Shown here: positions 1 through 64,000 of the stretch, in pieces
How the letters are laid out: each line of letters opens with the position of its first letter
Numbering within the stretch: the first letter of the stretch is position 1
DNA from: Opitutia bacterium UBA7876
GTDB taxonomy: Bacteria; Verrucomicrobiota; Verrucomicrobiia; Opitutales; Seribacteraceae
Direction: 5' to 3'
Assembly: GCA_002500665.1 (NCBI GenBank)
Contig: DLRY01000046.1
Span: forward strand, 6,462 to 70,461
Length of the DNA stretch: 64,000 nucleotides
The notes under the pieces: model-generated
The model's database searches: none
Seen by the model: only the letters and a program-made list of their open reading frames with translations
Told to the model about the DNA's origin: nothing
Translations under genes and position numbers: made by a program

Positions 1-395
1 AAGACTACTACTCACGCATGGAGGGAGGGATCCTGGAGGCTTTCGGCATACTCTTCAAAGACAACGTCAGAATCTACGCCTACCCCATCGAGAAGGAAAA
101 CTTCGAGAGGTACGGCAAACAGGTAGGAATCGGCGACAACGTCGAGGTAGAAGTCGCAGAGGAAGATCTCCTTACAATCGAGAACCTGCTTGTGGCAGAC
201 AACCTAAGGAACCTTTACAAGTATATCCGTGAAAACGGGTTCCTCGAGACCATTGAGGACTGCGACAGGCGAAACATGAAATTGTTCTCTCGCGACGTAT
301 ACGAACAACTAAGGACCCGCAAGGAGGGTTGGCAGGAATTCCTTCCTGACTGTGTTGCCGATATGATTGAGAATCAGGCTTTGTGGAAGGATTAG
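1..395 (+). CDS. C-terminal part of a conserved protein, nicotinate-nucleotide adenylyltransferase-like family (5' partial)
   Basis: The frame is open from the window edge (KDYYSRMEGGILEAFGILF...YAYP). The GGILEAFGxLF motif resembles a Bacteroidota/PVC family variously annotated as NadD-like. Confidence 0.5.
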   Translation, partial: DYYSRMEGGILEAFGILFKDNVRIYAYPIEKENFERYGKQVGIGDNVEVEVAEEDLLTIENLLVADNLRNLYKYIRENGFLETIEDCDRRNMKLFSRDVYEQLRTRKEGWQEFLPDCVADMIENQALWKD

Positions 396-430
396 AAACT
401 ACAATATTCTCACTTATTTGAAGCGAGTTC

Positions 431-1342
431 TCAAAAACTAAAATCAGCGTAAATCATCCGGTGATCGGATGCGAGGACCGATTCCGGACCATCGAAAATC
501 TTGGCTGAGTTCGGCACGAGCTTTTCGATAAGAGATGGAGTGGAAAGTATATAGTCGAACCTGGAATAGGCATCTGCCTTGGCCCAATGATGAGTCCACC
601 TTTGCCCCCGCGAATCTTCGCAGGGAACCAATTTGGTCAATGGGGTATCGTTGACCTGTAGAAACCTTTGCAGTGCCGGAGAATTCCTATGGTCATTGAA
701 ATCACCGACGACCAGGTAGAAAGGCTTGCCTGCAGGCGGGCTGGACTTTCTAAGGTAGTCTCGGATGGTTCTGGCTTCCTTTTCACGGCGAATGCCGGCA
801 CCGGGATCTTCCTTCCTCTCGGTCCATTTGCTTTTCAAGTGAAGGTTGAAAAGCTTCCACCTCGTCCCCTTGGTCTGAAACTCAACTTCCATCAGGCCTC
901 GATCAGGGCTTTTGCGGCCACCGAAATAAACGAAGTCCAAGTCGTGTTCAAGCCGGACGGATAAAAAGGGATGCTTCGAAAGCAAGGCCAGATGGCGCTC
1001 TTCCTCGTCATCCGCAGCAGGCATCCACAAGGCATATGGATAAACCGGTCCGATTGTAACGTTTAGGTCCATCCAAAGCTCGTTGAGGAAAGGACGCTTT
1101 CCTATTTCCTGAAGAGCCAGCACATCCGCATCAACAGCTTTTATGATAGCCCGCAAAGCCCTCTTTTCCTTTTCAGGCTTAGGGTATTGCTTCTTCCATT
1201 CCCCCTCAACCAGGCGGTCCATAATGAGGTAATTCTGCAGGTTGATGGAAGCAACCCGGATGGTTTCGCCAGAAAGACAGAAAGTCAGGGAAACCCCGGC
1301 AATAGCCGAAATCACCCTAGAGAATAGCCTAACCCCGACCAC
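431..1342 (-). CDS. Endonuclease/exonuclease/phosphatase (EEP) family protein, signal peptide
   Basis: Motifs SINLQNY, DVLALQEIG, NLHLKS, VVGDFND, FDYILST and SDHRMI; hydrophobic N-terminus. Confidence 0.9.
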   Translation of the reverse strand: MVGVRLFSRVISAIAGVSLTFCLSGETIRVASINLQNYLIMDRLVEGEWKKQYPKPEKEKRALRAIIKAVDADVLALQEIGKRPFLNELWMDLNVTIGPVYPYALWMPAADDEEERHLALLSKHPFLSVRLEHDLDFVYFGGRKSPDRGLMEVEFQTKGTRWKLFNLHLKSKWTERKEDPGAGIRREKEARTIRDYLRKSSPPAGKPFYLVVGDFNDHRNSPALQRFLQVNDTPLTKLVPCEDSRGQRWTHHWAKADAYSRFDYILSTPSLIEKLVPNSAKIFDGPESVLASDHRMIYADFSF

Positions 1343-3173
1343 GAATGATCTTTACGTTCAAACGCTTGTTCTTGGGAATAATCAAACGATCCGAATCAAC
1401 CTTTCCCTCGCCATAGCTTTCGATGGCCTTCATCGCCTCTTCCGTGCGGTAGGAAAGATAGATACTTTGGAAAGGAAACATTCCACTGTACCCTTTCCCC
1501 CAGTGAAAATGCATTCCCTTGACGTTGGTCGGAGCCAACATGATCTTGTGGGAACCGAATGGCTTCCCATTCAACTCTGCGGTCTTGATCGGATTTGCCG
1601 TCCTTCCGTTGTACTCCTTCCTCAAATCATCCCACTTCTCCGCCATCGGCAACTTGATACGCTTGGACTCCAGAGGATCAACGTAAAGGGCACCCGTCCC
1701 GACGATTTCCTTGATTGCGGTCAAGGTCAAACCTTCCTTGGTTGCTTCGGGGGCTATGTTTGGGGTCTGCATGACAATGTAGAAGACCGTGGGGTGCTCC
1801 TCCCCGCTACTTTCTTTCATCTTGCCCCAAAAACTGAGCCCACGATGGTTGATTTCCATCGTATATTCAAAAGTCGAGTTATTGTCGTAAGTGCCTTTGA
1901 GCGTAGTTTCCTCACGATCCATTGATACCTCGGGAGGACTTTCGAAGGATACCACTTTTCTGTACTTGCGAACCCTTCTCTTCCCGTCGTTTTTGAGCCA
2001 ATAGATTGCTCGGAAGTGAACTTGAAGAGGCCTTTCCGTCGCACGGTCTCCATCCCCTGCGTTTTTGTTCGAGCCAAACTCCTTGAGCCAAATATTGACC
2101 GTATGCCCGCTGGAACTCAGAGCAACGTCGTAAATGGCGCTTTCAAGCACAGTATTGTACCCTTTCCACTTGCCTTCTCCGTAGGAAGCAAGACGCCCTC
2201 CTTTGGCAGGAATTATACGTGGATTCTTGGGCATGAGCTTTTCTTTCAGCCTCCTGAGCCCTTCTCCTAATGCCTGAGAAGGCTCGTCCAGACGGTTCCA
2301 GGGAATTTCGTAAGGACGGCTTGGGTTTTGTTTCATGACAAGGGTCAAAACCGACTCGTCGGCAGCTACAAACATTGCCTCGATTACGTTTCCGTCGGAG
2401 CTCTTCCACACGTGCATGTCGTCAAGGGAATTGTCGGCAAGGTCCGGCACCTTCATCGACTTTCTCTTCTTGGCAGCCTGAATCGCCTTCTTTTCCTTTT
2501 CCTGATAGATTCCATGAAGCTTCTTGGCCAAGGCCTGGGAGTCAGGGGATAGGCGGCTCAGGGGCACCGAACTCTCTCGGCGCCCCCCAAACAGGCCAAG
2601 ATTGAGGTCCTCACCTTCCAGGGAAAGAAACTTGGCCTTGATGACGTTCCCATCGGTGCTCGCCCATTTGTGCTCCGCATCGAGTGAAAGCTCCCCGTCT
2701 GCGGGAGTAGGTTCAAGAGTTGGAGGCGGGGGGGATGAAGGCTTGGAGGGAGTAGCTTTGGCCGAGGCAAGTTCACGGGCAAGTTTTTGGGATGCCGGGG
2801 AAAGCGTGGCCAAGGGGATGGGCACCACTCTGCCGTTCCAGTTGAGGGTTACCATTACGCCATCCGACTTAAGGAAGACGGCCTGCAGGGTCCGGCCTTG
2901 TGTATCCGTCCAAGAATGCATCCCTACAGTCGGTGGAGCGGCGGCTTGCGAAAGCCTCCTGGCCAAGGCTTGCGAAGCGGGAGAAAGGGTCGCTAAGGGA
3001 ATCGATACGACTTTTCCATTCCACTTGATGGTAACCGTTGTAGCATCGGCCTTGACGAAGGATGCTTGAAGCGTCCGGCCCTGAAGATCGGTCCAGGAAT
3101 GGAGAGCATCGTTTCCAGCCCAGACGGAGGCGGAGGTAATTGCCAAGAGAGCAAAAGCAAGAAGTGTCTTCAT
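1329..3173 (-). CDS. Secreted protein with four SHD1-like repeats and an unknown C-terminal domain
   Basis: Probable start MKTLLAFALLA at 3173 (signal peptide). Four repeats of HxWT/AS(D)xxGxxIxAxF...IPLxxLSxxSQxLA. Confidence 0.75.
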   Translation of the reverse strand: MKTLLAFALLAITSASVWAGNDALHSWTDLQGRTLQASFVKADATTVTIKWNGKVVSIPLATLSPASQALARRLSQAAAPPTVGMHSWTDTQGRTLQAVFLKSDGVMVTLNWNGRVVPIPLATLSPASQKLARELASAKATPSKPSSPPPPTLEPTPADGELSLDAEHKWASTDGNVIKAKFLSLEGEDLNLGLFGGRRESSVPLSRLSPDSQALAKKLHGIYQEKEKKAIQAAKKRKSMKVPDLADNSLDDMHVWKSSDGNVIEAMFVAADESVLTLVMKQNPSRPYEIPWNRLDEPSQALGEGLRRLKEKLMPKNPRIIPAKGGRLASYGEGKWKGYNTVLESAIYDVALSSSGHTVNIWLKEFGSNKNAGDGDRATERPLQVHFRAIYWLKNDGKRRVRKYRKVVSFESPPEVSMDREETTLKGTYDNNSTFEYTMEINHRGLSFWGKMKESSGEEHPTVFYIVMQTPNIAPEATKEGLTLTAIKEIVGTGALYVDPLESKRIKLPMAEKWDDLRKEYNGRTANPIKTAELNGKPFGSHKIMLAPTNVKGMHFHWGKGYSGMFPFQSIYLSYRTEEAMKAIESYGEGKVDSDRLIIPKNKRLNVKIIRGRG

Positions 3174-3184
3174 AAGTCGATTGA

Positions 3185-4630
3185 TTAGGCGTCCTCGTCC
3201 GCATATTCCCAAGGAAGAGGAAACGAAACCTTTTTCTGCTCCCAAGGCTTGAAAACGTCAAAGATTTTCCCCGGATTGAGGATACCCTTGGGGTCTAGCG
3301 TTCCCTTGATCGCCCGCATTGCGCCCCACTCGGCCTCGCTGAACTGCAGGTGAGCAAAAGGAGTCTTAGCCAACCCAATACCGTGCTCACCGCTGATCGC
3401 CCCACCCAAATCGATGACTTTCCTCATCAGTTTCTCAAGAGCCGAAACGGCCCGCCCTGTCTCCTCTGCGTCACTCTCGTCGTACATAAAGTTGACGTGA
3501 AGGTTTCCATCTCCGCAATGACCGAACACGCCGATTTTCAAGCTCGTGTCTTCCCTGAGCAAACTTACGAAGTCCACCAGTTCAATCTGGCGGTCCAGCG
3601 GAACGACCACGTCTTCATTCAACTTGGTTTCGGCAAGCTTCTTCATGGCAGGGGAAGCCTGACGGCGAACCTCCCACAGCGTTTCTTCCTCCTCACCACT
3701 CTCAGCGACGCAAGAGCGAACCGAGTTTTGCCCGAGCCAGGCTAGTAGCTTTTCGCTCTGGGCGTTTATGGACGACTCGGTACCATCCAGCTCAATAAGC
3801 AGAACGGCGTGGGAAGCGAGACCGGGAAAGACGTCCTTGCCAGTATATTGTTGAACGCAATCGACCGTCCACTGGTCGAGAAACTCGATGATCGAGGGTC
3901 TGACGCCCATCCTCATCAATTCCGCAGGTGCCGACAGGGCCGAGGCTTCGCTCGAAAAGGCTGCAAGAAAGGTCCTTCTTCCCTCGGGTTGTGGAATCAG
4001 CCTCAAGGTTGCCTCGGTCACTACCCCGAGGGTGCCCTCGCTTCCCACCCAAAGGTCCCGCAGGTTGTAACCGGTGGCAAATTTACGAGTCGCCCTACCC
4101 CAGCGCACGAACTCTCCCGTTGAGAGGAATCCCGCAAGGGCGAGGACGTAATCCCTGGTAACCCCATACTTCACGCAGCGAAGCCCACCGGCATTGCAGG
4201 CGACGTTCCCGCCAATGGTGCAAAACTTCTTGGACGACGGATCGGGGGGATAAAATAGGCCGACCGCAGAGGCTTTTTTCTGCAAATCCTCGACGACGGC
4301 CCCTGGCCCGCAGTTGGCGAGCATATTGCCCTCGTCGATTTCAATCGAGTCCAGGCCACTTAGATCCAAGACCCATCCTCCACCTATGGGGGTCGCCCCT
4401 CCAGTAAGAGAAGATCCGGCGCCACGAGTGGTGACGGGGATCGAGAACTCACTAGCCACTTCCAGAATTTCGCCTACTTGGGCACCGGAAACCGGCCGGA
4501 CGACCGCATCAGGTATCTTTCCGACCTTCAGGCCGTCGAAAGAGGCCGTGGACAAGTCCTCTTCCTCACGGCGAACGCAAGGACCGAGTTTTTTCTCCAA
4601 AAGAGATAGAGCATCTTCTTGTTGTGACAT
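3185..4630 (-). CDS. FAD-linked oxidase, GlcD/D-lactate dehydrogenase family
   Basis: RGAGSSLTGG, PPDPSS, TIGGNVACNAGG, FGHCGDGNLHVN, ISGEHGIG, GILNPGK. Confidence 0.9.
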   Translation of the reverse strand: MSQQEDALSLLEKKLGPCVRREEEDLSTASFDGLKVGKIPDAVVRPVSGAQVGEILEVASEFSIPVTTRGAGSSLTGGATPIGGGWVLDLSGLDSIEIDEGNMLANCGPGAVVEDLQKKASAVGLFYPPDPSSKKFCTIGGNVACNAGGLRCVKYGVTRDYVLALAGFLSTGEFVRWGRATRKFATGYNLRDLWVGSEGTLGVVTEATLRLIPQPEGRRTFLAAFSSEASALSAPAELMRMGVRPSIIEFLDQWTVDCVQQYTGKDVFPGLASHAVLLIELDGTESSINAQSEKLLAWLGQNSVRSCVAESGEEEETLWEVRRQASPAMKKLAETKLNEDVVVPLDRQIELVDFVSLLREDTSLKIGVFGHCGDGNLHVNFMYDESDAEETGRAVSALEKLMRKVIDLGGAISGEHGIGLAKTPFAHLQFSEAEWGAMRAIKGTLDPKGILNPGKIFDVFKPWEQKKVSFPLPWEYADEDA

Positions 4631-4715
4631 GATGGGGCGGAACCTAAATGGAGCATTCTATTGCTTTGCCGGCCGATTGCTAAGAAAAAAGCGATAGGAG
4701 AGGCGTTTTGGCCCG

Positions 4716-5135
4716 CTAACCCGACTTTGTGTCGAGGCTCAGCTTGGTCAGGTTGCGTTCCTTAAGCATATTGACCACGTCAATGACCTTCTGATACGGC
4801 AGGGCGCGATCCCCTCGAATATGGATGGTCGGCTGCTCGCCCGCTGATTCGGCTATCGCATCGAGGCGTCCTTCAAGTTCACCCTTGCTGACCGAATCCT
4901 TGCCCCACTGGTACTTACCCTTGGCATCGATGGTGATGAACCTGTCCTCTATTTCCGGTGGAGGCTGAATGGGACCGGGGGCCTGATCCGGGAGATCGAT
5001 CCGGTTGTACTGTTCAATAACCGGGGTGGTGATCATGAAGATGATGAGCAGGGAAAACGCCAAATCGATCAAGGGGGTTACGTTGAGATCGGAAATGACC
5101 GCCAGTTTGTTCTCTCTCTTGAAGTCTCTCGCCAT
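4716..5135 (-). CDS. exbD: ExbD/TolR biopolymer transporter
   Basis: LNVTPLIDLAFSLLIIFMITTP, then IRGDRALPYQKVIDV. Confidence 0.9.
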   Translation of the reverse strand: MARDFKRENKLAVISDLNVTPLIDLAFSLLIIFMITTPVIEQYNRIDLPDQAPGPIQPPPEIEDRFITIDAKGKYQWGKDSVSKGELEGRLDAIAESAGEQPTIHIRGDRALPYQKVIDVVNMLKERNLTKLSLDTKSG

Positions 5136-5165
5136 ACTAAACGATTACCCTTTCAACGATTCTGC

Positions 5166-5855
5166 TCAGGAATCTTTCTCAAGCTCGATCCGGTCGGCCA
5201 AGTTGCTTGCGAAGTTCTCCAACTTGGTCATACATGAGCGGGTCGTCCCGAGGAGGTGATTATAAGCAAAGACGATGGGAATCGCCACGCAGAGGGCCGC
5301 CACGGTGGTCAGCAGGGCACCCGAAACCCCCGGAGCCAAGTGCTCGATGGTGGCTCCCCCCTTGTCCATGGTGCCGAAAGCGTCCATCACGCCCCACACC
5401 GTGCCGAGCAAGCCGAGAAAGGGAGCTCCGGAGACGATGGTGGCCAGCCAGTACATCTTGGCCTCATACCTCTCCGCGACCTCGGCCAAGGCCCGCTTGA
5501 TCGCATTCTCGACGTAGTTCATGCGAACCTTCCCGTCATGCATGCTTCTGCGGGCAGCCTCCATGGCCCGCGAGCAGATCTTCAGATATGGACTCCCCTC
5601 CCCCGGAAAAAGGGCGTCGTCGTAATCGTATATGGAGGGAAGGTCGTTGAGACGCTTTTCATCCCGCGCGTTGTGTTTGTTCGCCTTCTTGAGCTCCTGA
5701 AACTTGCTCAGCATCAGGCTGACCGCATAGCAATTCATCACGGCTAGAACCACGATTACCATCTTGCCGGCGAAGTTCGAGTCCACGAAATACTCGAATA
5801 GTTTCAAATCGGCCAAAAAAACGTTTCCCGCCCCAAACAGGTCAAAGTCGATCAT
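5166..5855 (-). CDS. exbB: ExbB/TolQ/MotA proton channel
   Basis: SGAPFLGLLGTVWGVM and GVSGALLTTVAALCVAIP; directly upstream of exbD. Confidence 0.9.
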   Translation of the reverse strand: MIDFDLFGAGNVFLADLKLFEYFVDSNFAGKMVIVVLAVMNCYAVSLMLSKFQELKKANKHNARDEKRLNDLPSIYDYDDALFPGEGSPYLKICSRAMEAARRSMHDGKVRMNYVENAIKRALAEVAERYEAKMYWLATIVSGAPFLGLLGTVWGVMDAFGTMDKGGATIEHLAPGVSGALLTTVAALCVAIPIVFAYNHLLGTTRSCMTKLENFASNLADRIELEKDS

Positions 5856-6004
5856 AATTCCTATCCTCCATTAAATTTCCCACATACTTCTTTTTCTTTT
5901 TTCCGGCGTGAGATCAACGAAAATTTGCTGCGGTCAATTCTTAAGGTCCCGTGGGCTCGATTAAGTTTGCCCATTTTTGCAAAGAATCATAGTGACGAAT
6001 CAGC

Positions 6005-7129
6005 ATGCAAGTTTCATCAGAGGTCATTGACGAACTAAGTGAAAAGACCTTCGATCCCTCGGGACGAAGGGCCGTCGTCGGACTGGATGGGTTCGTCGAC
6101 AAAATCGTCACCCCGGTCGACAAGAGACACGGCCTCGAGGACGACTTCGATGCCATAGAAACCATTGGCGACTTGGGAGCCAGAATCAGTGCGGCGGCGG
6201 GCAAAAGCGCCAACATCGAACTTTATCCCCGTTTCGACAAACTTGGAGGCAACGGGCCCATTATGGCCAACGCCCTTCTCTCCCTTGGCCTAGGCGTCAG
6301 GTACGTCGGAGCCTTGGGTCGGCCTGTCGTTGACCCGGTATTCGAGGAATTCGCCCGCAACACCGAGGCCGTTTCCCTCACCAACCCGGGGATTACCACC
6401 GCCGCCGAATTCAAGGACGGCAAGCTCATGTTCGGAAACATGCGCAGCCTTGGGGAAATCGACTTCGACCGCATCATGGAAGTTTGCGGACGGGAATCCT
6501 TCCTCGGAATGCTGACCGAGGCAGACGTGTTATCGATCGTCAACTGGACCATGATCCCCAAGATGACCTCCATTTTGCAGCGCATGGCGGAAGAAATCAT
6601 GCCCGACCTGGGCGATGCGGGTCCCGAAGGATTCTTCTTCGACCTTACCGATCCGGCCAAACGCTCGACTGAGGACATCCGCGAGGTACTGGAAGTCATT
6701 TCCCGCTTTCAAGGCTTCTCGGAAGTCACTCTCGGGCTCAATTTCAACGAAGCCCACCAGGTTTCGGATACGCTGGGTCTTCAAAAAGGCGAAAGAAGCG
6801 AGCAATCCCTTAGGGATATGGCTTCTGCGATTCGTGAAAAACTACGAATTTCATGCGTCGTCGTACACCCCGTGGAATCGGCTGGCTGCGCCACGGAGGA
6901 AGGATCCTGGTGGTCCGAGGGTCCTTACACAGAGAACCCCAAGATTACCACCGGTGCCGGGGATCACTTCAATGCGGGCTTCTCAGCAGCCAGGCTTTGC
7001 GGTTTTTCCCCACTTGCCTCCCTCGCCTTGGCTACTTGTACCTCGGGTCATTACGTTCGCTCAGCCCAAAGCCCAACCCCCGACCAAGTAGTCGACCTGC
7101 TCACGCAGGCAAGGGATTCTTCGCAGTGA
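6005..7129 (+). CDS. PfkB-family carbohydrate kinase
   Basis: GGNGPIMANAL near the N-terminus and the PfkB signature TTGAGDHFNAGF. Confidence 0.85.
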   Translation: MQVSSEVIDELSEKTFDPSGRRAVVGLDGFVDKIVTPVDKRHGLEDDFDAIETIGDLGARISAAAGKSANIELYPRFDKLGGNGPIMANALLSLGLGVRYVGALGRPVVDPVFEEFARNTEAVSLTNPGITTAAEFKDGKLMFGNMRSLGEIDFDRIMEVCGRESFLGMLTEADVLSIVNWTMIPKMTSILQRMAEEIMPDLGDAGPEGFFFDLTDPAKRSTEDIREVLEVISRFQGFSEVTLGLNFNEAHQVSDTLGLQKGERSEQSLRDMASAIREKLRISCVVVHPVESAGCATEEGSWWSEGPYTENPKITTGAGDHFNAGFSAARLCGFSPLASLALATCTSGHYVRSAQSPTPDQVVDLLTQARDSSQ

Positions 7130-7776
7130 GTCACGAATCTGGAATACTCATATCCTTCGAGGGATCCGAAGGATGCGGCAAATCAACCCAGATCAGCCGT
7201 CTTGCGGATCGACTGGAGGAAATCGACCATCGCGACGTGGTCGTGACGCGGGAACCCGGGGGAACCATCATTGGCGAGGACATCCGTCACTTGCTTATGC
7301 ACGCGGACTCCTCCCAGAGCATTTTCCCTGAAACCGAGTTGTTGCTTTTCGCCGCAAGCAGGGCCCAACTGGTGCGAGAACTGATCCTGCCAGCGGTACG
7401 CGAGGGCAAGATCGTTCTTTGCGACCGCTTCCTTGACTCCACTACAGTATATCAGGGCGTAGCACGACAAATTGCCGACGATCCCATCACCCAGATCAAT
7501 GGGTTCGCGGTTGGTGAAATGATCCCCGATCTTACCATCGTCCTCGACGTGCCGGCCGAGGTTGGCTTGGAGCGGATCAAGCACAGGGTATCCGACATGC
7601 CCGACCGAATGGAACAGGAGAACGTCGAGTTTTACGGCAAGGTAAGAGAGGGCTACCTTCACTTGGCCAAAAGTCTTCCCGATAGGTTTTTCGTGGTCGA
7701 CGGCCTTGCCGAGCCCGACGAAGTCGAAATCTCAATTTGGAACGAGATCCACTCCCGCTTCTTCGAGCAGGACTGA
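7126..7776 (+). CDS. tmk: Thymidylate (dTMP) kinase
   Basis: GTG start at 7126 overlaps the upstream stop. FEGSEGCGKST P-loop, TREPGG, LLFAASRAQ, CDRFLDSTTVYQG. Confidence 0.95.
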   Translation: MSHESGILISFEGSEGCGKSTQISRLADRLEEIDHRDVVVTREPGGTIIGEDIRHLLMHADSSQSIFPETELLLFAASRAQLVRELILPAVREGKIVLCDRFLDSTTVYQGVARQIADDPITQINGFAVGEMIPDLTIVLDVPAEVGLERIKHRVSDMPDRMEQENVEFYGKVREGYLHLAKSLPDRFFVVDGLAEPDEVEISIWNEIHSRFFEQD

Positions 7777-7791
7777 ACCAGGCGGACCAAG

Positions 7792-8709
7792 GTGGCGAAG
7801 TTCTCATCCGACCCGAACGAAAAGCTCCTCCAGCGACTCAAGGACGGCACGCTCCATCACGCCATCCTCTTTCATGGCCATGACTTGGAGTCGGTTGAGA
7901 GGGATGCCCTGTCCCTTGCGAAGCAAATCCTCCACATGAACGAAGAAGCTTCCGAGCACCCTGACTTGTTCAGGGTTCGGCCAGCCGGGAAGACTCGTAT
8001 TATTTCCATCGATAAGACAAGGGAGCTGATCGCCGAATTAAACCGTACTTCCAACCAGGGTGGCGCCAAGGTCGGCCTGCTCCACGAATCGGACCGGATG
8101 AAAATGGAAGCCTCCAACGCCTTTCTGAAAACCCTAGAGGAACCTCCCCATGAAACGTTTCTCTTCTTGCTCACGACACGGCCTTACTCGATGCTTCCGA
8201 CAATCAGGAGCCGTTGCCTGCAAGTCAGGATCGCGACCAACAAGGATCCTATATACGACAAGGACTGGGATGAATGGGTGGCCAAGTATGGCGACTGGAT
8301 CCACCTGATGCTCGATCGCAAAAGAATGATGCAGGACCGTACGGCTCCCGTCTTTGCCGCCTATGGGTTAGCCGAGAGATTAACCTCGCTTATCCGAAGA
8401 AGGGCAGATGAAAAATTCAAGGCCGCGATCAAGGAGCTTACGGTGAAGCTCGACGACAAGGAAAAGGATGCCCTCGAGTCAGGCATCAGGAGAGGAATCC
8501 GATCTGGTTTCCTCACGGAACTTGCTCTTAAGACTCGGGAAATCGTTATCCGGGACGGAACGCAACCCACTGAGAAGATCAGTCTCAAGTTAGCCCGGGC
8601 AATCACCAGCCTGGAAAAAAACAAGGGGCTTATGGAAGTTAACCTAAAGGAAGAGGCCGCCCTGGAAAATTTTTTACTCTTCTCACTACGAAACTGGACT
8701 GCCAAGTGA
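7792..8709 (+). CDS. holB: DNA polymerase III delta-prime-like subunit
   Basis: HPDLFRV, ISIDKTRELI, SNAFLKTLEEPP, LPTIRSRC; tmk-holB synteny. Confidence 0.8.
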   Translation: MAKFSSDPNEKLLQRLKDGTLHHAILFHGHDLESVERDALSLAKQILHMNEEASEHPDLFRVRPAGKTRIISIDKTRELIAELNRTSNQGGAKVGLLHESDRMKMEASNAFLKTLEEPPHETFLFLLTTRPYSMLPTIRSRCLQVRIATNKDPIYDKDWDEWVAKYGDWIHLMLDRKRMMQDRTAPVFAAYGLAERLTSLIRRRADEKFKAAIKELTVKLDDKEKDALESGIRRGIRSGFLTELALKTREIVIRDGTQPTEKISLKLARAITSLEKNKGLMEVNLKEEAALENFLLFSLRNWTAK

Positions 8710-8743
8710 CACGGTTTACAAACGCAGTCGACCGCACGTAATC

Positions 8744-9082
8744 ATGCCAACCCTTTTTGAAAAAATCATCAACCGGGAAATTCCTGCCGACGTCCTTCAC
8801 GAGGATGAAACCTGTATCGCCATTCGTGACATTGCGCCACAAGCACCCGTTCACGCCTTGGTCATTCCCAAGAAGGTGATCCCAAGGATCGCCGAGGCTC
8901 GTCGGGAAGACCAGGAAGTCATCGGTCATCTTTTGCTCGTGGCCGGGCAATTGGCCCGATCCGAGAAACTGGATGATGGCTTCAGGATCGTTATTAACAA
9001 TGGTTCCGATGGCGGGGAAACCGTACCTCACCTGCACGTTCATCTGCTCGGAGGCAGGCAACTCCGATGGCCTCCGGGCTAA
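8744..9082 (+). CDS. HIT family nucleotide-binding protein (HinT-like)
   Basis: DIAPQAPVHALVIPK and the HLHVHLLGG histidine triad. Confidence 0.95.
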   Translation: MPTLFEKIINREIPADVLHEDETCIAIRDIAPQAPVHALVIPKKVIPRIAEARREDQEVIGHLLLVAGQLARSEKLDDGFRIVINNGSDGGETVPHLHVHLLGGRQLRWPPG

Positions 9083-9091
9083 GCAGCTTTT

Positions 9092-10132
9092 ATGAAACCT
9101 CTTGCAATCCTTCTTTTGTCCTGCGGACCCATCCTTCTGGCGGACCAGGTCGTCACCAAGGATGGTTCCCGCATCATGGGCACGGCCGTTAGCGTCATTG
9201 ATGGGAACCTGACTTTCAAGACGGAGTTCTCGGGCAAGATTAGGATACCAGTCGACCAGATTTCCTCACTGGTCTCCGAGTCACCGATCTCTCTGCGCCT
9301 CGACGACAACCGTACTTTCAACGACAAGATCGTTCCCGCCGATGGGGACAGAATAGGACTGGAGGACAATGATCTCAGCTTTGGCTTTGCCCGTATCCGT
9401 CATCTCTGGGCGGATGGAAACGAGGATCCCCTCGTGCTGGCCGAGCAAAAAAAGGCGGAGGCACTAGTCATGAAATGGGCCCATGCCATCGGCTTCGACT
9501 TCACGGGATCGTCCGGAAACACCGATGACTTGGGAATCGGGCTAAGGGCAGACAGCACCTACGGCAACAAGTTTCGCGAATACGAACTCTACCTTGCCTA
9601 CAACAATTCCAGCAAGGAGGACGTAACCGTAGTCGACGAAACCAAGCTAGGTGCGGAGTACGACTCTCGATTCTTCGAGCGTTTGTCTTGGTATGCCAAG
9701 ACGGACTGGGAAAACGACCGGCTCGAGAAGGTTGACCTGAGAGCAACGGCCGCCCTCGGACTTAAATACAACTGGATCACAGACAAGTCCTATGAAGTCG
9801 CCGCCCGAGCCGGGCTTGCCTTTCGCTTCGAGGAATATCAGTCGCCTTCCGTCGACAACTTGAGTGACCCTGCCCTCGACTTTGGCCTGGAGTACTCCCA
9901 GGAAATCAAGGACTTCCTTTCTCTCCAGAGCGACCTCACCTATATACCCAGCGTTAAGGACTTCACGGATTTCCTCTTGAGCAACGACGTCGCCCTAGTC
10001 ATTCCAATCGACAAGAAAGAGGACTGGAACCTTAGATCGGGAATCAACGGCACCTATAACTCCACTCCGGTCTCCGGAAAGGATCAACTGGACTTGAAGT
10101 ACTACTTGCGACTCGTCTACCGCCTGGACTGA
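9092..10132 (+). CDS. DUF481-like outer-membrane beta-barrel protein
   Basis: Signal peptide, N-terminal DQVVTKDGSRIMG domain, alternating beta-strand C-terminus ending YYLRLVYRLD. Confidence 0.75.
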   Translation: MKPLAILLLSCGPILLADQVVTKDGSRIMGTAVSVIDGNLTFKTEFSGKIRIPVDQISSLVSESPISLRLDDNRTFNDKIVPADGDRIGLEDNDLSFGFARIRHLWADGNEDPLVLAEQKKAEALVMKWAHAIGFDFTGSSGNTDDLGIGLRADSTYGNKFREYELYLAYNNSSKEDVTVVDETKLGAEYDSRFFERLSWYAKTDWENDRLEKVDLRATAALGLKYNWITDKSYEVAARAGLAFRFEEYQSPSVDNLSDPALDFGLEYSQEIKDFLSLQSDLTYIPSVKDFTDFLLSNDVALVIPIDKKEDWNLRSGINGTYNSTPVSGKDQLDLKYYLRLVYRLD

Positions 10133-10142
10133 AGAGTTGGAT

Positions 10143-10268
10143 CTAGGGAGTGGTTACGGGGCCCAAACTCATCAAATCCCAAAGCAGGGAAACGATCTGA
10201 ATGGCCACCATGAGAGAGAGTCCCACGAGCACTATGATCACCCATTTCCAAGGGAGCTTGCGTTTCAA
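10143..10268 (-). CDS. 41-aa small single-pass membrane protein (below the ORF-track cutoff)
   Basis: TTG start overlaps the upstream TGA (TTGA). Translation MKRKLPWKWVIIVLVGLSLMVAIQIVSLLWDLMSLGPVTTP*: basic N-terminus followed by one hydrophobic helix. Confidence 0.6.
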   Translation of the reverse strand: MKRKLPWKWVIIVLVGLSLMVAIQIVSLLWDLMSLGPVTTP

Positions 10269-11650
10269 TCGACGCTCTTCCCGTTTTCAGTCAAGCCCCT
10301 TGATCGAAGCCATTGAAGAGCATTTTGATAACGGGCTCCGTCCTGAGCATCCTCCGTGGGACCGGACGGACTTTCGACGCCCTCCACAACCCTCGCCTTG
10401 AGCAATTCCTCGATGCCTGAAAAACCTCGAACCTTGGGCTGGCTAGGCGACGTTTCGACTTCTCCCTTCTTTCCGGAATCGAACAGTCGACGCAGGGAGT
10501 CATAAGTGGGACGTGAGTCGTTCCCCAGATTCAAGAGCGTACCGTCTAGGTCGTTCCGAGAAGGTGGCCTGAGAATCCCAGGGGAGTTTTTTTCGTCTGA
10601 AAAGCCTACCCTCTTCCCCGCGTCATCACGTCCGGCCGCCTTTTCTGATGAATCAAGAAAGCCGACCCGGGATAAAGCCTCGTTTCCCGCAGAGTTATCA
10701 GCCTGTAACGCCTGTGCTGAAAAGTCGACCAAGTTGCCGGGGTTGATTCCAGGGCGGTCCACCGGCCCTAGGCTCCGCTCGAAGCCCGACACCATGCGGT
10801 TCGACGAAGGGGTCTCAGCCCCAGGGGAGCCATCAAGTAGCTGAATACCTCGGTTCACCGGGTCTTTCTCATCGTCGGCTGTGGAAGGTCTCAGGACGAT
10901 ACTTGTATTCTTTACTTGATCAAGGTTGTTTGGAACGGCCCTCTCTGGAACCTCAACGGAAGGCCTAAGTTCAGTGGAAAGGCCGCCATCGTCAATGGGA
11001 TCGTTCGAGGAAACAGATTCGGAGGGATCCCGAGCAACAGGGCTTGCACCCGCAGGAGGGCCGGGGACGGGAACCTCATCCGGTTCGGTCGTATCCTTGG
11101 ATGGTAAAACCGGCTTTAAGGAGGAATCTACGGAAAGGCCTGCTTCAGGGACGGAATGCTTCCCCGGCAGAGTATCCGCTTCACCGGAAACGACCTCAAC
11201 TGCCGGGTCCAAAGATTCGGAACCTTTGTCCATGGTAGAGTTTTCGTTAGCCTTGAAGGACTGTGCGTCATCCGCAGAGCCATCAGGATTCTCCTGCGTG
11301 GGATCGGTGGAAACGTCCGAACTCTCCGAAAGCTCATCCTTTGTAGACTCCGGTTCGGAGGAGCCTTTACCGTGAGGAGGAGTTTTCTCATTCTTGGTCG
11401 AGCCCGTAATCCCTAAGCCGGAAGCGCCAGGACTTGCCTCGTTTTGACTAGGGTGATCGGCGGGAGAAACGGAAGGCATGCCTTGCGTGCCCTTCCCTCT
11501 CTTGCCGGAATGGGTTTCAGCGGGGGGAACCGAAGACGTTTCGTTCCCCTCGCCCAAGAGGTTCTGCCCGTCATCCTTTGGAGTGGTGGCGCAACCGGCC
11601 CAAAGGAACAAGGCCGCAAAACCGATGGAAACAAGCAAGGGAGTCGTCAT
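10265..11650 (-). CDS. Low-complexity, probably disordered lipoprotein
   Basis: Probable start MTTPLLVSIGF at 11650, lipobox LWAG-C, Ser/Pro/Glu/Asp-rich body. Confidence 0.7.
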   Translation of the reverse strand: MTTPLLVSIGFAALFLWAGCATTPKDDGQNLLGEGNETSSVPPAETHSGKRGKGTQGMPSVSPADHPSQNEASPGASGLGITGSTKNEKTPPHGKGSSEPESTKDELSESSDVSTDPTQENPDGSADDAQSFKANENSTMDKGSESLDPAVEVVSGEADTLPGKHSVPEAGLSVDSSLKPVLPSKDTTEPDEVPVPGPPAGASPVARDPSESVSSNDPIDDGGLSTELRPSVEVPERAVPNNLDQVKNTSIVLRPSTADDEKDPVNRGIQLLDGSPGAETPSSNRMVSGFERSLGPVDRPGINPGNLVDFSAQALQADNSAGNEALSRVGFLDSSEKAAGRDDAGKRVGFSDEKNSPGILRPPSRNDLDGTLLNLGNDSRPTYDSLRRLFDSGKKGEVETSPSQPKVRGFSGIEELLKARVVEGVESPSGPTEDAQDGARYQNALQWLRSRGLTENGKSVD

Positions 11651-11654
11651 TCGA

Positions 11655-14408
11655 TCAATCCTGGATAGAAGCGGAGGAGTTTGCAGTGGTCTTGCCAAGC
11701 GGATTGAGGGCGGCAACGAGAAGATCGATCATCAGCGAGAGCGAATCTCCACCCGACTGGCTGGACTTGACCTTCATCTTGAAGAAACCGGTCGAGTTAC
11801 CCCTCACCCGAGACCCTGTCTCTATAGAATCGGAATCAAAGCCTTCAAAACCGGTTGACTTGGTCAGGTCGATCCTCTCAAGCAGGTCGATGGTGGTCTG
11901 GTAATCCAGCCTTTGCAGAAAAATCTCCACGAATTCCCCAAACGCACTTGAAAGAACGGCAGAGTTCGAACCATCTCGGACGGCGTCCAATTTGCTCGCG
12001 ACCCTCAAACCAAAATCCGAGTCTAGGACCGGCTTCTCGTAGGCGTATTCCCCATCAAGGGAGATTTCTCCGGAACTGGCCTTGGCCTTCAAGACCAAGT
12101 CGAAGGAAAGGAATTCGCGGAATTGGTTGAACAATTCCTCCTCCTCGGATGTTTTCTTAAATTTTCCGAAAAAATTCGAGCCGTTGAGGGCAAGGGCAAG
12201 ATCATAGTCGTTTCCGGAAAGCCTGGAACTGAAGGAGGAAGAGAAAACTTCAGCGCCTCCCCCAGAAACGAAGACCTGCTCAAGTTCCTTGTCCAGAAAG
12301 GCTGGGTCCGGTTGATCGGACCACCATGAGGTAAGCATTACGAGGCAATGCTCGTCCAAGCCCAGCGACACGTGAGCTGATTTGTGCTGGACGGATAGAA
12401 AGCGCGGAGAGTCGCGTTTGACCACTTTCCAAATCGGATTCTGAGATTTAAGGTCCAGTTTGTGAAGGATGAAATCCTTAAGCTTGGCTTGGTCGGCAAT
12501 GGGAAGGACAAGGCCGAAGACGACGTCAGAGGCACGCTTGTCCATATACTCCATGCCGGGGAATTGAAGGAAATACAAAACCCGACCATCCGGTTTGATC
12601 CCGCAGGAGTATGGGTCCCAAGCCAAGTCGCCCAGGAAAGAAACGCGCTTGGTTAGATAACCGGAAAGAATCTTGGGCACGCCGACTTCCTCCATCATTC
12701 GGATACCGGAAAAGGAACAGACTCCGAATGCCTGCTCGGGAACGTAAGAGAAGGCCCGCCCGTCGGGCTTGGATAAAGCATTGGCAGAGGGAGTGTCGAT
12801 AACGGCGGACGAACCGGAACCGTCATTATCTTCTATCAAAGCCGACAAACCCCATAGGCTTACCCCTCCAAGTAGGAGGATTAGAGGTAGATTCGCCAAA
12901 CGAAAGAAACCGGTCTGAGTGGCAGAATCTCCCTCGCTTGCCTCATCAGGCGAATCGGGCTCGGGATCCTTGCTACGAAGGAGCGATGCGTTATATGCTA
13001 TAACGAGAGTAACGGCCAAGGGGTCGAAAACAAGAACCAGGATGAGGATAAACCATTTTACGACCCGGTTAACGGCTTTGTCGGTGGCCTCCTTGATCAG
13101 GATGGGGTTTTCCGTGGCTTCAGCAGCAGCCACCTCGGAATCGAAGGCTCGAGCCACGAATTTGAAGGAACCAATGTCGGTCGCCCGAATTTTTCCATCG
13201 AGATCGAGGATTTGGCTCTCAGCCTGTTCTTTCTTGGCCAACAACTCCCCCTTCTTGGCTTCCAGTTCCGCCGAACTGTCCGGGCCGAAAACCGATTCGG
13301 TCTCGCTCAAGGCCGTCAGCTTGCGACTAGCTTCCGCGATCTCCGACTCAAGGGACTTGATCCGATCGTCCACCGCACCGCGAGCCTCTTGCAGGTTCTG
13401 GAGGGCTGTCTTGACGTTGTCGGCCTGTTCGGCCCCTCCTGTCGTTAGCCCCGTTATCTTAAGACTGGCCTCTGAAATCTCACTCTGAATGAGGGCAATG
13501 CGTCCATCCAGAGCCTTGTACCTCTTGTCCATGTCATCCCTTGCCTTTTGAGCCGCCGCGGTGATACCTGCAAGGGTTGCTCGCAGGGCTTCTCGTTCTC
13601 CGGCTTGGTTCTTGAGCAACTCGTTTGCCTTCTTGATTCCGTCCTCGAGAAAAGTTCTGCCTTTGTCTCGGTAGACCTTTACCGCGGAATCGAGCTGGGC
13701 CAGACGTTCATTCGCCTTGGCCTCCTTGGCCAGTTCCTGCTCAATCCTCAGGTCAACCTCCTTCTTGTAATCCTTCTTCTGGTCCTCCAGGACGGTGATA
13801 TCCTGCCTCCGGATTTGGATGACGGACTCCAGTCGCTTCTGCTCGGCCTCCCTTCTTCCGCGCTCACCCACGATCATCTGGTCGGTTTCCTTGGCCAAGT
13901 TTGCCTTGGACGCCTCGGCGGCCTTAATATCATCGCGTCGCTCGGATATGTAGGACTCCAACCTTCTCCGTTCGCTTTCCTGCTTTTCCTCGCGCAGGGC
14001 GGATCCTTTCTGGCCGGAAGTCTGGTAGGCTGCGATGAGACGGTCGTACTCCACCTGCTGGCGCTGCAGGCTCACGATTTCCTTCTCATACCCTTCTACT
14101 TGGTTAAGGGTCTGCTCGAAAGCCTGAGAAAGGTAGCCGTAGATACCGGCCGAGGTAATGCCAATAAGAAGAGCGACCGCAACTACCAGATACGTCCTCA
14201 GCGTCTTGTTGCAGGTCTTCCATTGACGATAGAGGAAGGAGGCCGCGATGAGCTTGCCGAACTCGAGGCTGGAGGCCATCACGATAATCGGGATGGTGAA
14301 GGAACTAACAGCCCCGAAGGTCAGCGCGATTCCCCTAACGCTAAAATATGCCGCGCACCCTGCGATGAATAGAGCCGCCCCCCCTATCAACAATGTGAAT
14401 ACATTCAT
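11655..14408 (-). CDS. Large membrane protein: 3 N-terminal TMs, long coiled coil, 2 TMs, ~400-aa C-terminal domain
   Basis: Hydrophobic segments at aa ~1-95, heptad-rich aa ~95-410, motif VKWFILILVLVFDPLAVTLVIAYN, a further TM, then a globular domain. Confidence 0.75.
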   Translation of the reverse strand: MNVFTLLIGGAALFIAGCAAYFSVRGIALTFGAVSSFTIPIIVMASSLEFGKLIAASFLYRQWKTCNKTLRTYLVVAVALLIGITSAGIYGYLSQAFEQTLNQVEGYEKEIVSLQRQQVEYDRLIAAYQTSGQKGSALREEKQESERRRLESYISERRDDIKAAEASKANLAKETDQMIVGERGRREAEQKRLESVIQIRRQDITVLEDQKKDYKKEVDLRIEQELAKEAKANERLAQLDSAVKVYRDKGRTFLEDGIKKANELLKNQAGEREALRATLAGITAAAQKARDDMDKRYKALDGRIALIQSEISEASLKITGLTTGGAEQADNVKTALQNLQEARGAVDDRIKSLESEIAEASRKLTALSETESVFGPDSSAELEAKKGELLAKKEQAESQILDLDGKIRATDIGSFKFVARAFDSEVAAAEATENPILIKEATDKAVNRVVKWFILILVLVFDPLAVTLVIAYNASLLRSKDPEPDSPDEASEGDSATQTGFFRLANLPLILLLGGVSLWGLSALIEDNDGSGSSAVIDTPSANALSKPDGRAFSYVPEQAFGVCSFSGIRMMEEVGVPKILSGYLTKRVSFLGDLAWDPYSCGIKPDGRVLYFLQFPGMEYMDKRASDVVFGLVLPIADQAKLKDFILHKLDLKSQNPIWKVVKRDSPRFLSVQHKSAHVSLGLDEHCLVMLTSWWSDQPDPAFLDKELEQVFVSGGGAEVFSSSFSSRLSGNDYDLALALNGSNFFGKFKKTSEEEELFNQFREFLSFDLVLKAKASSGEISLDGEYAYEKPVLDSDFGLRVASKLDAVRDGSNSAVLSSAFGEFVEIFLQRLDYQTTIDLLERIDLTKSTGFEGFDSDSIETGSRVRGNSTGFFKMKVKSSQSGGDSLSLMIDLLVAALNPLGKTTANSSASIQD

Positions 14409-14533
14409 CCACAGTCATTTATGCAGAAAAAAAGAAGCTGGGAAACAAGAACTTGTTCCCAAACCGAAATCTTATTCACCAAGGGATCTTTTCCGTTTCC
14501 ATTTATCCGAAAACACCTTTTTGTTCGAGACGG

Positions 14534-16087
14534 ATGGATTTTCACGAAAACTTCACCACCTTGGACTGGTGTGTGGTGGCAGGCTATTTACTCCTGACGA
14601 CATGGGTGGGGCACTTGCTCAAGGGCAGACAGTCCTCCATCAAGGACTTCTTCCTTGGCGGAAGGTCCCTACCCTGGTTGGCCGTCTCCGGCTCCATCAT
14701 CGCAACGGAAATCAGTGGGGTTACCTTTATTGGGGTTCCTGGTATGGTCTATGCGGCAGGTGGCGATTTTACTTATCTGCAATGGGGGATCGGTTCCATC
14801 ATCGCCCGAATCCTTGTAGGTATATTCTTCGTGAAAGTGTTCTACGAGAGGGAGATTTACAGCCCCTACGACTATATGGGAAACCGTCTGGGCCTAGCAT
14901 CCAAGAGGCTGGCCACGATCATTTTCCAGATCGGTGGAATACTTGGGCAAAGCGTGCGGGTATTGGTCGCAGCACTCGCCCTGAAGGTAGTTACTCCGCT
15001 AGAGTTCGATCACTGTATCTGGATCATAGGGATTTTCGCCGTTGGATGGACTCTAATGGGCGGCATGCGTACCGTGATCTGGACGGATGTCATGCAGTTC
15101 TTCCTCTTCGTCGGGGCCGGACTCTTCTCCCTGTTCTGGATGCTCTCTACCATCGACGGAGGGTGGAGCGGAATGGTGGAAATCGCCAACCAAGCCGACA
15201 AGTTCACCCTATTCAACCTCACCACCGATCCGGCAGTTGGCTTCACCCTCTGGGTGGCCATTCTAGCCGTCCCATTCCAGAACTTAAGCGCCTTCGGAGT
15301 AGATCAGCTCAATGCCCAGAGAATGTTCTGTTGCAAAAACTCCCGGGACGCGACCAAGGCCATGATTACAAGTTCGGCCGCACTTCTCCTTACAACCCTA
15401 ATGCTTTTCGTCGGAGTCGCTCTTTTCGCCTATTACGAGCCCATGCGCAACTCCGGTCTGGAACCCGAGATCTTCGGTCAGGACTCCAACTATATCTACC
15501 CCGCATGGATCGTAACGGAACTTCCCGCGGGCCTAAGAGGTCTTATTCTGGCAGGCATTTTCGCGGCCGCCATCTCCAGCCTCGACTCAATCCTGGCCGC
15601 CCTCTCGCAAACGACCCTTTCCCTTTTCCATGACAATAAAACCGGATTGAGCGACGGAACAAGCCTCATGCAGTCACGGTTCCTCGTCCTTTTCTGGGGG
15701 ATCGCCCTTTCCGCCTTCGCGGTTCAACTGGATTCCCTTCGGGACAAGGTCAATGTCGTCGTCCTCGCATTCGGTATGATTTCCTACACAACCGGACCCA
15801 TGCTCGGGATGTTCCTGGCCGCCCTTTTCACCCCACGGGCCCGCACCTTAGGTCTAGCGTTGGGCTTCGCCCTTTCCTTTGCCTTGGTAGCCTACGTCCG
15901 CCCCGACTTCTACCAGATCCTGATTAATTTCAAATTCCTGTCGGCCGAGCAGGCCGCCTCCTGGAAGGGGCTCTCTCAAGAAAATGGAGAGCTCAAGCCT
16001 ACCCTAAACTCGGCCTGGGCCTGGCCCGTTACCGTTTTCCTAACCTGGGGATGCGGCCTCCTTTTCCAACGGAAGGGCAAAGGGTGA
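14534..16087 (+). CDS. Sodium:solute symporter (SSS family)
   Basis: Probable start MDFHENF. DFFLGGRSLPW, ATEISGVTFIGVPG, GGMRTVIWTDVMQ, FAAAISSLDS. Confidence 0.9.
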   Translation: MDFHENFTTLDWCVVAGYLLLTTWVGHLLKGRQSSIKDFFLGGRSLPWLAVSGSIIATEISGVTFIGVPGMVYAAGGDFTYLQWGIGSIIARILVGIFFVKVFYEREIYSPYDYMGNRLGLASKRLATIIFQIGGILGQSVRVLVAALALKVVTPLEFDHCIWIIGIFAVGWTLMGGMRTVIWTDVMQFFLFVGAGLFSLFWMLSTIDGGWSGMVEIANQADKFTLFNLTTDPAVGFTLWVAILAVPFQNLSAFGVDQLNAQRMFCCKNSRDATKAMITSSAALLLTTLMLFVGVALFAYYEPMRNSGLEPEIFGQDSNYIYPAWIVTELPAGLRGLILAGIFAAAISSLDSILAALSQTTLSLFHDNKTGLSDGTSLMQSRFLVLFWGIALSAFAVQLDSLRDKVNVVVLAFGMISYTTGPMLGMFLAALFTPRARTLGLALGFALSFALVAYVRPDFYQILINFKFLSAEQAASWKGLSQENGELKPTLNSAWAWPVTVFLTWGCGLLFQRKGKG

Positions 16088-17886
16088 CGAGATTTCAAAC
16101 CCAGTCGATTTTCCCACAACCTCAAGATGTCTCCCCACTCCCCGGCTCCATCGATCTGCAAACACTTGGGAAGCTCAGGACGGACGACGCGAAGTTTCGC
16201 CGGATCGCCTCCCTCTTCTACAAACGCCTAGGGATGGATGGTGGGAATACCGACGAAGCCCCGACGCTTCTCCTGGAAAGGGCGCAAACTTCGCACCGCG
16301 AGGAATACGTCCTCGAGACGTCTCCCTTGAAAATCGTTCTCTCGGCATCGAGCGACGAGGGCTTGTTCCGCGGGCTTACCTCCCTATGCCAGCTAAGGGA
16401 GGGGAGCGGCCCCGGAAAAACGGAATGCCTGCGCATCGAGGACCGGCCCGTCATTGACGGAAGGGGGTTCATGCTCGACGTCAGCCGTTGCAAGGTCCCC
16501 ACCATGGAAACGTTTACGGAGTTAATCGATCTTCTTGCGGATCTGCGCTACAACGAACTGCAACTCTACGTCGAGCACACCTTCTCCTTCCGTGACCACG
16601 AGATCGTCTGGAAGAACGCTTCCCCTCTTACGGGAGAGAATATTCGCGAAATCGACCAGTACTGCAGGGAGCGTTTTATCGAGCTTGTACCCAACCTGAA
16701 TTCCTTTGGTCATTTCGAGAGGTGGCTGAGGCATGAGCCCTACAAGGCAATGGCTGAGTGTCCCAACGGATTCCGGAGGGAAGACCCCTATATGGTTCGA
16801 GATCACGGCACGACCCTCCGCCCCGATGCGGATAGCCTTGCCTTCGTCGATTCCCTCTTCACCGAATACCTGCCCAACTTCACCTCAGGCAAGTTCAACG
16901 TCGGGATGGATGAACCGTGGGAACTGGGACAGGGTTGGAGCAAGGAGGATGTTTCCCGCAAGGGAAAGGACAAGGTCTACCTCGAGCACCTGGAAGGAAT
17001 CCGCAAACTGGTGGAGAAACATGGGAAAAAGATGCAGTTCTGGGCCGACGTCCTGCTCGAGAAACCAGAGAATGCCTCGCTTCTTTCGCCCACCGCAGAG
17101 CCCATCATCTGGGGTTATGAGGCGGATCATCCCTTCGACGTCCAGTCGGAGGTCGTTGCATCCTGCGGGTTGAGCTTTCGCCTCGCTCCCGGAACCGGGA
17201 CATGGCGCAGCTTCACGAGCCGTTGGCCCGATGCCCGGGCAAACCTGGAAAGCGCCTCCGAGAACGCCCTTAAGCATGGAGCAGAAGGAATTCTTCTCAC
17301 GACTTGGGGAGACTGCGGAAACCATCAACCCTGGTGTACGCTTTACCCCTCCCTTCTATACTCAGCCCAACTTGCATGGAACGGAACCCGACTGGACGAC
17401 CCTCCCCTGGCGGATGCCGTAAACTGTATGGTCTTCCGATCTTCCCACATGAACCTCGGGGCTGCCATCATGGAGGCAGGCAGACTGGACCGGCAGATCG
17501 GTTCGCGGCTACCCAACCGCAGCCTGGCATGGAACCTCCTCTTTGAGGAGCGCAGGGACGAGGTGCGGCGACACCTTGAGAAGAACCAAACCGCCCGACG
17601 CATGAGAGATGGAATCGATTTTCTATCAAGGATCGTGGAAGAACTTTCGGGAAGGAACTCCAACCGCAAGGAAAGTTTGGCCGCCGAGGAATTGCTTCTG
17701 GGAATCGAATTGAGCTCCATCGCATTAAACAAGGGGCTGGCTCTACTTTCGGGCAATCCGCAACAAGATCCCCATGACACTCCTCAGATCCTCCGCAAGT
17801 ACGAGAAAGCTTGGCTTGCCCGGGCCCGCCCCGGGGGACTGGAGGAGAGCCTCAGCCTGCTTGAGGGAGGCCTTTCTCAGTCCTGA
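16084..17886 (+). CDS. Glycoside hydrolase family 20 (beta-N-acetylhexosaminidase-like)
   Basis: GTG start overlaps the symporter stop. RGFMLDVSR, PNLNSFGH and FNVGMDEP (GH20 catalytic DE pair). Confidence 0.88.
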   Translation: MTRFQTQSIFPQPQDVSPLPGSIDLQTLGKLRTDDAKFRRIASLFYKRLGMDGGNTDEAPTLLLERAQTSHREEYVLETSPLKIVLSASSDEGLFRGLTSLCQLREGSGPGKTECLRIEDRPVIDGRGFMLDVSRCKVPTMETFTELIDLLADLRYNELQLYVEHTFSFRDHEIVWKNASPLTGENIREIDQYCRERFIELVPNLNSFGHFERWLRHEPYKAMAECPNGFRREDPYMVRDHGTTLRPDADSLAFVDSLFTEYLPNFTSGKFNVGMDEPWELGQGWSKEDVSRKGKDKVYLEHLEGIRKLVEKHGKKMQFWADVLLEKPENASLLSPTAEPIIWGYEADHPFDVQSEVVASCGLSFRLAPGTGTWRSFTSRWPDARANLESASENALKHGAEGILLTTWGDCGNHQPWCTLYPSLLYSAQLAWNGTRLDDPPLADAVNCMVFRSSHMNLGAAIMEAGRLDRQIGSRLPNRSLAWNLLFEERRDEVRRHLEKNQTARRMRDGIDFLSRIVEELSGRNSNRKESLAAEELLLGIELSSIALNKGLALLSGNPQQDPHDTPQILRKYEKAWLARARPGGLEESLSLLEGGLSQS

Positions 17887-19054
17887 CTGGCTGTAACTCG
17901 GGCATTTCAACCGCGACCGCATCGCATCGCATCCTGCCTTCCGTGGTAAGCCTTGAGGCGCCGGCTTCGCTCTTCAGCATGCCTGCGTCCTCAAGCTCTG
18001 CAAAGAATCTCCTGATTTCGCTCAACTCGCCCTCACCAACCCCGAACCGCCGAGCCAGGTCAACCAAACTTATCCCCTCGTTCATCCTGAGGCCGAAAAT
18101 AATGGCATCCATGGCAAGATCTCGAAACCCGATTGGGGTCCATTCGTCATAGGCAGGCTGCGCTCCCGGCCTCATGCCCTTTTCCCAGAGGTCCAGGCTG
18201 GCGGAGTTCTTTCTCCGAAACCCGCCATACTGGGAGGATGCACTCGGCCCGTAGCCAATCCACTCGTTCATCCCCCACGTGTTGAGGTTGTGTAGACAAG
18301 GCATCCCCGGCTTGGAAAAGTTCGAGACCTCATACTGAGGATATCCCCGGGCCGGAAGGAGAGCCCATGCCTTCTCGTAAAAGGCGGCTTCCCTTTCGGG
18401 TTCCAAACGAACCTTTCCCTCGGCAAGCCTAAGGTACATGGCGGTATCCTCCTCAAAAGTAAGGCAATAAGTGGAAAGATGCTCTGGATCGAGCTCGACG
18501 GCCTTATGCAAATCCTCCTCCCACATGGCAAGGGTTTGCCCTGGGGCCCCAAAGATCAAATCCAAGTTTACCCTGAAGGCGGCGCTCTCACGAAGGAGTG
18601 AATAAGCCTCGTAGGTTTTCTCCACCTTATGGCCCCTGCCCAGAGCTTCCATCATTCCCGGATCAAAAGTCTGGGCGCCAATCGAAGCCCGATTAACGCC
18701 GTTCTCGGCAAGGATTCTCAGCTTTTCGGCAGTGACTTCGGTTGGAGCGAGCTCGATCGTCCACTCACAGCCTTTCTCCAGTCCGGCACTGCGAATAAGA
18801 CCACACAGGCGTTCAAGTTGATCGGCCGAGAGAATACCCGGGGTTCCTCCGCCAACGAAGACGGTAGAAAACGGTCTATCACCCGGGAAGCGCAGGATTT
18901 CACTCTCGAGCCCTCTAAAAAAACTCTCGATTCCCTTTTTGCTTGGTCTCTCCTGGTAAAATGCGCAAAAGTCACAAGTGGTGGAACAAAAGGGCACATG
19001 CGCATACAATCCCAAGGCGGGAACGTTTGATCCTTGCTTTTCTTGAACGAACAT
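17852..19054 (-). CDS. hemW: Radical SAM heme chaperone HemW (HemN-like)
   Basis: YAHVPFCSTTCDFC (CxxxCxxC), VFVGGGTP, DLIFGAPGQ, YEVSNFS; start position uncertain. Confidence 0.88.
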   Translation of the reverse strand: MFVQEKQGSNVPALGLYAHVPFCSTTCDFCAFYQERPSKKGIESFFRGLESEILRFPGDRPFSTVFVGGGTPGILSADQLERLCGLIRSAGLEKGCEWTIELAPTEVTAEKLRILAENGVNRASIGAQTFDPGMMEALGRGHKVEKTYEAYSLLRESAAFRVNLDLIFGAPGQTLAMWEEDLHKAVELDPEHLSTYCLTFEEDTAMYLRLAEGKVRLEPEREAAFYEKAWALLPARGYPQYEVSNFSKPGMPCLHNLNTWGMNEWIGYGPSASSQYGGFRRKNSASLDLWEKGMRPGAQPAYDEWTPIGFRDLAMDAIIFGLRMNEGISLVDLARRFGVGEGELSEIRRFFAELEDAGMLKSEAGASRLTTEGRMRCDAVAVEMPELQPVRTEKGLPQAG

Positions 19055-19087
19055 TGTCTACCAGATGACAGAACTATAGGAAAACTT

Positions 19088-19999
19088 ATGATGAACTCAC
19101 TCTCGACACTATCCAAATCAATTATCTTATCAGCGTCTCTTTGCCTCTTCACGAGCTGCAAGCAACCAAGCTTCATTAACCTGACCTCGACCAACCTGAG
19201 TCAAAACCCTTCCGGCATCTACACTCTCCAGACCGAGCTGGATATACAGGACCGCCACATTTCCGAGGATTCAATCGAGGTTTTTGCCGTCGTAGGAGGA
19301 GATACCATCCCGATGACAAAGGATCCCGTGAACCCTTTCTTGTGGAGTTGTGACTACAAGCTGCCCCAAGGCTTTGACGAAGCCACCTACTACTTCGCCG
19401 CTAAATACTCCGTCAACCGGGGAGGGAACAATTTTTCCCCTAGGGAAGTAAAGAGCAACCTTCAGGTCTTCAGACTGGAAAACAGGTACGTCGGAAACCT
19501 GGCCTCCTACAGAGGACCCGTCGGAGTGGAGATAGCCGTCCAGGGAAGAGGGCTGACCAAGTACGACTCCATCACCATGGGCGGAGCCAAGACCACGACC
19601 CGCTATCTCTCCGAAAACGAACTCCGCTTTACCATCCCGGCTCTACCTGCGGGCGTAGATTACCCGGTCCAGTTGATCGGCGGTCCCCACGGAGCCCTCG
19701 ACATCGGCAACTTCAGGATCGACGAAAGCGTCCTCGGGGTCGTTCCTTCCTCCCTTGAGATCAAGTCCGGAGACTCGGCCACCCTGCTTTTCAAGATCGA
19801 TTTTGAGGCCCCCGCAAGCGGTCTCACCATCGACGTCAAGACCGACATATCCAAGTCCGTAATCATGCCCGTGGCTATTATAAGCAGTGGCAACAAGACG
19901 GTCAACATACCCATCCGCGGGGGTGAGCCTGGAGAAGGAAAACTGGTCGTGACCGCCCCCGGATACCAATCCGTGGAAGTACCGATTAGGGTATACTGA
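19088..19999 (+). CDS. Lipoprotein with IPT/TIG-like domain
   Basis: Lipobox LFTS-C; GVEIAVQGRGL...TRYLSENELRFTIP is typical of IPT/TIG repeats. Confidence 0.65.
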   Translation: MMNSLSTLSKSIILSASLCLFTSCKQPSFINLTSTNLSQNPSGIYTLQTELDIQDRHISEDSIEVFAVVGGDTIPMTKDPVNPFLWSCDYKLPQGFDEATYYFAAKYSVNRGGNNFSPREVKSNLQVFRLENRYVGNLASYRGPVGVEIAVQGRGLTKYDSITMGGAKTTTRYLSENELRFTIPALPAGVDYPVQLIGGPHGALDIGNFRIDESVLGVVPSSLEIKSGDSATLLFKIDFEAPASGLTIDVKTDISKSVIMPVAIISSGNKTVNIPIRGGEPGEGKLVVTAPGYQSVEVPIRVY

Positions 20000-20009
20000 T
20001 CCTTCGAGC

Positions 20010-20888
20010 ATGGGTAATCCGCCTTCCACGGAATACCCCAGAGTTTCCGTAGTCCTCACTACCTTCGACCGCAAGGATTTGCTGTCTCGCGCCTTGCGTT
20101 CCGTGATACGTCAGTCCCACCCAGTCGATGAAATTATCGTGGTCGACGACGGTTCCAGAGACGGCACCATCGAGGAACTCGCTCCGGTCTTTCCATACGT
20201 CTCCTGGCTACGGCAGGAAAACAAGGGAGTCTCCAGTGCAAGGAACCTTGGGATCCGCAGAGCTGGGGGCGACTGGATCGCCCTTCTCGACTCGGACGAC
20301 GAATGGGACGAGTCCAAACTCAAACTCCAACTAGAGACAATCCTTCAAAAGCCCGAGGCTCTTGCCTCTCACACGGGGGAGAGATGGATTCGTTCCGGAA
20401 ACGAGGTAATGCCACCCACCTACCTCGACAAGTCCCCCCTCGGGCTTTTTGATCGGAGCCTCCTTCATTGCTTGATCTGCCCATCCTCGGTTTTGCTGAG
20501 CCGCGAAATCTTTCCCGCCATTGGGTATTTTGACGAATCCCTTCCAGTCTGCGAAGACTATGACTTCTGGCTCCGTCTGCTTTTGTTTACGGAACCGATC
20601 CTTGTTTCCGAAAAGCTCGTGCTCAAGCACGGTGGTCACCAAGATCAACTATCGACCGCGATCTGGGGAATGGACCGATTCCGCATCCAGGCGATGGAAA
20701 AGCTCCTCGAGAACCCCATGCTCCCCCCGGGAAAAGCACGGGAGGTACGGGCTGTTATCGTTCAAAAATGCTCAATACTCTCGAAGGGCTTCTCCAAGAG
20801 AGGGAAACTGGATGATTCCCGACGCTATGACCGCAAGAAGGAACAACACGAGTCCCCTCTCGGAGAAACCTCTGCTTTCGCCCCATGA
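20010..20888 (+). CDS. Glycosyltransferase family 2
   Basis: VSVVLTTFDR, IIVVDDGSRD, GVSSARNLG, IALLDSDD, EDYDFWLR. Confidence 0.92.
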   Translation: MGNPPSTEYPRVSVVLTTFDRKDLLSRALRSVIRQSHPVDEIIVVDDGSRDGTIEELAPVFPYVSWLRQENKGVSSARNLGIRRAGGDWIALLDSDDEWDESKLKLQLETILQKPEALASHTGERWIRSGNEVMPPTYLDKSPLGLFDRSLLHCLICPSSVLLSREIFPAIGYFDESLPVCEDYDFWLRLLLFTEPILVSEKLVLKHGGHQDQLSTAIWGMDRFRIQAMEKLLENPMLPPGKAREVRAVIVQKCSILSKGFSKRGKLDDSRRYDRKKEQHESPLGETSAFAP

Positions 20889-21691
20889 ATCTGATTGTTG
20901 CCCTCAAGGCCGAAGCCAGCCCGCTCATCGAATCCCTTTCCCTAAGCAGGGAAGAGGGATCCGATTCGTTCCCCCTGTTTGTCGGGGATCATTGTAACCT
21001 GATTATTTCGGGAGTGGGTAAAAGCCGGGCATCCGCAGCGGTCCTCTATCTGCGGAAGCGATTCCCTCAGCCCAACCAAGCGTGGGTAAACCTGGGCTTC
21101 GCGGGACATGGCAAGCTGGAGGTGGGAAAGTCTTTTCTCGCAAACCGGGTGATGGACGGCGAGTCGGGGGAAGCCTTCTACCCTCCTCAATTGATCGTAA
21201 GTAAAATCGCCTCATCGAGCCTCCTCACCTCACTGAATCCCTTGGCCGATTACCCTGAGCCAATTGGCTACGACATGGAGGCATCCGCGTTTTGCCTTTC
21301 CGCAAGGACCGCCACTACCCGGGAACTCATCCAGGTCGTCAAGGTCGTTTCCGACAACCCTGCCAACCCCGTGGAATCCTTCGACAGATCGAGGGCTGCT
21401 GCACTCATGAAGAACGCCCTGCCCTCCATCCATCCCTTTCTCGAAAAGCTCGAGAAACTTGCCTCCAAGGTCACTCCTCCCACCGAGCTTCTCAACTTCA
21501 TCGAGGAGGCTTTTGCCCTCAAGCCTTTCACACAGACCCAACGCCATCAGTTACGCAAACTCCTCAACCAGGCCAACGCCCTAGGAATGCCCGAGGAAGA
21601 TGCTCGGGCAATCCTCGAGTCCTCAGGCACGACACGGGAGGCAATTCACGAACTGGATCTGGTCCTGGAGGAGCGGAGGCTCCTTTCATGA
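20885..21691 (+). CDS. Nucleoside phosphorylase/MTA-SAH nucleosidase-like protein (PNP_UDP_1 fold)
   Basis: LIVALKAEA, SGVGKSRASAA, VNLGFAG, YDMEASAF, KVVSDN; ATGA overlap with the GT2 gene. Confidence 0.8.
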   Translation: MNLIVALKAEASPLIESLSLSREEGSDSFPLFVGDHCNLIISGVGKSRASAAVLYLRKRFPQPNQAWVNLGFAGHGKLEVGKSFLANRVMDGESGEAFYPPQLIVSKIASSSLLTSLNPLADYPEPIGYDMEASAFCLSARTATTRELIQVVKVVSDNPANPVESFDRSRAAALMKNALPSIHPFLEKLEKLASKVTPPTELLNFIEEAFALKPFTQTQRHQLRKLLNQANALGMPEEDARAILESSGTTREAIHELDLVLEERRLLS

Positions 21692-22704
21692 TCGACCTAA
21701 TCTATCACGAGGAGGGCGTCCTCGATCATCCCCGGGCACGGGAAGTGCTTGACCGCTATCCGAGCGCCACCCTCGTTCCCTGCTCCCACTACAAGGAGAT
21801 CTTCAACCCCAACGGACAGAACTTTGCCCTGCAGAAGCAGAAGCCATCCCTAATTCTCGCCCGAAAGACGGGCTCGCTGGTTCATCCCGTTCCTCCCACC
21901 TACGGAATAGGCGGAGAACGCAACTTCTATTTTTCCCACCTTCTCAATTGCCTTTATGATTGTCGCTACTGTTTCCTCCAGGGAATGTTCCCGTCGGCCC
22001 ATTACGTCCTGTTCGTGAACTACGAGGATTTTCAGGACGAGATCCTTCGGCTCACACAAGAGCCCCAAGAAGGTGAAAGCTGGTTTTTCTCCGGCTACGA
22101 TTGCGACAGCCTGGCCATGGAAAAATCAACCGGTTTCGTCGGCTCCTTCCTTCCTTTCCTTTCGGAAACACCTAGGGCGCGACTTGAACTGAGAACCAAA
22201 AGTGCGGACACCGGTATACTAGAAAGCAAGGAAGCTCTTCCCAACGTCGTGACCGCCTTCAGCTTCACGCCGGAGGAAATCGGCAAACAACTAGAGAAGG
22301 GCGTCCCCTCCGTAGACTCCCGCCTGAGAGCCATCGGCAGGATTGCCGAGCGAGGGTGGCCCGTGGGGGTACGGATAGATCCTCTTCTCGACTGCATCGA
22401 TTTCGAGAAACGATACCGCGACTTGTTCGATAAACTTTTCCCCAGCCTTCCTGATGAATCACTTCATTCCGTTTCGCTGGGCGTTTTCCGGGTACCTTCA
22501 TCCTATTTCGGGAGAATGGAAAAGCTACACCCCCGGGAACCACTTTTCGCAGGCAAATTGGCCAAGCGGGGCGACTCCGTGGCATATCGACGAGAAATCG
22601 AGCTGGAGCGAACCGCCTTTTGCCGGGAGGAGCTCCTGAAACGCATTCCCGCCTCAAAGCTCTTTCAATGCGAAACAAACCTTGATGCTCAGCCCAGCCC
22701 ATGA
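21688..22704 (+). CDS. Spore photoproduct lyase (SplB)-like radical SAM protein
   Basis: Start MIDLIYHEE (ATGA overlap). NCLYDCRYCFLQG CxxxCxxC, DSLA, LELRTKS, GVRIDP. Confidence 0.85.
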   Translation: MIDLIYHEEGVLDHPRAREVLDRYPSATLVPCSHYKEIFNPNGQNFALQKQKPSLILARKTGSLVHPVPPTYGIGGERNFYFSHLLNCLYDCRYCFLQGMFPSAHYVLFVNYEDFQDEILRLTQEPQEGESWFFSGYDCDSLAMEKSTGFVGSFLPFLSETPRARLELRTKSADTGILESKEALPNVVTAFSFTPEEIGKQLEKGVPSVDSRLRAIGRIAERGWPVGVRIDPLLDCIDFEKRYRDLFDKLFPSLPDESLHSVSLGVFRVPSSYFGRMEKLHPREPLFAGKLAKRGDSVAYRREIELERTAFCREELLKRIPASKLFQCETNLDAQPSP

Positions 22705-22724
22705 GAATGCGCAGGACAATCCCG

Positions 22725-22753
22725 TTGCCTTTTCAAGAAGCGAGCCTTAGGTT
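22725..22753 (+). promoter_or_regulatory. sigma70-like promoter of tRNA-Thr
   Basis: TTGCCT (22725-22730), 17 bp spacer, TAGGTT (22748-22753), 19 nt upstream of the tRNA. Confidence 0.55.
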
Positions 22754-22760
22754 GTAGTTT

Positions 22761-23867
22761 GTGTTTGGGAATGCCACCTTAGCTCAGTTGGTAGAGCACT
22801 CGCCTTGTAAGCGAACGGTCGTCAGTTCGAATCTGACAGGTGGCTCCATTTCACTCGCCCTTGCCTGTGCGGTCCTTGGCTATTGCTCCCTTCATGGAGA
22901 TAAAAAGGACAAGCTGCGCCAAAGTGCGGAAAACATTCTCCTATACCAGCGATCATCCGGTGGCTGGCCCAAGAATTACGACCGTGATGAAAGCCTCACA
23001 AAAGAAAGGACTAAGGAGATTCGCAACAGGCGGAACGAAAACGACGCAACTATCGACAATGGGGCCACCCACACGGAAATTCGCTTGTTGGCCAAGGCGG
23101 CTCGCAAGCTAGAGGAAAACAAATTTCAGGAATCAGCTCTTCGGGGAATTCGCTATTTGCTTGAAGCTCAGTATGAGAATGGAGGATGGCCCCAGAGGTA
23201 TCCCGACCCGAAAGGTTACCATCGACACGTAACCTTTAATGACGGAGCCATGATCGGAACCATGGAAGTCCTAGACTCCATTGCCAAAAACGAAACGGTC
23301 TTCTCCTTCGTTCCCGACTCGACACGCGAGAAATGCAGGGGAGCAGTGAATGAGGGAATCGAGTTCATTCTTCGTTCGCAGGTTAGAGTCAATGGGCGGC
23401 TTACCGTCTGGTGCGCACAGCACGACAGTGAAACCCTCCTCCCTGCAGGAGCGCGATCCTACGAACTCCCATCCCTCAGCGGAAGTGAATCCGTTGGAAT
23501 CGTCCGGTTCCTCATGAAAATTGAAAACCCCGACAAGCGGACCCAGAGTTCCATTGAGGGTGCGGTCGCCTGGTTCGAAAAGGCGAAACTGACCGGACTC
23601 CGACAAGTACTTATTGATGAGCCCGGAACCCCCAAGGGAACGGACAAGAAGATTGTAAGCGACCCGAAGGCCCCTCCCCTTTGGAGTCGATTTTACGACC
23701 TTAGGAATGAAAGGCCATTCTATTGCAGCAGGGACGGAATCCCCCAAGACTCAATCGACAAGATATCCTACGAGCGCAGAAATGGCTATTCATGGCTGGG
23801 CGACTATGCCCGCAAACTCATCGGCATGGAGTATCCTGCCTGGAAAAGACGGATCACAACCGAATAA
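22761..23867 (+). CDS. pelA: Pectate lyase, polysaccharide lyase family 10 (PelA-type); start codon unresolved
   Basis: ENILLYQRSSGGWPKN, TIDNGAT, GGWPQRYP, TFNDGAM, WCAQHD, ARSYE, WSRFYD, RRNGYSW. No in-frame ATG/GTG/TTG lies between the tRNA end and the conserved core. Confidence 0.85.
   Translation: MFGNATLAQLVEHSPCKRTVVSSNLTGGSISLALACAVLGYCSLHGDKKDKLRQSAENILLYQRSSGGWPKNYDRDESLTKERTKEIRNRRNENDATIDNGATHTEIRLLAKAARKLEENKFQESALRGIRYLLEAQYENGGWPQRYPDPKGYHRHVTFNDGAMIGTMEVLDSIAKNETVFSFVPDSTREKCRGAVNEGIEFILRSQVRVNGRLTVWCAQHDSETLLPAGARSYELPSLSGSESVGIVRFLMKIENPDKRTQSSIEGAVAWFEKAKLTGLRQVLIDEPGTPKGTDKKIVSDPKAPPLWSRFYDLRNERPFYCSRDGIPQDSIDKISYERRNGYSWLGDYARKLIGMEYPAWKRRITTE
22773..22848 (+). tRNA. tRNA-Thr (anticodon TGT)
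   Basis: 76 nt, acceptor stem GCCACCT/AGGTGGC, D-arm AGCTCAGTTGGTAGAGC, anticodon loop CTTGTAA, GTTCGAAT T-loop, encoded CCA. Confidence 0.97.
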
Positions 23868-23872
23868 AAAGG

Positions 23873-24082
23873 ATGAACTGGGAGGCAATTTTCTGGTACC
23901 TCGTTCTGACCGACTCAGTCGCGGCCAACTTAGTGGCTTGGTTTTTCAGGGACTGGTACGAGAACAACCTGGGTAATATCCCAAGGCATTTCCCAGCCGC
24001 CAAAAGCTGGTGCCTGGTCTACTTGACGCTCGTCCTCTGGGTAGGCTGGGCGCTGTATCGGGGAGGCACGCTTCCCTGGTGA
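23873..24082 (+). CDS. 69-aa two-TM membrane protein
   Basis: MNWEAIFWYLVLTDSVAANLVAWF...WCLVYLTLVLWVGWALYRGG; starts 5 nt after the pelA stop. Confidence 0.65.
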   Translation: MNWEAIFWYLVLTDSVAANLVAWFFRDWYENNLGNIPRHFPAAKSWCLVYLTLVLWVGWALYRGGTLPW

Positions 24083-24094
24083 GCCGGAAACTCC

Positions 24095-26032
24095 CTAGGG
24101 AACCCGAAGAGGTTCGCCAAGCTCAACCCGGATGGCTCGGATCATGGCGTCCGCATTCAGGGGATTCAAACCGGCCAGCATGACCGAGACGTTTGGGTAA
24201 AGAACATCCTCTCCCTCGGCAGGCAAGAATACCAAGTTTTCGTATTTCCTAACCATGAGCCTGGGGTTGGTCTTGCTCTGAACGTCCTCGAAGGATGCGC
24301 CTGCAAGCTCGAGAGCTTTGAGGTACTTCTCCATCTTTTCGTCCATTGCCCTTTGGGTCAGAGGTCGCTCGACCTCTTTCTCCTCCTCGGTGAAAACAGA
24401 ATTTCCGCGCTTGTCGATAGACTTAACCTGAATTTTATCGATGTCCTTAAGGACAAGAATCCCGTTCCTCACTACCAACCCGGCCGACTTCGATTTTATG
24501 CCGGACGCCAGAACCCCCTTCCAAAGCCGGCTCGAGAATTCCCTTTCATAAAAGCTCGAGTCCTTTTCCAGTTCAAGCCCGATGGATGAGAAAAGTTGGT
24601 CCGTTTCTCCTACCAGGTAGCTTAGATCAGAGGGAGAAACCGGGCTTCCCCTTGCGTATTCTTCACTCGTTATGCGCAAGGAGCCTAGCGAGACTTCGTC
24701 CGGCATAACGCTCAGGGCAAATTCCTTGTCCTTCACGCCGACCTGCATCCCCCAGGAAGTGCGAAACAGGGAGAAGGCATCCTTCAAGGCAACGAGATTA
24801 TCCGCCTCCACCTGCTTTCCTTTGTAGGCATTATAGTTGAAAAGCGCGACGGCCAGGGCTGCGAAACTGTCCTCGCCTTGGGGGTTTTGCTCGGCGAACT
24901 TCTCCTCGACGCGTTTTACGATCAGTGAAAGTTCATCCGCCTTGGCCTTGAACTCCGGCCCCAGTGCAGTGACGTCGAACATCGGAGCAACAACCGGGTC
25001 GGGCGGATCCTCCACCTCGGGAGGAGAATCGACCCGGGCAAGATCATCGGAAACGAGCTCTCCATCCTGGTAGGTTTCATCCTTCAGGATGGTTCCATCC
25101 TTTGTCCTGAGGGTCCTACTGCCATCCCTCTTTCCGGACCTGTAGGAACCTTCGTCGTACTTTTGACCGTCGTTATGCCAAAGGGCGTAACGACCATCCT
25201 TAAAACCATCGGCATAGAAGGTTTCGGCCGCCTTCTGTCCATTGGGGTGCCAATTCGTCATCCGGCCATGAAGCTTGCCGTCCTTGAAGAAACTCTCCTC
25301 GCTCTTTTGACCATCCTCGTGCCAAGTCATTCTCATGCCGTTCAATAATCCCAAGCTATAACTGGATTCGGTCATCCTGTTCCCATTCGCATAGTAGCCG
25401 ACTATCCTGCCGCTCCCCTTGGAAAAGGCGCTTAGCGGACACTCTTCGCCATCAGGTTTCCAGGAAAAGGCCCGAAAGGGTCTGCCATTCTCAAATTCGA
25501 CCAAGTCCGCTACTTGATCGGTATCGAAAAAACGACGAACACTCCATCCGCTGAAGGCTTCATCGGCACCGAGGAGAAACACGCGACCCTCTCTTTCCTC
25601 CAGGTCAGAGGCATCGGTAGCGTTTCCCTCGACTGCAGCCTGGTCGAAGGGAACTCCCTTTTCGGCGCCGCCACTCTCGTGCTCAGGATTGCCAGGATCG
25701 GCTTCAAAGGATCCTCCTAGAAAATAAAACGCAATGCAGGCAAGCCCCAACCCTACAAGGATAACCGTGAGAATTGTATTAAGCGCTCCGCCCGCACCTC
25801 CCTTGAGCACGATTCGCTTGCCTTCATCGGTTTCTTCTTCTTGGGCGAAATCCTCATCCGGAACTAGATCCAAGGCCTTCGATATGGAAACCCATTCGTC
25901 CTCTCCCACTGTGCAAATATGGTCCCCGGGATCGAAGGAACCTTCCTCCACTTTTCGCTTGATCTCATTCAAGCCGTAAGGACCTACGCTCTCACCGTCC
26001 TTGTTTACCCAGTGTAGATCTGAATCCCCCAT
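24095..26032 (-). CDS. GYF_2 (DUF4339) + TM + MORN2 (YwqK-like) repeats + unknown C-terminal domain
   Basis: N-terminal WVNKDGESVGPYGLNEI...EW, TM ILTVILVGLGLACIAFYFL, repeats WHEDGQKSEE/WHPNGQKAAE/WHNDGQKYDE. Confidence 0.8.
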   Translation of the reverse strand: MGDSDLHWVNKDGESVGPYGLNEIKRKVEEGSFDPGDHICTVGEDEWVSISKALDLVPDEDFAQEEETDEGKRIVLKGGAGGALNTILTVILVGLGLACIAFYFLGGSFEADPGNPEHESGGAEKGVPFDQAAVEGNATDASDLEEREGRVFLLGADEAFSGWSVRRFFDTDQVADLVEFENGRPFRAFSWKPDGEECPLSAFSKGSGRIVGYYANGNRMTESSYSLGLLNGMRMTWHEDGQKSEESFFKDGKLHGRMTNWHPNGQKAAETFYADGFKDGRYALWHNDGQKYDEGSYRSGKRDGSRTLRTKDGTILKDETYQDGELVSDDLARVDSPPEVEDPPDPVVAPMFDVTALGPEFKAKADELSLIVKRVEEKFAEQNPQGEDSFAALAVALFNYNAYKGKQVEADNLVALKDAFSLFRTSWGMQVGVKDKEFALSVMPDEVSLGSLRITSEEYARGSPVSPSDLSYLVGETDQLFSSIGLELEKDSSFYEREFSSRLWKGVLASGIKSKSAGLVVRNGILVLKDIDKIQVKSIDKRGNSVFTEEEKEVERPLTQRAMDEKMEKYLKALELAGASFEDVQSKTNPRLMVRKYENLVFLPAEGEDVLYPNVSVMLAGLNPLNADAMIRAIRVELGEPLRVP

Positions 26033-26255
26033 GGTGATTCGCTACCACGCCGCAATCATGTTTTCAAGTTTCCATTTTTACGTGCAAAGAATCTTTGTTC
26101 TCAAAGACGCGACATCGCCAAGACCTTCTTCTTGACCCCATATGCGGCATCCTTTTTGCTCAAAAATATGATTTTATCAGGAAATCCTTTAGAAATAGTT
26201 CGGAACGTTAGCTAGCAATGGCCCGCTTATCACCGGGGAGGACTGCTTTTCGAAA

Positions 26256-27014
26256 ATGAAGGCATACGTTGGAAGGAACGGACAAAACTTGGGCCTTTTT
26301 TCCATCGAGCAAATAAGGGGTGAGATCGAGGCGGGAAGACTTCACGAACAGGATCTTGCCTGCCACGACGGCGCCAACTGGATCCGCCTCAAGGACTTGC
26401 CCGGACTATTCCAGCAGCCCGCTGCCAAAGTCGACCGACCTGTAGGGGACAAAGAAAAGCCCAAGATAATATGGTTCATACTGCCCGTCTTCGCATGTTG
26501 CATCGTGGGGGTCTGGGGAATTTCAGCCCTGTTCTTCGGCAAGGAGAACGAGCAGGATTCCTCAAAGCAAGTTCTTTCATCAGAGACGCTAGAATGGAAT
26601 CCTGATCAAGGGGAGAGCGATCAAGGTTCTTCAAAGCCAACTTTTTCATCAGGCACGCTTGAGTTGACTCCAGACCAAGTTGTGAAAGTGTATGATGGAG
26701 ATACTTTCTTCGTGCATCTACCGGGTATACACGAAATCTTCGGCAACAATATATCCATCCGCATCAAAGGGATCGATACACCCGAGATGAGAGGAACAAG
26801 CGACGAAATCAAGGTCCTTGCGACCAAGGCTCGTGAACTGACGGAAAGAACCCTCAAGGAAGGGAAACGCATTCAGTTGCGAAACCCCGAAAGGGGCAAA
26901 TACTTCAGGATCGTGGCCGAAGTATGGGTAGACGGTAACGCTCTTGCCGACATACTGAAAGCCGAAGAATTGGCGCAGGACTACGACGGTGAAGGCGAAA
27001 GGCCCACGTGGTAG
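26256..27014 (+). CDS. GYF_2 + TM + thermonuclease (SNase) fusion
   Basis: N-terminal YVGRNGQNLGLFS...W, TM IIWFILPVFACCIVGVWGISALFF, C-terminal VYDGDTF / IRIKGIDTPE / GKYFRIVAEV nuclease motifs. Confidence 0.85.
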   Translation: MKAYVGRNGQNLGLFSIEQIRGEIEAGRLHEQDLACHDGANWIRLKDLPGLFQQPAAKVDRPVGDKEKPKIIWFILPVFACCIVGVWGISALFFGKENEQDSSKQVLSSETLEWNPDQGESDQGSSKPTFSSGTLELTPDQVVKVYDGDTFFVHLPGIHEIFGNNISIRIKGIDTPEMRGTSDEIKVLATKARELTERTLKEGKRIQLRNPERGKYFRIVAEVWVDGNALADILKAEELAQDYDGEGERPTW

Positions 27015-27112
27015 CCCATCCCCGACCTGCTCCGCCCGCTAATGATACAAACAATTAGATAGCCCTTGACAGAAGCCTCATCCGGGGAAGGATTGAACAC
27101 TCAGTCTTTGCT

Positions 27113-28528
27113 ATGATTGGTCTTTCCGGGAGCATTCAATTTGTTACCTCCAGTATGGAGAGGTTTTCCGTGCGGGCGCATGCCTCGGTCAACAAGATCC
27201 TAAGTTCCGGGGATCCAGTAAGACGAGCGAGGCATGAAAATGATGCGGGAGCCATCAGTTTAGCGGCTAAGTTGTCATTCGACTCCGCCGCAAAAAGAAA
27301 CTCGATAAGTTCCTTTCAAAATGCCATCTCGTTCATGCAGTTGCAGGAATCAGCCCTCAACCAGGCCGACAGGATATATCAGGAAATGATATCCCTGGCC
27401 TCCCTTGCGTCCGATCCGTCCGCTAATCAGGAGAACCGGCATTTGCTTGGTCAGCAGTTTGAGTCGCTCAGGCAGCAATCCTTGGACCTCAATCAAAGTA
27501 CCTTCAATGACAGATACCTCTTCGATGAGCTTGCTGCATCAACGGATTACACCGTCGATTTTGCCTCCGGGCTTACGAACGACACACCGGCGACCATCTC
27601 GGGTTCGCCAAAGGTCTGGGAGGTAACGAAGGATGTTTTGTACAACACCGGAAAGATGACCATCGACGTCAATTCGGGTACCGCGGGCGACCGCTACATG
27701 CTCAAGCAGGACAACCTTGTTATCTTCGACTCCGGTTCTTGGGACACGGCTGGCAACGCCAAAACCTATGATTATGACCGCTTCGAGATCGAGTACGGTC
27801 CCGATAAGGAAACCACTTTCAAGTTCATCGCTCAATCCGACGGAAACTCCAGCTCGGTTGACTTGGATGGCCCCGATGGGATAAAGGGGACAGCCGATGA
27901 TGGAGTTCTCCCCTCGGACAATACCTTCGACAACAAACCCTACTACCTTAACAACTTGGGGCTAACCGACGACGGGACTAGTTCCGGAGTGGCAAACAGT
28001 TCGGAGGTTTTATACACTAACCAAGGCCAAGTCACCACCGCCAAGTCGAATCCCGACACGACTAATCTCACCCTGCGGATTGAATCCAACACCCTCTTCC
28101 AGATCGGTGCCGAATTCACCAAACCGAACGCCGATGATATTCTGGTAGGTAATGCAAGCGACATACAGGTCGCGATGAAGCCATTGGGTCTTGGCTTGCT
28201 TCTTTCTCAAGAAGCGGGAAACCCGCCCCTTTCAATTGCCACCGCATCCGAAGCAGTCAAAGCCCTGCAAAGCATCACCAAGGAGATTGAGGGAGTCGCA
28301 GAGCAATTAGGCACGCTCCGCAGTAACTTCACCAAGGTCGAACTTGCTATGGAAGGGGTACAAAAAAAGCTGGCCAGCCAAGAAAATGTCATGTCCATCA
28401 TTTCGGACGAAGGCTTGGCTGAAGATTTGACTCAGCTTAGTAGAGATAGAATACTCCGATCCCAAAGCGCAGCCATCATGACACAGGCAATCTCCGTTAA
28501 CGAGGGAATCGTCGACTTGATTCTCTAA
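27113..28528 (+). CDS. Divergent flagellin-family protein
   Basis: N-terminal LSSGDPVRRARHENDAGAIS...QNAISFMQLQESAL and C-terminal AEQLGTLRSNF...ISDEGLAEDLTQLSRDRILRSQSAAIMTQA match the flagellin D0/D1 helices; ~200-aa beta-rich insert. Confidence 0.8.
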   Translation: MIGLSGSIQFVTSSMERFSVRAHASVNKILSSGDPVRRARHENDAGAISLAAKLSFDSAAKRNSISSFQNAISFMQLQESALNQADRIYQEMISLASLASDPSANQENRHLLGQQFESLRQQSLDLNQSTFNDRYLFDELAASTDYTVDFASGLTNDTPATISGSPKVWEVTKDVLYNTGKMTIDVNSGTAGDRYMLKQDNLVIFDSGSWDTAGNAKTYDYDRFEIEYGPDKETTFKFIAQSDGNSSSVDLDGPDGIKGTADDGVLPSDNTFDNKPYYLNNLGLTDDGTSSGVANSSEVLYTNQGQVTTAKSNPDTTNLTLRIESNTLFQIGAEFTKPNADDILVGNASDIQVAMKPLGLGLLLSQEAGNPPLSIATASEAVKALQSITKEIEGVAEQLGTLRSNFTKVELAMEGVQKKLASQENVMSIISDEGLAEDLTQLSRDRILRSQSAAIMTQAISVNEGIVDLIL

Positions 28529-28588
28529 GGTCATTCCCCATTCGAGCCTTGTAAAAAGTGCCGGAGGACTTATAGCTTAGGGCATTGG

Positions 28589-28678
28589 GGAAGGATGGCA
28601 GAGTGGTCTAATGCGGCGGTCTTGAAAACCGCTGAGCCGGAAACGGTTCCGGGGGTTCGAATCCCTCTCCTTCCGCCA
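28589..28678 (+). tRNA. tRNA-Ser (anticodon TGA)
   Basis: 90 nt, acceptor stem GGAAGGA/TCCTTCC, anticodon arm GCGGT-CTTGAAA-ACCGC, long variable arm, GTTCGAAT, encoded CCA. Confidence 0.97.
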
Positions 28679-28696
28679 TTCTCGTTAGACTGGAAT

Positions 28697-28732
28697 AAAA
28701 AAAGGGCCCGGAGTACAAGACTCCGAGCCCTT
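28697..28732 (-). terminator. Intrinsic terminator of the large ncRNA (may also stop tRNA-Ser transcription)
   Basis: Minus strand AAGGGCUCGGAGU-CUUGU-ACUCCGGGCCCUU is a 13-bp stem with one U-G pair, ending in a 7-U tract whose first two U residues close the stem. Confidence 0.9.
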
Positions 28733-29530
28733 AAAAGGTTGGGACGGCGCTCGCCACACGCTCGTTCCCGGATGCCAGCATTTGGCGCATGTATAGCTGC
28801 TGACTCCCCGACGCCATTCGAAGAGGTATGTCTCCGTTTCGGCCTCATGACAGGGCCGTCGAATCAACTTTGGACTGAAACGATTTTGAGGAAAGGCTTC
28901 TGGGCAACTTCAGCACTCCATGAGGAGTGGCTTCGGCTACTCGGCTACTCTCTGGTTACCTTCTGGATTGTAGCCACTTCGACTCAAGCACGCGTCTGGC
29001 AAGCCAGACTCGTACTTTCATCAATACGGGTATCGCCTCATACCTCTCAGGTCATTTGGGGTAACTACATCGCGGTGTAAGCCACGAATCAAAACGGTCG
29101 AAGAATCTTACAATTCTCGACCAACCGAAACAACCAACTTATACCAAACCCGAAGGCTCTGCACGACACTCACTACCAATGTCAATTGGTTGTAACATTT
29201 ACTGGAAAGTCGCGGTAACGACCATGCCTCTTGGCAACCGCTATGATAAGCAGACGAGACCTGTCCTTTTATCAATAACTACGAAAGTCGCGGTCTCAAT
29301 GCAACTTTCGCCCTCCCTGCGCTAAACGTGTTTTTCGCGAGCACGGCTCGCGATACGCAGAGGGTGACGTTTGCCTTCTCGATCAAACCCCAAGAGAGGC
29401 TCAAACGCGAAGGAGCGGAATTCTCCAGTAGAATCCGACCTTTAACCTGGCGTAAACCAGGCTTATCCATGTCTGGTCTTGTATCCGACACAAGTGCCGG
29501 AGCCAATTCCTGAACATTCTGTCAAAGAAC
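28697..29530 (-). ncRNA. Large (~800-830 nt) structured non-coding RNA; MISL-class candidate (GOLLD-like as alternative)
   Basis: No credible CDS; flanked by a promoter and a terminator. More than 12 hairpins read by eye, including a 10-bp stem at 29282-29310, an 8-bp perfect stem at 29335-29353 and G(CUUG)C at 28994-29009, plus complementary hairpin loops. G-U pairs work on the minus strand. The family assignment rests only on size, taxon and context. Confidence 0.75.
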
Positions 29531-29536
29531 GAAATC

Positions 29537-29575
29537 ATAATACTGTCACCCAAACGAACTTGTCAAATTTTTTTT
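29537..29575 (-). promoter_or_regulatory. Near-consensus sigma70 promoter driving the large ncRNA
   Basis: Minus strand TTGACA (29566-29561), 18 bp spacer, TATTAT (29542-29537), with an upstream A-tract resembling an UP element. Confidence 0.75.
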
Positions 29576-29601
29576 TCATAATTTACTGATTATCATACTA
29601 A

Positions 29602-29744
29602 TGTGAATATAACGTGAATATTCTGTGAATAAAGCTAAAGGAATATCGCAACGGTTACCAACATTCCCTTTTAAAGCCTAAAAGTATAATTTTTATAAGA
29701 ATGTGAATGAGTTATGATTATAAATCTCGAGGGATTGTGAATAA
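29602..29744. repeat. Five co-oriented DnaA-box-like 9-mers in an AT-rich patch
   Basis: TGTGAATAT 29602, CGTGAATAT 29613, TGTGAATAA 29624, TGTGAATGA 29702, TGTGAATAA 29736. TGTGAATAA is the reverse complement of TTATTCACA and fits TTWTNCACA. Confidence 0.6.
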
Positions 29745-29874
29745 CTGAACCGCCCGAAAAAAAGTTTAGAAAAAATTTAGTTTTTTTCTTTTTTGGAAGA
29801 AAAAATAAAAAATGTCTAAGGGGTTGGATTCTCGATGGTTGACTATTTCAATGAGGGTGGTTCATCTTGGTTGA

Positions 29875-30690
29875 ATGCAGCCAGTCCTATGCTCCGCAAT
29901 CATGCTCCTCTCTCCACTTGGCAGCATCGAGGCAAACTCCACCCCAGCCTTCGACGTGGACGATCAAGGCATGCTAGCGAAGGTTCTGCAACATGCGGCC
30001 AAGGGAAGGTGGAATGAATTCCGGAACAAGTCTTTGCCTTTCGATGAGTTCAGGCAAAGGAACGGACGACAATACTTTCGCTCTGAAGAAGAACCTTTTT
30101 CCGGATGGTATGGACAATGGGACGATAACGGAACCTTGAGAAACCTACGTCACTTTTGGGGTGGAATCTCGTGGGGACCTATCTACGGTTGGCGGACAAA
30201 CGGCATGAAGTCTCACCAAGGAAACTACGAAAAAGGCAGGAAGCACGGAACTTTTTATTTTTGGAACGAAAACCTCACCAAGATTAGGGAAACCAATTAC
30301 AAGAACGGCAAACTGGACGGTAATTCCACAACTTGGTACGCGAGCGGCAGGGAAAGCTGTCGGCTATCCTTCAAATCGGGCAAGATTCTTTCCGCCATCG
30401 GGTGGAAGCCCGATGGGCAAAGATGTCCGTCCACCAGAGTCACCGATGGGGTCGGCTTGGTTTTGCTCTACGCCGATGAGGAAACGGGAACCAAACCGGC
30501 AACTCCCACCAAAGTGCAGCAGCTCGTAATTGAGAGATACGACAATGGAAACAAGCGGGAGGAAGGAACCTACCTGAACGGCAAAAAAGAAGGGCTTTGG
30601 ATCTATTACCGCACCGACGGGACTGAATTCTTCAGGGAAACCTACCAGTCGGGCTCCCGGCAAAGACTCATCCAGTCCATAGAGCGTTAA
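29875..30690 (+). CDS. Exported MORN2-repeat (YwqK-like) protein
   Basis: Hydrophobic N-terminus; repeats WRTNGMKSHQGNY, WYASGRESC, YDNGNKREEGTYLNGKKEGLW. Confidence 0.75.
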   Translation: MQPVLCSAIMLLSPLGSIEANSTPAFDVDDQGMLAKVLQHAAKGRWNEFRNKSLPFDEFRQRNGRQYFRSEEEPFSGWYGQWDDNGTLRNLRHFWGGISWGPIYGWRTNGMKSHQGNYEKGRKHGTFYFWNENLTKIRETNYKNGKLDGNSTTWYASGRESCRLSFKSGKILSAIGWKPDGQRCPSTRVTDGVGLVLLYADEETGTKPATPTKVQQLVIERYDNGNKREEGTYLNGKKEGLWIYYRTDGTEFFRETYQSGSRQRLIQSIER

Positions 30691-30704
30691 GCCGGATAAT
30701 CGCC

Positions 30705-31145
30705 TCAGGGCGCTTCCTCGGGCGAATCGCCGTCCTCCGGCATGTCCCTTGGTCCCTCCGAATCGCCCGGCAATCGCTCGTGAATTTGGTCGAGTTCCTC
30801 GGGAGGCGTCGTAAAACGTGTAAAGGTTTGCCTTTCGGTCGACTGGGTAATCTTGAGCAGCAGATCTTCGTTCTCCCGATCCAAGTAGAAAATCTGGAGA
30901 AGCTTGGAATGCGAATCATTGACCAGTTTCTTGCTGTCGTCGAAAGGAGAGAAATATTCGGGTTTCAATTTCTTCAACCTTGCGAGAGACTCGTCCAACT
31001 GGGGAAGCATTTGTTGCTTGCGCCCGATCAGGTCCATATCGGGGGCAACCTTCTTGGTCTTGAGCCAAGTATTCTCCTCGAGGAGAAGAGCATGAACATC
31101 CTCACACAAATCAAGGTGAGCCTTGATGACGCTTCTAGGCTCCAT
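30705..31145 (-). CDS. FlgN-like small helical protein (putative flagellar export chaperone)
   Basis: Probable start MEPRS at 31145. Helical pattern LLLEEN..L....DLIGRKQQML..L...L and a terminal DRENEDLLL resemble FlgN. Confidence 0.55.
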   Translation of the reverse strand: MEPRSVIKAHLDLCEDVHALLLEENTWLKTKKVAPDMDLIGRKQQMLPQLDESLARLKKLKPEYFSPFDDSKKLVNDSHSKLLQIFYLDRENEDLLLKITQSTERQTFTRFTTPPEELDQIHERLPGDSEGPRDMPEDGDSPEEAP

Positions 31146-31155
31146 TATGAAATCG

Positions 31156-33318
31156 TCACTCGGGAGAGGGAATTTCGTCTCCAGTTGCCTCGGGACGCGT
31201 GTAAATCCCATATCGGTTAACGGCCTGCCTGATGGCACGGGTATCCTCAAGTTGCTCCCTTCTCCACTTCGCCATTCCGAAAACGAAATTCAAGTACTTG
31301 TTGCTGGCCATCCTCTCGCGAGCTTCTTCCGAAGTAACATATTCCTCGATGGAGGAATACGTTTCCATAGCCTGCACGTAGTTGCCCAGCTTTTCCTCGC
31401 AAAGGGCAATTTGATAGAGTACAGGAACCTGCCAAGCGGGGGAAGGATCAATCTCACGAAGGGCCGAATAGATACGGTATGCGTTGAAGTACTCGCTTTC
31501 CTCAAAAAACTTGTTCGCGAGATAGTTGCCGGTTTTCTTCTTCCAGAAATTCCATACCCCCTTCAATCGGTTAATGGCCGCCTGATCACGATCCCGGACT
31601 GCCCTTTCCTGTTCCAGATTCAGGATCATCTCGGGGTTGAAATCGGATTCCTTAAGCAAGACCAAGAGCTCTGCAACAGACTCCTCATCCTGATTGAGCT
31701 GTTCATAGGTAAGGGCAAGCAGATAGTGGGCTTCGGGCACGTAGGGACTTTGGGGATAAAGGGTGCCGTATGAACGGAGGGTTTCCTTAACCTTGGCAAA
31801 ATCCGCCCTTGGAGTCTTGTCGTATTCCAGTTCGACTTCCATTCTTTGCTCGGGAGGCAGGCGGTTCATCTTGTCTTTCTCACGCAGGCTTTCCCTGGCA
31901 CGGCGATAATGAGCCAACCCCTGCTTGAACCGGACGAAGCTACGATCCGTGTCGCTCAATTGCTCCAACCTCCAAAGCCTGTCGAAAAACTTGATCGCAT
32001 TATCATAGTCCTCCGCATCCATAAAGGTTTCCGCTATTTCAAACATTGCCTGGTTGGACTCGGAGTCAGTACGTGTCTCCAAGACCTTGCCTTTTTGCTT
32101 CTCCGCCAACTCAAAGGCCTCGTTGCGGGGAAGAGTGAGGGTTGCATTAATAGCCTCGTAAAACTTGTTGAGGGCCATGCGATGCGCTCCTAGGTTACGA
32201 TATATCTTACCCAGTCGGATATGAGTTTCGGGAATAGTCGGGGCTCCACGCTTCCTTCCCTCGAGCCACTTTTCCACCGAGCCAAGAGGAGCCTTGAGGT
32301 CGGGAATGCCCGGGGCATCCTCGTGGTCCTGAAAAGGATAGGCATCATCGGCGGCAAATTCCTCCACGTAGCGCTCATAGGTTTTGGCGGCATCCACCCA
32401 AGCCTGGTTACGCTCATGCATCGACATTAGAGATAGCAGGATATCCCTGCGATAGCGTTTGTGATAAGGAGCGTTCAACCGGCCCAGCACCCGGTTGCAA
32501 TAGGATGTGGCCTTGAATACGGATCGGCTGACAAAAGGAAGATTCGTCCCTCCAGAAGCTTGCCTGGTCTGCATGATAGCCTCCATTATCTTGCCCTTGA
32601 GTTCCTCGTCAATACGGTCGCCGAGAACGGTATACTCCTCAATCTCCGAGGGATCGCGAGGATCGGGCCTTTGGTTGAGGACGTTCGATTCCACGACCTC
32701 CACGGGTTCCCTCGAATCCTTTGGAGTCTGAGGAAGAGGTTTCTCCAGTGGCTGGGCATCGGCCGAGGGAAACGCGAGCGGACGAGCAAATTCGGGCATG
32801 TCATACGGATCGACTTCCCTGAGCAGATCCTCCAAAGACGCCTTGCCGTAGTCGACTTCCTCAAGGGGGGACAAAGTTGCCTGTGGCCGAAACGATCCGG
32901 ACGTCCCGACTGGATCCGCTCCCTGACTCGAATCGGCACTGGGAGGATTGACGTCATCCTTGTTATAAGGCTGGAGCGTGGAATCAGCAGATGGCTCAGA
33001 ACCTTGGTTCAGCAGATTGCCAGGCAACAATTCGTCCTTGAGCCTGAAGGATTTGTCCCCGGAGTCAGTGGGTGACTGAGGACGGGGTCGGCTCTGGATA
33101 TCAACCGGGCCATATAGAGGGGAGTCGGATTCGGGTGGAGATTGAACGGCGGGAGAAGCAGAGCTTTTCTCGATATCATCGAGCAAGGCGTCGATGCCTT
33201 GAATCACTTCTTGGAGAGACTTCTCCTCAATTCGGGTCTGCCCGTCCTGGGCAAATGTCGAAGAAACGAAGAATGAATAAAGAAAATTGATAAAAACAAG
33301 TGGAAAAGAGATCTTCAT
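31156..33318 (-). CDS. Exported tetratricopeptide-repeat protein
   Basis: Signal peptide, Pro/Ser-rich linker, TPR-like units (AMFEIAETFMDAEDYDNAIKFF, AHYLLALTYEQL, VLYQIALCEEKLGNY). Confidence 0.8.
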   Translation of the reverse strand: MKISFPLVFINFLYSFFVSSTFAQDGQTRIEEKSLQEVIQGIDALLDDIEKSSASPAVQSPPESDSPLYGPVDIQSRPRPQSPTDSGDKSFRLKDELLPGNLLNQGSEPSADSTLQPYNKDDVNPPSADSSQGADPVGTSGSFRPQATLSPLEEVDYGKASLEDLLREVDPYDMPEFARPLAFPSADAQPLEKPLPQTPKDSREPVEVVESNVLNQRPDPRDPSEIEEYTVLGDRIDEELKGKIMEAIMQTRQASGGTNLPFVSRSVFKATSYCNRVLGRLNAPYHKRYRRDILLSLMSMHERNQAWVDAAKTYERYVEEFAADDAYPFQDHEDAPGIPDLKAPLGSVEKWLEGRKRGAPTIPETHIRLGKIYRNLGAHRMALNKFYEAINATLTLPRNEAFELAEKQKGKVLETRTDSESNQAMFEIAETFMDAEDYDNAIKFFDRLWRLEQLSDTDRSFVRFKQGLAHYRRARESLREKDKMNRLPPEQRMEVELEYDKTPRADFAKVKETLRSYGTLYPQSPYVPEAHYLLALTYEQLNQDEESVAELLVLLKESDFNPEMILNLEQERAVRDRDQAAINRLKGVWNFWKKKTGNYLANKFFEESEYFNAYRIYSALREIDPSPAWQVPVLYQIALCEEKLGNYVQAMETYSSIEEYVTSEEARERMASNKYLNFVFGMAKWRREQLEDTRAIRQAVNRYGIYTRPEATGDEIPSPE

Positions 33319-33920
33319 CGCTGGACCCTCCTGTAGGTTGCTTTGTTGGACATCCTCATCCCATCGGGAGCGACGGTATAAGGGGGGACGAAAGGAGCGG
33401 GTTGGCGCAAGCTTCCACGACCGTCAACCTCTGAAGTCTCTAGGAGCCTCAGTAGTTCATCGGTGGAATCGGGCCCGAACCCATCTATACCCTCGAAGGG
33501 GTCTGAAAGAGGCAAGGTCTCTGATGGCGCCGTTCGGGGGATGAAAGGTAGGGATCCAATTCCGACCGGAGCGTTGGTCGATGCATTCCCGTCTAAACCG
33601 GAAGCAGGCGGAGGCGGAGGTATTGCCGCAGTTGCATTCTGGTCGGGAAGAACGGGACCGGAAACGGTACTCCCTGCAGAAAGGGGCGCTGGGGGAAGGA
33701 CCAAGGCAAGCCTATCCACCGGAAGAGGTGAGATGGTGAAGCGGAGGGGCGCGGGCTTGGAAAAAGTAAGGTATGCCGGACGCTTGGGCTTAGGGGCATC
33801 GAAACGTTTGGTATCCAATGCCTTGGACTCTTGTCCTATGAATAATAGAAAGAATCCGGCTATGGCCGAAATCCTAAGTGAAGATATGTGAACTAGCTTT
33901 TCCATGGAATGATTAATCAC
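33315..33920 (-). CDS. Proline-rich exported hypothetical protein
   Basis: Signal-like SAIAGFFLLFIG, Pro-rich body, 4-nt overlap with the TPR gene. Confidence 0.6.
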   Translation of the reverse strand: MINHSMEKLVHISSLRISAIAGFFLLFIGQESKALDTKRFDAPKPKRPAYLTFSKPAPLRFTISPLPVDRLALVLPPAPLSAGSTVSGPVLPDQNATAAIPPPPPASGLDGNASTNAPVGIGSLPFIPRTAPSETLPLSDPFEGIDGFGPDSTDELLRLLETSEVDGRGSLRQPAPFVPPYTVAPDGMRMSNKATYRRVQR

Positions 33921-33971
33921 CCTTAACTATCGGATGGTGGTAGCGAAACTTTACTGAAAATCATCTTTTTT

Positions 33972-34529
33972 CTAAAAGTCGGGCACATGAATTCCCCTCT
34001 GGTGTTCTCGGTGGACTGATAACAAGTCTTCCATGGTATGCACGTCCAACGGATGAACGCCCCTCGCCTCGAAGACCCGGGCCGTTATATCGAAGGGATC
34101 GCCATAATTCTCCAGGCAAGACCGAGTTTGAGCCCAAACGGCATACGGATCGGACAAGGCCTCTCCCGTCTCTTCGGCCAGTTCGATGGCCTTCAGGATA
34201 ACCGACTCCTCGCATTCCGGGAAATTACAATTGAAGTTCACATGGAGATCGCATTCATGGTTCTCAAGGATGTGCTGGAAGACCGGCACGGATGCGACCC
34301 CGTCGCCCGAGAGCGTCTCGGGACGAGGCAGAATTCTCACGTCAGGATGCATGCAGGTTCTCGCAATCAGCTCGCTGTCCGTCGACAAGACGACTTCATC
34401 GATGCGAGGGCAATCCAGGAGCTTGTGAACTGCCCGTAGAACCAAAGGTACTCCCTTGTACGGGAGGAGGTTCTTGTAGGTCAAGCGCTTGCTGCCAATC
34501 CTGGCGATCACTGAACCGACTATCTTCAT
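33972..34529 (-). CDS. Short acylneuraminate/CMP-sugar cytidylyltransferase (NeuA/PseF-like)
   Basis: IARIGSKRLTYKNL, VVLSTDSE, RPETLSGD, terminal LDVHTMEDL; only 185 aa. Confidence 0.8.
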   Translation of the reverse strand: MKIVGSVIARIGSKRLTYKNLLPYKGVPLVLRAVHKLLDCPRIDEVVLSTDSELIARTCMHPDVRILPRPETLSGDGVASVPVFQHILENHECDLHVNFNCNFPECEESVILKAIELAEETGEALSDPYAVWAQTRSCLENYGDPFDITARVFEARGVHPLDVHTMEDLLSVHREHQRGIHVPDF

Positions 34530-34626
34530 ATCTTCAGCCTAGCCCAGAGCTAAGAGCCTTTGCAAGTCGCTTGTCGAATGTCTTTCAGCTTGGAAAGAAC
34601 CTCCTAATTTGGTTTTCTTTTAAGCA

Positions 34627-35799
34627 ATGGGACTTATTCCTTATTCAAAGCAAAGTATCGGCGAGGAAGATTTGCTCGCCGTCGAGCGGATGATGAAAGA
34701 TGACTTTCTCACTCAAGGACCACAAGTAAGTGAATTCGAGAAGGACCTGGCTGGATGGTTTGGCGTCAAGCAAGCGGTCGCCTGCTCCAGTGGTACCGCC
34801 GCTCTCCACTTGGCCTATTCCTCGCTCGGCATCGATGAGAATAGTATAGGCATCGTACCCGCGGTAACCTTCTCTGCAACCGCAAACGCCCTCAAATATC
34901 AGGGAGCAAAGCCAATTTTCTGCGACGTAGACCCTGAAAGTGGCTTGATTGACCTCGAATCCGTGGAGGAAATACTTAACAACTTGAACCCAAACCAGAA
35001 GCGGAGCAAGAACCTCATCGTCCCCGTTTCGCTGACGGGTTCGGTAGCCCCCCTTAAAGGATGCAGGATTCTTGCCGACAAACATGAATTTTGCGTGGTA
35101 GAGGATGCCTCCCATTCCCCGGGGGCTTGGAGGGAGGAATCAGATGGCAATAAAATCAAAAGCGCCTCTGGGGAATGGTCGGATGCCTCGACCTTGAGCT
35201 TTCATCCAGTCAAGCACGTCTGTTGTGGCGAGGGGGGGGCGATCCTCACCAACTCCGCGGAGATTCGCAAGCATGCGGTCAAATTGAGAAGCCATGGCAT
35301 CCAGCGTCCATTTGGCCCCGAACATGAGACGCCTTGGGCCTACGAACAGGACGAACTGGGCTGGAACTATCGGCTCTCCGACATCCACGCGGCCTTGGGA
35401 AGATCACAGCTCAAATGCTTGAAGAACTCCCTCCTCAAGAGAAGAGAGATCGCCGCCCGCTACCGCGAACTGCTTGGCAAAAAACCGTTTTCCAGTCATT
35501 TCGGCCTGCCGAACGAAGAGAAAGGACACGCTTGGCATCTGTTCGTGCTTCGCTTCAGGAAACCAGGCCGTCGCGACCAAGCGCACAAATTCCTAAAGGA
35601 GAGGGGAATCATGACGCAAGTTCACTACGTCCCCCTTTACCGACACCCTTATTTCGAGAGAGAAATGGGGAAAATACGGCTTCCGGGGGCGGAAAAGTTT
35701 TTCGAGGGATGTCTCAGCATTCCTCTTTTTCCGAATTTGACGAAGGGAGAACAAGACGCCGTTGTAAACGAGATCGCCCGATTCATCGAAAAAGGATGA
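34627..35799 (+). CDS. pseC: DegT/DnrJ aminotransferase, PseC-like
   Basis: IPYSKQSI, FLTQGP, CSSGTAALHLA, EDASHS, SFHPVKHVCCGEGG, ELGWNYRLSDI, QVHYVP. Confidence 0.82.
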   Translation: MGLIPYSKQSIGEEDLLAVERMMKDDFLTQGPQVSEFEKDLAGWFGVKQAVACSSGTAALHLAYSSLGIDENSIGIVPAVTFSATANALKYQGAKPIFCDVDPESGLIDLESVEEILNNLNPNQKRSKNLIVPVSLTGSVAPLKGCRILADKHEFCVVEDASHSPGAWREESDGNKIKSASGEWSDASTLSFHPVKHVCCGEGGAILTNSAEIRKHAVKLRSHGIQRPFGPEHETPWAYEQDELGWNYRLSDIHAALGRSQLKCLKNSLLKRREIAARYRELLGKKPFSSHFGLPNEEKGHAWHLFVLRFRKPGRRDQAHKFLKERGIMTQVHYVPLYRHPYFEREMGKIRLPGAEKFFEGCLSIPLFPNLTKGEQDAVVNEIARFIEKG

Positions 35800-36428
35800 C
35801 CGATCCAAAGGGATTCGAGCAGGAAAGGGAAAAACCCGGAGAATATCTCGCCCTAGGAGGTTTCAAGGCCAGTTACGGGGAGTACGCGACTAGTTCCATC
35901 AGAATGAAGGATGCTCTCCCCATCATGGCGTGGCGAAACACTCAAATCTCCGCCTTACGCCAAAAGGAGCCCCTTACCCGCGAGCAACAACTCCGATACT
36001 TCGAGGAAGTAGTCGGCAAACAGTTTTCTGAAAAGCGACCCCGCCAAGTTCTACTTAGGTTCACCCTTCAAGGAGAATTGATCGGGTATGGGGGACTGGT
36101 GCACGTCGACTGGGAAAATTCCAGGGCTGAAGCTTCCTTCCTTCTGGAGACCGAGAGGGCCAGGGACGTTTCACTCTACCAGGAAGAATGCCGCATTTTC
36201 ATGGCTTTTCTCCAACAATGCGCCTTCACCGTACTAGGTCTTAATAAGATCACCACTGAGGCCTACGCTCATCGGGAATTCCACCTTCAGGCCCTCGATT
36301 CAAGTGGTTTCATCAGGGAAGGAATCCTGCGCCAGCATGTCCAAGTCGATGGAACTTGGGTAGACGCAATCGTTTCGTCCTGCCTGAATTCAGAATTCGA
36401 AGGACAAGGCCGAGACCAGCAGGAATGA
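35796..36428 (+). CDS. GNAT N-acetyltransferase (PseH/RimJ-like)
   Basis: Start MTDPKG (ATGA overlap). IMAWRN..., LIGYGGLVHVDW, GFIREGILRQH. Confidence 0.8.
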   Translation: MTDPKGFEQEREKPGEYLALGGFKASYGEYATSSIRMKDALPIMAWRNTQISALRQKEPLTREQQLRYFEEVVGKQFSEKRPRQVLLRFTLQGELIGYGGLVHVDWENSRAEASFLLETERARDVSLYQEECRIFMAFLQQCAFTVLGLNKITTEAYAHREFHLQALDSSGFIREGILRQHVQVDGTWVDAIVSSCLNSEFEGQGRDQQE

Positions 36429-37384
36429 CAAAAGCGCCCGTCATCCTCTTTTCCAGCCTGTCTGCCAAGATCTCCCTTTACGAGCAAGTCCTCAGGGGAG
36501 CCAGGATGTTTCACCCAGAAGCCAAGCTCGTCGGAAGCGACAGCAACCCGAACTGCCCGGCGGCCGCGAAGGTGGAGACCTTCACTGAAATGCCTCCGCT
36601 AGATACCCTGGATAAAGATGGCCTGCTCGGGTTTTGCGCAGAATTGGGCATAACCCACGTCATACCTACCAGGGACGGGGAGCTTGACTTCTGGGCCCGC
36701 AACCGAGACGCACTGTACAAACATGGGGTTTCCGTCATGGTTTCCAGCCAGGAGGCCGTCGAGACCTGTCTGGACAAACTGCTTTTCCACAACCAGATGA
36801 AAAGCGCCTCCATTCCTCCTATCCCCACGGTAAAAAACACGGATGAGCTTGGCTCCGAGCGATTCGTAACTAAAGAAAGAAATGGAAGTGCCTCCTATCT
36901 AATCGGTTTGGACCTCGATGCAAAAGAAGCATCGGATCATGCCCTAAAGCTGCAGAACCCGATTTTTCAGCCCATGCTAAAGGGGCCGGAATTCAGTGCC
37001 GAGACTTGGATCGACGCAAGGGGGAAATGCCATGGAATGGTATTGCGATGGCGAAACAAGATCGTGGACGGGGAAGCGCATGAGAGCGAAATCTTCGACA
37101 ATCCAGATTGGGAACGGAGAATGAGGGACACCTTCGAGTCCTTGCCGGGCTTGTCTGGACATGCCTTGGCCCAAGTCATCGTCTCGGACGACCAAAGCCT
37201 TAGCCTGGTGGAAATAAATGCCAGGCTGGGTGGGGCAAGCCCGCTCGCCTTGTCCGCGGACTTGCATTCCATCGAATGGTTCCTGCTCCAGACCGAAAAA
37301 CGGGAATGCGAAATCCCCGAATCCCCAGTTACCAATAAAAACCTGCGCCTAAGCAAAATCAATGGAGAGGTGATCATTTCATGA
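36425..37384 (+). CDS. ATP-grasp ligase (carbamoyl-phosphate-synthase-like small family)
   Basis: Start MTKAPV (ATGA overlap). VIPTRDGEL, CLDKL, KERNGSAS, QPMLKGPEFS, VEINARLGG. Confidence 0.8.
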   Translation: MTKAPVILFSSLSAKISLYEQVLRGARMFHPEAKLVGSDSNPNCPAAAKVETFTEMPPLDTLDKDGLLGFCAELGITHVIPTRDGELDFWARNRDALYKHGVSVMVSSQEAVETCLDKLLFHNQMKSASIPPIPTVKNTDELGSERFVTKERNGSASYLIGLDLDAKEASDHALKLQNPIFQPMLKGPEFSAETWIDARGKCHGMVLRWRNKIVDGEAHESEIFDNPDWERRMRDTFESLPGLSGHALAQVIVSDDQSLSLVEINARLGGASPLALSADLHSIEWFLLQTEKRECEIPESPVTNKNLRLSKINGEVIIS

Positions 37385-37436
37385 TTTGCTTTTCCTTCTC
37401 GACAGACGAAAGCACGCTCTTACTTTGCAGTTTCTG

Positions 37437-38222
37437 ATGTCGGCCAAAACCATAGCCATTGCCAATCAAAAGGGAGGCGTAGGGAAAACCACAACCACCG
37501 TCAACCTAGCGGACGCCCTTGCATCCTCAGGCATGCCCACCCTGATAGTCGACATGGACCCGCAGGCCAATGCCACCAGCGCCCTTGGCTTGGAGAAGAA
37601 ACCCGGCGCAGGCATCTACGAACCGCTGCTGTCGGGGAGCGACTTGTCGGGCAGGGTCATATCGACTAACAGGGAAAACCTCTGGATCGTTCCTTCCGAG
37701 CTTGATCTCGCCGCGGCCGAACTTGAATTGAGCAGCCAACCCAACTACTTGGTCAAGCTCCGCTCCTCCCTCCGCGCACTCTCCCAAAACTATGGTCTTC
37801 ACGCCATTCTCATCGACTGCCCTCCTACCCTCGGCCTTCTCTCCATGAATTCACTCTGCGCCGCCGACTTACTTCTCGTTACCCTGCAATCCGAATACCT
37901 CGCCCTCGAGGGACTCGGGCAGATTGTTGGCGTCGTCAACCAACTTAGGGAATCGGGGGCCAACCCCGGCCTTTCTCTCGGTGGAATCGTCATGACGATG
38001 TACGACAACCGAACCCGACTGTCCTTCGAGGTCTGGCAGGAAGTCAACCTTCACTATCCCGACGAGATCTTCCGCACCGCCATTCCCCGTACCGTCCGCC
38101 TGAGCGAAGCTCCGAGCTTCGGGAAGACCATTTTCGAATATGATCCGAACGGTCCCGGAGCGAAGGCTTATCTCGCCCTCGGTAAGGAAGTCAAATCTCG
38201 TTTCTTCTCTAGCGAATCCTAG
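37437..38222 (+). CDS. parA: ParA/Soj family ATPase
   Basis: IANQKGGVGKTTT, VDMDPQANATS, IDCPPTLG, IPRTVRLSEAPSFG. Confidence 0.93.
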   Translation: MSAKTIAIANQKGGVGKTTTTVNLADALASSGMPTLIVDMDPQANATSALGLEKKPGAGIYEPLLSGSDLSGRVISTNRENLWIVPSELDLAAAELELSSQPNYLVKLRSSLRALSQNYGLHAILIDCPPTLGLLSMNSLCAADLLLVTLQSEYLALEGLGQIVGVVNQLRESGANPGLSLGGIVMTMYDNRTRLSFEVWQEVNLHYPDEIFRTAIPRTVRLSEAPSFGKTIFEYDPNGPGAKAYLALGKEVKSRFFSSES

Positions 38223-38977
38223 TGAAATTTCTGGGAAAGCTGATCTCTTCCGTCAAGGGGAAGAAAAATGCATCCAGTGGAGGGGACTCACTTCCAAGTG
38301 AGTTGCGTGACTTCGAGAGAAGAATAGGATACAGGTTTCGTAATCCCAGACTGCTGATGGATGCCCTTACCCATCCTTCCTTTCATCAACGTAACAAAGA
38401 CAAACCAAACAACCAGAGGCTCGAATTTCTCGGCGACTCGATCCTCGGAGCCATACTTGCGGAAAACCTATACCTTTCCCAACCTGATGCGGATGAAGGC
38501 ATCCTCAGCCAAGCCAAAGCCGCACTGGCCCGGGGAAGCTCACTTGCCGAAGTTTCTCGCAAGCTCAAGCTCGGCTCTTTCCTTCGCATGAGTCCATCTG
38601 AAAAAAGAAACCGTGGCAACGAGAGGGAATCCACCCTAGAGGATGGCCTCGAGGCCCTGATTGGAGCCATTTTCCTGGACGGCGGACTGGAGGCGACGAG
38701 AGAAAAGGTTCTTCTATGGCTCGGCAAACTCGACCTGACCCTTGACCAAGACCAGGACGAAATGAACCCCAAAGGCCGGTTGCAGGAACTCGTCCAGGCA
38801 TCCCGACCAGGAGAGTCAATCCGCTACAAAGTCGAAAGGGAATCCGGCCCACCGCACAAAAAGAGATTCTTCATGTCGGTCATGATCGGAAAGAAAAATT
38901 TCGGACAGGGAGAGGGCAAAAGTAAAAAGGAAGCGGAAGAGCAAGCCGCTAGGCAGGCCTTGAAAAAACTGGATTGA
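38222..38977 (+). CDS. rnc: Ribonuclease III
   Basis: ALTHPS, NQRLEFLGDSIL, EALIGAIFLDGG, dsRBD PKGRLQE...SKKEAEEQAA. Confidence 0.95.
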   Translation: MKFLGKLISSVKGKKNASSGGDSLPSELRDFERRIGYRFRNPRLLMDALTHPSFHQRNKDKPNNQRLEFLGDSILGAILAENLYLSQPDADEGILSQAKAALARGSSLAEVSRKLKLGSFLRMSPSEKRNRGNERESTLEDGLEALIGAIFLDGGLEATREKVLLWLGKLDLTLDQDQDEMNPKGRLQELVQASRPGESIRYKVERESGPPHKKRFFMSVMIGKKNFGQGEGKSKKEAEEQAARQALKKLD

Positions 38978-38995
38978 CCCCAAACCCTTTCAAGC

Positions 38996-41900
38996 GTGAA
39001 GCGAATCCTTCTGCCCGAGAACGCAAACGCCCTCTTCCTCTCTTGCGTGCCCGAGTCCGCGACATCGGCCGTGGCGGCCAATGAAATCATCGGATCTGGC
39101 AAACACATTACGATCCTCGTGGAGGAGGACCTGCCCAAGGCGGAGGAATGGGCCGAGGACGTAACCGGCATCATGGAATGCCTCCGGCCCGATTTACGCG
39201 TTGATTTCCATACCTTCGACCACCCCCCCGAAAGCTCTAACCCGGATGCTTTCGAGCGTACCTGCGACCGGATTGCAACGCTAAGCTCGCTACTTGACCT
39301 TTCCAAGGGGAAGAGCGCCGACGGTGTGCTTGTTCTCATAGCCACGACCCCGGACGCCATCCTAAGTCCCTGTCCAATTCTCGAGAAGCGAAGCCAATCT
39401 GAGCTAAACCTTGCCCCGGGAGCTCGAGTTGACTTTGAGGAATTCTGCTCAGCTCTAGGTGAAAAGCTGGGGTATTCATCCGAAATCCTATGCGAGGAAC
39501 CCGGGCAATTCGCTGTCCGCGGAGGACTTGTGGACGTCTATCCCGTAAACGGTCGCGAACCCGTCCGCATCGATTTTTTTGGCGATGAGGTAGAGGAGGT
39601 GCGGGCCTTTGACCCAACCTCACAAAGAACGACCGCAAAGGTATCCAGCGTAACCATATCTTCATCGGAAACTTCTGAGTTCCCTGAAAGAGAAGGCGAA
39701 TTCTTCCGCTACCTTCGAAATCCGGCTCTATGGATCTTCCGAGAACCCGAACAGCTTGTTTCCCGCTTCCCCCTTTGTTTTCACGAACCAGACCGAGAGA
39801 GCCACGCCAAGGCGAATTTCTCCCTCTCTTGGAAGAAAAGTTTGGATGACCGCTTTCTCGGGACAAGTGAAATAGCCGCAGGATCGGGTATTTTCGAGAG
39901 TTCTCCTACCGACTCTCCAACTATAGAGAGTCTCTCGGACTTCAGGGGGCCGTCCACCCAATCTTCTCTTAGCCTGGAAAGGCTCGAGGACGAAAAATTC
40001 ATGAGGACGAGCTTTCTCCACAAGCTTTTGCTCAAGCAACAGGCAGACCACGAGATCATTATTGCCGCGGGAGCGGAATCGGAAACCAAGAGAATCCTTG
40101 AAATCATTGCAGACGAAAGCTCTCTTTCCAAGCTCTCTCCACGTTTCCTTCCCGTTGGACTTAGGGAAGGTTTCCTTTGCGGCCCCGCGAACAACTCCTT
40201 TTTGTCTTTTCTTCGGAAAAAACCGGAGAAAGGCCTCGTCGTGGCCACCTCACGCGAAATCCTCGGGCGCGAGCGCAGCAGGCGGGTCACAAGATCAAGA
40301 AAGGCCCTCGCCCAGAGGAGGGAAGTCGACCAAGCCCTCGACTTCTCCGAACTGGTGGAAGGAGACTACCTCGTTCACCACCAGCACGGAATCTGTCGTT
40401 TCAGGGCCTTGGGAAAAATTGAGGACGAAGAAAGGCGGGAGGAAGCCATTACGGCGGAATTCGCGGACGGACTGCTTCTTCACGTGCCCCTTCAGGAGTC
40501 CCATCTCTTGTCACGCTACGTAGGCCTTCGAAAAGCCAAGCCCAAACTTGCCAAACTGGGAGGGCGAGCCTGGACTCGAACCAGACAGGCTGCGGAGATG
40601 GCGGCCCTCGACCTGGCCGCCGACCTGCTCCGCCTGCAGGCTTCCCGCGAGACCCAAGGAGGAAATGCCTTCGCCCCCGACGACCAGTGGCAAAAGGAAT
40701 TTGAGGATGCGTTCCCCTTCACTGAGACAACGGACCAACTCAAGGCGATCGAGCAAACGAAAATCGACATGGAGAAGGACCAACCGATGGACCGACTGGT
40801 CTGCGGGGACGTTGGATTCGGCAAAACCGAGGTGGCTATTCGGGCCGCCTTCAAAGCGGTCATGGATGGGAAGCAGGTGGCTATCCTTGCCCCCACCACC
40901 ATCCTTTGCCAGCAACACCTCAATGTGTTCAGGGAACGCATGCGCGACTATCCGGTGATGCTCGAGATGCTCACACGATTCCGAAGCCCAGGAGAACAAA
41001 AGAAGATACTCCAGGCCACAAGGGAGGGCTCCATCGACATTCTAATCGGTACTCACAGAATACTCGGCAATGATCTCGTATTTCATGATCTCGGACTCCT
41101 AGTGGTGGACGAGGAACAGCGGTTCGGGGTTCGACACAAGGAGACGATCAAACGCCTTAGGGCAAGCGTGGACGTCCTGACCCTTACCGCGACGCCGATA
41201 CCACGAACCCTTTACTTTGCAATGGTGGGAGCGAGATCGCTTAGCGCTATCGAGACCGCCCCAGTCAACCGCTGGCCCATCAAGACTGAGGTCGTGAGAC
41301 ATTCGCCCGACGTCGTCCGCAGGGCCGTACAAACGGAGATTCGACGTGGAGGACAGGTCTTTTACCTCCACAATCGCGTAAAGACCATCGACGCGGTTGC
41401 GAGGAAACTCCAGATCCAGTTTCCCGACCTCCGCATTGCAATCGGACATGGGCAGATGAGCGAAGATGAACTCGAATTGGTAATGACCGAATTCGTAGCC
41501 GGAGACTACGACCTGCTCGTCTGCACGACAATCATCGAGTCGGGACTGGATATCCCCAACTGCAACACGATCATCATCGAGGGAGCCGACAAGTTCGGCC
41601 TGTCCCAACTTTATCAACTACGCGGCAGGGTCGGTCGGTTCAACCGCCAAGCCTACGCCTATCTCCTGCTCAATCGGGGCGTCCCGGTATCCGACCAAGC
41701 AAGAAAAAGGCTTTCCGCCCTGCGACAAACCAACACTTTTGGAGCGGGTTTCAGAATAGCCCTCCGGGACCTGGAGCTTCGCGGGGCGGGAAACCTGCTT
41801 GGTAGCGAGCAAAGCGGGCACGTCGCGGGAATCGGCTTTGAACTTTACTGTAGACTGTTGAGAGAAAGCGTTTCTCGCCTCAAAGGCGATGAAGTCAGCC

Positions 41901-42373
41901 TGCGGCCGACCGCAGCCGTTCGTTTGGATTTCCTTGCATCGGGAGAAGGAGAAGAAAACGTCAAGCCGAAGGAAACCCTTTCCCTAGGAGCCTTTCTTCC
42001 CGAGAGCTATACGTCCGAAGCCAGGCTGAGAATTGACGGCTATCGGAAACTTTCCCGCATGAGGACGATCGGCGAAGTCGACGAGTTCGAAGAAGAACTT
42101 GCGGACCGCTTCGGAAAGCCACCCCCAGAGGTCGTCGCCTTGCTTGACGAGACTCGCATCAGGTGCCTTTGCGAGGAAGCGGGCTTCGATCAATTGGAGA
42201 CCACAAACTCCGAATTATTCTGTCGACATGCAAAGCGAGGAAAAAACAATGAAAAAACCTACCATCGAGTTCTGGGAAGGATTCCCAAACTTTCTTCGAA
42301 AGACCCACTTTTGAAGTTGAAGGAAATCTCGTCCTTTTTAAAACTGATCCTGCATGGGAATAAAAACAAGTAA
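38996..42373 (+). CDS. mfd: Transcription-repair coupling factor
   Basis: AVRGGLVDVYP, GDYLVHHQHGI, CGDVGFGKTEVA, DEEQRFGV, QLYQLRGRVGR, DLELRGAGNLLG. Confidence 0.96.
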   Translation: MKRILLPENANALFLSCVPESATSAVAANEIIGSGKHITILVEEDLPKAEEWAEDVTGIMECLRPDLRVDFHTFDHPPESSNPDAFERTCDRIATLSSLLDLSKGKSADGVLVLIATTPDAILSPCPILEKRSQSELNLAPGARVDFEEFCSALGEKLGYSSEILCEEPGQFAVRGGLVDVYPVNGREPVRIDFFGDEVEEVRAFDPTSQRTTAKVSSVTISSSETSEFPEREGEFFRYLRNPALWIFREPEQLVSRFPLCFHEPDRESHAKANFSLSWKKSLDDRFLGTSEIAAGSGIFESSPTDSPTIESLSDFRGPSTQSSLSLERLEDEKFMRTSFLHKLLLKQQADHEIIIAAGAESETKRILEIIADESSLSKLSPRFLPVGLREGFLCGPANNSFLSFLRKKPEKGLVVATSREILGRERSRRVTRSRKALAQRREVDQALDFSELVEGDYLVHHQHGICRFRALGKIEDEERREEAITAEFADGLLLHVPLQESHLLSRYVGLRKAKPKLAKLGGRAWTRTRQAAEMAALDLAADLLRLQASRETQGGNAFAPDDQWQKEFEDAFPFTETTDQLKAIEQTKIDMEKDQPMDRLVCGDVGFGKTEVAIRAAFKAVMDGKQVAILAPTTILCQQHLNVFRERMRDYPVMLEMLTRFRSPGEQKKILQATREGSIDILIGTHRILGNDLVFHDLGLLVVDEEQRFGVRHKETIKRLRASVDVLTLTATPIPRTLYFAMVGARSLSAIETAPVNRWPIKTEVVRHSPDVVRRAVQTEIRRGGQVFYLHNRVKTIDAVARKLQIQFPDLRIAIGHGQMSEDELELVMTEFVAGDYDLLVCTTIIESGLDIPNCNTIIIEGADKFGLSQLYQLRGRVGRFNRQAYAYLLLNRGVPVSDQARKRLSALRQTNTFGAGFRIALRDLELRGAGNLLGSEQSGHVAGIGFELYCRLLRESVSRLKGDEVSLRPTAAVRLDFLASGEGEENVKPKETLSLGAFLPESYTSEARLRIDGYRKLSRMRTIGEVDEFEEELADRFGKPPPEVVALLDETRIRCLCEEAGFDQLETTNSELFCRHAKRGKNNEKTYHRVLGRIPKLSSKDPLLKLKEISSFLKLILHGNKNK

Positions 42374-43370
42374 CTCGACGATCCGCACGGCATGCCTTCT
42401 CTCGCTCGCCATTGCATGCCTATCGACCTCGCTGAAGGCTGAATTGATCGAAATCAACCGGGTGGTTGCAAAAGTTAACGAGCGCATCGTTACCTGGGGT
42501 GAAATCGACTCCGCGATGACCCGGCTTAATTTCTCGGATGAAGAGCGCGCCCAAAGAGCTCCCGAATTCGTGGACGGCAAGATCGACCGCCTGCTCTCCA
42601 TTGCCGCCTTCAGGGAGAAGGGCATGGTCATTCCCGAGACCTTCATAGAGCAGGAGTACAACAAGCGTCTGATACGGGACTTCAACGGTGACAGAAAGTT
42701 GTTTCGGGACGTGCTTAGAAGCAACGGTCAGTCCCAACTGGAATTCAGGAAGGACTTGGAGGAACAGATCATCTACACCCACATGCTATCCACAAGGAGA
42801 AGGCTCAAGGAGGAGATTAGTCCTGAGAAAGTGGAGAAATACTACCGCGACAATCCCGATCTCTTCAAGACCGCGGCAAAGATCGGTCTTCGGGAAATCG
42901 TCTTTTCTCAAATAGCCGGAGAACCTCAGGCCGTACTGTTGCAGCAGGCAGGAAAGGTCCTTGAAAAATTGAAGGAAGGTACTTCCTTCGAGGCCCTTGC
43001 CAAGAACAACGGTCAAAGTCCCTTTCGTGAGAAAGGCGGCGACTGGGGCGTCATGGTATCGGAAAGGGAGATTAGGAGCGAAGAAATAAGGGAAAAGGCA
43101 TTTTCATTGAAGGAAGGTGAAGTCTCAGAACCCTTCGTCGTCGATATCCTGCAGAGGAATGAGGATGGGACGGTTAGGAAATCGGGAAAATTCGCCGTCT
43201 ATGTGCTTCAGGTGAAAAAAAGGGAGACCTCAGGTCGCAAGCCATTGGACGAGGTGCGTTCGGAAATCGAGCGAAGCCTTGCCGCGGAGTTCGAGTCCCA
43301 AAGCCAGAGGCAATGGCTAGGACGCCTCAAGAAAGAGGCCTACATCCGGGTGAGCCTCCCCGAGAAGTAA
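42354..43370 (+). CDS. SurA/PpiC-type peptidyl-prolyl isomerase
   Basis: Signal peptide, RVVAKVNERIVTW, SFEALAK...KGGDWG, LKEGEVSEP. Confidence 0.88.
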   Translation: MGIKTSNSTIRTACLLSLAIACLSTSLKAELIEINRVVAKVNERIVTWGEIDSAMTRLNFSDEERAQRAPEFVDGKIDRLLSIAAFREKGMVIPETFIEQEYNKRLIRDFNGDRKLFRDVLRSNGQSQLEFRKDLEEQIIYTHMLSTRRRLKEEISPEKVEKYYRDNPDLFKTAAKIGLREIVFSQIAGEPQAVLLQQAGKVLEKLKEGTSFEALAKNNGQSPFREKGGDWGVMVSEREIRSEEIREKAFSLKEGEVSEPFVVDILQRNEDGTVRKSGKFAVYVLQVKKRETSGRKPLDEVRSEIERSLAAEFESQSQRQWLGRLKKEAYIRVSLPEK

Positions 43371-43401
43371 TCCTTTTCCTCATCCTCCCGAATCTCCCCG
43401 A

Positions 43402-44121
43402 ATGTCGACTGGAAGCGGCCGTCCTCATGGCCTGAGGGATCTGCCCCTTGAGGAGAGGCCCCAAGAACGGTTGGAGAGGCATGGCCCCGCCCCCCTTTCG
43501 GATAAGGAACTTCTGGCTATGCTGATCCGTTCGGGAACGGCGGGCAGGGACGTTCTCGCCTTGGCCGAAGATCTCATAAGAGAAGCCGGTTCCCTCGCTG
43601 GGTTATTGCGCTGGGACGTCACTGATTTTAAGCGGATCAAGGGCATAGGTAAGATAAAGGCTTTACAACTTTCCACCTATGTTGAGATCGCGAAGCGGAT
43701 GATGAACTCGGAAAGGATAAGAAACGCGCCCCTGCATGACTCGAGGTCGGTATGGGAATTCCTTTACCCGGAAGTCAGATCGGATTCGGTGGAGCGCGTT
43801 TGGGTTCTTTGTCTCGATCGAAAGAACAAGCTCCTCCGTGCGGAAGCCGTAACTTCAGGAACCGCATCCGGCAGCTTCGTTCATGCCCGCGAGGTCTTCC
43901 GCCCTGCCATCCGTCATGGAGCCTCGGCCGTCATCATCGCACACAATCATCCCAGCGGTGATCCCTCGCCAAGCGCGGCAGACGTCCGTGTTACCCAAAA
44001 ATTACGGCGGGCAGCGGAGCACCTGGATATCGAGTTGCACGACCACGTCATCATCGGCGAACCCGAGAGCGACCCCACCGGCCTCGGCTACTACAGCTTC
44101 TTGGAAAACGGCATGCCTTGA
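43402..44121 (+). CDS. radC: RadC/JAB-domain protein
   Basis: PQERLERHG..LSDKELLA, REVFRPA, HNHPSGDPSPS..D, LHDHVIIG. Confidence 0.95.
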   Translation: MSTGSGRPHGLRDLPLEERPQERLERHGPAPLSDKELLAMLIRSGTAGRDVLALAEDLIREAGSLAGLLRWDVTDFKRIKGIGKIKALQLSTYVEIAKRMMNSERIRNAPLHDSRSVWEFLYPEVRSDSVERVWVLCLDRKNKLLRAEAVTSGTASGSFVHAREVFRPAIRHGASAVIIAHNHPSGDPSPSAADVRVTQKLRRAAEHLDIELHDHVIIGEPESDPTGLGYYSFLENGMP

Positions 44122-44186
44122 AGCCTATCGGTGCAAAAGCCGACGAAGATCTTTAGGAATTTGACGATCGTCATCTTCCCTGCAAG

Positions 44187-47100
44187 ATGACCCGAATGAT
44201 GCCCAGACCCTCACTCCCCGCCTTAGCGGCTCTTTTTCTGGCCCAAGCTTTGCCTGCTTTCGAATTGAAGAATAACGACGTCCTGGTCATGGTCGGCCCG
44301 ACCCTGATCGAAAGAATGTCCGAGTACGGCTACTTCGAGAACGCCCTCCTCAACGCCTACCCGGACTACAACCTGAAGGTAAGGAACTTGGGCTGGTCCG
44401 GGGACGACGTCCGTGGGAAATCAAGGGGTTACGACAAGCCGAGAGACGGATACGCCAACCTGATCAAGCAAATCAAGGAGGCAAACCCAACCGTCCTCCT
44501 TCTCGCTTACGGTGGAGTTGAAGCCTGGAACGATTCACGGGAGAAATTCCGAAGCGACTACCAAAGGCTTCTCGACGACTTGAAAGGATTGGGAGCCCGA
44601 ACCGCCCTTCTTTCGCCACCTTTGCAAGAAGCTTGGCCGTCCCCTATGCCCGACCCCGCTGCCTACAATGTCGGGGTATGGGAATTCTCCCGCTCCATCA
44701 AGGAATTGTGCGCGGCAAACAAGCATCTTTTCATCGACCTGACCAAACTCTACCCGGCCAAACCCAAGAGGGGCGAGAGACATACCTCGAATTCACTGCA
44801 CCTCAACGCAAGGGGCTACCGGAAATTAGCGAGGCATCTAATGAAATCCATGGCTAAGAATTCCAAACAGGCCAACTTCGACGCACCCCTCCACGAATTC
44901 GTACGCAGTGAGCTCAGGCGCAAAAACGAGCTCTTCTTCCACAGCTGGCGGCCACAAAACCAAACTTACCTTTTCAGTTTCCGTAAGCACGAGCAGGGAA
45001 GAAACGCCGCCGACCTGCCTAAGTTCCTGCCTTATGTCGAAGAAGCGGAGAAAGTGGTGGCGAAAGCCTTGCAAAGCGGATCCTTCCCCACTCAAACTCC
45101 CCCACCCATAGGAAACTGGGAGGACATTAAACCTTCCGCAAAGGCCCTTTCCGCAGGCAAGGACATCAAGATCCCAGACGATCTTTCCCTCAACCTCTTC
45201 GCTTCCGAGCCGGCTATCCGCAACCCCACCCAGTGCGCCTGGGACGAAAGAGGCCGCCTCTGGGTCGCCACTGCGGAAAGCTACCCCCAGATACTTCCCG
45301 GGTTCCTGGCCAACGACAAGATCGTAGTACTCGAAGACACGGACGGCGACGGGCAAGCCGACCGGAGGAAGGTCTTCGCCGAAGGGCTCCTCATGCCCAC
45401 GGCCATTCTACCAGGCCATGGCGGGGTTTACGTCGGCACCTCCACCCAAGTTCTTCACCTCAAGGATACCAACGGTGACGGAAAAGCCGACGCTAGGAAA
45501 ATTCTAGTTTCGGGACTCGGCACGGAAGACACCCACCACATCGTCCACAGCCTCCGCCATACGGAAGAAGGCAAGATAGCCTTCAACCAGTCCATCTACA
45601 TCAACACCTATTCGGAAACTCCCTGGGGACCTAGGGAACTCATGAAGAGCGGAGCCTGGGAATTCGATCCTCATACCCACAGGCTGGAAATCTTCGCCAC
45701 GGGTCTCATCAACCCCTGGGGATTCGAATCCGATCCTTGGGGCGAATGCTTCATGACCGATGGGGCGGGTGGCGAGGGCATCAACCACGTATTCCGGGGA
45801 TCGGGCTTCAAGACCTCCAGCCTGTTCGACCGCTCGGAGGTTCTGAACGGGTTAAACCCGGGACAGCCCAAGCTCTGCGGCCTCGCTATCCTCAACACAA
45901 GTATTTTCCCGGAGAAATACCGCGGACTCCTGGTGGCCAATGATTTTCGCGGACACCGCACGGTGAGCTTTCGCCTTTCACCAAGTGGAAGCTCCTTCCT
46001 ATCCACCCAGAAAATAGACTTGGCCAAGACCGGCTCGGGCGGACTGGACAGGCTTGGGCAAGGGGGAATGTTTCGTCCCATCGACGTGGACGTCGGGTTG
46101 GACGGGGCCCTGTACCTGACCGACTGGTCCAACCTCATCATCCAGCATGGCGAGGTCGATTTCCGGGACAAGCGAAGGGACCAAGAGCATGGGCGAATCT
46201 GGAGACTGGCGCCCAAGGGAGGACAAGTCCTTGAGCTAAATCAGCTTCACCTTCTTTCCGCCGCAAAGCTGCTTGAGGTCCTGCAGGACGGGGAACCTTT
46301 GGCGAGAAGAGTCGCCAGGCGTCTGCTCACCGAAGCCACGGACCCTGGAGTCGACGAGATTGCAAACAGCGCAATTCGGAATGCGACCGATGCAGGCAAA
46401 ACCCTCGAACTGGTCTGGTTGCTGAAGTCCCGCAGGCTGACCGTTCCCCGGGCTGCCCTCGACTTGCTTGGTTCGGCCAAGGAACCCGCGATCCGGGTTG
46501 CCGCTCTCAGGCTAGGGCTTTCGCCCGCTCCTTTCGTGTACGACCCCCATCCAAGAGTCAGGCTTGCCGCTCTCGTGGCTCTTGGGCAAGTCGGCACGGC
46601 TCAGGCGGCGGAACGGGCAATTAGGGCGGTTGATCTGGATATGGACAAACCCCTGACTTTTGCCCTTCGGGAAACGCTCAGGGCACTGAGGTCTCATTGG
46701 GAGGGAAAATCATCTTTTTCGAATAACCCCGCATATCTTTCCGCAATCGTCGAGCTAACGGGTAGCGAGGCTCCCCTGAAAAGCCTACTTGCCCAAGTAA
46801 CGGGAAAGCACGCCAACCACGGGCAAGATCATTCAGCCAAGCTACCAATTTACGCTTCCTTGGCCCGCATTGGGAAAGCCGAGCATCTAAACGCCCTGTA
46901 CGATCTCGCCTGCGACTCTTCCTGCTCGGTTGACTTCAGAAGAAAAACCCTTGGTTTGTTGATCCAGGCGAAGAAGGAAAGAAACCTCAAACCGACCTCG
47001 GTTCCGCCCCAATCCTTGTTGAACCTTTTCCAGGAAAAGGCCCTCGCCAAGGAAGCCATTCTTTTGGGAGCGGCATGGAAGCACAGTGAAGCCTTTGCCC

Positions 47101-48395
47101 ATGCCAAAGACGGACTCCGCTCGGCAAAGGAGGAAGAGTTGAGGACTTTCAGTCGGGTTCTCGCATCCTTTCCGGCCCAAGGGCACAAGTCCATGAGCCT
47201 ATACCTTTCGGACAAACCCGCCCACCGATCGGCCCTCGTCGTGCTCGAGGAGCTCGCCTTGGTCAATGGAGCTCTCGCGGCAAGGCTCTCCCCTCCCGTT
47301 CTCGAAACCCTTCCCGGCGACCTGGATCCTTCCGCCCTTCTCGCCTCCATCATAAAATCCCCGACCGGCCCTGGGGAGTTGGAAAAAGGCTTATCCGGCA
47401 ATAGCCTGCCCACCAAGGTCGCCCTCGCGGGCGTGCGCCTGGCGACCATTTCCGGGAGAAAACTTCCTAGCCTGATCGACCAATTAAGACGCTCGGGCAA
47501 ATTGCCGGCCATGAGCGTTACCCTAAGCGAGCTCAAAAAGGAGAAAATAATGGAACGAGTTGAATTGAGCGGAGACCCTCAAAACGGAGAGTTCGTATAC
47601 CGAAGGGCAGAACTGGCCTGCGTATCATGCCACGCCATAGGCGGAACCGGACCGAAAGTCGGCCCTGATCTGGTGAGCATTGGGGCAAGCGCGCCCTTGG
47701 ACTACCTGATCGAATCTCTTATCGAGCCGAATAAAAAAATCAAGGAAGGCTACCACATGACGGTGGTCACGACCAAAGAAGGAAAGGTGATTGCCGGATT
47801 GATGGAGAGTTCGACCAAGCAAAAGACGATCCTGCGGGAAGTTTCCGGAAACCTCGTCGAGATTGCCGGAAAGAACGTCAGATCCAAGACAATCTCGCCA
47901 GCTTCCCTCATGCCACCGGGATTGACGGCAAGCCTGTCGGAGCACGAATTCGTGGACCTCGTCCGGTTCCTCTCCGAACTGGGGAAGGAAGGACCCTATC
48001 GCTTCCCATCTACCCGCTTCCAGCGAACCCTCCGGATCCCAAAGGCAAATACCGCTACGAGCATTAAGGACCCAAAAAGGTTCCATTTGCTCCCGAAAGA
48101 AAGGACCGACGAACTGCTGGCCATGGTAAACGGCAACATCCCCCTTGCGGAAGTCCCTCCCACTTCACGAGGAACGCGTCTTCTGCGCTTCACTATACCG
48201 AGTGAGGACCCCCGTGAAATCGTCCTACGTTTCGATGAACCGGATCAGCTTGAGCTATGGGCCGACCGCAGGCAGGTCGCCCTTCAAAAAGGCAACCAAG
48301 GCACCAAGGTAGCGCTCGTGCCCGGCAACAATATCTTCGTCATCTCGGTTGCGCCTTCCTATGAAAAAAAGTTTCTCCGCCTGGCGATCAAATAA
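44187..48395 (+). CDS. PVC-type heme-binding CxxCH protein (SGNH-like + beta-propeller + HEAT-like + cytochrome c)
   Basis: RNLGWSGD, FASEPAIRNP..WDERGRLWV, EDTDGDGQAD, GRIWR, CVSCH, GPDLVSIG. Confidence 0.88.
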   Translation: MTRMMPRPSLPALAALFLAQALPAFELKNNDVLVMVGPTLIERMSEYGYFENALLNAYPDYNLKVRNLGWSGDDVRGKSRGYDKPRDGYANLIKQIKEANPTVLLLAYGGVEAWNDSREKFRSDYQRLLDDLKGLGARTALLSPPLQEAWPSPMPDPAAYNVGVWEFSRSIKELCAANKHLFIDLTKLYPAKPKRGERHTSNSLHLNARGYRKLARHLMKSMAKNSKQANFDAPLHEFVRSELRRKNELFFHSWRPQNQTYLFSFRKHEQGRNAADLPKFLPYVEEAEKVVAKALQSGSFPTQTPPPIGNWEDIKPSAKALSAGKDIKIPDDLSLNLFASEPAIRNPTQCAWDERGRLWVATAESYPQILPGFLANDKIVVLEDTDGDGQADRRKVFAEGLLMPTAILPGHGGVYVGTSTQVLHLKDTNGDGKADARKILVSGLGTEDTHHIVHSLRHTEEGKIAFNQSIYINTYSETPWGPRELMKSGAWEFDPHTHRLEIFATGLINPWGFESDPWGECFMTDGAGGEGINHVFRGSGFKTSSLFDRSEVLNGLNPGQPKLCGLAILNTSIFPEKYRGLLVANDFRGHRTVSFRLSPSGSSFLSTQKIDLAKTGSGGLDRLGQGGMFRPIDVDVGLDGALYLTDWSNLIIQHGEVDFRDKRRDQEHGRIWRLAPKGGQVLELNQLHLLSAAKLLEVLQDGEPLARRVARRLLTEATDPGVDEIANSAIRNATDAGKTLELVWLLKSRRLTVPRAALDLLGSAKEPAIRVAALRLGLSPAPFVYDPHPRVRLAALVALGQVGTAQAAERAIRAVDLDMDKPLTFALRETLRALRSHWEGKSSFSNNPAYLSAIVELTGSEAPLKSLLAQVTGKHANHGQDHSAKLPIYASLARIGKAEHLNALYDLACDSSCSVDFRRKTLGLLIQAKKERNLKPTSVPPQSLLNLFQEKALAKEAILLGAAWKHSEAFAHAKDGLRSAKEEELRTFSRVLASFPAQGHKSMSLYLSDKPAHRSALVVLEELALVNGALAARLSPPVLETLPGDLDPSALLASIIKSPTGPGELEKGLSGNSLPTKVALAGVRLATISGRKLPSLIDQLRRSGKLPAMSVTLSELKKEKIMERVELSGDPQNGEFVYRRAELACVSCHAIGGTGPKVGPDLVSIGASAPLDYLIESLIEPNKKIKEGYHMTVVTTKEGKVIAGLMESSTKQKTILREVSGNLVEIAGKNVRSKTISPASLMPPGLTASLSEHEFVDLVRFLSELGKEGPYRFPSTRFQRTLRIPKANTATSIKDPKRFHLLPKERTDELLAMVNGNIPLAEVPPTSRGTRLLRFTIPSEDPREIVLRFDEPDQLELWADRRQVALQKGNQGTKVALVPGNNIFVISVAPSYEKKFLRLAIK

Positions 48396-48448
48396 AAACT
48401 GCCCCGGAAAGTTGACAAGCTACGAGGATCGGGTTAATTGGTTTAGAT

Positions 48449-49192
48449 ATGAGAATGTGGGTGCTTAAGTCAATTTTTCCTCTGCTCTGCTTGCTTTTCG
48501 GTCCCCTTCAGGTTTCAAGCCAAGAGCGTAAGGAAGACTTCAAGCTCCGGCCGACCTTGACCGGCAAGCAGACCGGCTGGCTCGATGCCAAGGATCTGCC
48601 CACTGCGATCAAGATCAACGACCATTGGGTACTTCCGAGGGGCGGCACCATGGAATGGTTGATGAGGAAGGGGTACGTTCCCGACACCGAAAGAACCAAC
48701 GTCATGAAACCCAACCCCTATGACAAGAGATATAGGGAACCCGGCCCGATTCACGTCCCACCCCTCGCGACCACTCCTGCCGATTCCTTCAATATTGGAA
48801 TCAGCCCACGCTGGAAGAAGTCGAACGATCCTTTCGAGGGACTGGCCGACCCCATGAAAAGAAAATTCTCCCCCACGCTGGGAGCCGGTTCGAATCCGGG
48901 ACTGCCCGCCGAAAACGGTGAGCTCGGACCAGTCCTTGATCCTGATGCCGGTTTACCCACGCTGAACAACTCCCCCTTTGCCCCCACGCAACCCGCTCCG
49001 CGCAAGGTTCCAGGGCAGGCTGCCCCCCGTAACCCCATCCCCGCTCCCGATCCTTTCTCGGATGCCGAGGATAGTCCGATCAATCTTCAGCCCAAACCCG
49101 AAGACAGGCCAAAGGTTCTGCCCGGAAGGCCCATAGAGGTTCCTCAACCAGTTAAATCCAACCCATTCGTCCCCGCCAAGCCGGACGCCTGA
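48449..49192 (+). CDS. Exported proline-rich hypothetical protein
   Basis: Signal peptide; Pro-rich C-terminal half with recurring DPF/NPF motifs. Confidence 0.65.
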   Translation: MRMWVLKSIFPLLCLLFGPLQVSSQERKEDFKLRPTLTGKQTGWLDAKDLPTAIKINDHWVLPRGGTMEWLMRKGYVPDTERTNVMKPNPYDKRYREPGPIHVPPLATTPADSFNIGISPRWKKSNDPFEGLADPMKRKFSPTLGAGSNPGLPAENGELGPVLDPDAGLPTLNNSPFAPTQPAPRKVPGQAAPRNPIPAPDPFSDAEDSPINLQPKPEDRPKVLPGRPIEVPQPVKSNPFVPAKPDA

Positions 49193-49220
49193 GTCCCCCT
49201 CTTCCACCCCTCGGGAATCC

Positions 49221-49244
49221 CCTTTCCGTCCGGAAAGGTTTTTT
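49221..49244 (+). terminator. Intrinsic terminator
   Basis: CCTTTCC-GTCC-GGAAAGG followed by TTTTTT. Confidence 0.75.
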
Positions 49245-49283
49245 GCTTTATCTTCGCCCGAGGTAAGACCAGTCTGTAAGCGT

Positions 49284-50096
49284 ATGAAACCATGCCTTAC
49301 CTTGTCTATGGTTCCTTCCCTCAGGGGAGGCCCTTGGGTACTCTGGGACGACCTCGCAACGGGGATCGCAAAAACGTCGAAACTGGGTTTTTCCGCAATC
49401 GAGTTATTTACCGAGGGTCCTTCCGCCGGGGATGAAGGAGAACTGGGCCGGCTCCTTGATGAAAACGGCCTTGAACTAGGGGCCGTAGGAACGGGAGCGG
49501 GAAAAGTCATCAAAGGCTTGACCTTGACGGATCCGGATCCTGGAATCCGGGCCGAGGCAAAGGCTTTTATCTCGGAAATGATTGCCTTCGGCGGGCAATT
49601 CGGCGCCCCCGCCATCATTGGATCCATGCAAGGCAGTTCAGGTGATTCCGCCAGCCGCGCCGACTGCCTTCAATGGCTCGCGGTTGCGCTCGAGGAACTG
49701 GGCGAACAAGCCAAGGATGCGGGCACCTTGCTTATTTACGAGCCTCTCAACAGGTACGAGACCAACCTCTTCAACCGTTTTGGTGATGCTTGTGAATTCC
49801 TCAATGGCCTGCAAACGAGTGGAGTAACCCTTTTGGCCGACCTTTTTCATATGAATATTGAGGAGGAAAACATTGCTCAAGCCCTCAGGCAGGGCTCGAA
49901 ATACGTCGGCCACGTCCACTTTGCGGACAGTAACCGCAGGGCAGTGGGCTTCGGTCACACACCGATTGCCCCCATAGCGGAGGCCCTTCGTGAAATCGAG
50001 TACCGTGGCTGCGTGTCGGCGGAAGCCTTTGACTGGCCCGACCCGGACACGGCCGCCCAAAAGACGATCGATTCGTTCCGAAAGTTCTTCTCCTAG
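49284..50096 (+). CDS. Sugar phosphate isomerase/epimerase (AP endonuclease 2 TIM barrel)
   Basis: LGFSAIEL, IYEPLNRYETN, DLFHMNIEE, HVHFADSNR, SAEAF. Confidence 0.88.
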   Translation: MKPCLTLSMVPSLRGGPWVLWDDLATGIAKTSKLGFSAIELFTEGPSAGDEGELGRLLDENGLELGAVGTGAGKVIKGLTLTDPDPGIRAEAKAFISEMIAFGGQFGAPAIIGSMQGSSGDSASRADCLQWLAVALEELGEQAKDAGTLLIYEPLNRYETNLFNRFGDACEFLNGLQTSGVTLLADLFHMNIEEENIAQALRQGSKYVGHVHFADSNRRAVGFGHTPIAPIAEALREIEYRGCVSAEAFDWPDPDTAAQKTIDSFRKFFS

Positions 50097-50103
50097 TCAC
50101 CCA

Positions 50104-51534
50104 ATGTCCAGCCGACCAAACATCGTATTCCTTTTCACGGACCAGCAAAGGTACGACACCATCGCGGCCTTGGGACATCAACACTGCATCACTCCGAACA
50201 TGGACAGGTTGGTGGAGGAAGGCGTCACGTTCACCGATTGCCACGTCACCGCACCCTCCTGCGCTCCCTCCCGGGCCAGCGTGTTTACGGGACATTACCC
50301 ACATACCACCGGAATCCTCAAGAATGCAGACAACTGGACGCGCAGCTGGATCGAGAATCTCTCCGAGGGGGGGTACCACACCGCAAACGTCGGCAAGATG
50401 CATACTTGGCCCTTTACCACTCCTTGTGGGTTCGACGAGCGATACGTGGTGGAGAACAAAGACCGTTTCCTTGAAGGAGCCGAGTTTCAGGATGACTGGG
50501 AAAAGCACCTCGAGGAAATCGGCGTGGAGAAGCAAAAGCGAATCCTCTATCGCCAAAGAGCCGACTACCGCGAATGCCTGGGGGCCTTTTCCTGGGACCT
50601 CCCCGAGGATACCCATTCCGACGCCTTTACGGGAAACCGGGCCATTCAGTGGATCAACCAATATGAGGGCGGTCAGCCTTTCTTTCTAGAAGTAGGATTC
50701 CCCGGCCCCCACCCTCCCTACGACCCGCCTTCCAGACACCTCGAACTCTACGACGACGTAGAGGTCCCCTTGGCACCGGTCACCGACGAAGATCTGACCG
50801 GACAACCTCCCGCCTACAAGGCCATGCGTACGCACAACGTTGAAATCGACCACGACTCGGTCGTTCACCAACTGGAACCCAGTAGTGAGTCGAGAATCCG
50901 GCAAAGAAAGCATTACCTGGCTAACGTCACCTTGATCGACGAGAAAGTAGGACAAATCCTCAAAGCCCTCGAGGACAAGGGCATTCTCGATAACACCATC
51001 GTGATTTTCTCAAGCGACCACGGGGACTGCCTTACCGACCACGGGCATAGTCAGAAGTGGACCATGTACGATGAAATCACCCGGGTTCCCCTGATCATTC
51101 GCTGTCCCGACCGCTTCGAGGGAGGAAGGAAAGTGGATGACCTGATCCAGTTGATGGATATCGGACCAGCCATCCTGGAAATGGCAGGCGTCGAGTTGCC
51201 CCAAACCATGGACGCGCAAAGCATCCTGCCAGCGCTGCAACAAGATTCTTCCTGGCAAGGGCGCGATTACGTCTACGCCGAGCAGGCCAAGGACCTGATC
51301 CTGACCGACACCGAGTTCATGACCATGGTGCGGAGCAAGGAATGGAAGCTGGTTCACTTCCTGGGCGAAAAGGACGGCCAGCTCTTCGACCTGAAAAGCG
51401 ATCCTTCTGAAACCCGCAACCTTTGGAACGGTCCGGAGCATAGGGAAACGAAGGACGATCTTCTGCAAAACTTGCGCGAGTGGAGAATACGCAGCCACTA
51501 TGAGAACGCAAATTGGGCAAACGACTGGCGTTGA
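50104..51534 (+). CDS. Sulfatase (formylglycine-dependent, Cys-type)
   Basis: Start MSSRPNIVFLFTDQQR. CAPSRAS, GKMH, SSDHGD, MYDEITRVPL, LFDLKSDPSE. Confidence 0.93.
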   Translation: MSSRPNIVFLFTDQQRYDTIAALGHQHCITPNMDRLVEEGVTFTDCHVTAPSCAPSRASVFTGHYPHTTGILKNADNWTRSWIENLSEGGYHTANVGKMHTWPFTTPCGFDERYVVENKDRFLEGAEFQDDWEKHLEEIGVEKQKRILYRQRADYRECLGAFSWDLPEDTHSDAFTGNRAIQWINQYEGGQPFFLEVGFPGPHPPYDPPSRHLELYDDVEVPLAPVTDEDLTGQPPAYKAMRTHNVEIDHDSVVHQLEPSSESRIRQRKHYLANVTLIDEKVGQILKALEDKGILDNTIVIFSSDHGDCLTDHGHSQKWTMYDEITRVPLIIRCPDRFEGGRKVDDLIQLMDIGPAILEMAGVELPQTMDAQSILPALQQDSSWQGRDYVYAEQAKDLILTDTEFMTMVRSKEWKLVHFLGEKDGQLFDLKSDPSETRNLWNGPEHRETKDDLLQNLREWRIRSHYENANWANDWR

Positions 51535-51549
51535 CCTGCGAATGCTGAA

Positions 51550-53109
51550 ATGACCGACCTGGCACAAGAATCGAAGCTGGAAATTCGCGAAGCTCCTACC
51601 AGAGCTCTAGAGATTCTCAAAAACGTCGGCCCGGGCATGATCCTGGCAGGCTCCATAGTTGGCTCAGGTGAATTGATAGCCACCACCCGAACCGGGGCGG
51701 AAGCCCATTTCGACTTTCTCTGGCTGATTATTCTGGGATGCATCATCAAGGTTTTTGCCCAGATCGAGCTGGGGCGATATGCCATAACCAACGGCAAGAC
51801 CACCCTAGCGGCACTCAATGAAGTCCCGGGGCCGGTGCTCCGAATGGCAGTGGGCAACCGCATGATCAGGGCAAACTGGATCATCTGGTATTGGTGCCTG
51901 ATGTTTTTTTCCATCCTCGGCCAACAGGGAGGAATCGTTGGCGGAGTCGGCCAAGCCATGGCCATCAGCATCCCTATCACCGATGAAGGCAAGGCCTACA
52001 ACGAATACGTGGCCCAAAAAATCACACTCGACGTAAGTCGGGCTGAACTGGCCAACCTGGCTCGGAACGCTCCTGCATCCGAAAAGGAAGCTCTTGATGA
52101 GAAAATCGCTCATCTACATGTTCAATTGAAGAAAATAGGAGATATCCCAAAAGCCAAGGACGACGTCTACTGGTCCCTTATCTTAACTTTGGCGGCAATC
52201 TTCCTACTTGTGTGGGGCAAGTTCACTTTTATCGAGAGGTTTTCCGTCTTCCTGGTCGCCGCCTTTACTCTGATCACCATCGCCAACCTTTTTGCTCTCC
52301 AAAGCTACGACAAATGGGCGGTAACCATGGTGGAGCTCAAACGTGGGCTGTCCTTCGGATTCCCGGAAGGGAACCAGGCGCTCGTCACTGCCCTGGCGAC
52401 TTTCGGGATCATAGGCGTTGGCGCATCCGAACTCCTCGCCTACCCCTACTGGTGCCTTGAGAAAGGATACGGCAAATACGTCGGCAAGAAAGACGACAGC
52501 GAAGGATGGATACGCCGAGCGAAAGGATGGATGAAAGTGATGCACTGGGATTCTTGGGGAGCAATGCTCGTCTATACCTTCTGCACCATAGCCTTTTATC
52601 TTCTCGGTGCGGCCGTCTTGGGGCGTTCGAACCTTATTCCTGAGGGATCTGAAATGATCCAGACCCTGTCCGCAATGTACCAGCCCGTTTTCGGAGCCTT
52701 CGCACAGAACCTCTTCCTTTTCGGGGCCTTTGCGGTCCTTTTCTCGACCTTCTACGTCGCCATTGCCGCACAGGGACGGCTCGTCGTGGACGTAGCCAAG
52801 GTAACCGGGGTCGCCAAGCTGGATGAAGCCGGGCGACTTCGCGGGCTTAAATGGATGGGCGTCGTCCTTCCCTCATTGAGCGTTCTCTGCTACGTGTTCT
52901 TCCCAAGTCCCGTTATACTAGTCCTGATATCGGGAAGCATGCAGGCCATTATGCTTCCCATTATTGGCTTTGCCGTTCTTTACTTCCGCTATAAGAAATG
53001 CGACCATCGCTTAAAGCCCGGAAAACTTTGGGATTTCTTCCTTTGGCTTTCCTGCGCCGGTTTTCTTATCGTCGGCGCCTACCAAACCTACGCAAAGCTA
53101 TTCCAATGA
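51550..53109 (+). CDS. Nramp/MntH-like multi-pass transporter
   Basis: GPGMILAGSIVGSGELIATT and about 11 hydrophobic segments. Confidence 0.8.
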   Translation: MTDLAQESKLEIREAPTRALEILKNVGPGMILAGSIVGSGELIATTRTGAEAHFDFLWLIILGCIIKVFAQIELGRYAITNGKTTLAALNEVPGPVLRMAVGNRMIRANWIIWYWCLMFFSILGQQGGIVGGVGQAMAISIPITDEGKAYNEYVAQKITLDVSRAELANLARNAPASEKEALDEKIAHLHVQLKKIGDIPKAKDDVYWSLILTLAAIFLLVWGKFTFIERFSVFLVAAFTLITIANLFALQSYDKWAVTMVELKRGLSFGFPEGNQALVTALATFGIIGVGASELLAYPYWCLEKGYGKYVGKKDDSEGWIRRAKGWMKVMHWDSWGAMLVYTFCTIAFYLLGAAVLGRSNLIPEGSEMIQTLSAMYQPVFGAFAQNLFLFGAFAVLFSTFYVAIAAQGRLVVDVAKVTGVAKLDEAGRLRGLKWMGVVLPSLSVLCYVFFPSPVILVLISGSMQAIMLPIIGFAVLYFRYKKCDHRLKPGKLWDFFLWLSCAGFLIVGAYQTYAKLFQ

Positions 53110-54011
53110 AAACAACAAGACGTACTGCCATCAAGTCCGCCGCTGGCTCGACCCTTGCGATCGCAGGACTCAACGCCACTTCGGCCCAAGCCCAAACGGC
53201 TAAAAACAAGGCAAACCCCAAGTTCCGTATCAAGAACGGTCGCATCAAGCAGTCCATTATGGGATGGACCTTCAAGCCCATGCCGGTCCCCGAGCTAGCC
53301 AGGCTATCCAAGGAAGTGGGACTGGTCGCCATGGAGGGCATTTCCAGAGACCACTACCCTCTCTTGAAAAAACTGGACCTGGACGTTTCCCTACTGCGTA
53401 GTCACGGATTCAAGAAAGGTCCGGTTGACCCGAAGAATCACGACGAGTGCCTCGCCAAGCTGACCGAGGCCATCGAGGTGTGCGCTGGCGCAGGCTACAA
53501 GCGCGTCATCACCTTCACTGGCATGAAGGCTGAAGGGATTGACGACGAGCAAGCTGAGCAAAACTGCATCAAGCTGTGGAAAAAGGTACTTCCTCTGGCC
53601 GAGAAAAAGAAGGTCACCCTTTGCCTAGAGCACCTAAACTCCCGCGACGACAGTCATCCTATGAAGGGCCATCCCGGTTACTTTGGCGACGACGTCGACC
53701 ACTGCGTCAAGATGATCGAGAAGATCGGATCGCCCAGCTTCAAGCTACTTTTCGACGTCTATCACGTGCAAATCATGAACGGCGACGTCATACGTCGGAT
53801 CAGGGAGTACAAGGATTTCATTGGCCATTTTCACGTAGCCGGAAATCCCGGGCGAGCGGAACTGGACGACAAGCAGGAAATCAACTATCCCCCCGTCATG
53901 AACGCCATTCTCGAAACCGGTTTCGACGGTTACGTCGCCCACGAATTCATTCCCACCTGGGAGGACAAGGAGCTCGCCTTGCGACACGCCGCCCAAATCC
54001 TGGACGTCTAG
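53106..54011 (+). CDS. Tat-exported hydroxypyruvate-isomerase (Hyi)-family TIM barrel
   Basis: Start MKTTRRTAIK (twin-Arg). LEHLNS, LLFDVYHVQIMNGD, HVAGNPGR.ELDD.QEINY. Confidence 0.85.
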   Translation: MKTTRRTAIKSAAGSTLAIAGLNATSAQAQTAKNKANPKFRIKNGRIKQSIMGWTFKPMPVPELARLSKEVGLVAMEGISRDHYPLLKKLDLDVSLLRSHGFKKGPVDPKNHDECLAKLTEAIEVCAGAGYKRVITFTGMKAEGIDDEQAEQNCIKLWKKVLPLAEKKKVTLCLEHLNSRDDSHPMKGHPGYFGDDVDHCVKMIEKIGSPSFKLLFDVYHVQIMNGDVIRRIREYKDFIGHFHVAGNPGRAELDDKQEINYPPVMNAILETGFDGYVAHEFIPTWEDKELALRHAAQILDV

Positions 54012-54047
54012 CTCTTCTGCTCGTCTCCCAGTTCACCGCTAACAGGC

Positions 54048-55118
54048 TTGAAGCAAGAACCAACGCTCTCCCCGGCTCCTCGTTCATCCACACCGGGTTC
54101 TTTTTCCTTCGGCGTCATCGTCACCCTGCTTGTCTTTCTGGGAATAGGCAAAGCACCTATCTCCTCGGCATTCCCTGCAGAACGCGCCGCTCCGAAGACC
54201 CCTCCTCCATCCGCCTCGCTCGCGTGGAAATCCATTCCTTTGCTTCCGGAAAACTTTGATCGCAATCAGTTCGTCGAGGCCAACCCCCAAGCCTCCGAAA
54301 ACCCGCCGGACGAGACCTCTAACTTTTCCTTTAAGGACCAACAGGCCGCTCAGCCAAAGCCCAATACTGATTTGCCCGAAGCCCAGGCTCCCGAAGTCTT
54401 GGGAGAGAAGCAAACGAGTAAAATCGTACCAGCCGAGAATCCCGAGCCTTCCCCACCGGAAACGCCTGTTGAAACCGTTCCTCCAACCAAGCCCACCCCG
54501 AGCGAAGATTCCGCTATTCCCAATCAGGCTAAGATTCTCCCTGCATCCGACGTCGAACTGGAAGAAGGTCCCTCCGATGACGGCAGTCGAACACGCAAGA
54601 GCGAAACAAAGGCCAAGGAAAGCCTCGCCCTGAATCGTCATCAACAACAAGAACCCGACGCATTAAGCCCTGTGCAACTGCCGCGTGTTCCAGCCAAGCC
54701 TTATCCCCAAGCGCGCCCCAAGCTCTCCCCCGAGCTTATTCGTGGTCCCTTGACCAAAACTTTCACCACGGCGCCGAGAATAGGAACGGTTGCGATCGAA
54801 TGCCGGCTCCATCCCTATGGCGTATACCTTCAACAAATGCTCAAGTCCATCGAGGAGCAATGGCATCAACTTGCCGCAGGATCCACCAGCTTCCTTCAGA
54901 AAGACCGTCTGCCGGGCTTAATCACCATCCGCTTCACCCTTTTGTCCACGGGGAGAATCGAAAAGCTTTCCCGACTCGATTCCGAAGGCCCTTCCCTTCC
55001 CGCTGAGCTTTGCAGGCAGGCAATTCAGTCTCGAGTTCCCTTTGGCAAATGGACGGACGACATGATCAAGGATTTCGGCAAGTCCGATGAAGTGACGATC
55101 AGTTTCCGCTACCGATGA
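54048..55118 (+). CDS. TonB/TolA-like energy transducer (TM + Pro-rich spacer + TonB_C-like domain)
   Basis: TM FGVIVTLLVFLGIG, Pro/Glu-rich linker, C-terminal YLQQMLKSIEEQW...ITIRFTL..TGRI...VTISFRY. Confidence 0.7.
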   Translation: MKQEPTLSPAPRSSTPGSFSFGVIVTLLVFLGIGKAPISSAFPAERAAPKTPPPSASLAWKSIPLLPENFDRNQFVEANPQASENPPDETSNFSFKDQQAAQPKPNTDLPEAQAPEVLGEKQTSKIVPAENPEPSPPETPVETVPPTKPTPSEDSAIPNQAKILPASDVELEEGPSDDGSRTRKSETKAKESLALNRHQQQEPDALSPVQLPRVPAKPYPQARPKLSPELIRGPLTKTFTTAPRIGTVAIECRLHPYGVYLQQMLKSIEEQWHQLAAGSTSFLQKDRLPGLITIRFTLLSTGRIEKLSRLDSEGPSLPAELCRQAIQSRVPFGKWTDDMIKDFGKSDEVTISFRYR

Positions 55119-55888
55119 CTTTGCCTGCCGGGGATATGCCGCTTGACCGGCAATGCCGGATTATCGCTCATCAGGAGACTGGGGGAGCCAACATTTGGGC
55201 TTTTGAGAAGGCGTCCGGGATCCTGACCCATCCCAACAAAGAAAAAGACTCTTACCGACGGAAGGCAAAAACTCTCCTACACGCCCCTTATGACGAAAAG
55301 GAAGAAGCTTACCACTGGACTGATTCCCAAGGCATCGAAAGAAAGCTTTGCCTCGTTCACCGTCTTGACTCACCCACTTCCGGGGTAATCCTTGGCGTAG
55401 ACTCACCGGAGTTATCTTCCTCGATCAAGGAGGCTTTCTCCAAGCGTCTGGTCTCGAAGATCTACCACGCCATCATTCTTCCATCCAAGGTTCCTCTAAG
55501 AGAAGGAACTTGGAAAGATAACCTTCTTGTGAAACGAGAAAAAGGGAAGCTCAGGGTCGTCCGGGGGAACGGCCCAACCGCTTTGACAAGAGCCTCCGTT
55601 GAGAGATCACGAATCGGCCTTTATGGCCTGAGCTTGCTCAAACTGATGCCGCAAACGGGCAGGACGCACCAGTTGCGAATACAATGCGCGCTCAGGAACA
55701 TCCCGATTCTCGGTGACAAGAACTATGGCAATTTTGCCCTAAACCGCAAACTCGCCAAGGCTTCCAGAGTTGATCGCCTCTGCCTGCATGCATCGAAAAT
55801 CGAACTCGAAATCAACTGGAAAGGCAGGGCGTTTGTCTTTTCCGCAGACTCTCCCTTGCCAAGATCGTTTGGTAAATTGCTCTCCTAA
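55115..55888 (+). CDS. RluA-family RNA pseudouridine synthase
   Basis: LVHRLDSPTSGVIL, PQTGRTHQLR, PILGDKNYG, LCLHA. Confidence 0.92.
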   Translation: MTLPAGDMPLDRQCRIIAHQETGGANIWAFEKASGILTHPNKEKDSYRRKAKTLLHAPYDEKEEAYHWTDSQGIERKLCLVHRLDSPTSGVILGVDSPELSSSIKEAFSKRLVSKIYHAIILPSKVPLREGTWKDNLLVKREKGKLRVVRGNGPTALTRASVERSRIGLYGLSLLKLMPQTGRTHQLRIQCALRNIPILGDKNYGNFALNRKLAKASRVDRLCLHASKIELEINWKGRAFVFSADSPLPRSFGKLLS

Positions 55889-56850
55889 AGAGGGAGCAAT
55901 TGCTCCAGCTTGGTAAAGGAGGAATCCGGAAACCCCATCGCCCTTTTCAAGAAGCAATCCCTTTCCAGCGGATTTGATAAAGCCCGCGATTGCCTCCACT
56001 GACCGGAAGTGATCAACCCACCCATGAGAGGACCAACCCCACCGACGGGAACAGGATAATCGCTTCCATGGATCACCCGATCGGGGAACCTCGAAGAAAG
56101 TAGTGCCTTCGCCGTCCTCCAGCGGTTCGGGCTACACAGGGCGCTGTTGTCAGTGAACAAGTTCGGGTATTGTTCGAACATGGAGAAAAGGTCCGAAGTG
56201 TAGTCCGGATCCAATATACCGCTACGACCCGCTCCATGAGCAGCGATAGTCTTGACCCCGCATTCCAAGGGAAGACGGAGGACACGCGGATCGGCATAAC
56301 CGGCATTGACAACGGGCACGGAAAATTCACCACCCGTATGAGCCAGAAAAACTAAGCCTGCTCGTGAGACTTTCTCCCAGAAATCCCGATAGGATCGATC
56401 AGAGCAGTCGACGTTGTGACAGTTGGGCAACAACTTCAATACCTTTGCCCCTTCAGCAATGCATTTCTCAAGTTCCTCGATCGCATCCTTGCGGGCCGGA
56501 TGGATCGAGCATGCGGGGATGAACTCCTCATGCTTGCGTCCAAGTGACAGGACGATCGGATTAGGAACGTAGAAACTAGCTTTGTTCCTCATAGGCAAAC
56601 CCTCCGAGTCATGAGGATAATCCATGGCCAGCAGAACCACTGCATCGAGGGAAGAATCTTCGATCCATTTGAGTGCCTGCTCGAGGTAAGCCGAGTCCAT
56701 GCCGGATTTCAAAACCGACAAGGGCAACCCGGCGGACTTAGCCAATAGGCAGGCAAAGGAGATACGAAGGGGATTGCTCAAACCAAGCCAGCAACCCGAA
56801 CCATCGGAACCATCACCGATTAAATGGACGTGCCCGTCAATTTTCCTCAT
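55885..56850 (-). CDS. Amidohydrolase family protein
   Basis: IDGHVH, LAHTG, AAHGA, VIHGSDYP. Confidence 0.88.
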   Translation of the reverse strand: MRKIDGHVHLIGDGSDGSGCWLGLSNPLRISFACLLAKSAGLPLSVLKSGMDSAYLEQALKWIEDSSLDAVVLLAMDYPHDSEGLPMRNKASFYVPNPIVLSLGRKHEEFIPACSIHPARKDAIEELEKCIAEGAKVLKLLPNCHNVDCSDRSYRDFWEKVSRAGLVFLAHTGGEFSVPVVNAGYADPRVLRLPLECGVKTIAAHGAGRSGILDPDYTSDLFSMFEQYPNLFTDNSALCSPNRWRTAKALLSSRFPDRVIHGSDYPVPVGGVGPLMGGLITSGQWRQSRALSNPLERDCFLKRAMGFPDSSFTKLEQLLPL

Positions 56851-56874
56851 CGGGCAATCGGAGGAGGAAAAGGA

Positions 56875-57873
56875 CTATAGGTCGACGCTTGCGGAAAAAA
56901 GCCACGCATGGCTCTTCAGACGATCATACTCATCATTAGCTGAGGTAAGAGAATAACGATAGTCGATCTGCAAACCCCAATTTTCCCCAATCCTGTAGGC
57001 ACAACCCAGAAGGAAATCGTAGGCGAAGCCCATACCGGTATACTCCTTAACCTTCTGAAGATTGACGAATCCAAAGCCCATCCCCAATCCAGTCCTTAAG
57101 TCGATGCGATCCCCCAATTCCTTTTCCAGAATGAGGCGGGAGAAAAAGTTGTGGACGCTCGCCTTAAGACCTCCGCTTGCATCAAAACCATTGTAGGTAT
57201 ATTCCCCCTCGACGCGGATTTTCCCGAAGTCCTTGCCTGCCTGCAAGCCAATGAGAAAGCCCGAATCGGACTTATGGTTGGTTTTGGTGTATCCCCCCAA
57301 GAGCGTATTGGGTTCACGAGTGGCGACGTCCGAGGGAAAAATAAATCCAATCAGGGGCCCGAAGTAGTAACCGGTATGTCGGGATGGAATATCCGAATCA
57401 TACAGTTTGGCATAGGCATCCTCCAAGTCCTCTTCACCTTCAACGCTTGAGTTGCCCTCGGCACCGGAGGATGCCTCGTCGCTTGCAATTACGCCGGGAT
57501 CAGGGACAAGATCGTCGAAAGAGGGAGGTGCAGGCACTTCCTTGACGGAGCCCCCAACCGACGCCTCGGGATAGTCCGGTACGGGTATAAAAACGGGAGG
57601 AGGGGGGGGTACTGGAACAGGTATTGCCTTCTTGGGTGGTTCGGGCAGTGAAAAATCGGTCGTGGGTACGGGGCCTTTGGAAAGTAATTGAGTGACCTGA
57701 GCCTCATGGATCGAAACCCGAGCCATCAGGTCGGCCAACTTTCGAGCCCGCTCGGCACGCTCCGTGGATTCGATCGTCAATGGTTGCCCGAATGCGGGAC
57801 AGGCAAAAATAAAAGCTATTGCCAGGAAAAATTCTGTGAACGATCTAATCATAAAAAATGGCGTTAGATACAT
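56875..57873 (-). CDS. Outer-membrane beta-barrel protein with Pro-rich N-terminal extension
   Basis: Signal peptide, Pro-rich run, barrel strands GYYFGPLIG, RVEGEYTY, LQIDYRY, WLFSASVDL. Confidence 0.75.
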   Translation of the reverse strand: MYLTPFFMIRSFTEFFLAIAFIFACPAFGQPLTIESTERAERARKLADLMARVSIHEAQVTQLLSKGPVPTTDFSLPEPPKKAIPVPVPPPPPVFIPVPDYPEASVGGSVKEVPAPPSFDDLVPDPGVIASDEASSGAEGNSSVEGEEDLEDAYAKLYDSDIPSRHTGYYFGPLIGFIFPSDVATREPNTLLGGYTKTNHKSDSGFLIGLQAGKDFGKIRVEGEYTYNGFDASGGLKASVHNFFSRLILEKELGDRIDLRTGLGMGFGFVNLQKVKEYTGMGFAYDFLLGCAYRIGENWGLQIDYRYSLTSANDEYDRLKSHAWLFSASVDL

Positions 57874-57914
57874 CTTTGTCTTTTTTCCTAAAAAGTGAAG
57901 GAAGAAATCCAGGC

Positions 57915-57958
57915 AAAAAAAAGCGCCGGGCGGCAGATTGGCGGGAACCGCCCGGCGC
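57915..57958 (-). terminator. Intrinsic terminator after the beta-propeller gene
   Basis: Perfect 11-bp stem GCGCCGGGCGG/CCGCCCGGCGC with a 14-nt loop; 8-U tail on the minus strand. Confidence 0.8.
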
Positions 57959-58004
57959 GGGTGTGGTGGATGGGAAAGAAAGTTATTAACAATGGATGCT
58001 TTGT

Positions 58005-59408
58005 CTATTCAATGCAATACAAATTTTCATTTGTTCTGATGAACAATTGTTTGCCCGCAATCGCCACCGAAGACCTAGTATTATCATCATAATCGCCCCC
58101 CATTCTAGCCAGGTGGAGAATCTTGCCCTCCTTGGCAGAGATCACGATCACTTCCGCATTATGGTTCATGGTATAGATTTTACCATCACCAGCAGTAGGG
58201 GAAGAACGCCATTTGTACTTGCCCGGCATGGGCAGGCTCCATTCGATTTTTCCGGTCAAGGGATCAACGCGCGATAAGTTTTTTCGCAGATCACTAAGGA
58301 TATAAAATTTGCCCGCATAAAAAAGCGGCGTCGGCACGTCCGAGGTCAGGGAAGGCGAATCGCCGCTATCCCAAACAAGGCCGTCTTTGCCTTCATGAGT
58401 ACCCTTCAGTCCCAACTTCACGGCAAAAACCGGTGCTTTCTTCGGGGCGCATGCCAGTACGACTCCAGCCCCAACCACTGGTGAGGGCACCAACCTCCAC
58501 CAGGCTTCCCGGTGGTTTGGGTTCCAGGTCCCCCATCTCCAGATTTCCTTTCCGGAAATGGGCTCATGACCAGTCAGGACATCCCCTCCGGCCACGATCA
58601 GTTGTCCGTTATGGGGAATAATAGTGGCGAAGGACTCGAGAGATTCCTTGTTCGCCTTAGATGGACGGACGTGCTGCCAAATGGTTTTCCCGGTAGATGG
58701 ATCCATGCAAAGAAGGTAGGAAGGGGAATTGGGTTTGCCGCGTCCATGCACCGACTCGTCTCGCTGCAGTATGGGTAGGTACAGCCTTCCGTCGTGCAAG
58801 GTTGGGGATGCGGAAAAAGTCCATTGGAAACAAAAGTCGCCATAGTCTTTCTGCAGGTTCCTTCTCCATTCTTCCTTTCCACTAAGGCTAAAAGACACCA
58901 AGTCCCCATTGCCGAAAAAGAAAATCACCCTTTTCCCGTCCGTCACGGCCGAGGGGCTTGCGTAGTTGGATCTTGAATGGAGTTGGGTAGCGGACCCATC
59001 GCCGGCGCCGGGGCGATAACCGCTACCCGCGTTACGTTTCCACAAAAGCGTCCCCTTTTCCCTGTCGAAACAAAGGGCCAGCAAGTTTCCCGCACCCTTC
59101 TTCTCCGAATCCTTTGCGTCCTCGATGGAACTCACGAAAACGCAATCGTTATAGATAATGGGAGTTGCCGCGGAAGCTCCTGGCAGGGAAGCCTTCCACT
59201 TGAATCTTTTTTTACCGTCAAACTTAACGGGAAGCCTTTGTTTGCCGGAGGAAGAACCGTTGTGTAACGGACCCCGCCAGTTCATCCAATTACCTGGTTC
59301 TGGGCCTGATGCACGCGACTTTGAAGCGGATAGAGAAAAGCTTGAACCTGCGAAAAGGAAAGCTACGCTGAGAATGAAGAGGTGGGGGAAGACGGATAAG
59401 GTAGTCAT
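58005..59408 (-). CDS. PQQ-like beta-propeller repeat protein (BamB-like family common in PVC bacteria)
   Basis: NWMNWRGP..NG, AATPII, YASPSAVTDG, GKEEWRR, SASPTL, SSVAIAGKQLFIRT. Confidence 0.88.
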   Translation of the reverse strand: MTTLSVFPHLFILSVAFLFAGSSFSLSASKSRASGPEPGNWMNWRGPLHNGSSSGKQRLPVKFDGKKRFKWKASLPGASAATPIIYNDCVFVSSIEDAKDSEKKGAGNLLALCFDREKGTLLWKRNAGSGYRPGAGDGSATQLHSRSNYASPSAVTDGKRVIFFFGNGDLVSFSLSGKEEWRRNLQKDYGDFCFQWTFSASPTLHDGRLYLPILQRDESVHGRGKPNSPSYLLCMDPSTGKTIWQHVRPSKANKESLESFATIIPHNGQLIVAGGDVLTGHEPISGKEIWRWGTWNPNHREAWWRLVPSPVVGAGVVLACAPKKAPVFAVKLGLKGTHEGKDGLVWDSGDSPSLTSDVPTPLFYAGKFYILSDLRKNLSRVDPLTGKIEWSLPMPGKYKWRSSPTAGDGKIYTMNHNAEVIVISAKEGKILHLARMGGDYDDNTRSSVAIAGKQLFIRTNENLYCIE

Positions 59409-59714
59409 ACCCTAAACCTAAGGCGACAAATGGATTCCATCGAGTAAAAAGATCGCTAAATTCCGAGAGTCCCCGACAGGGTACAAGGAGTCGCATAGCT
59501 GCGAAATTCAGCATATTGGAGCCAAGCGGGCTGAGGCAAAGGATTCCGCTTTCACGTCGGATGGAAGCTCATCCGACGTCAAACCGATCTTCATCGTGTT
59601 GCCAAACTTTTCTTATCGACGACTAGACCTAAGGGCGCTTTCTCATGAGAACGGGCCTCTCTAGCAGAGATTGAGCGCCTCCTATGGATTTGCTCAGCTT
59701 TTCAGGCGGACAGC

Positions 59715-59951
59715 CTAATCTCCTTCCCGACTATCTTCGTAGAGGTCGTCCTCGAGCCAATCCACAAATTCCTCTACTTGGTCGGGGGAACGATCGATGG
59801 AGAATGATTCGTCAAGGTTGAATTCCTCCTTGAAGTCCTCGCTTAGTTCCTTCTCCAGGGCGTCCCGATCCAAGTCTCGGTTTCTCCTCGATAACCAGTA
59901 CGCAAGAACGAGGCATCCTGCCGCAAAAACAATGCTGATTGCTAGGTCCAC
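59715..59951 (-). CDS. 78-aa membrane-anchored acidic hypothetical protein
   Basis: N-terminal TM, basic stop-transfer RRNR, acidic tail; follows the pqiC-like gene. Confidence 0.6.
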   Translation of the reverse strand: MDLAISIVFAAGCLVLAYWLSRRNRDLDRDALEKELSEDFKEEFNLDESFSIDRSPDQVEEFVDWLEDDLYEDSREGD

Positions 59952-59987
59952 TTGATATCGACGAAGAGGTCGAATTCGGGAAAAGGG

Positions 59988-60614
59988 TCAAGGGGAACCC
60001 TTTTCACCATTGGCTTCCATCTCAAGAACAAGAAAAGCGCTCAGGTCGGACAGGCACTGGCTCAAAGCCAAGACTTGAAGACCAGCATCGAGTGTCTGAC
60101 TGGGGTCATGGAAACCGAGTTTCTTTTGAAAACGTACCTGACTGACCAGCTTGTTGTCATGATATAGATCGCACAAGACCTCGATCAGAACCTTTCCCGG
60201 AGCAATGCGCTCAAAGCGACTGAAGGTGAGGCCGAGGTCAAACCGGCAACCGGGCTTCCTGCGATGCGGAAAGACTGAATAGCTCAAGGTATCGAGGCGC
60301 TCGCTTAGATTCAAGCCAACCACTCTTGAAATCCCTTCCTCCAGAGACTCTCCCCAACGTTCCGTCTCGGCAAACTCGATCAGACCTTGCTTGGGGCGTG
60401 CCACCAAACGGTTGTCCTGCAAATAAGACGGCAGCTCGACTTGGCGAAGATAGAAAGACGTGCCGGCACCCACCGAAGTAGAATTTGATTCTCCGTCAAG
60501 AGACGTCAGTAGATGAAAGGTCGACTCCTGATGATTAGATTCAGGGATGACGCAGGAAGACAGAAACGCAACCAAGGAAATCAGAATGATGGAAGTGTTG
60601 AAGGTGCAATTCAT
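59988..60614 (-). CDS. PqiC/ABC-transport auxiliary lipoprotein
   Basis: Lipobox FLSS-C, VELPSYLQDNRLV, ERWGESL; lies in the MCE operon. Confidence 0.8.
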   Translation of the reverse strand: MNCTFNTSIILISLVAFLSSCVIPESNHQESTFHLLTSLDGESNSTSVGAGTSFYLRQVELPSYLQDNRLVARPKQGLIEFAETERWGESLEEGISRVVGLNLSERLDTLSYSVFPHRRKPGCRFDLGLTFSRFERIAPGKVLIEVLCDLYHDNKLVSQVRFQKKLGFHDPSQTLDAGLQVLALSQCLSDLSAFLVLEMEANGEKGSP

Positions 60615-61519
60615 TCTTTGGAATTGGGTTTGCCTCGCAGAAAGGCCTGGGGATTTCTTTCCAGAAGATCGGCCAATGTCTTGAGGGACTTAGCCATTGC
60701 GGCGATTTCCCTCATGGTATCCGAAAATCCGAACCTGAAATCGGAGTCAGGATCGAGAATCTCCTTGAGTCTGACGGAAACATCGGAGACTTTTGCCAAC
60801 GTCTGCTTCGCCTCGTCCGAGGTCTCGGTAAGGCTTGGACCAAGAGCCAAGTAGGCCTTAGAGAATTCCTTCAGGAAAGACTGTATTTCGGTGTTGGTTG
60901 CCGAAAAGTCACTACCTAGCGTGGCAACGTTCAGCTCCTCCAGCTTTACCGTAGCAGTTTGCATGAGCTTGCTCATCTGCTTGCTCAACTGCTCTAGGTT
61001 AATGCTCTCGCTGAGTTCCGCGAAAATGGAATCCTTGGTCCGGATTTCCGTAAAGCCATGCAGGGTATTCGCATTCGATGGATCATCGCCAGGCTCGTTC
61101 TCGGTGGTAAGGTTAACATAGAGAATTCCCGTGACGAAGCTCTCCTGGACTAATTGCCCCATCAACCGGGGAATGATTTCCTTCTTGAACCTGCCATCCG
61201 CTTGGAAAATCTCGTTTTTTTGCTCAACCATGTGGCGCATGACCAACTTCCTGTTGATCTCCACAAGGACGGGCACGGGGCCCTTTTCCAAGGCGTCCCC
61301 GATAAAAAACCGCTCCACTCGTCCAATCCGGACTCCATTCAAGGTAACCTTGCCTCCTTCATGCAAACCGTAGACGTTTTCATGAAAAACCAAGACAAAA
61401 CGCTCGTTTTCGTCCCTCAAGGAGGAGAATCCGCCGGTGAAAACACCAAAGCCGATTAGAAGAATTATGGCTCCGAGGGAAAAAATTCCCACGAGAGCCT
61501 GGTTGCTTCTGTTTTTCAC
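60611..61519 (-). CDS. mlaD: MCE/MlaD-family protein
   Basis: VGIFSLGAIILL, VYGLHEGGKVTLNGVRIGRV, QESFVTGILYVNL, LERNPQAFLRG. Confidence 0.88.
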   Translation of the reverse strand: MKNRSNQALVGIFSLGAIILLIGFGVFTGGFSSLRDENERFVLVFHENVYGLHEGGKVTLNGVRIGRVERFFIGDALEKGPVPVLVEINRKLVMRHMVEQKNEIFQADGRFKKEIIPRLMGQLVQESFVTGILYVNLTTENEPGDDPSNANTLHGFTEIRTKDSIFAELSESINLEQLSKQMSKLMQTATVKLEELNVATLGSDFSATNTEIQSFLKEFSKAYLALGPSLTETSDEAKQTLAKVSDVSVRLKEILDPDSDFRFGFSDTMREIAAMAKSLKTLADLLERNPQAFLRGKPNSKE

Positions 61520-61557
61520 GAACCCTAGGAAACTCTAGTTTGCCTATTCTTTCAACC

Positions 61558-62343
61558 TCAGATTTGATCGGTAGAAGAGTCCCGGTTCATAAAGGATCTG
61601 ACGTGTTCGTGGACGCTGTTCTCGGCCAACCAGGCAGGATCACCCCTTTCGAGAAGGGACTTGGTGTTGGAATCAAGGAATATGGAGTCGTCCGCTATCT
61701 CGTATATGCTTGATAAATCGTGGCTTACTACAACAAAGGTTATGCCTAGACTCTCCTTGAGTTCGTTGATGAGGTCATCCAGTTTTCTGGACGTAAGCGG
61801 ATCGAGTCCAGCCGAGGGTTCGTCGAAAAACAAGATATCCGGATCAAGTGCCATAGCCCGGGCCAAGCCGGCTCGCTTCTTCATTCCCCCACTCAATTGA
61901 GACGGATAAAATTGCTCAAAACCGGCCAACCCAACCAAGCTTAGCTTGTATTCGGCTACCTGACCTACCTCTGATTCAGGTAAATCCGTGTGGGTTTCGA
62001 GGGGAAGCATGACGTTCTCGAGAAGCGTCATGGAACTCCACAGAGCCCCTCCCTGAAAAAGAACACCGAACCGTCTAAGGATTTCCGCTCTTTTCTCGAA
62101 TTCCGAGGACCAAAGATCATCGGATCGGATAAGGACGTTCCCCTTGCGGGGAGGAAGAAGGCCTATCAATGCCTTCAGCAAGGTGCTCTTACCACAACCA
62201 CTTCCTCCCATAACGACTAGGCAAGTACCATCGGCAACCTCGAAAGTCACGTCCTTGAGCACCTGGTAGTCCGCATAAGCCAGATCTAGGTTCTCGACCC
62301 GCAAGACGGGAAAGTCGTACGTTTTCACTTCCTCCTCCTTCAT
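61558..62343 (-). CDS. mlaF: ABC ATPase, MlaF/Mkl family
   Basis: GGSGCGKS, LSGGMKKRAGLARA, FFDEPSAGLDP, VVVSHD. Confidence 0.92.
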   Translation of the reverse strand: MKEEEVKTYDFPVLRVENLDLAYADYQVLKDVTFEVADGTCLVVMGGSGCGKSTLLKALIGLLPPRKGNVLIRSDDLWSSEFEKRAEILRRFGVLFQGGALWSSMTLLENVMLPLETHTDLPESEVGQVAEYKLSLVGLAGFEQFYPSQLSGGMKKRAGLARAMALDPDILFFDEPSAGLDPLTSRKLDDLINELKESLGITFVVVSHDLSSIYEIADDSIFLDSNTKSLLERGDPAWLAENSVHEHVRSFMNRDSSTDQI

Positions 62344-63536
62344 CTCAGGTCCAGAAAACTGAAGGTTATCTCAAAAAGGGCATCAACAACCACGATTAAG
62401 GTGACGCTGGTGACGACTGAAGAAGTGACGGCACGCCCCAAGGAGGCCGAATCCTTTCCGCTCCCTAGGCCCTTGTAGCATCCCACCAAGCCGATGATCA
62501 GGCCGAAAGCCAGGCTTTTGATCAACCCCGAGTATACCTCCCACATCCCTCTTAACGCGGATTGGGTCTGATCATAATAGTGTAGGACGGAAAAATCCAT
62601 CACTTGCGTCCCTACCGTCAATCCGCCAAGGATTCCAACTACGTCCGCATAAAGAGTAAGCAGAGGAGTCATCAAAAGAAGCCCAAGCGTTCTGGGAAGA
62701 ACGAGGAATTGCATCGGGGAAATACCAAAGGTCCTAAGTGAGTCGATCTCCTCGTTCAACTTCATGCTACCGAGCTCGGCGGCGAACGCAGCGCCAGTCC
62801 TACCTGCCATCACTATGGCAACCATAAGGGCCCCCATTTCACGGACCATGGCAAGGGAAACCAAATCCGCTATGTAAATCTTGGCATTAAATTTTTCCAG
62901 TTGCACGCTCCCAACGAATGCCATGGTAAGACCGGTCAGGAAACTGATCAAGGTCACGATCGGAAGGGCCGAGGCTCCGCAGGTCCGACAAGCCATAATC
63001 AGGTCTCTCAGACGCATGCCCGATCTACCGATGAAAAGCAAAAGGAAAGCCGAAAGCCATTCGGCCCAGAAACAAGCAAGCCCAAGGATCGTCTCGCGGA
63101 AACGTCCCAGACCCGTCTCGAAGAACTCGATCCCCGCATCAAGACTGAAGTCACTTCCGATTTTCTTGGGCCGCTTACTACCACACATCCCCAGGAGCTT
63201 AAGAATTCCTGCCGGGAGTCCGGCTGGATCAAAACCTTTTCCGGAATCCGCCAGCTCCCGCCTGCAAAGGTCGAGGAAAACGATCAAGGAGGAGTCCCAG
63301 GATTCTATTTCCGAAGCGGAAAAACGGAAGGCCCTTAGGTCAAGGTTCGAGGAAAGGATTCCACTCCATTCCAAGGACGCCGAACGCACTGCGCCTCCAC
63401 CAACGGTCCACTCGCCCTTGATCACACAATGGCCCTCATCCCCATCTCGACGGAAGGTCATCCAGACGCCATCTGATTCTCCTTGCTTCTTTAGCGGGGT
63501 TTCTTTGTCTGACATTTCTCGAATTTGATGATTCAT
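62340..63536 (-). CDS. mlaE: MlaE-family permease with N-terminal STAS-like domain
   Basis: Start likely 63536 or 63515. ASIDSWDSSL-type STAS segment, REMGALMVAIVMAGRTGAAFAAELGSMK, EEIDSL, AVTSSVV. Confidence 0.9.
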   Translation of the reverse strand: MNHQIREMSDKETPLKKQGESDGVWMTFRRDGDEGHCVIKGEWTVGGGAVRSASLEWSGILSSNLDLRAFRFSASEIESWDSSLIVFLDLCRRELADSGKGFDPAGLPAGILKLLGMCGSKRPKKIGSDFSLDAGIEFFETGLGRFRETILGLACFWAEWLSAFLLLFIGRSGMRLRDLIMACRTCGASALPIVTLISFLTGLTMAFVGSVQLEKFNAKIYIADLVSLAMVREMGALMVAIVMAGRTGAAFAAELGSMKLNEEIDSLRTFGISPMQFLVLPRTLGLLLMTPLLTLYADVVGILGGLTVGTQVMDFSVLHYYDQTQSALRGMWEVYSGLIKSLAFGLIIGLVGCYKGLGSGKDSASLGRAVTSSVVTSVTLIVVVDALFEITFSFLDLR

Positions 63537-63562
63537 TACAACCCATTGATCCCCTGAGTACA

Positions 63563-64000
63563 ATGCCAATACGAGCAATCTTGTTTGACCTCGATGGAAC
63601 ACTCATCGATCAATTTGCAGCCATTCACCGAGCCTTTGTACGAGTTCTCACCCAGATGGGGTTCCCGGCACCAAGCTTCGCGAAAGTCAAAAGATCCGTC
63701 GGAGGCGCATCCGAGTCTACCATGACCAAATTGATCGGTCCCGAGAGAGCCAAGGAAGCCGTCGCTATCCTCAGGCCTATCTTCGAAGAGGAGATGTTCA
63801 ACGGACTGGTGGCCCTTCCCGGTTCCATGGAGATCCTAGAATTCTGTAAAAACAAAGGCCTAAAGGCGGCGGTACTGACCAATAAGTACGGCCCGCATGC
63901 CCGAGCCGCCTGCGATCATCTTAATTTCTCCAAACACCTTGCCTTCACCCTTGGAGCCGAGGATACGAAATGGAAAAAACCGGATGCCAGAATCACCCAA
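63563..64000 (+). CDS. HAD-family hydrolase (phosphoglycolate phosphatase-like), 3' partial
   Basis: MPIRAILFDLDGTLID, VLTNK, and KKPD at the window end; missing from the ORF track because it has no stop in the window. Confidence 0.88.
   Translation, partial: MPIRAILFDLDGTLIDQFAAIHRAFVRVLTQMGFPAPSFAKVKRSVGGASESTMTKLIGPERAKEAVAILRPIFEEEMFNGLVALPGSMEILEFCKNKGLKAAVLTNKYGPHARAACDHLNFSKHLAFTLGAEDTKWKKPDARITQ

What the first reader, a model, noticed from the sequence alone, without database searches (positions are those of the whole stretch)
11655..14408. Possibly phage-related TM/coiled-coil membrane protein fused to an extra C-terminal domain in a host operon
Seen: N-terminal AAYFSVRGIALTF...MASSLEFGKLIAASFLYRQW...LIGITSAGIYGYLSQA, a ~300-aa coiled coil with internal duplications (ERRRLESYISERRDDI / EQKRLESVIQIRRQDI and LDGRIALIQSEISEAS / VDDRIKSLESEIAEAS), then GSFKFVA...VKWFILILVLVFDPLAVTLVIAYN. 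From recollection, not a search, these two membrane motifs resemble a conserved hypothetical protein common in marine T4-like and other large phages. Here they carry an extra TM and a ~400-aa domain, with no phage genes nearby. Inference: a phage-related membrane protein in a host envelope role (periplasm-spanning scaffold, pore or superinfection exclusion).
Basis: inference. Interest (0 to 1): 0.6.

Follow-up and report, generated by a model that had tools for sequence, protein, structure and literature searches.

The report
Phage-type membrane stalk protein, host-adapted
A marine Opitutae bacterium carries a chromosomal gene whose membrane base and long coiled-coil stalk come from a protein family otherwise found in large phages, here fused to an extra periplasmic domain and always paired with a floppy lipoprotein, which most likely makes a bridge across the cell envelope whose role has never been studied.

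Summary
The 917-aa ORF at 11655-14408 (-), every quoted motif and both internal repeats are present.

The core consists of TM1-3, a roughly 310-aa coiled coil and a TM4 carrying FDPLAV. It is homologous to 176-513-aa hypothetical proteins of large and jumbo phages, including Pelagibacter phage Mosig and Xanthomonas phage XacN1. At least 589 IMG/VR contigs encode a relative. The local Pfam and PHROGs libraries do not cover the family, and it is not DUF4407.

The long form adds a fifth TM and a 390-aa domain. It is a real fusion, conserved in Verrucomicrobiota and Planctomycetota. The added domain folds with high confidence like the Treponema lipoprotein TP0453 and is a remote DUF4836 relative.

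Three results are new here:
- In at least 72 of 77 genomes the gene is followed, here after 4 nt, by a disordered lipoprotein gene.
- The lipoprotein's conserved C-terminal Trp motif is predicted to dock on the added domain.
- E49, K52, D462 and P463 inside the membrane, and the stalk tip, are conserved from phage to cell.

Best reading: a phage-derived inner-membrane stalk protein rebuilt as an envelope-bridging two-gene module. Its physiological role is unknown. Earlier notes of this scan described phage members of the family on other DNA.

The parts
11655..14408 (-). Long-form gene (917 aa, P0001)
   Evidence: ORF and translation. Full-length homologues at 50-96% identity and 99% coverage. 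Single copy in its own genome.
14121..14408 (-). N-terminal membrane module, residues 1-96 (TM1, TM2 with invariant E49 and K52, positive cytoplasmic loop 61-72, TM3)
   Evidence: Hydropathy. About 50-58% identical to the short phage-type forms in A3. E49 and K52 are invariant in 58 viral and 34 cellular rows. The TM2-TM3 loop has a net charge of +3.
13179..14120 (-). Coiled-coil stalk, residues 97-410, predicted as an antiparallel hairpin with its turn at 250-253
   Evidence: AF2 model, pLDDT 82: helix 140-249, then return helices 254-409. Fold matches are to SMC, Rad50 and chemoreceptor hairpins only. The region spans 266-383 aa in long forms against 71-212 aa in viral forms.
13584..13703 (-). 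Conserved stalk-tip motif, residues 236-275 (LAQLDSAVKVYRDKGRTFLEDGIKKANELLKNQAGEREAL)
   Evidence: The motif is aligned between long forms and the short phage-type forms: RLxxLD...GG(L/F)F...KK..EL...Q..ER. L239, D240, L264, Q268 and R272 are at least 90% conserved.
13926..13973 (-). Repeat 1a (residues 146-161, outward arm)
   Evidence: 10 of 16 identical to 189-204; 0 of 200 shuffles reach this.
13797..13844 (-). Repeat 1b (residues 189-204, outward arm)
13464..13511 (-). Repeat 2a (residues 300-315, return arm; faces 1b across the hairpin)
   Evidence: The position relative to the tip at 251 follows from the model.
13326..13373 (-). Repeat 2b (residues 346-361, return arm; faces 1a)
12990..13178 (-). 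Interfacial motif TDIGSFKFVA and TM4 with invariant D462-P463 (residues 411-473)
   Evidence: Invariant columns. This stretch forms the second tblastn piece in phage hits.
12828..12989 (-). Acidic loop (474-499) and TM5 (500-527), found only in the long form
   Evidence: 159 of 160 long forms have TM5, and short forms lack it. DUF4836 relatives carry a signal anchor or lipobox in the same place.
11658..12827 (-). C-terminal TP0453/DUF4836-like domain (residues 528-917)
   Evidence: AF2 model with pLDDT 88.6 and pTM 0.86. TP0453 matches at Foldseek E 2.5e-6 and VIA Z 13.2. DUF4836 clusters match at TM 0.63. The profile reaches true DUF4836 proteins.
10265..11650 (-). Partner gene: a 461-aa disordered lipoprotein (signal peptide and lipobox LWAGC at 11591-11650)
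   Evidence: A 4-nt gap follows the P0001 stop. A co-directional lipoprotein gene follows the long form in at least 72 of 77 genomes and in distant loci.
10292..10333 (-). Conserved C-terminal Trp motif of the lipoprotein (RYQNALQWLRSRGL; W469 of P0002)
   Evidence: This is the only conserved part of the partner, and its W is invariant. It forms the predicted interface with the C-domain.

Best explanation
The locus is a two-gene envelope module built on a membrane protein of phage type.

Gene 1 encodes an inner-membrane protein with this predicted layout:
- The N-terminus is in the cytoplasm, followed by TM1-3.
- A rigid antiparallel coiled-coil hairpin (residues 97-410) stands in the periplasm, with arms of about 150 residues, roughly 20 nm. 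Its tip is conserved.
- The chain returns to the membrane through TM4. TM2 and TM4 carry the invariant buried residues E49, K52 and D462-P463.
- A short cytoplasmic loop and a fifth TM lead to a periplasmic TP0453/DUF4836-like domain held at the membrane surface.

Gene 2 is translationally coupled. It encodes a lipoprotein that is almost entirely a disordered tether and ends in a short Trp motif that docks on that domain.

Together they would tie the inner membrane to whichever membrane holds the lipid anchor, probably the outer one, beside a stalk long enough to reach across the periplasm. The module would act as an envelope bridge, spacer or sensor.

Shown: homology to the phage family, the fusion, the partner gene, the folds, the conserved residues. 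Inferred: the topology, the binding, outer-membrane sorting of the lipoprotein, and the physiological role.

The cellular form most likely arose once, from a phage short form joined to a signal-anchored DUF4836-type gene.
For: Phage homology:
- tblastn finds both membrane modules in Mosig, XacN1, RAS14/CM1, Xoo-sp13, Mel-JY01, RsoM2USA, the immuto phages and huge uncultured phages, at E 1e-12 to 1e-22.
- At least 589 IMG/VR contigs encode a relative. The best 80 are all short forms of 176-513 aa.
- Short forms lie on 100-200-kb contigs with split multisubunit RNA polymerase and ribonucleotide reductase genes.

The fusion is real. The long form occurs in Opitutia, Verrucomicrobiia, Kiritimatiellia, Phycisphaerae and Tepidisphaerales.

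Topology:
- The TM2-TM3 loop has a net charge of +3, and the segment after TM3 is net negative.
- The C-domain's structural relatives are all extracytoplasmic proteins.
- Its DUF4836 relatives have the domain straight after a lipobox or signal anchor.

Hairpin: the AF2 model.

Conservation: the tip motif is shared by short and long forms. E49, K52, D462 and P463 are invariant in 92 non-redundant rows.

Partner: the 4-nt gap and the lipoprotein gene in at least 72 of 77 genomes.

Predicted binding of the C-domain to the lipoprotein C-terminus:
- The median score was 0.73 and the best of 3 controls was 0.01.
- That mark was reached by 58 of 80 solved complexes and 2 of 110 mismatched pairs.
- The runs agree in at least 22% of contacts, and the partner's pLDDT is at least 33.
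- The interface falls on the invariant Trp motif.

Direction of transfer:
- The cellular rows form one side of a branch, nested in a 97* set with 16 viral rows; 42 further viral rows lie deeper.
- The gene is sparse in the phylum (3 of 301 genomes) but held in its own family (45 of 76).
Against: No experiment exists for any member. The topology is inferred.

The predicted complex rests on a partner segment with low fold confidence (pLDDT 33-43), and one of the three runs scored only 0.31.

Lipoprotein sorting rules in this phylum are unknown, so the anchor could sit in the inner membrane. The absence of Asp at +2 in 65 sequences is only the E. coli rule.

The tree is unrooted, and the cellular clade has 74% support, which is not decisive.

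A phage subgroup can extend the tail after TM4 with a Pro/Thr-rich segment. Such segments are more typical of exported regions, which sits awkwardly with a cytoplasmic tail.

The gene's rarity in the phylum shows it is not core envelope machinery.
Confidence: 0.5

Rival explanations
1. A fusion or remodelling device like a two-component spanin. The inner-membrane coiled-coil protein and a lipoprotein in the other membrane pull the two membranes together. In phages this would serve lysis. In the bacterium it would serve vesicle formation or membrane remodelling.
For: Some short forms give weak matches to the PHROG Rz-like spanin family across TM3 and the start of the coiled coil (E 3e-5 to 1.6e-3). 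The long form is paired with a lipoprotein. The stalk tip carries a conserved Gly-hydrophobic-Lys loop. In phage Mosig the gene follows a glucosaminidase gene.
Against: No lipoprotein gene lies next to the viral forms (0 of 67 downstream, 0 of 77 upstream). Viral neighbours are replication, transcription, Hsp20 and PhoH genes, with one holin among 71 proteins. P0001 itself has no spanin match. Both ends of the coiled coil sit in the same membrane, unlike Rz. The partner is about 430 aa and disordered, not a 40-60-aa o-spanin.
Confidence: 0.12
2. A domesticated phage gene that works as superinfection exclusion or another anti-phage barrier at the envelope.
For: The core is of phage type, and the gene is patchy across the phylum (3 of 301 genomes). 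Many phage-encoded envelope proteins exclude other phages (general knowledge).
Against: There is no match to known defence families. The gene sits among housekeeping genes in conserved synteny, not in a defence island or prophage. It is single-copy and vertically held in its genus (34 of 43 genomes). The added domain and its partner have no defence parallel.
Confidence: 0.12
3. An energised machine. The four-helix membrane base, with buried E49, K52 and D462, conducts protons or ions. It uses that energy to move the stalk or the bound lipoprotein, as TolQR-TolA acts on Pal.
For: Buried charged residues are invariant in every member. The design (an inner-membrane base, a long helical periplasmic part and a domain that binds a lipoprotein) parallels Tol-Pal. 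That parallel is drawn from general knowledge, not from homology.
Against: There is no sequence or fold similarity to MotA/ExbB/TolQ or to MotB/ExbD/TolR. The buried charges could equally be a structural salt bridge. No oligomer was modelled.
Confidence: 0.13
4. The opposite topology. The coiled coil and the C-domain are cytoplasmic, making a membrane-tethered cytoplasmic scaffold as assumed for DUF4407-like proteins, and the lipoprotein is an unrelated neighbour.
For: Coiled coils of this size are common in the cytoplasm, and the fold matches are SMC, Rad50 and chemoreceptor arms. A phage subgroup has a Pro/Thr-rich tail after TM4.
Against: The positive-inside pattern argues against it. Every relative of the C-domain is exported. 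The lipoprotein linkage is nearly universal and the docking is predicted. A few phage tails carry a TacA1-like antitoxin segment, which is a cytoplasmic kind of domain.
Confidence: 0.08

Closest known systems
Unnamed family of hypothetical membrane proteins of large phages (e.g. Pelagibacter phage Mosig Mosig_00157, Xanthomonas phage XacN1 ORF242, Microcystis phage Mel-JY01 WWT39498; a newer Pfam entry PF28422 is recorded on two short relatives)
   Same: The N-terminal three-TM module, the stalk-tip motif, the GSFKF interfacial motif and the FDP-bearing TM4 are shared. The N-module is about 50-58% identical in A3, and E49, K52, D462 and P463 are invariant.
   Different: Phage forms are 176-513 aa and have a much shorter stalk (median 107 against 319 residues). 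They lack TM5, the C-terminal domain and an adjacent lipoprotein gene.
TP0453 of Treponema pallidum and the DUF4836 (PF16120) family
   Same: The C-terminal domain has the same two-lobed alpha/beta fold (Foldseek E 2.5e-6; VIA Z 13.2, 226 residues aligned at 4.4 A). Its profile reaches true DUF4836 proteins at E 5e-8 to 7.5e-4. All are extracytoplasmic and membrane-anchored just before the domain. TP0453 is a lipoprotein of the inner leaflet of the outer membrane (PMC7521688).
   Different: Here the anchor is a transmembrane helix of a larger protein, not a lipid. P0001 itself does not match the Pfam model at E up to 1, and sequence identity to TP0453 is about 10%. Whether it inserts into membranes or binds lipid, as reported for TP0453, is unknown.
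Two-component phage spanins (Rz / Rz1)
   Same: Both pair an inner-membrane protein carrying a periplasmic coiled coil with a lipoprotein encoded next to it. Some short forms give weak PHROG matches.
   Different: The stalk here is a hairpin with both ends in one membrane. The partner is long and disordered and is predicted to bind the added domain, not the stalk. There is no lysis context.
Outer-membrane lipoproteins with disordered linkers that reach inner-membrane partners (LpoB-PBP1B, RcsF-IgaA), and Tol-Pal (from general knowledge, not tested here)
   Same: The principle is shared: a lipid-anchored protein with a flexible tether contacts the periplasmic domain of an inner-membrane protein, which makes the contact sensitive to envelope geometry.
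   Different: There is no homology to any of these proteins. The tether is far longer (mature lipoprotein median 430 aa). A rigid stalk of phage origin stands beside the binding domain.
DUF4407 (PF14362)
   Same: The overall layout is the same: N-terminal TMs, a long coiled coil and a C-terminal TM with an Asp and a Pro. This is visible in the sequences.
   Different: There is no HMM match and none in the window's own genome. The profile-profile comparison gave 22% probability, over coiled coil only.

Membership tests
Phage short-form family (unnamed here) | N-terminal module with AGxAAxFSVxG, SLExGKL and ITSxGxYGxL | tested here: met
   The alignments show these columns invariant or nearly so in cellular and viral members.
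Phage short-form family (unnamed here) | C-terminal TM with VFDPLA, preceded by the (D/E)IGxFKF motif | tested here: met
   D462 and P463 are invariant in 92 rows. This stretch forms the second tblastn piece in phage hits.
Phage short-form family (unnamed here) | Size and architecture: 176-513 aa, ending after TM4 | tested here: not met
   P0001 has TM5 and a further 390-aa domain. It is a fused derivative.
DUF4407 (PF14362) | Match to the Pfam model | tested here: not met
   There is no hit at E up to 1 for P0001 or its parts, and no match in the window's own genome.
DUF4407 (PF14362) | Remote homology of the membrane modules | tested here: inconclusive
   hhalign gave 22% probability, over coiled coil only. 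The DUF4407 side had just two sequences.
DUF4836 (PF16120), C-terminal domain only | Score over the Pfam gathering cut-off | tested here: not met
   P0001 528-917 has no hit. Of 36 relatives, 11 give weak hits, the best at E 0.002.
DUF4836 (PF16120), C-terminal domain only | Superfamily-level relation (profile and fold) | tested here: met
   The profile of A1 finds seven true DUF4836 proteins at E 5e-8 to 7.5e-4 in 1.84 billion sequences. The Atlas fold search gives TM 0.63 and the feature score is 0.95.
TP0453-like fold | Two-lobed alpha/beta fold covering most of the domain | tested here: met
   VIA Z 13.2, with 226 of 251 residues aligned over model positions 19-371. The next match scores Z 9.1. 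Foldseek probability is 1.00.
TP0453-like fold | Lipid-anchored lipoprotein that inserts amphipathic helices into a membrane | not testable with these tools
   The anchor here is TM5. Membrane insertion would need experiments.
Two-component spanin (Rz/Rz1) | i-spanin with a single N-terminal TM and a free periplasmic C-terminus | tested here: not met
   The stalk returns to the membrane through TM4.
Two-component spanin (Rz/Rz1) | A small o-spanin lipoprotein gene embedded in or adjacent to the i-spanin gene, within a lysis cassette | tested here: not met
   Viral forms have no lipoprotein neighbour and no consistent lysis context. The cellular partner has a median mature length of 430 aa.
Known anti-phage defence proteins (PADLOC) | Match to any defence model | tested here: not met
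   P0001, its parts and P0002 give no match.
Holins | Match over threshold to a holin family | tested here: not met
   The only matches are Phage_holin_5_2 at E 0.029 (15 bits against a cut-off of 29) and PHROG holin at E 0.56.

The most novel reading that the evidence does not exclude
A phage invention has been captured once by PVC bacteria and rebuilt. The invention is a four-helix membrane base with buried E/K/D residues carrying a rigid periplasmic coiled-coil 'ruler'. In the bacteria the stalk was lengthened two- to three-fold by mirrored duplications in both arms. It was coupled to a TP0453-like receptor domain and a long tethered outer-membrane lipoprotein. The result would be a new kind of trans-envelope device that measures or sets the distance between the two membranes, possibly driven by ion flow. 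The phage short forms would then be a widespread, unrecognised means by which large phages manipulate the host envelope.
Probability: 0.2. Interest if true: 0.85.

Novelty: new variant of a known kind. Interest (0 to 1): 0.62.

Why it matters
The core family is abundant in large marine and freshwater phages: at least 589 viral contigs, plus jumbo phages of Xanthomonas, Ralstonia and Stenotrophomonas. The libraries used here do not describe it, and I found no study of it.

The cellular derivative is informative because its added parts reveal the geometry. They include an exported-type domain, a partner lipoprotein and a lengthened stalk. Together they point to an envelope-spanning role that could then be tested in the phage proteins too.

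The locus would also be a clear case of a bacterium turning a phage membrane protein into stable chromosomal envelope equipment. It offers a lead into the poorly known envelope biology of Verrucomicrobiota and Planctomycetota.

Tried and rejected
- **Lipoprotein signal in TM1.** The invariant-looking I/L-A-G-C18 fits a lipobox in the first alignments. Wider viral sampling shows N, T, S or A in place of Cys, and F or L at position -1. It is therefore not a family feature.
- **DUF4407 membership** was rejected.
- **Pfam, PHROGs and NCBIfam** on P0001 and its parts gave only sub-threshold coiled-coil, tetraspanin or holin noise. Phage members were equally unassigned.
- **PADLOC** gave nothing.
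- **Fold search of the core model** against PDB and viral models returned only generic long coiled coils, such as SMC, Rad50, dynein and tape-measure proteins. It gave no information on the membrane base.
- **C-terminal domain against phage genomes:** no match. The domain did not come with the phage core.
- **Lysis-cassette context in phages** was not found.
- **PF28422** is recorded on two short relatives. It is absent from the local Pfam copy, and the paper search returned nothing listed for it, so its name is unknown to me.
- **The original TP0453 papers** could not be opened. Only their titles and a secondary description were used.
Full report
**Observation.** The minus-strand ORF at 11655-14408 encodes 917 residues. 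Residues 146-161 match 189-204 at 10 of 16 identities, which none of 200 shuffles reached. Residues 299-315 match 345-361 at 9 of 16 identities over eleven consecutive offsets. Hydropathy gives three N-terminal TM segments, a fourth at 448-473, a fifth at 500-525, and then about 390 residues.

**Known-family searches.** Pfam, PHROGs and NCBIfam give nothing above noise for the whole protein or its parts, including DUF4407. The window's own genome has no DUF4407 match. A profile-profile comparison with two true DUF4407 proteins aligned only coiled coil, at 22% probability.

**Phage relationship.**
- tblastn of residues 1-520 against 50,697 phage records found 14 records. In most of them both membrane modules are matched as two pieces flanking a shorter middle.
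- These include Pelagibacter phage Mosig, Xanthomonas phages XacN1 and Xoo-sp13, Stenotrophomonas phages CM1 and RAS14, Microcystis phage Mel-JY01, Ralstonia phage RsoM2USA, the Flavobacterium immuto phages and three huge uncultured phages. E-values run from 1e-12 to 1e-22, and the genes are annotated as hypothetical.
The best 80 all encode short forms of 176-513 aa, and none carries the added domain.
- Short forms from the protein database sit on 100-200-kb marine contigs with split multisubunit RNA polymerase and ribonucleotide reductase genes, the signature of jumbo phages.
- Their neighbours are ordinary large-phage genes: endonuclease, Hsp20, sigma factor, PhoH and structural proteins. 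There was one holin among 71 proteins and never a lipoprotein gene.
- The C-terminal domain has no phage match.

**The long form is a real, old fusion.**
- Full-length relatives at 50-96% identity abound in marine metagenomes.
- A second clade of 808-871 aa shares the whole architecture at about 28-35% identity, including a Phycisphaerae member.
- In one genome per species, 135 loci encode the N-module. The 80 listed are almost all Verrucomicrobiota (Opitutia, Verrucomicrobiia, Kiritimatiellia) or Planctomycetota, with ORFs of 808-1106 aa.
- Of 160 long forms, 159 have TM5.
- The gene is single-copy here. It is present in 45 of 76 genomes of its own family but in 0 of 20 of one genus. It occurs in only 3 of 301 genomes sampled across the phylum.
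- It lies among housekeeping genes in conserved synteny.

**Tree of the membrane modules.** In a tree of 92 non-redundant rows, the 34 cellular rows form one side of a branch with 74% support. They lie inside a well-supported (97) set that also holds 16 viral short forms, while 42 other viral rows branch more deeply. The tree is unrooted. Together with the narrow cellular range and the broad host range of the phages, it favours capture from a phage.

**The added domain.**
- An alignment of 36 relatives gave a confident model (pLDDT 88.6, pTM 0.86).
- Its best solved match by far is the Treponema pallidum lipoprotein TP0453. Foldseek gives E 2.5e-6 and probability 1.00. VIA gives Z 13.2 with 226 residues aligned at 4.4 A.
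- The first lobe also resembles the PknH sensor domain, TiME, LpqN and DcrB, all extracytoplasmic proteins.
- Predicted-structure and feature searches point to DUF4836. The Pfam model touches 11 of 36 relatives weakly.
- A profile of the domain, run against 1.84 billion representatives, found only 84 proteins. Apart from long forms and their fragments, the seven weak hits that were checked are true DUF4836 proteins.
- In those seven the domain follows a lipobox or a signal anchor directly. TM5 therefore looks like the signal anchor of a DUF4836-type gene that was joined to a phage-type core.

**The partner.**
- Four nucleotides after the stop codon begins a gene for a 461-aa protein with a signal peptide and the lipobox LWAGC.
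- The same arrangement holds in distant relatives. Of 77 species genomes with a complete long-form gene, 74 have such a downstream ORF, and at least 72 of these carry a lipobox.
- The partner's sequence is not conserved except for the last 70-130 residues. These end in a Trp motif, RYxxALxWIRxxGR in the marine clade and a different Trp motif in the other clade.
- The linker is 76% small, polar or charged residues, and no member has Asp at +2.
- A controlled complex prediction of the C-domain with this C-terminal segment supports binding. The median score was 0.73 and the best of three controls was 0.01. That mark was reached by 58 of 80 solved complexes and 2 of 110 mismatched pairs. The runs agree in at least 22% of contacts, and the partner's pLDDT is at least 33. 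The contacts centre on the Trp motif and on C-domain residues 293-302, 315-327 and 368-377.
- This prediction is the model's own confidence, not a measurement.

**The core.**
- The AF2 model (pLDDT 82) shows a helix at 140-249, a turn at 250-253 and returning helices to 409, which is an antiparallel hairpin. Fold searches match only generic hairpin arms.
- The TM2-TM3 loop is strongly positive (+3) in cellular and viral members alike, and the segment after TM3 is net negative. With an exported C-domain behind TM5, this places the stalk in the periplasm.
- The stalk region is 266-383 residues in long forms, which makes arms of roughly 20-28 nm if fully helical. In viral forms it is 71-212 residues.
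- The two repeat pairs lie mirror-wise about the tip. The stalk therefore appears to have been lengthened on both arms in register.
- The tip is the best-conserved part of the stalk and is shared with the short phage-type forms.
- E49 and K52 in TM2 and D462-P463 in TM4 are invariant in all 92 rows and in 66 viral sequences.

**Reading.** The locus is a phage-derived inner-membrane stalk protein refitted as a two-gene, envelope-bridging module. What it does for the cell is not known.
- A spanin-like role is weakened by the lack of lysis context and of a lipoprotein partner in phages.
- A defence role is weakened by the housekeeping setting and the absence of defence matches.
- An energised, Tol-like mechanism remains open because of the buried charges.

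**Earlier notes of this scan.** Earlier notes described phage members of this family on other DNA. They reported an A10 slip site that opens a Pro/Thr-rich extension, and a TacA-like tail. I confirmed the A10 run and the open alternative frame in six viral loci. I found a TacA1 match in one of 66 viral members, and in an Atlas cluster of such proteins.

Noticed in passing
L101, L102, L103, L111, L113, L127 (3' end of the short-form gene, e.g. L101:7078-7095): A phage subgroup of 363-366-aa short forms ends with an A10 run just before the stop codon. Another frame stays open into an acidic linker, a long (Thr-Pro)n stretch and a conserved GPYYVPWKK module. Earlier notes of the scan proposed programmed slippage here.
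   Followed up: partly
Viral short forms of alignment A7; Atlas cluster: The tails after TM4 vary. EF-hand matches occur in 3 of 66 members and a TacA1 antitoxin-like match in 1 of 66. One viral Atlas cluster of 415-aa proteins carries TacA1 in 73% of its members.
   Followed up: partly
L087:6001-7068 and the ORF 29 nt downstream: In one Verrucomicrobiota MAG the long-form gene is split just before TM4. A 355-aa piece is followed by a 430-aa piece that starts at the VKW...FDPLAV helix. This is a frameshift, an assembly error or a pseudogene.
   Followed up: no
L079, L092: Contigs labelled 'Akkermansia muciniphila' MAG and 'uncultured Klebsiella sp.' MAG carry an N-module typical of the freshwater Opitutae clade. 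The labels look like binning or naming errors.
   Followed up: no
window 13326-13973 (-): The two internal repeat pairs sit mirror-wise on the two arms of the hairpin. Residues 146-161 face 346-361, and 189-204 face 300-315. This implies matched lengthening of both arms, which one tandem duplication cannot produce.
   Followed up: partly
P0166, P0227: The protein database records Pfam PF28422 on two short relatives. That entry is newer than the local Pfam copy, so its name and scope could not be read.
   Followed up: partly
Lipoprotein partners of L010, L012, L061-L094 versus L015-L059: The partner's C-terminal motif comes in two types that follow the two long-form clades: PFRLSEWIDD...HQAWR...LL against Y..LR.F...WL...RY..AL.WIR..GR. 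This hints at co-evolution with the C-domain.
   Followed up: no

Follow-up and report, generated by a model that had tools for sequence, protein, structure and literature searches.

What kind of RNA is made from a stretch of about 0.8 kb beside a tRNA-Ser gene in the genome of Opitutia bacterium UBA7876, and what might control it? The stretch lies in a 64,000-nucleotide segment of contig DLRY01000046.1 (positions 6,462 to 70,461; assembly GCA_002500665.1), which we call the window and whose own numbering is used throughout. A first-pass annotation, made from the letters and a list of open reading frames, had proposed a free-standing, highly structured non-coding RNA on the minus strand, and had suggested that it was either a member of the MISL family or a new giant RNA. 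To our knowledge, MISL is among the few bacterial non-coding RNAs of the size of a ribosomal-subunit domain. The family is said to come from the Weinberg et al. 2017 survey. MISL is not named in the main text of that survey, and in the literature that we searched it appears only as an Rfam molecule chemically mapped in the Ribonanza study, with no function reported. Likewise, the literature searched on the Rfam MISL entry mentions no function, no DnaA-box array and no 5' motif.

The question of identity has a direct answer. When the window was compared with the 4227 families of Rfam 15 using cmscan, MISL (RF03079) was found at 29468 to 28746 on the minus strand only, covering model positions 1-751 without truncation, with 302.5 bits against a gathering score of 274.6 and an E-value of 2.6e-89; at the gathering score, MISL and tRNA were the only families found in the window. 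It is no new class of RNA that we have here; a known Rfam family gains a divergent new member. Of the two readings offered by the first-pass annotation, MISL therefore stands, on the strand that had been named, and the new giant RNA does not; as the annotation itself had said of a strong Rfam match, such a match confirms the RNA and takes away novelty at the family level. The score is 28 bits over the Rfam cut-off, compared with 350-610 bits in total for most relatives, to which the window RNA has about 45% identity. Most of the consensus helices are intact, and non-standard pairs, which are many, are concentrated in a central part (model positions ~280-400) that aligns with low posterior probability. 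All of the sequence blocks common to 35 to 45 relatives are present in the window, namely AGGCA..UCACC; CUGAGAGGUA.GAGGCGA.ACCCGU; CGGNCCUG..A.GAGNCCG; GCGUCGGGGAG; and GAGNGUGUGGCGANCNCC. The host range of MISL, the Verrucomicrobiota, includes our bacterium, so that the window RNA shares with RF03079 the full-length model match, the helices, the junction and loop blocks and a verrucomicrobial host.

Most of the hairpins that had been picked out by eye turned out to be helices of the Rfam model: CCUGG/CCAGG, CCCUCUGCG/CGCAGGG enclosing a GCGAG hairpin, CGAAAGUUGC/GCGACUUUCG, GGUCGAGAAU/AUUCUUCGACC, GUCUGG-CUUG-CCAGAC and CACUCC-UCAU-GGAGUG all match the consensus. Two did not hold as drawn, since CUUGUGU/AUACAAG falls in a 5' leader that the minimum free energy (MFE) fold pairs differently, and ACCAAU-UGAC-AUUGGU is aligned otherwise by Rfam. 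A housekeeping RNA in disguise is also not what we are dealing with, because RNase P RNA, tmRNA, 6S RNA and SRP RNA were each found elsewhere in the same genome; MISL as a divergent form of any of the four was rejected on that ground. A search of the whole 3.7-Mb assembly, which is 95% complete, found exactly one MISL copy.

The first-pass annotation had also pointed to the neighbouring tRNA as a link to GOLLD, and GOLLD and ROOL do often lie in prophages and near tRNAs (PMC5737381). GOLLD, ROOL and OLE resemble MISL in size class, in ornate multi-helix architecture, in having unknown or poorly known functions and in high abundance, and RNA-only multimers of RNAs of this type have been reported by cryo-EM (10.1101/2024.12.08.627333). 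The size of our RNA, its dense hairpins and the adjoining tRNA-Ser might thus be taken as signs of a phage- or tRNA-associated RNA of the GOLLD or ROOL type, or of a new giant class. However, GOLLD, ROOL, OLE and other large-RNA families gave no sequence or structure match in 28300-30000, even in a permissive scan at E-values up to 1, over a stretch where MISL matches at full length. A tRNA lies within 1.5 kb of MISL at just 3 of 34 loci, and MISL was not found in 50,697 phage records or 72,556 plasmid records. Carriage by phages or plasmids was rejected; the sole match in IMG/VR, to a metatranscriptome contig of a picorna-like RNA virus, is most likely chimeric. In contrast to GOLLD and ROOL, which are often linked to prophages and tRNAs, MISL is chromosomal, single-copy and as a rule not near tRNAs. 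The cmscan match already refutes any reading of the locus as a new class or as a GOLLD-type RNA, and we regard such a reading as very improbable indeed.

Where does the gene begin and end? The Rfam model covers the core of the RNA (28746-29468, minus strand), and the signals for transcription lie outside it on both sides. A sigma-70-type promoter, TTGACA-18-TATTAT, is found on the minus strand at 29537-29566; it agrees with the consensus at 11 of 12 positions and scores highest among the six promoter-like sites of 28400-30000, a region for which shuffled sequence gave 1.6. Directly upstream of its -35 hexamer is an A9 tract (29576-29568) in the position of an UP element, a role suggested by the sequence; promoter and A-tract are as the first-pass annotation had described them. 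The terminator that it had described was also recovered in a terminator search of the sequence, as a 13-bp stem with a 5-nt loop at 28732-28702 and a T-run, the whole spanning 28697-28732 on the minus strand; it is the sole terminator-like site within the same 1.6 kb, and faces the convergent tRNA-Ser(tga) gene on the plus strand (28589-28678). A terminator-like hairpin lies no more than 110 nt from the end of the MISL model in 84 of 98 loci.

The start can be placed by conservation. Seven nucleotides past the -10 hexamer, the conserved motif GTTCTTTGACAGAA (29530-29517) begins at G29530 and opens a 5' leader outside the Rfam model (29469-29530, minus strand). Of 79 MISL loci, 75 have the general form of this motif, GTTCnTTGAnAGAA, some 60 nt ahead of the point where the Rfam model begins, and the arrangement TTGACA, 16-18 nt spacer, -10, 6-8 nt, GTTC is seen again in many relatives. 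The core of the motif occurs twice in the genome, at MISL and within an open reading frame (ORF) of 1335 codons; the second copy was rejected as a real site because its position inside that ORF marks it as a chance match. At the other end, the core is followed by a 3' tail, GUCCCA (28740-28745, minus strand), which is identical in five members from the same family and is predicted by RNAalifold to pair with the GGGA of a conserved GGGAAC (columns 824-827 with 849-852). From the start motif, the 3' tail and the terminators, we infer a natural transcript from 29530 to about 28700, as the first-pass annotation had proposed for a unit of about 0.8 kb. It extends beyond the Rfam model at both ends, starting about 60 nt before the model and running at least 6 nt past its end. 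The -35 and -10 matches are weak in many relatives, 44 of 75 scoring 7/12 or less. This would fit dependence on an activator but is also to be expected in high-GC genomes, and we give it little weight.

The transcript is present in the sea. Near-identical sequence occurs in marine metagenomes and also in several metatranscriptome runs from the sea, including some that are very small. We mapped four RNA runs from three studies, as strandless Logan contigs, onto 26500-31500, and all contigs were confined to 28736-29530, with zero depth over the flagellin gene, the tRNA and the divergent downstream gene in the flanks. Given this lack of flanking depth, carry-over of DNA does not account for the MISL signal. 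One run (X6, 31 Mb) yielded a single 783-nt contig from 28750 to 29530 without any differences from the window; it ends at the predicted start site and is the only contig among the four runs to reach it. In another (X10, 71 Mb), MISL had a word depth of about 217, and the tmRNA of the same genome was also detected. One X10 contig stops at precisely 29468, where the Rfam model begins; the cause may be 5' processing of the RNA or simply strain differences in the leader that broke the assembly. A discrete MISL species of about 0.8 kb accumulates in seawater communities in which the neighbouring genes are undetectable.

Could the region instead encode a protein, or be a cis-acting leader of a downstream gene? 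The ORFs on the minus strand reach 92 codons, which is the one feature that would favour such a reading, and a single plus-strand ORF of 161 codons overlaps tRNA-Ser. However, in a comparison with an orthologue from the same genus (75% identity over 935 nt), 22 of 24 indels were not multiples of three and the substitutions showed no clear codon periodicity. Moreover, the terminator at the end of the unit faces a convergent tRNA gene, and the RNA contigs end at the boundaries of the unit. We therefore give protein coding or leader function an almost negligible chance, in agreement with the first-pass annotation, which had seen no credible coding sequence. The MISL locus is a stand-alone non-coding unit of about 0.8 kb with its own near-consensus sigma-70 promoter and its own intrinsic terminator, and in having both it is again like RF03079.

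The RNA is also structured. On the minus strand the MFE was -324.8 kcal/mol, compared with -275.1 +/- 8.1 for dinucleotide shuffles (z -6.1), so that the better-than-shuffled folding expected by the first-pass annotation was found. The plus strand gave a z-score of -5.9. Since both are close to -6, folding energy shows structure and does not tell the strands apart, and a strand call by z-score was dropped. We assign the RNA to the minus strand because that is the strand which Rfam matches, along which promoter and terminator are oriented and on which the conserved start motif lies, and because G-U pairs are numerous in the family alignments. In the 3' domain alone there are 270 G-U cells, each of which would be an A-C mismatch on the opposite strand, an argument that the first-pass annotation had also used for its stems.

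A whole-length MAFFT alignment of 35 MISLs, folded with RNAalifold, was set aside because at about 45% identity the central domain was too poorly aligned, and the 3' domain and a set from the same family were used for the structure tests instead. For the 3' domain of 45 diverse MISLs, RNAalifold predicted 30 pairs, 17 of them with two-sided changes; at pair 124:170, for example, UA is found in 18 sequences, CG in 14 and AU in 12. With ribosum scoring, 47 pairs were predicted, and standard pairs filled 91% of the cells; sliding the partners lowered this share to 32-45%, and column shuffles gave 80% (maximum 81%). When the full transcripts of five same-family members were aligned, 81 of 176 predicted pairs had two-sided changes. 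These RNAalifold runs on relatives, which are independent of the Rfam alignment, recovered the 3'-domain hairpins with their compensatory changes. The MISL helices are kept by compensatory changes across relatives. We also considered pairing of UGACAG in the 5' motif with a conserved loop CUGUCA, which holds in the window's own family only; in other clades the variable base of the motif faces an invariant G and loop changes are uncompensated, and for this reason we do not claim it.

MISL has a patchy distribution. In the Opitutales it was found in 40 of 150 sampled genomes that were at least 90% complete, representing 30 of 88 genera, usually as one copy and sometimes as two. Sampling 151 genomes across the phylum brought one more match, from beyond the order. 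Within the window's genus, 8 of 44 genomes have MISL (4 of the 14 that are at least 90% complete); it was not found in the other 36, or in 10 of those 14. It is often lost within the genus, and since it is missing from most same-genus genomes its role must be dispensable. A search for an 'empty site' in the MISL-less genomes of the genus was abandoned, the neighbouring gene having 5-25 paralogues per genome and synteny being lost. Most of the contigs that a pattern search of GTDB genomes brought up bear the labels Opitutales, Opitutaceae, Lacunisphaera, Nibricoccus or Verrucomicrobia; the high-GC matches from other phyla are due to chance, except for two MAG contigs.

The surroundings of the gene offer no partner. 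In the window the setting is chromosomal, with a flagellin gene, GYF- and SNase-like genes and a sugar cluster of DegT, cytidylyltransferase and ATP-grasp genes as neighbours, and a pectate lyase in the wider context. No protein gene was conserved as a partner across MISL loci. The HrpB helicase upstream, and TypA/BipA, Rho and a PALP enzyme downstream, were considered and rejected, as they are limited to particular clades and absent from the window. We read the recurring neighbours as clade synteny with no functional link.

What does recur, at the 5' side, is a set of sites that resemble DnaA boxes. The near-universal DnaA box is TTWTNCACA. Upstream of the window's MISL promoter there are five DnaA-box-like sites, all in the same orientation on the minus strand: TTATTCACA at 29744-29736 and again at 29632-29624, both perfect matches, and near-matches at 29710-29702 (TCATTCACA, one mismatch), 29621-29613 (ATATTCACG) and 29610-29602 (ATATTCACA). 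The three sites nearest the promoter (29602-29632) are arranged head to tail with 11-bp phasing, and this phased array ends 35 nt upstream of the -35 hexamer. The MISL promoter has the densest cluster of DnaA-box-like sites in the 3.7-Mb assembly, denser than the region upstream of dnaA.

The same holds for relatives. Across 79 MISL upstream regions TTWTNCACA occurs 68 times, compared with 2.7 +/- 1.6 (maximum 8) in dinucleotide shuffles, and it does not occur at all in 70 downstream control regions. The top 8-mer found de novo, TTATTCAC, is present in 72 of the 79 upstream regions, where 0.57 would be expected, and 19 of 21 sequence clusters contain a perfect core. If one mismatch is allowed there are 262 sites as against 12.5, with a mean of 3.3 per locus, and 78 of the 79 loci have at least one. 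The sites are concentrated 120-260 nt upstream of the start of the MISL model, immediately ahead of the promoter. In almost every MISL locus examined, the promoter is preceded by an array of DnaA-box-like sites, recognised by their sequence. No such array at the MISL promoter is described in the literature that we searched.

Are these sites bound by DnaA? A box in the 5' region of the dnaA gene itself is the classic arrangement for autoregulation. Of 32 Opitutales genomes, 31 have an exact copy of the 8-mer TTATTCAC at the start of dnaA or in the roughly 300 nt before it, and this zone accounts for 50 of the 52 copies at the dnaA loci of these genomes. In the window's genome there are 43 copies of the 8-mer, of which 13 are intergenic; among these, MISL and dnaA have two each, and one lies upstream of nrdB, which encodes the small subunit of ribonucleotide reductase. 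It could be argued that the protein recognising the sites is not DnaA but another regulator, with dnaA and nrdB also under its control: at the ninth position of the box C is about as frequent as A, DnaA binding is predicted from sequence only, and a cell-cycle regulator could plausibly share MISL, dnaA and nrdB as targets. However, the core fits the near-universal DnaA box, with 68 perfect matches, and the 8-mer is found at dnaA's own 5' region in nearly all of the genomes. We consider another regulator unlikely, and DnaA the better candidate.

Promoters and box clusters of this kind are familiar from other bacteria. The dnaA, nrdAB and mioC promoters of E. coli are controlled by DnaA, and datA, DARS and the clusters of B. 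subtilis are DnaA-box clusters away from the origin. By analogy, the MISL promoter would resemble these in having several boxes directly upstream of or around it, and in the window's genome dnaA and nrdB carry this box too. The known examples differ in that they control protein genes or act as protein-binding DNA, whereas the product of MISL is a large structured RNA. Neither a large non-coding RNA under DnaA control nor a large structured RNA made from a DnaA-box promoter is described in the literature searched.

The comparison with datA raises the question of whether the array itself is what matters, either as a locus that titrates or recharges DnaA, in the manner of datA, DARS or the B. subtilis clusters, or as a part of oriC, with MISL transcription being secondary or modulating. 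The density of the cluster, which exceeds that upstream of dnaA, would suit this idea, as would the 11-bp phasing of three boxes, like that of DnaA oligomer arrays, and an AT-rich stretch further upstream (GC 0.376 at 29500-29999). In six genomes with large contigs, moreover, MISL lies 155-608 kb from dnaA, mostly a distance of about 4-13% of the chromosome, with about 21% in a single genome; the six genomes are not independent, and the tendency to be near the origin is weak. Against this, GC skew did not flip at MISL, either in the window or across 20 loci of +/-7 kb, MISL never adjoins dnaA, and high-GC relatives have the boxes without an AT-rich tract of the unwinding type. An oriC at the MISL locus was rejected on GC skew and on the distance from dnaA. 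Furthermore, it is the body of the RNA, beyond the boxes, that is conserved with covariation and abundant, and MISL is therefore not incidental read-through. We think it improbable, somewhat more so than control by another regulator, that the array is primary and the RNA secondary.

Taken together, we consider it highly likely that the locus is a MISL gene producing a stand-alone, expressed, structured RNA, whose transcription would be set by DnaA and which would act in trans. We suggest that the replication initiator DnaA may bind the array upstream of the MISL promoter and set transcription of the gene; the level of MISL would then follow DnaA activity and thereby the state of replication or growth. 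The RNA itself would act as a folded molecule, as the core of a ribonucleoprotein or in an RNA-only assembly, and such action in trans fits the invariant junction and loop nucleotides, the peripheral helices of variable length and the lack of a conserved neighbouring gene.

The MISL locus does not provide a new class of RNA, and the parts worth carrying forward are the DnaA-box array and the corrected ends. The 5' start motif and the 3' tail, both outside the Rfam model, matter for the design of transcripts for SHAPE and cryo-EM. The window locus and about 100 related loci provide evidence from natural communities that MISL is a discrete and abundant RNA. Going further, one may speculate that MISL forms the RNA branch of the Opitutales DnaA regulon and feeds back on the initiation of replication, on the handling of the chromosome or on adaptation to growth phase, for instance by serving as a scaffold to bind or titrate proteins of replication; at present we would put this no higher than a doubtful possibility. 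The conserved array of DnaA-box-like sites nevertheless turns the link into a testable hypothesis, one that would tie MISL to the replication cycle.

A single contig from X15, a marine metatranscriptome run, carried 136 other nucleotides in place of window positions 29062-29195, suggesting that a peripheral helix of MISL has been replaced at the strain level. MISL lengths range from 684 to 991 nt across the family, and replacement of this helix is consistent with such a spread. MAG contigs were frequently broken within or immediately beside MISL, with matches lying at contig ends in four cases (G046:C61:12-768, G050:C162:16-783, G160:C69:132-494 and G144:C102:12-370). Perhaps these breaks reflect strain variation in the variable helices of the RNA.

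A 441-nt contig from a second RNA run, X10, with a depth of 208, ended exactly at window 29468, where the Rfam model begins. Either the 5' end is processed here or the assembly broke at the variable leader. Among members of the window's own family, the UGACAG of the conserved 5' motif (29517-29530) is complementary to a conserved hairpin loop, CUGUCA (28838-28843); these are columns 15-20 and 728-733 of alignment A2. The complementarity is lost in other clades, and we therefore make no case for a pairing between the two.

MISL was also found on contigs labelled as something other than Verrucomicrobia. The highest scores seen, 611 and 605 bits, came from the MAG contigs L090 and L069 (genome_contigs), whose MAGs are labelled Dongiaceae (Alphaproteobacteria) and Bifidobacteriaceae. 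Mis-binning is more likely than transfer, because the 3' domains of both RNAs cluster with those of MAGs labelled Verrucomicrobia. The sole "viral" contig carrying MISL was L176, an IMG/VR UViG contig of 6773 nt. Two minus-strand ORFs (821-1513 and 1579-6501) were present, and RdRP_1, RNA_helicase and Rhv capsid domains identify a picorna-like RNA virus, fused head-to-tail to a complete MISL at the contig end (31-773, minus strand, 338 bits). Most likely, L176 is a metatranscriptome assembly chimera or a template-switch chimera, and as such it offers side-proof of the abundance of MISL in RNA pools.

Within the window, a flagellin-N gene (27113-28528) lies between a GYF/SNase-like gene and tRNA-Ser. 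In the nearest relative that carries MISL (L217, genome G311), the locus is syntenic except that this gene is absent; the difference amounts to an indel affecting one flagellin copy adjoining the tRNA. Two neighbouring, divergently oriented genes at 24095-27014 each begin with a GYF_2 domain, one continuing with MORN repeats and the other with a staphylococcal-nuclease-like domain. The gene divergent from MISL (29875-30690, plus strand) had no Pfam match, and its family has 5-25 paralogues per genome in the window's genus. Near the flagellin gene, consecutive genes at 33972-37384 encode a cytidylyltransferase (CTP_transf_3), a DegT-type aminotransferase and an ATP-grasp protein, and together they resemble a cluster for nonulosonic acid or flagellin glycosylation.

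In E. coli, ribonucleotide reductase belongs to the known DnaA regulon. The window's own genome, G000, shows a similar arrangement (C93:199980, locus L240), with DnaA-box-like sites upstream of the gene for the small subunit of this enzyme.

Follow-up and report, generated by a model that had tools for sequence, protein, structure and literature searches.

A conserved array of DnaA-type boxes upstream of the MISL RNA promoter, a candidate DnaA-controlled region in Opitutales-type Verrucomicrobiota

The AT-rich patch that precedes the MISL RNA gene studied here is best explained as a conserved control region on the upstream side of the MISL promoter, predicted to be controlled by DnaA and possibly also to titrate DnaA (probability about 0.65). 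Boxes of the DnaA consensus occupy a defined place relative to this promoter and are conserved together with MISL across species. Judging by the comparison of sequences, a link between the MISL RNA and the replication machinery is probable. The genome (G000) is a draft MAG of 3.7 Mb in 103 contigs with a GC content of 55%, and its DnaA is nearest to that of MAGs labelled Opitutia/Opitutales (Verrucomicrobiota). The window, that is, the whole 64-kb stretch of DNA that was analysed, corresponds to C51:6462-70461 and has a GC content of 53.7%.

The covariance-model match to MISL in the window is full-length and lies above the gathering score (302.5 versus 274.6 bits). The transcript probably extends from about position 29530 to the predicted terminator (Table 1), and a tRNA-Ser is located just past the latter. 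The Rfam entry for MISL covers the RNA only, and the gene downstream of the patch is a full-length member. Two further ORFs were observed on this side of the locus: a 471-aa ORF with a flagellin N-terminal domain (27113-28528, plus strand), just before the tRNA-Ser and MISL, and a 645-aa ORF with hits to GYF_2 and MORN_2 (24095-26032, minus strand). Of the 24 other genomes of the same genus that were searched, most of which are incomplete MAGs, only two yielded MISL; this rarity may reflect assembly gaps or real loss. The MISL RNA motif was reportedly first described by Weinberg et al. in 2017. The main text of Weinberg 2017 contains no mention of MISL, and among the papers searched none was found on "MISL RNA", on its promoter, or on MISL linked to DnaA.

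A strong promoter of the sigma-70 type lies between the MISL match and the boxes. It is followed by a near-palindromic start element, GTTCTTTGA(A/C/T)AGAAC, also given as TTCTTTGA(A/C/T)AGAAC, which is near-invariant and found 6-7 nt past the -10 hexamer in 33 of the 34 MISL loci compared. The element is common to the window (29516-29530) and to loci L003-L011 and L069-L093, and its arms are invariant in sequence. It probably marks the transcript start, as a 5' hairpin or as an operator for a second regulator. We took the conserved TTCTTTG anchor as the putative +1 and counted all box positions from it. In the alignment of MISL loci, TTGAC is observed at an equal distance from the anchor in most relatives. 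The putative start precedes the beginning of the Rfam model by 38-205 nt, and hence MISL has a 5' leader that is not covered by the model. In addition, most loci contain a TTTTAT(G)/ATTATG-like element about 10 nt upstream of the MISL -35 hexamer (29577-29582, minus strand, in the window).

The patch (29576-29830) fills the gap between the MISL promoter and a divergent ORF. With 175 A/T bases out of 240 (72.9%), the segment 29581-29820 is the AT-richest 240-bp stretch in the window, the runner-up having 60%. The patch contains five co-oriented 9-mers of the TTATTCACA type. Read on the plus strand in order of position, they are TGTGAATAT, CGTGAATAT, TGTGAATAA, TGTGAATGA, and TGTGAATAA; the minus-strand readings, which are co-directional with MISL, are listed in Table 1. 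The first box lies 36 bp upstream of the MISL -35 hexamer, and the three proximal boxes stand in an 11-bp register, their centres being about 76, 87, and 98 bp ahead of the putative start. An earlier note, made from this sequence alone, had drawn attention to the base composition, to the five 9-mers, two of them exact matches to TTWTNCACA (29624 and 29736) and three spaced by 11 bp, and to the A/T tracts further upstream; our recount gives the same composition, and all of these boxes and tracts are present.

Table 1. Coordinates of features around the MISL promoter (positions of the window)
Feature	Position	Strand	Details
MISL terminator	28732-28702	-	terminator prediction
MISL RNA (Rfam RF03079)	28746-29468	-	cmscan 302.5 bits, E 2.6e-89, model positions 1-751
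Near-palindrome GTTCTTTGACAGAAT	29516-29530	-	6-7 nt past -10; TTC[ACT]TTG[AG] anchor
MISL promoter	29537-29576	-	promoter scan, 11/12 matches
MISL -10 TATTAT	29542-29537	-	
MISL -35 TTGACA	29566-29561	-	then 18-nt spacer
MISL promoter A-run, UP-element-like	29567-29576	-	
First, proximal DnaA-type box ATATTCACA	29602-29610	-	5' end at -81 from anchor; PWM 13.4 bits
Second box ATATTCACG	29613-29621	-	11 bp from first; PWM 9.1 bits
Third box TTATTCACA, consensus	29624-29632	-	11 bp from second; PWM 17.3 bits, the maximum
Fourth, distal box TCATTCACA	29702-29710	-	-181 from anchor
Fifth, distal box TTATTCACA	29736-29744	-	-215 from anchor
T-tract/A-tract inverted repeats (I5, I8, I18)	29757-29812	.	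upstream of box array
Divergent 271-aa ORF, MORN-like	29875-30690	+	MORN_2 E 0.012, below cut-off; outside conserved module
ParA-family ATPase ORF (AAA_31/CbiA), then RNase III (rnc)	37386-38977		

The two exact TTWTNCACA matches alone are within chance, as the window contains four such matches versus 2.3 expected. The array as a whole is in clear statistical excess. The hexamer GTGAAT occurs five times on one strand of the patch, and none of 5000 dinucleotide-shuffled versions exceeded three; in the entire 3.7-Mb assembly, the patch is the sole site with at least three GTGAAT within 150 bp. We also ranked the whole assembly with a PWM built from the boxes of other loci, the own locus being left out. 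The MISL upstream region came top with five hits (67.5 bits), and the next cluster has three hits (42.4 bits). The upstream region of dnaA is among the next few in this ranking. The second-best box cluster of the genome, a tandem of TTATTAACA and TTATTCACA spaced by 11 bp (G000:C62:4126-4145), was found just ahead of a 459-aa ORF (4182-5561, plus strand) whose N-terminus, by eye, resembles a DEAD-box RNA helicase.

For the comparative analysis, 34 MISL loci, drawn from many families of the order (Opitutales-type Verrucomicrobiota), were oriented on the RNA; since these genomes are relatives, the loci are non-independent samples. Boxes with at most one mismatch to TTATTCACA were counted in the 300 bp upstream of the anchor, yielding 94 boxes on the sense strand and nine on the antisense strand. 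Shuffled sequences contained 2.0 boxes on average and seven at maximum, and 14 boxes were found in the other 111 kb of the 34 loci. At least one box is present at 33 of the 34 loci, which answers positively the question, raised in the earlier note, of whether MISL RNAs in other genomes also neighbour DnaA boxes; at least two boxes are seen at 27 loci and at least three at 19.

Not only the orientation but also the position of the boxes is conserved. Their positions peak at -82/-83 (17 loci), -93/-94, -116/-117, -167 to -169, and -202, and the commonest spacing of adjacent boxes in the relatives is 11 bp (11 cases). The boxes of the window, at -81, -92, -103, -181, and -215, fit this plan; a box at -81 is observed at two loci and a box at -215 at three. 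A phylum-wide sample contained a single MISL locus from outside the order, and it shows the same layout. Deviations were observed inside the order. Loci L069-L073, all from one family, have only 0-3 boxes, some of them antisense, and no clear sigma-70 hexamers, and in one GC-rich family without recognizable sigma-70 hexamers a box adjoins the -35 position.

The array is independent of the gene on its other side. The upstream neighbours of the MISL loci encode a FolC-type ligase, an RseP-type protease, a fasciclin, a LacI-type protein, a symporter, or a MORN-like protein, and they are often co-directional with MISL, with their 3' ends facing the boxes. Because the neighbours differ and are often co-directional, the array belongs to MISL and not to the neighbour.

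Upstream of the boxes, a T5+ N0-4 A5+ palindrome, exemplified in the relatives by T6-C-A6, is located at -213 to -271 in 12 of the 34 MISL loci, versus two hits in the other 110 kb. The A/T tracts of the window do not match this strict pattern and were assigned to the place of the palindrome by eye. A similar T8A6 palindrome was seen beside distal boxes upstream of dnaA in G060 (L098). The start palindrome, the TTTTAT element, and the T/A palindrome indicate that further factors act at the MISL promoter region.

Several observations point to DnaA as the protein that recognizes the boxes. The logo of the 94 boxes reads T-T-A-T-T-C-A-C-A, positions 3 and 9 being the most variable, and coincides at each of the nine positions with the general DnaA box TTATNCACA. 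The near-complete relative G035 has 58 occurrences of TTATNCACA versus 20 of the reversed control. The upstream regions of dnaA were compared in eight genomes of different families (L001, that is, G000:C17:29343-32825; L012-L015; L096-L098). In all eight, TGTGAATAA, which is the TTATTCACA 9-mer in the antisense orientation, is located just upstream of the dnaA start codon. The distance is 27-34 nt in seven genomes; in L098, the eighth, the box is at -9 of a start that is probably misplaced. Boxes paired in the 11-bp register are also observed about 300-340 nt upstream of dnaA. A box just ahead of the dnaA start is the classic place of DnaA autoregulation, and the sites upstream of dnaA look like conserved autoregulation of dnaA in the order. 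The genome under study encodes a complete DnaA with the N-terminal, AAA+, and helix-turn-helix domains. With the box preference of DnaA in this lineage taken only from the universal consensus and the sites upstream of dnaA, it is quite probable that DnaA binds the boxes upstream of MISL.

A possible mechanism is as follows. DnaA would bind the patch and set the rate of MISL transcription, probably by forming an ATP-dependent oligomer along the phased boxes. The oligomer would assemble on the proximal array, with the consensus boxes as its anchor, and may contact the distal boxes across the intervening 70-85 bp. Bound DnaA would then modulate RNA polymerase at the MISL promoter, and the level of the MISL RNA would be coupled to the state of the replication initiator. 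Activation seems somewhat more likely than repression, because the boxes lie upstream of the -35 hexamer and, in most loci, none of them overlaps the core promoter. The densest box cluster of the genome could at the same time keep DnaA off the origin, as the six non-origin clusters do in Bacillus subtilis (PMC3245932), regulation and titration being compatible. The suggestion made from the single locus that a DnaA-binding site stands back to back with the RNA promoter, and could link the RNA to the replication cycle, is backed by the comparative evidence.

The patch had also been proposed to be the chromosomal origin, with the DnaA-box array adjoining an AT-rich unwinding element. The base composition, the five phased co-oriented boxes, and the A/T tracts fit such a reading, and there is no denser box cluster anywhere in the assembly. 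The cited presence of parA/soj about 7.6 kb away holds in part: an ORF for a ParA-family ATPase is indeed found at that distance (37386-38222), but it is followed by the gene for RNase III and not by parB. The distribution of GC skew speaks against an origin. In this assembly the skew is informative, as most contigs hold coherently to one sign, with values of about 0.05, and it stays negative over the whole 88 kb of C51, on either side of the patch. The MISL locus likewise has no change of skew sign in five complete or near-complete relatives (G035 and the single-contig genomes G120, G060, G144, and G168). In G035, MISL is flanked on either side by 100 kb of positive skew, and sampling of the chromosome places the minimum of the cumulative skew, where it switches from negative to positive, at 895-905 kb, beside dnaN (an ORF at 904.7-905.8 kb that matches the dnaN locus of G000 with 53% identity), whereas MISL is at 1,435 kb, about 530 kb away. 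The dnaA and dnaN genes of G000 are on other contigs, C17 and C7, respectively. In the relatives, MISL and dnaN are between 69 kb and 1.8 Mb apart, and a constant origin-proximal placement of MISL was therefore rejected, whereas the distance of the patch to the promoter is constant. Finally, past the boxes there is no conserved DnaA-trio periodicity: after the proximal box, the central A was present in 6 of 6 trios in the window and in 2.6 of 6 on average across the loci, and we took the former for chance. Hence the patch has the DnaA-box cluster of an oriC and lacks both the skew switch and the adjacency to dnaA or dnaN, and an origin at this place, rejected on the skew of the own contig, on that of five relatives, and on where dnaA and dnaN are located, is highly improbable. 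It is less so, albeit still unlikely, that the array serves mainly replication as a site similar to datA, DARS, or the DnaA-box clusters (DBCs) of Bacillus subtilis, which titrates DnaA or alters its nucleotide state. The proximity of the MISL promoter would then be secondary, or transcription of MISL would gate the site. This explanation is compatible with control of the MISL promoter, and the two may coexist. It agrees with the fact that this densest cluster, with at least three boxes, is outside any origin, and co-oriented boxes in the 11-bp register would suit DnaA oligomers; in B. subtilis, according to PMC3245932, replication is initiated early once the six non-origin clusters are deleted. 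At the same time, fixed distances between the boxes and the start of MISL over many families reflect a need of a promoter rather than of titration, and the array has no conserved chromosomal position, as the varying distance between MISL and dnaN demonstrates.

The remaining alternatives assign the repeats to another protein or to another gene. Direct repeats with an 11-bp period, as present in the patch, are typical of sites of the OmpR/PhoB family, and a winged-helix response regulator of this type could recognize them. However, the repeat equals the universal DnaA box over nine positions, the identical 9-mer is found ahead of dnaA in eight of eight genomes, and single boxes at fixed distant positions (-167, -202) are unlike the sites of dimeric response regulators; the repeat also presumably does not fit the Pho box. 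A regulator of this kind therefore seems a rather unlikely binder. A CRP/FNR-type inverted repeat, TGTGA-N6-TCACA, was rejected, since the TGTGA cores, five in all, stand on one strand as direct repeats, and a Fur-box-like stretch noticed by eye between the boxes and the -35 hexamer is not conserved in the relatives. The earlier note had considered a direct-repeat operator shared by the RNA and the divergent MORN-like gene. For the RNA, this idea is compatible with the explanation preferred here. For the MORN-like gene it is not supported: although this gene is divergent, with its ATG 130 bp past the last box, its MORN_2 match is below the cut-off, and this neighbour is not conserved even within the genus, a LacI-type co-directional gene taking its place at L009. 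Moreover, the boxes persist beside the 3' ends of co-directional genes, and their positions are fixed relative to MISL. With upstream neighbours varying between loci, an operator of the MORN-like gene was rejected as very improbable.

The true origin was excluded from the MISL patch. The earlier note had regarded a skew inversion and a canonical oriC mapping elsewhere as evidence against an origin at the patch. The former was found in G035, as described above; a box-rich canonical oriC was not found, as a search of the whole assembly with the E. coli consensus TTATCCACA (at most one mismatch) gave a maximum of three boxes per 300 bp. The upstream regions of dnaN in G000 and G035 contain only a few weak boxes, and the same is true of the skew minimum of G035 (G035:C1:895000-906300, L060-L061). 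The dnaA gene of G035 is about 250 kb from dnaN and the skew minimum, within a region of uniform skew. Since the skew minimum is at dnaN and dnaA is this far away, dnaA, dnaN, and the origin are unlinked in the order.

The MISL array resembles several known systems, each of them in part. The low-affinity DnaA sites of E. coli oriC are co-oriented with 2-bp gaps, that is, with an 11-bp period, and allow for DnaA oligomers, as reported by the Leonard and Grimwade laboratories. The proximal 9-mers of the MISL locus (29602, 29613, and 29624) have the same 2-bp gaps. Unlike the oriC arrays, the MISL site is off the origin and has no skew switch and no conserved DnaA-trio or clearly defined unwinding element next to it. 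Similarly to datA, DARS1, and DARS2 of E. coli, it is a non-origin cluster of DnaA boxes that could act on the DnaA pool. The E. coli loci are defined by hydrolysis of DnaA-ATP, release of ADP, and sites of IHF and Fis, whereas the MISL array is locked to a promoter. A parallel to the autoregulation of dnaA is that, in the same genomes, the 9-mer TTATTCACA is conserved at MISL as well as about 30 nt ahead of dnaA. Here, the conserved box at dnaA is single, antisense, and near the start codon, which suits repression, whereas MISL has an array upstream of the -35 hexamer.

The closest parallel in layout is provided by the DBCs of B. subtilis. Six clusters of DnaA boxes outside oriC, some of them regulating neighbouring genes, are described in PMC3245932; examples are the clusters at sda, ywlC, and yydA, and a related known case is DnaA acting as a transcription factor (PMC3245932 and PMC4447404). 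Like these clusters, the MISL array has several boxes and is intergenic, off the origin, and next to a promoter. A dual role, regulation of the adjacent gene and retention of DnaA, is attributed to sites of this type. The differences are that the target at MISL is a large structured non-coding RNA of about 0.8 kb and not a protein gene, that nearly all MISL boxes are co-oriented with transcription at positions fixed order-wide, and that binding to them is predicted. What appears to be new is the combination of the order-wide fixed geometry and an orphan large structured RNA as the presumed target.

A more far-reaching scenario is that the MISL RNA itself participates in the control of replication, with DnaA driving or restraining its synthesis from the oriC-like phased array and the RNA, or its transcription beside the largest presumed DnaA-binding cluster of the genome, feeding back on the availability of DnaA or on the timing of initiation. 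We consider this scenario doubtful; if it is true, MISL would be the first case of a large structured RNA within a circuit of replication initiation in bacteria.

In summary, MISL is a large, intricately folded bacterial RNA without known function, and the position-locked array of DnaA-type boxes provides a concrete hypothesis about it. For studies of DnaA, the locus would be a natural case of oriC-like phased arrays at a promoter. These data also offer an initial look at DnaA boxes in Opitutales-type Verrucomicrobiota, a group with no linkage between dnaA, dnaN, and the origin defined by skew, and they contain a warning for genome annotation, in that the densest cluster of DnaA boxes in a genome need not be the origin. 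If MISL is part of the DnaA regulon, its function may relate to replication, to the cell cycle, or to the growth state.
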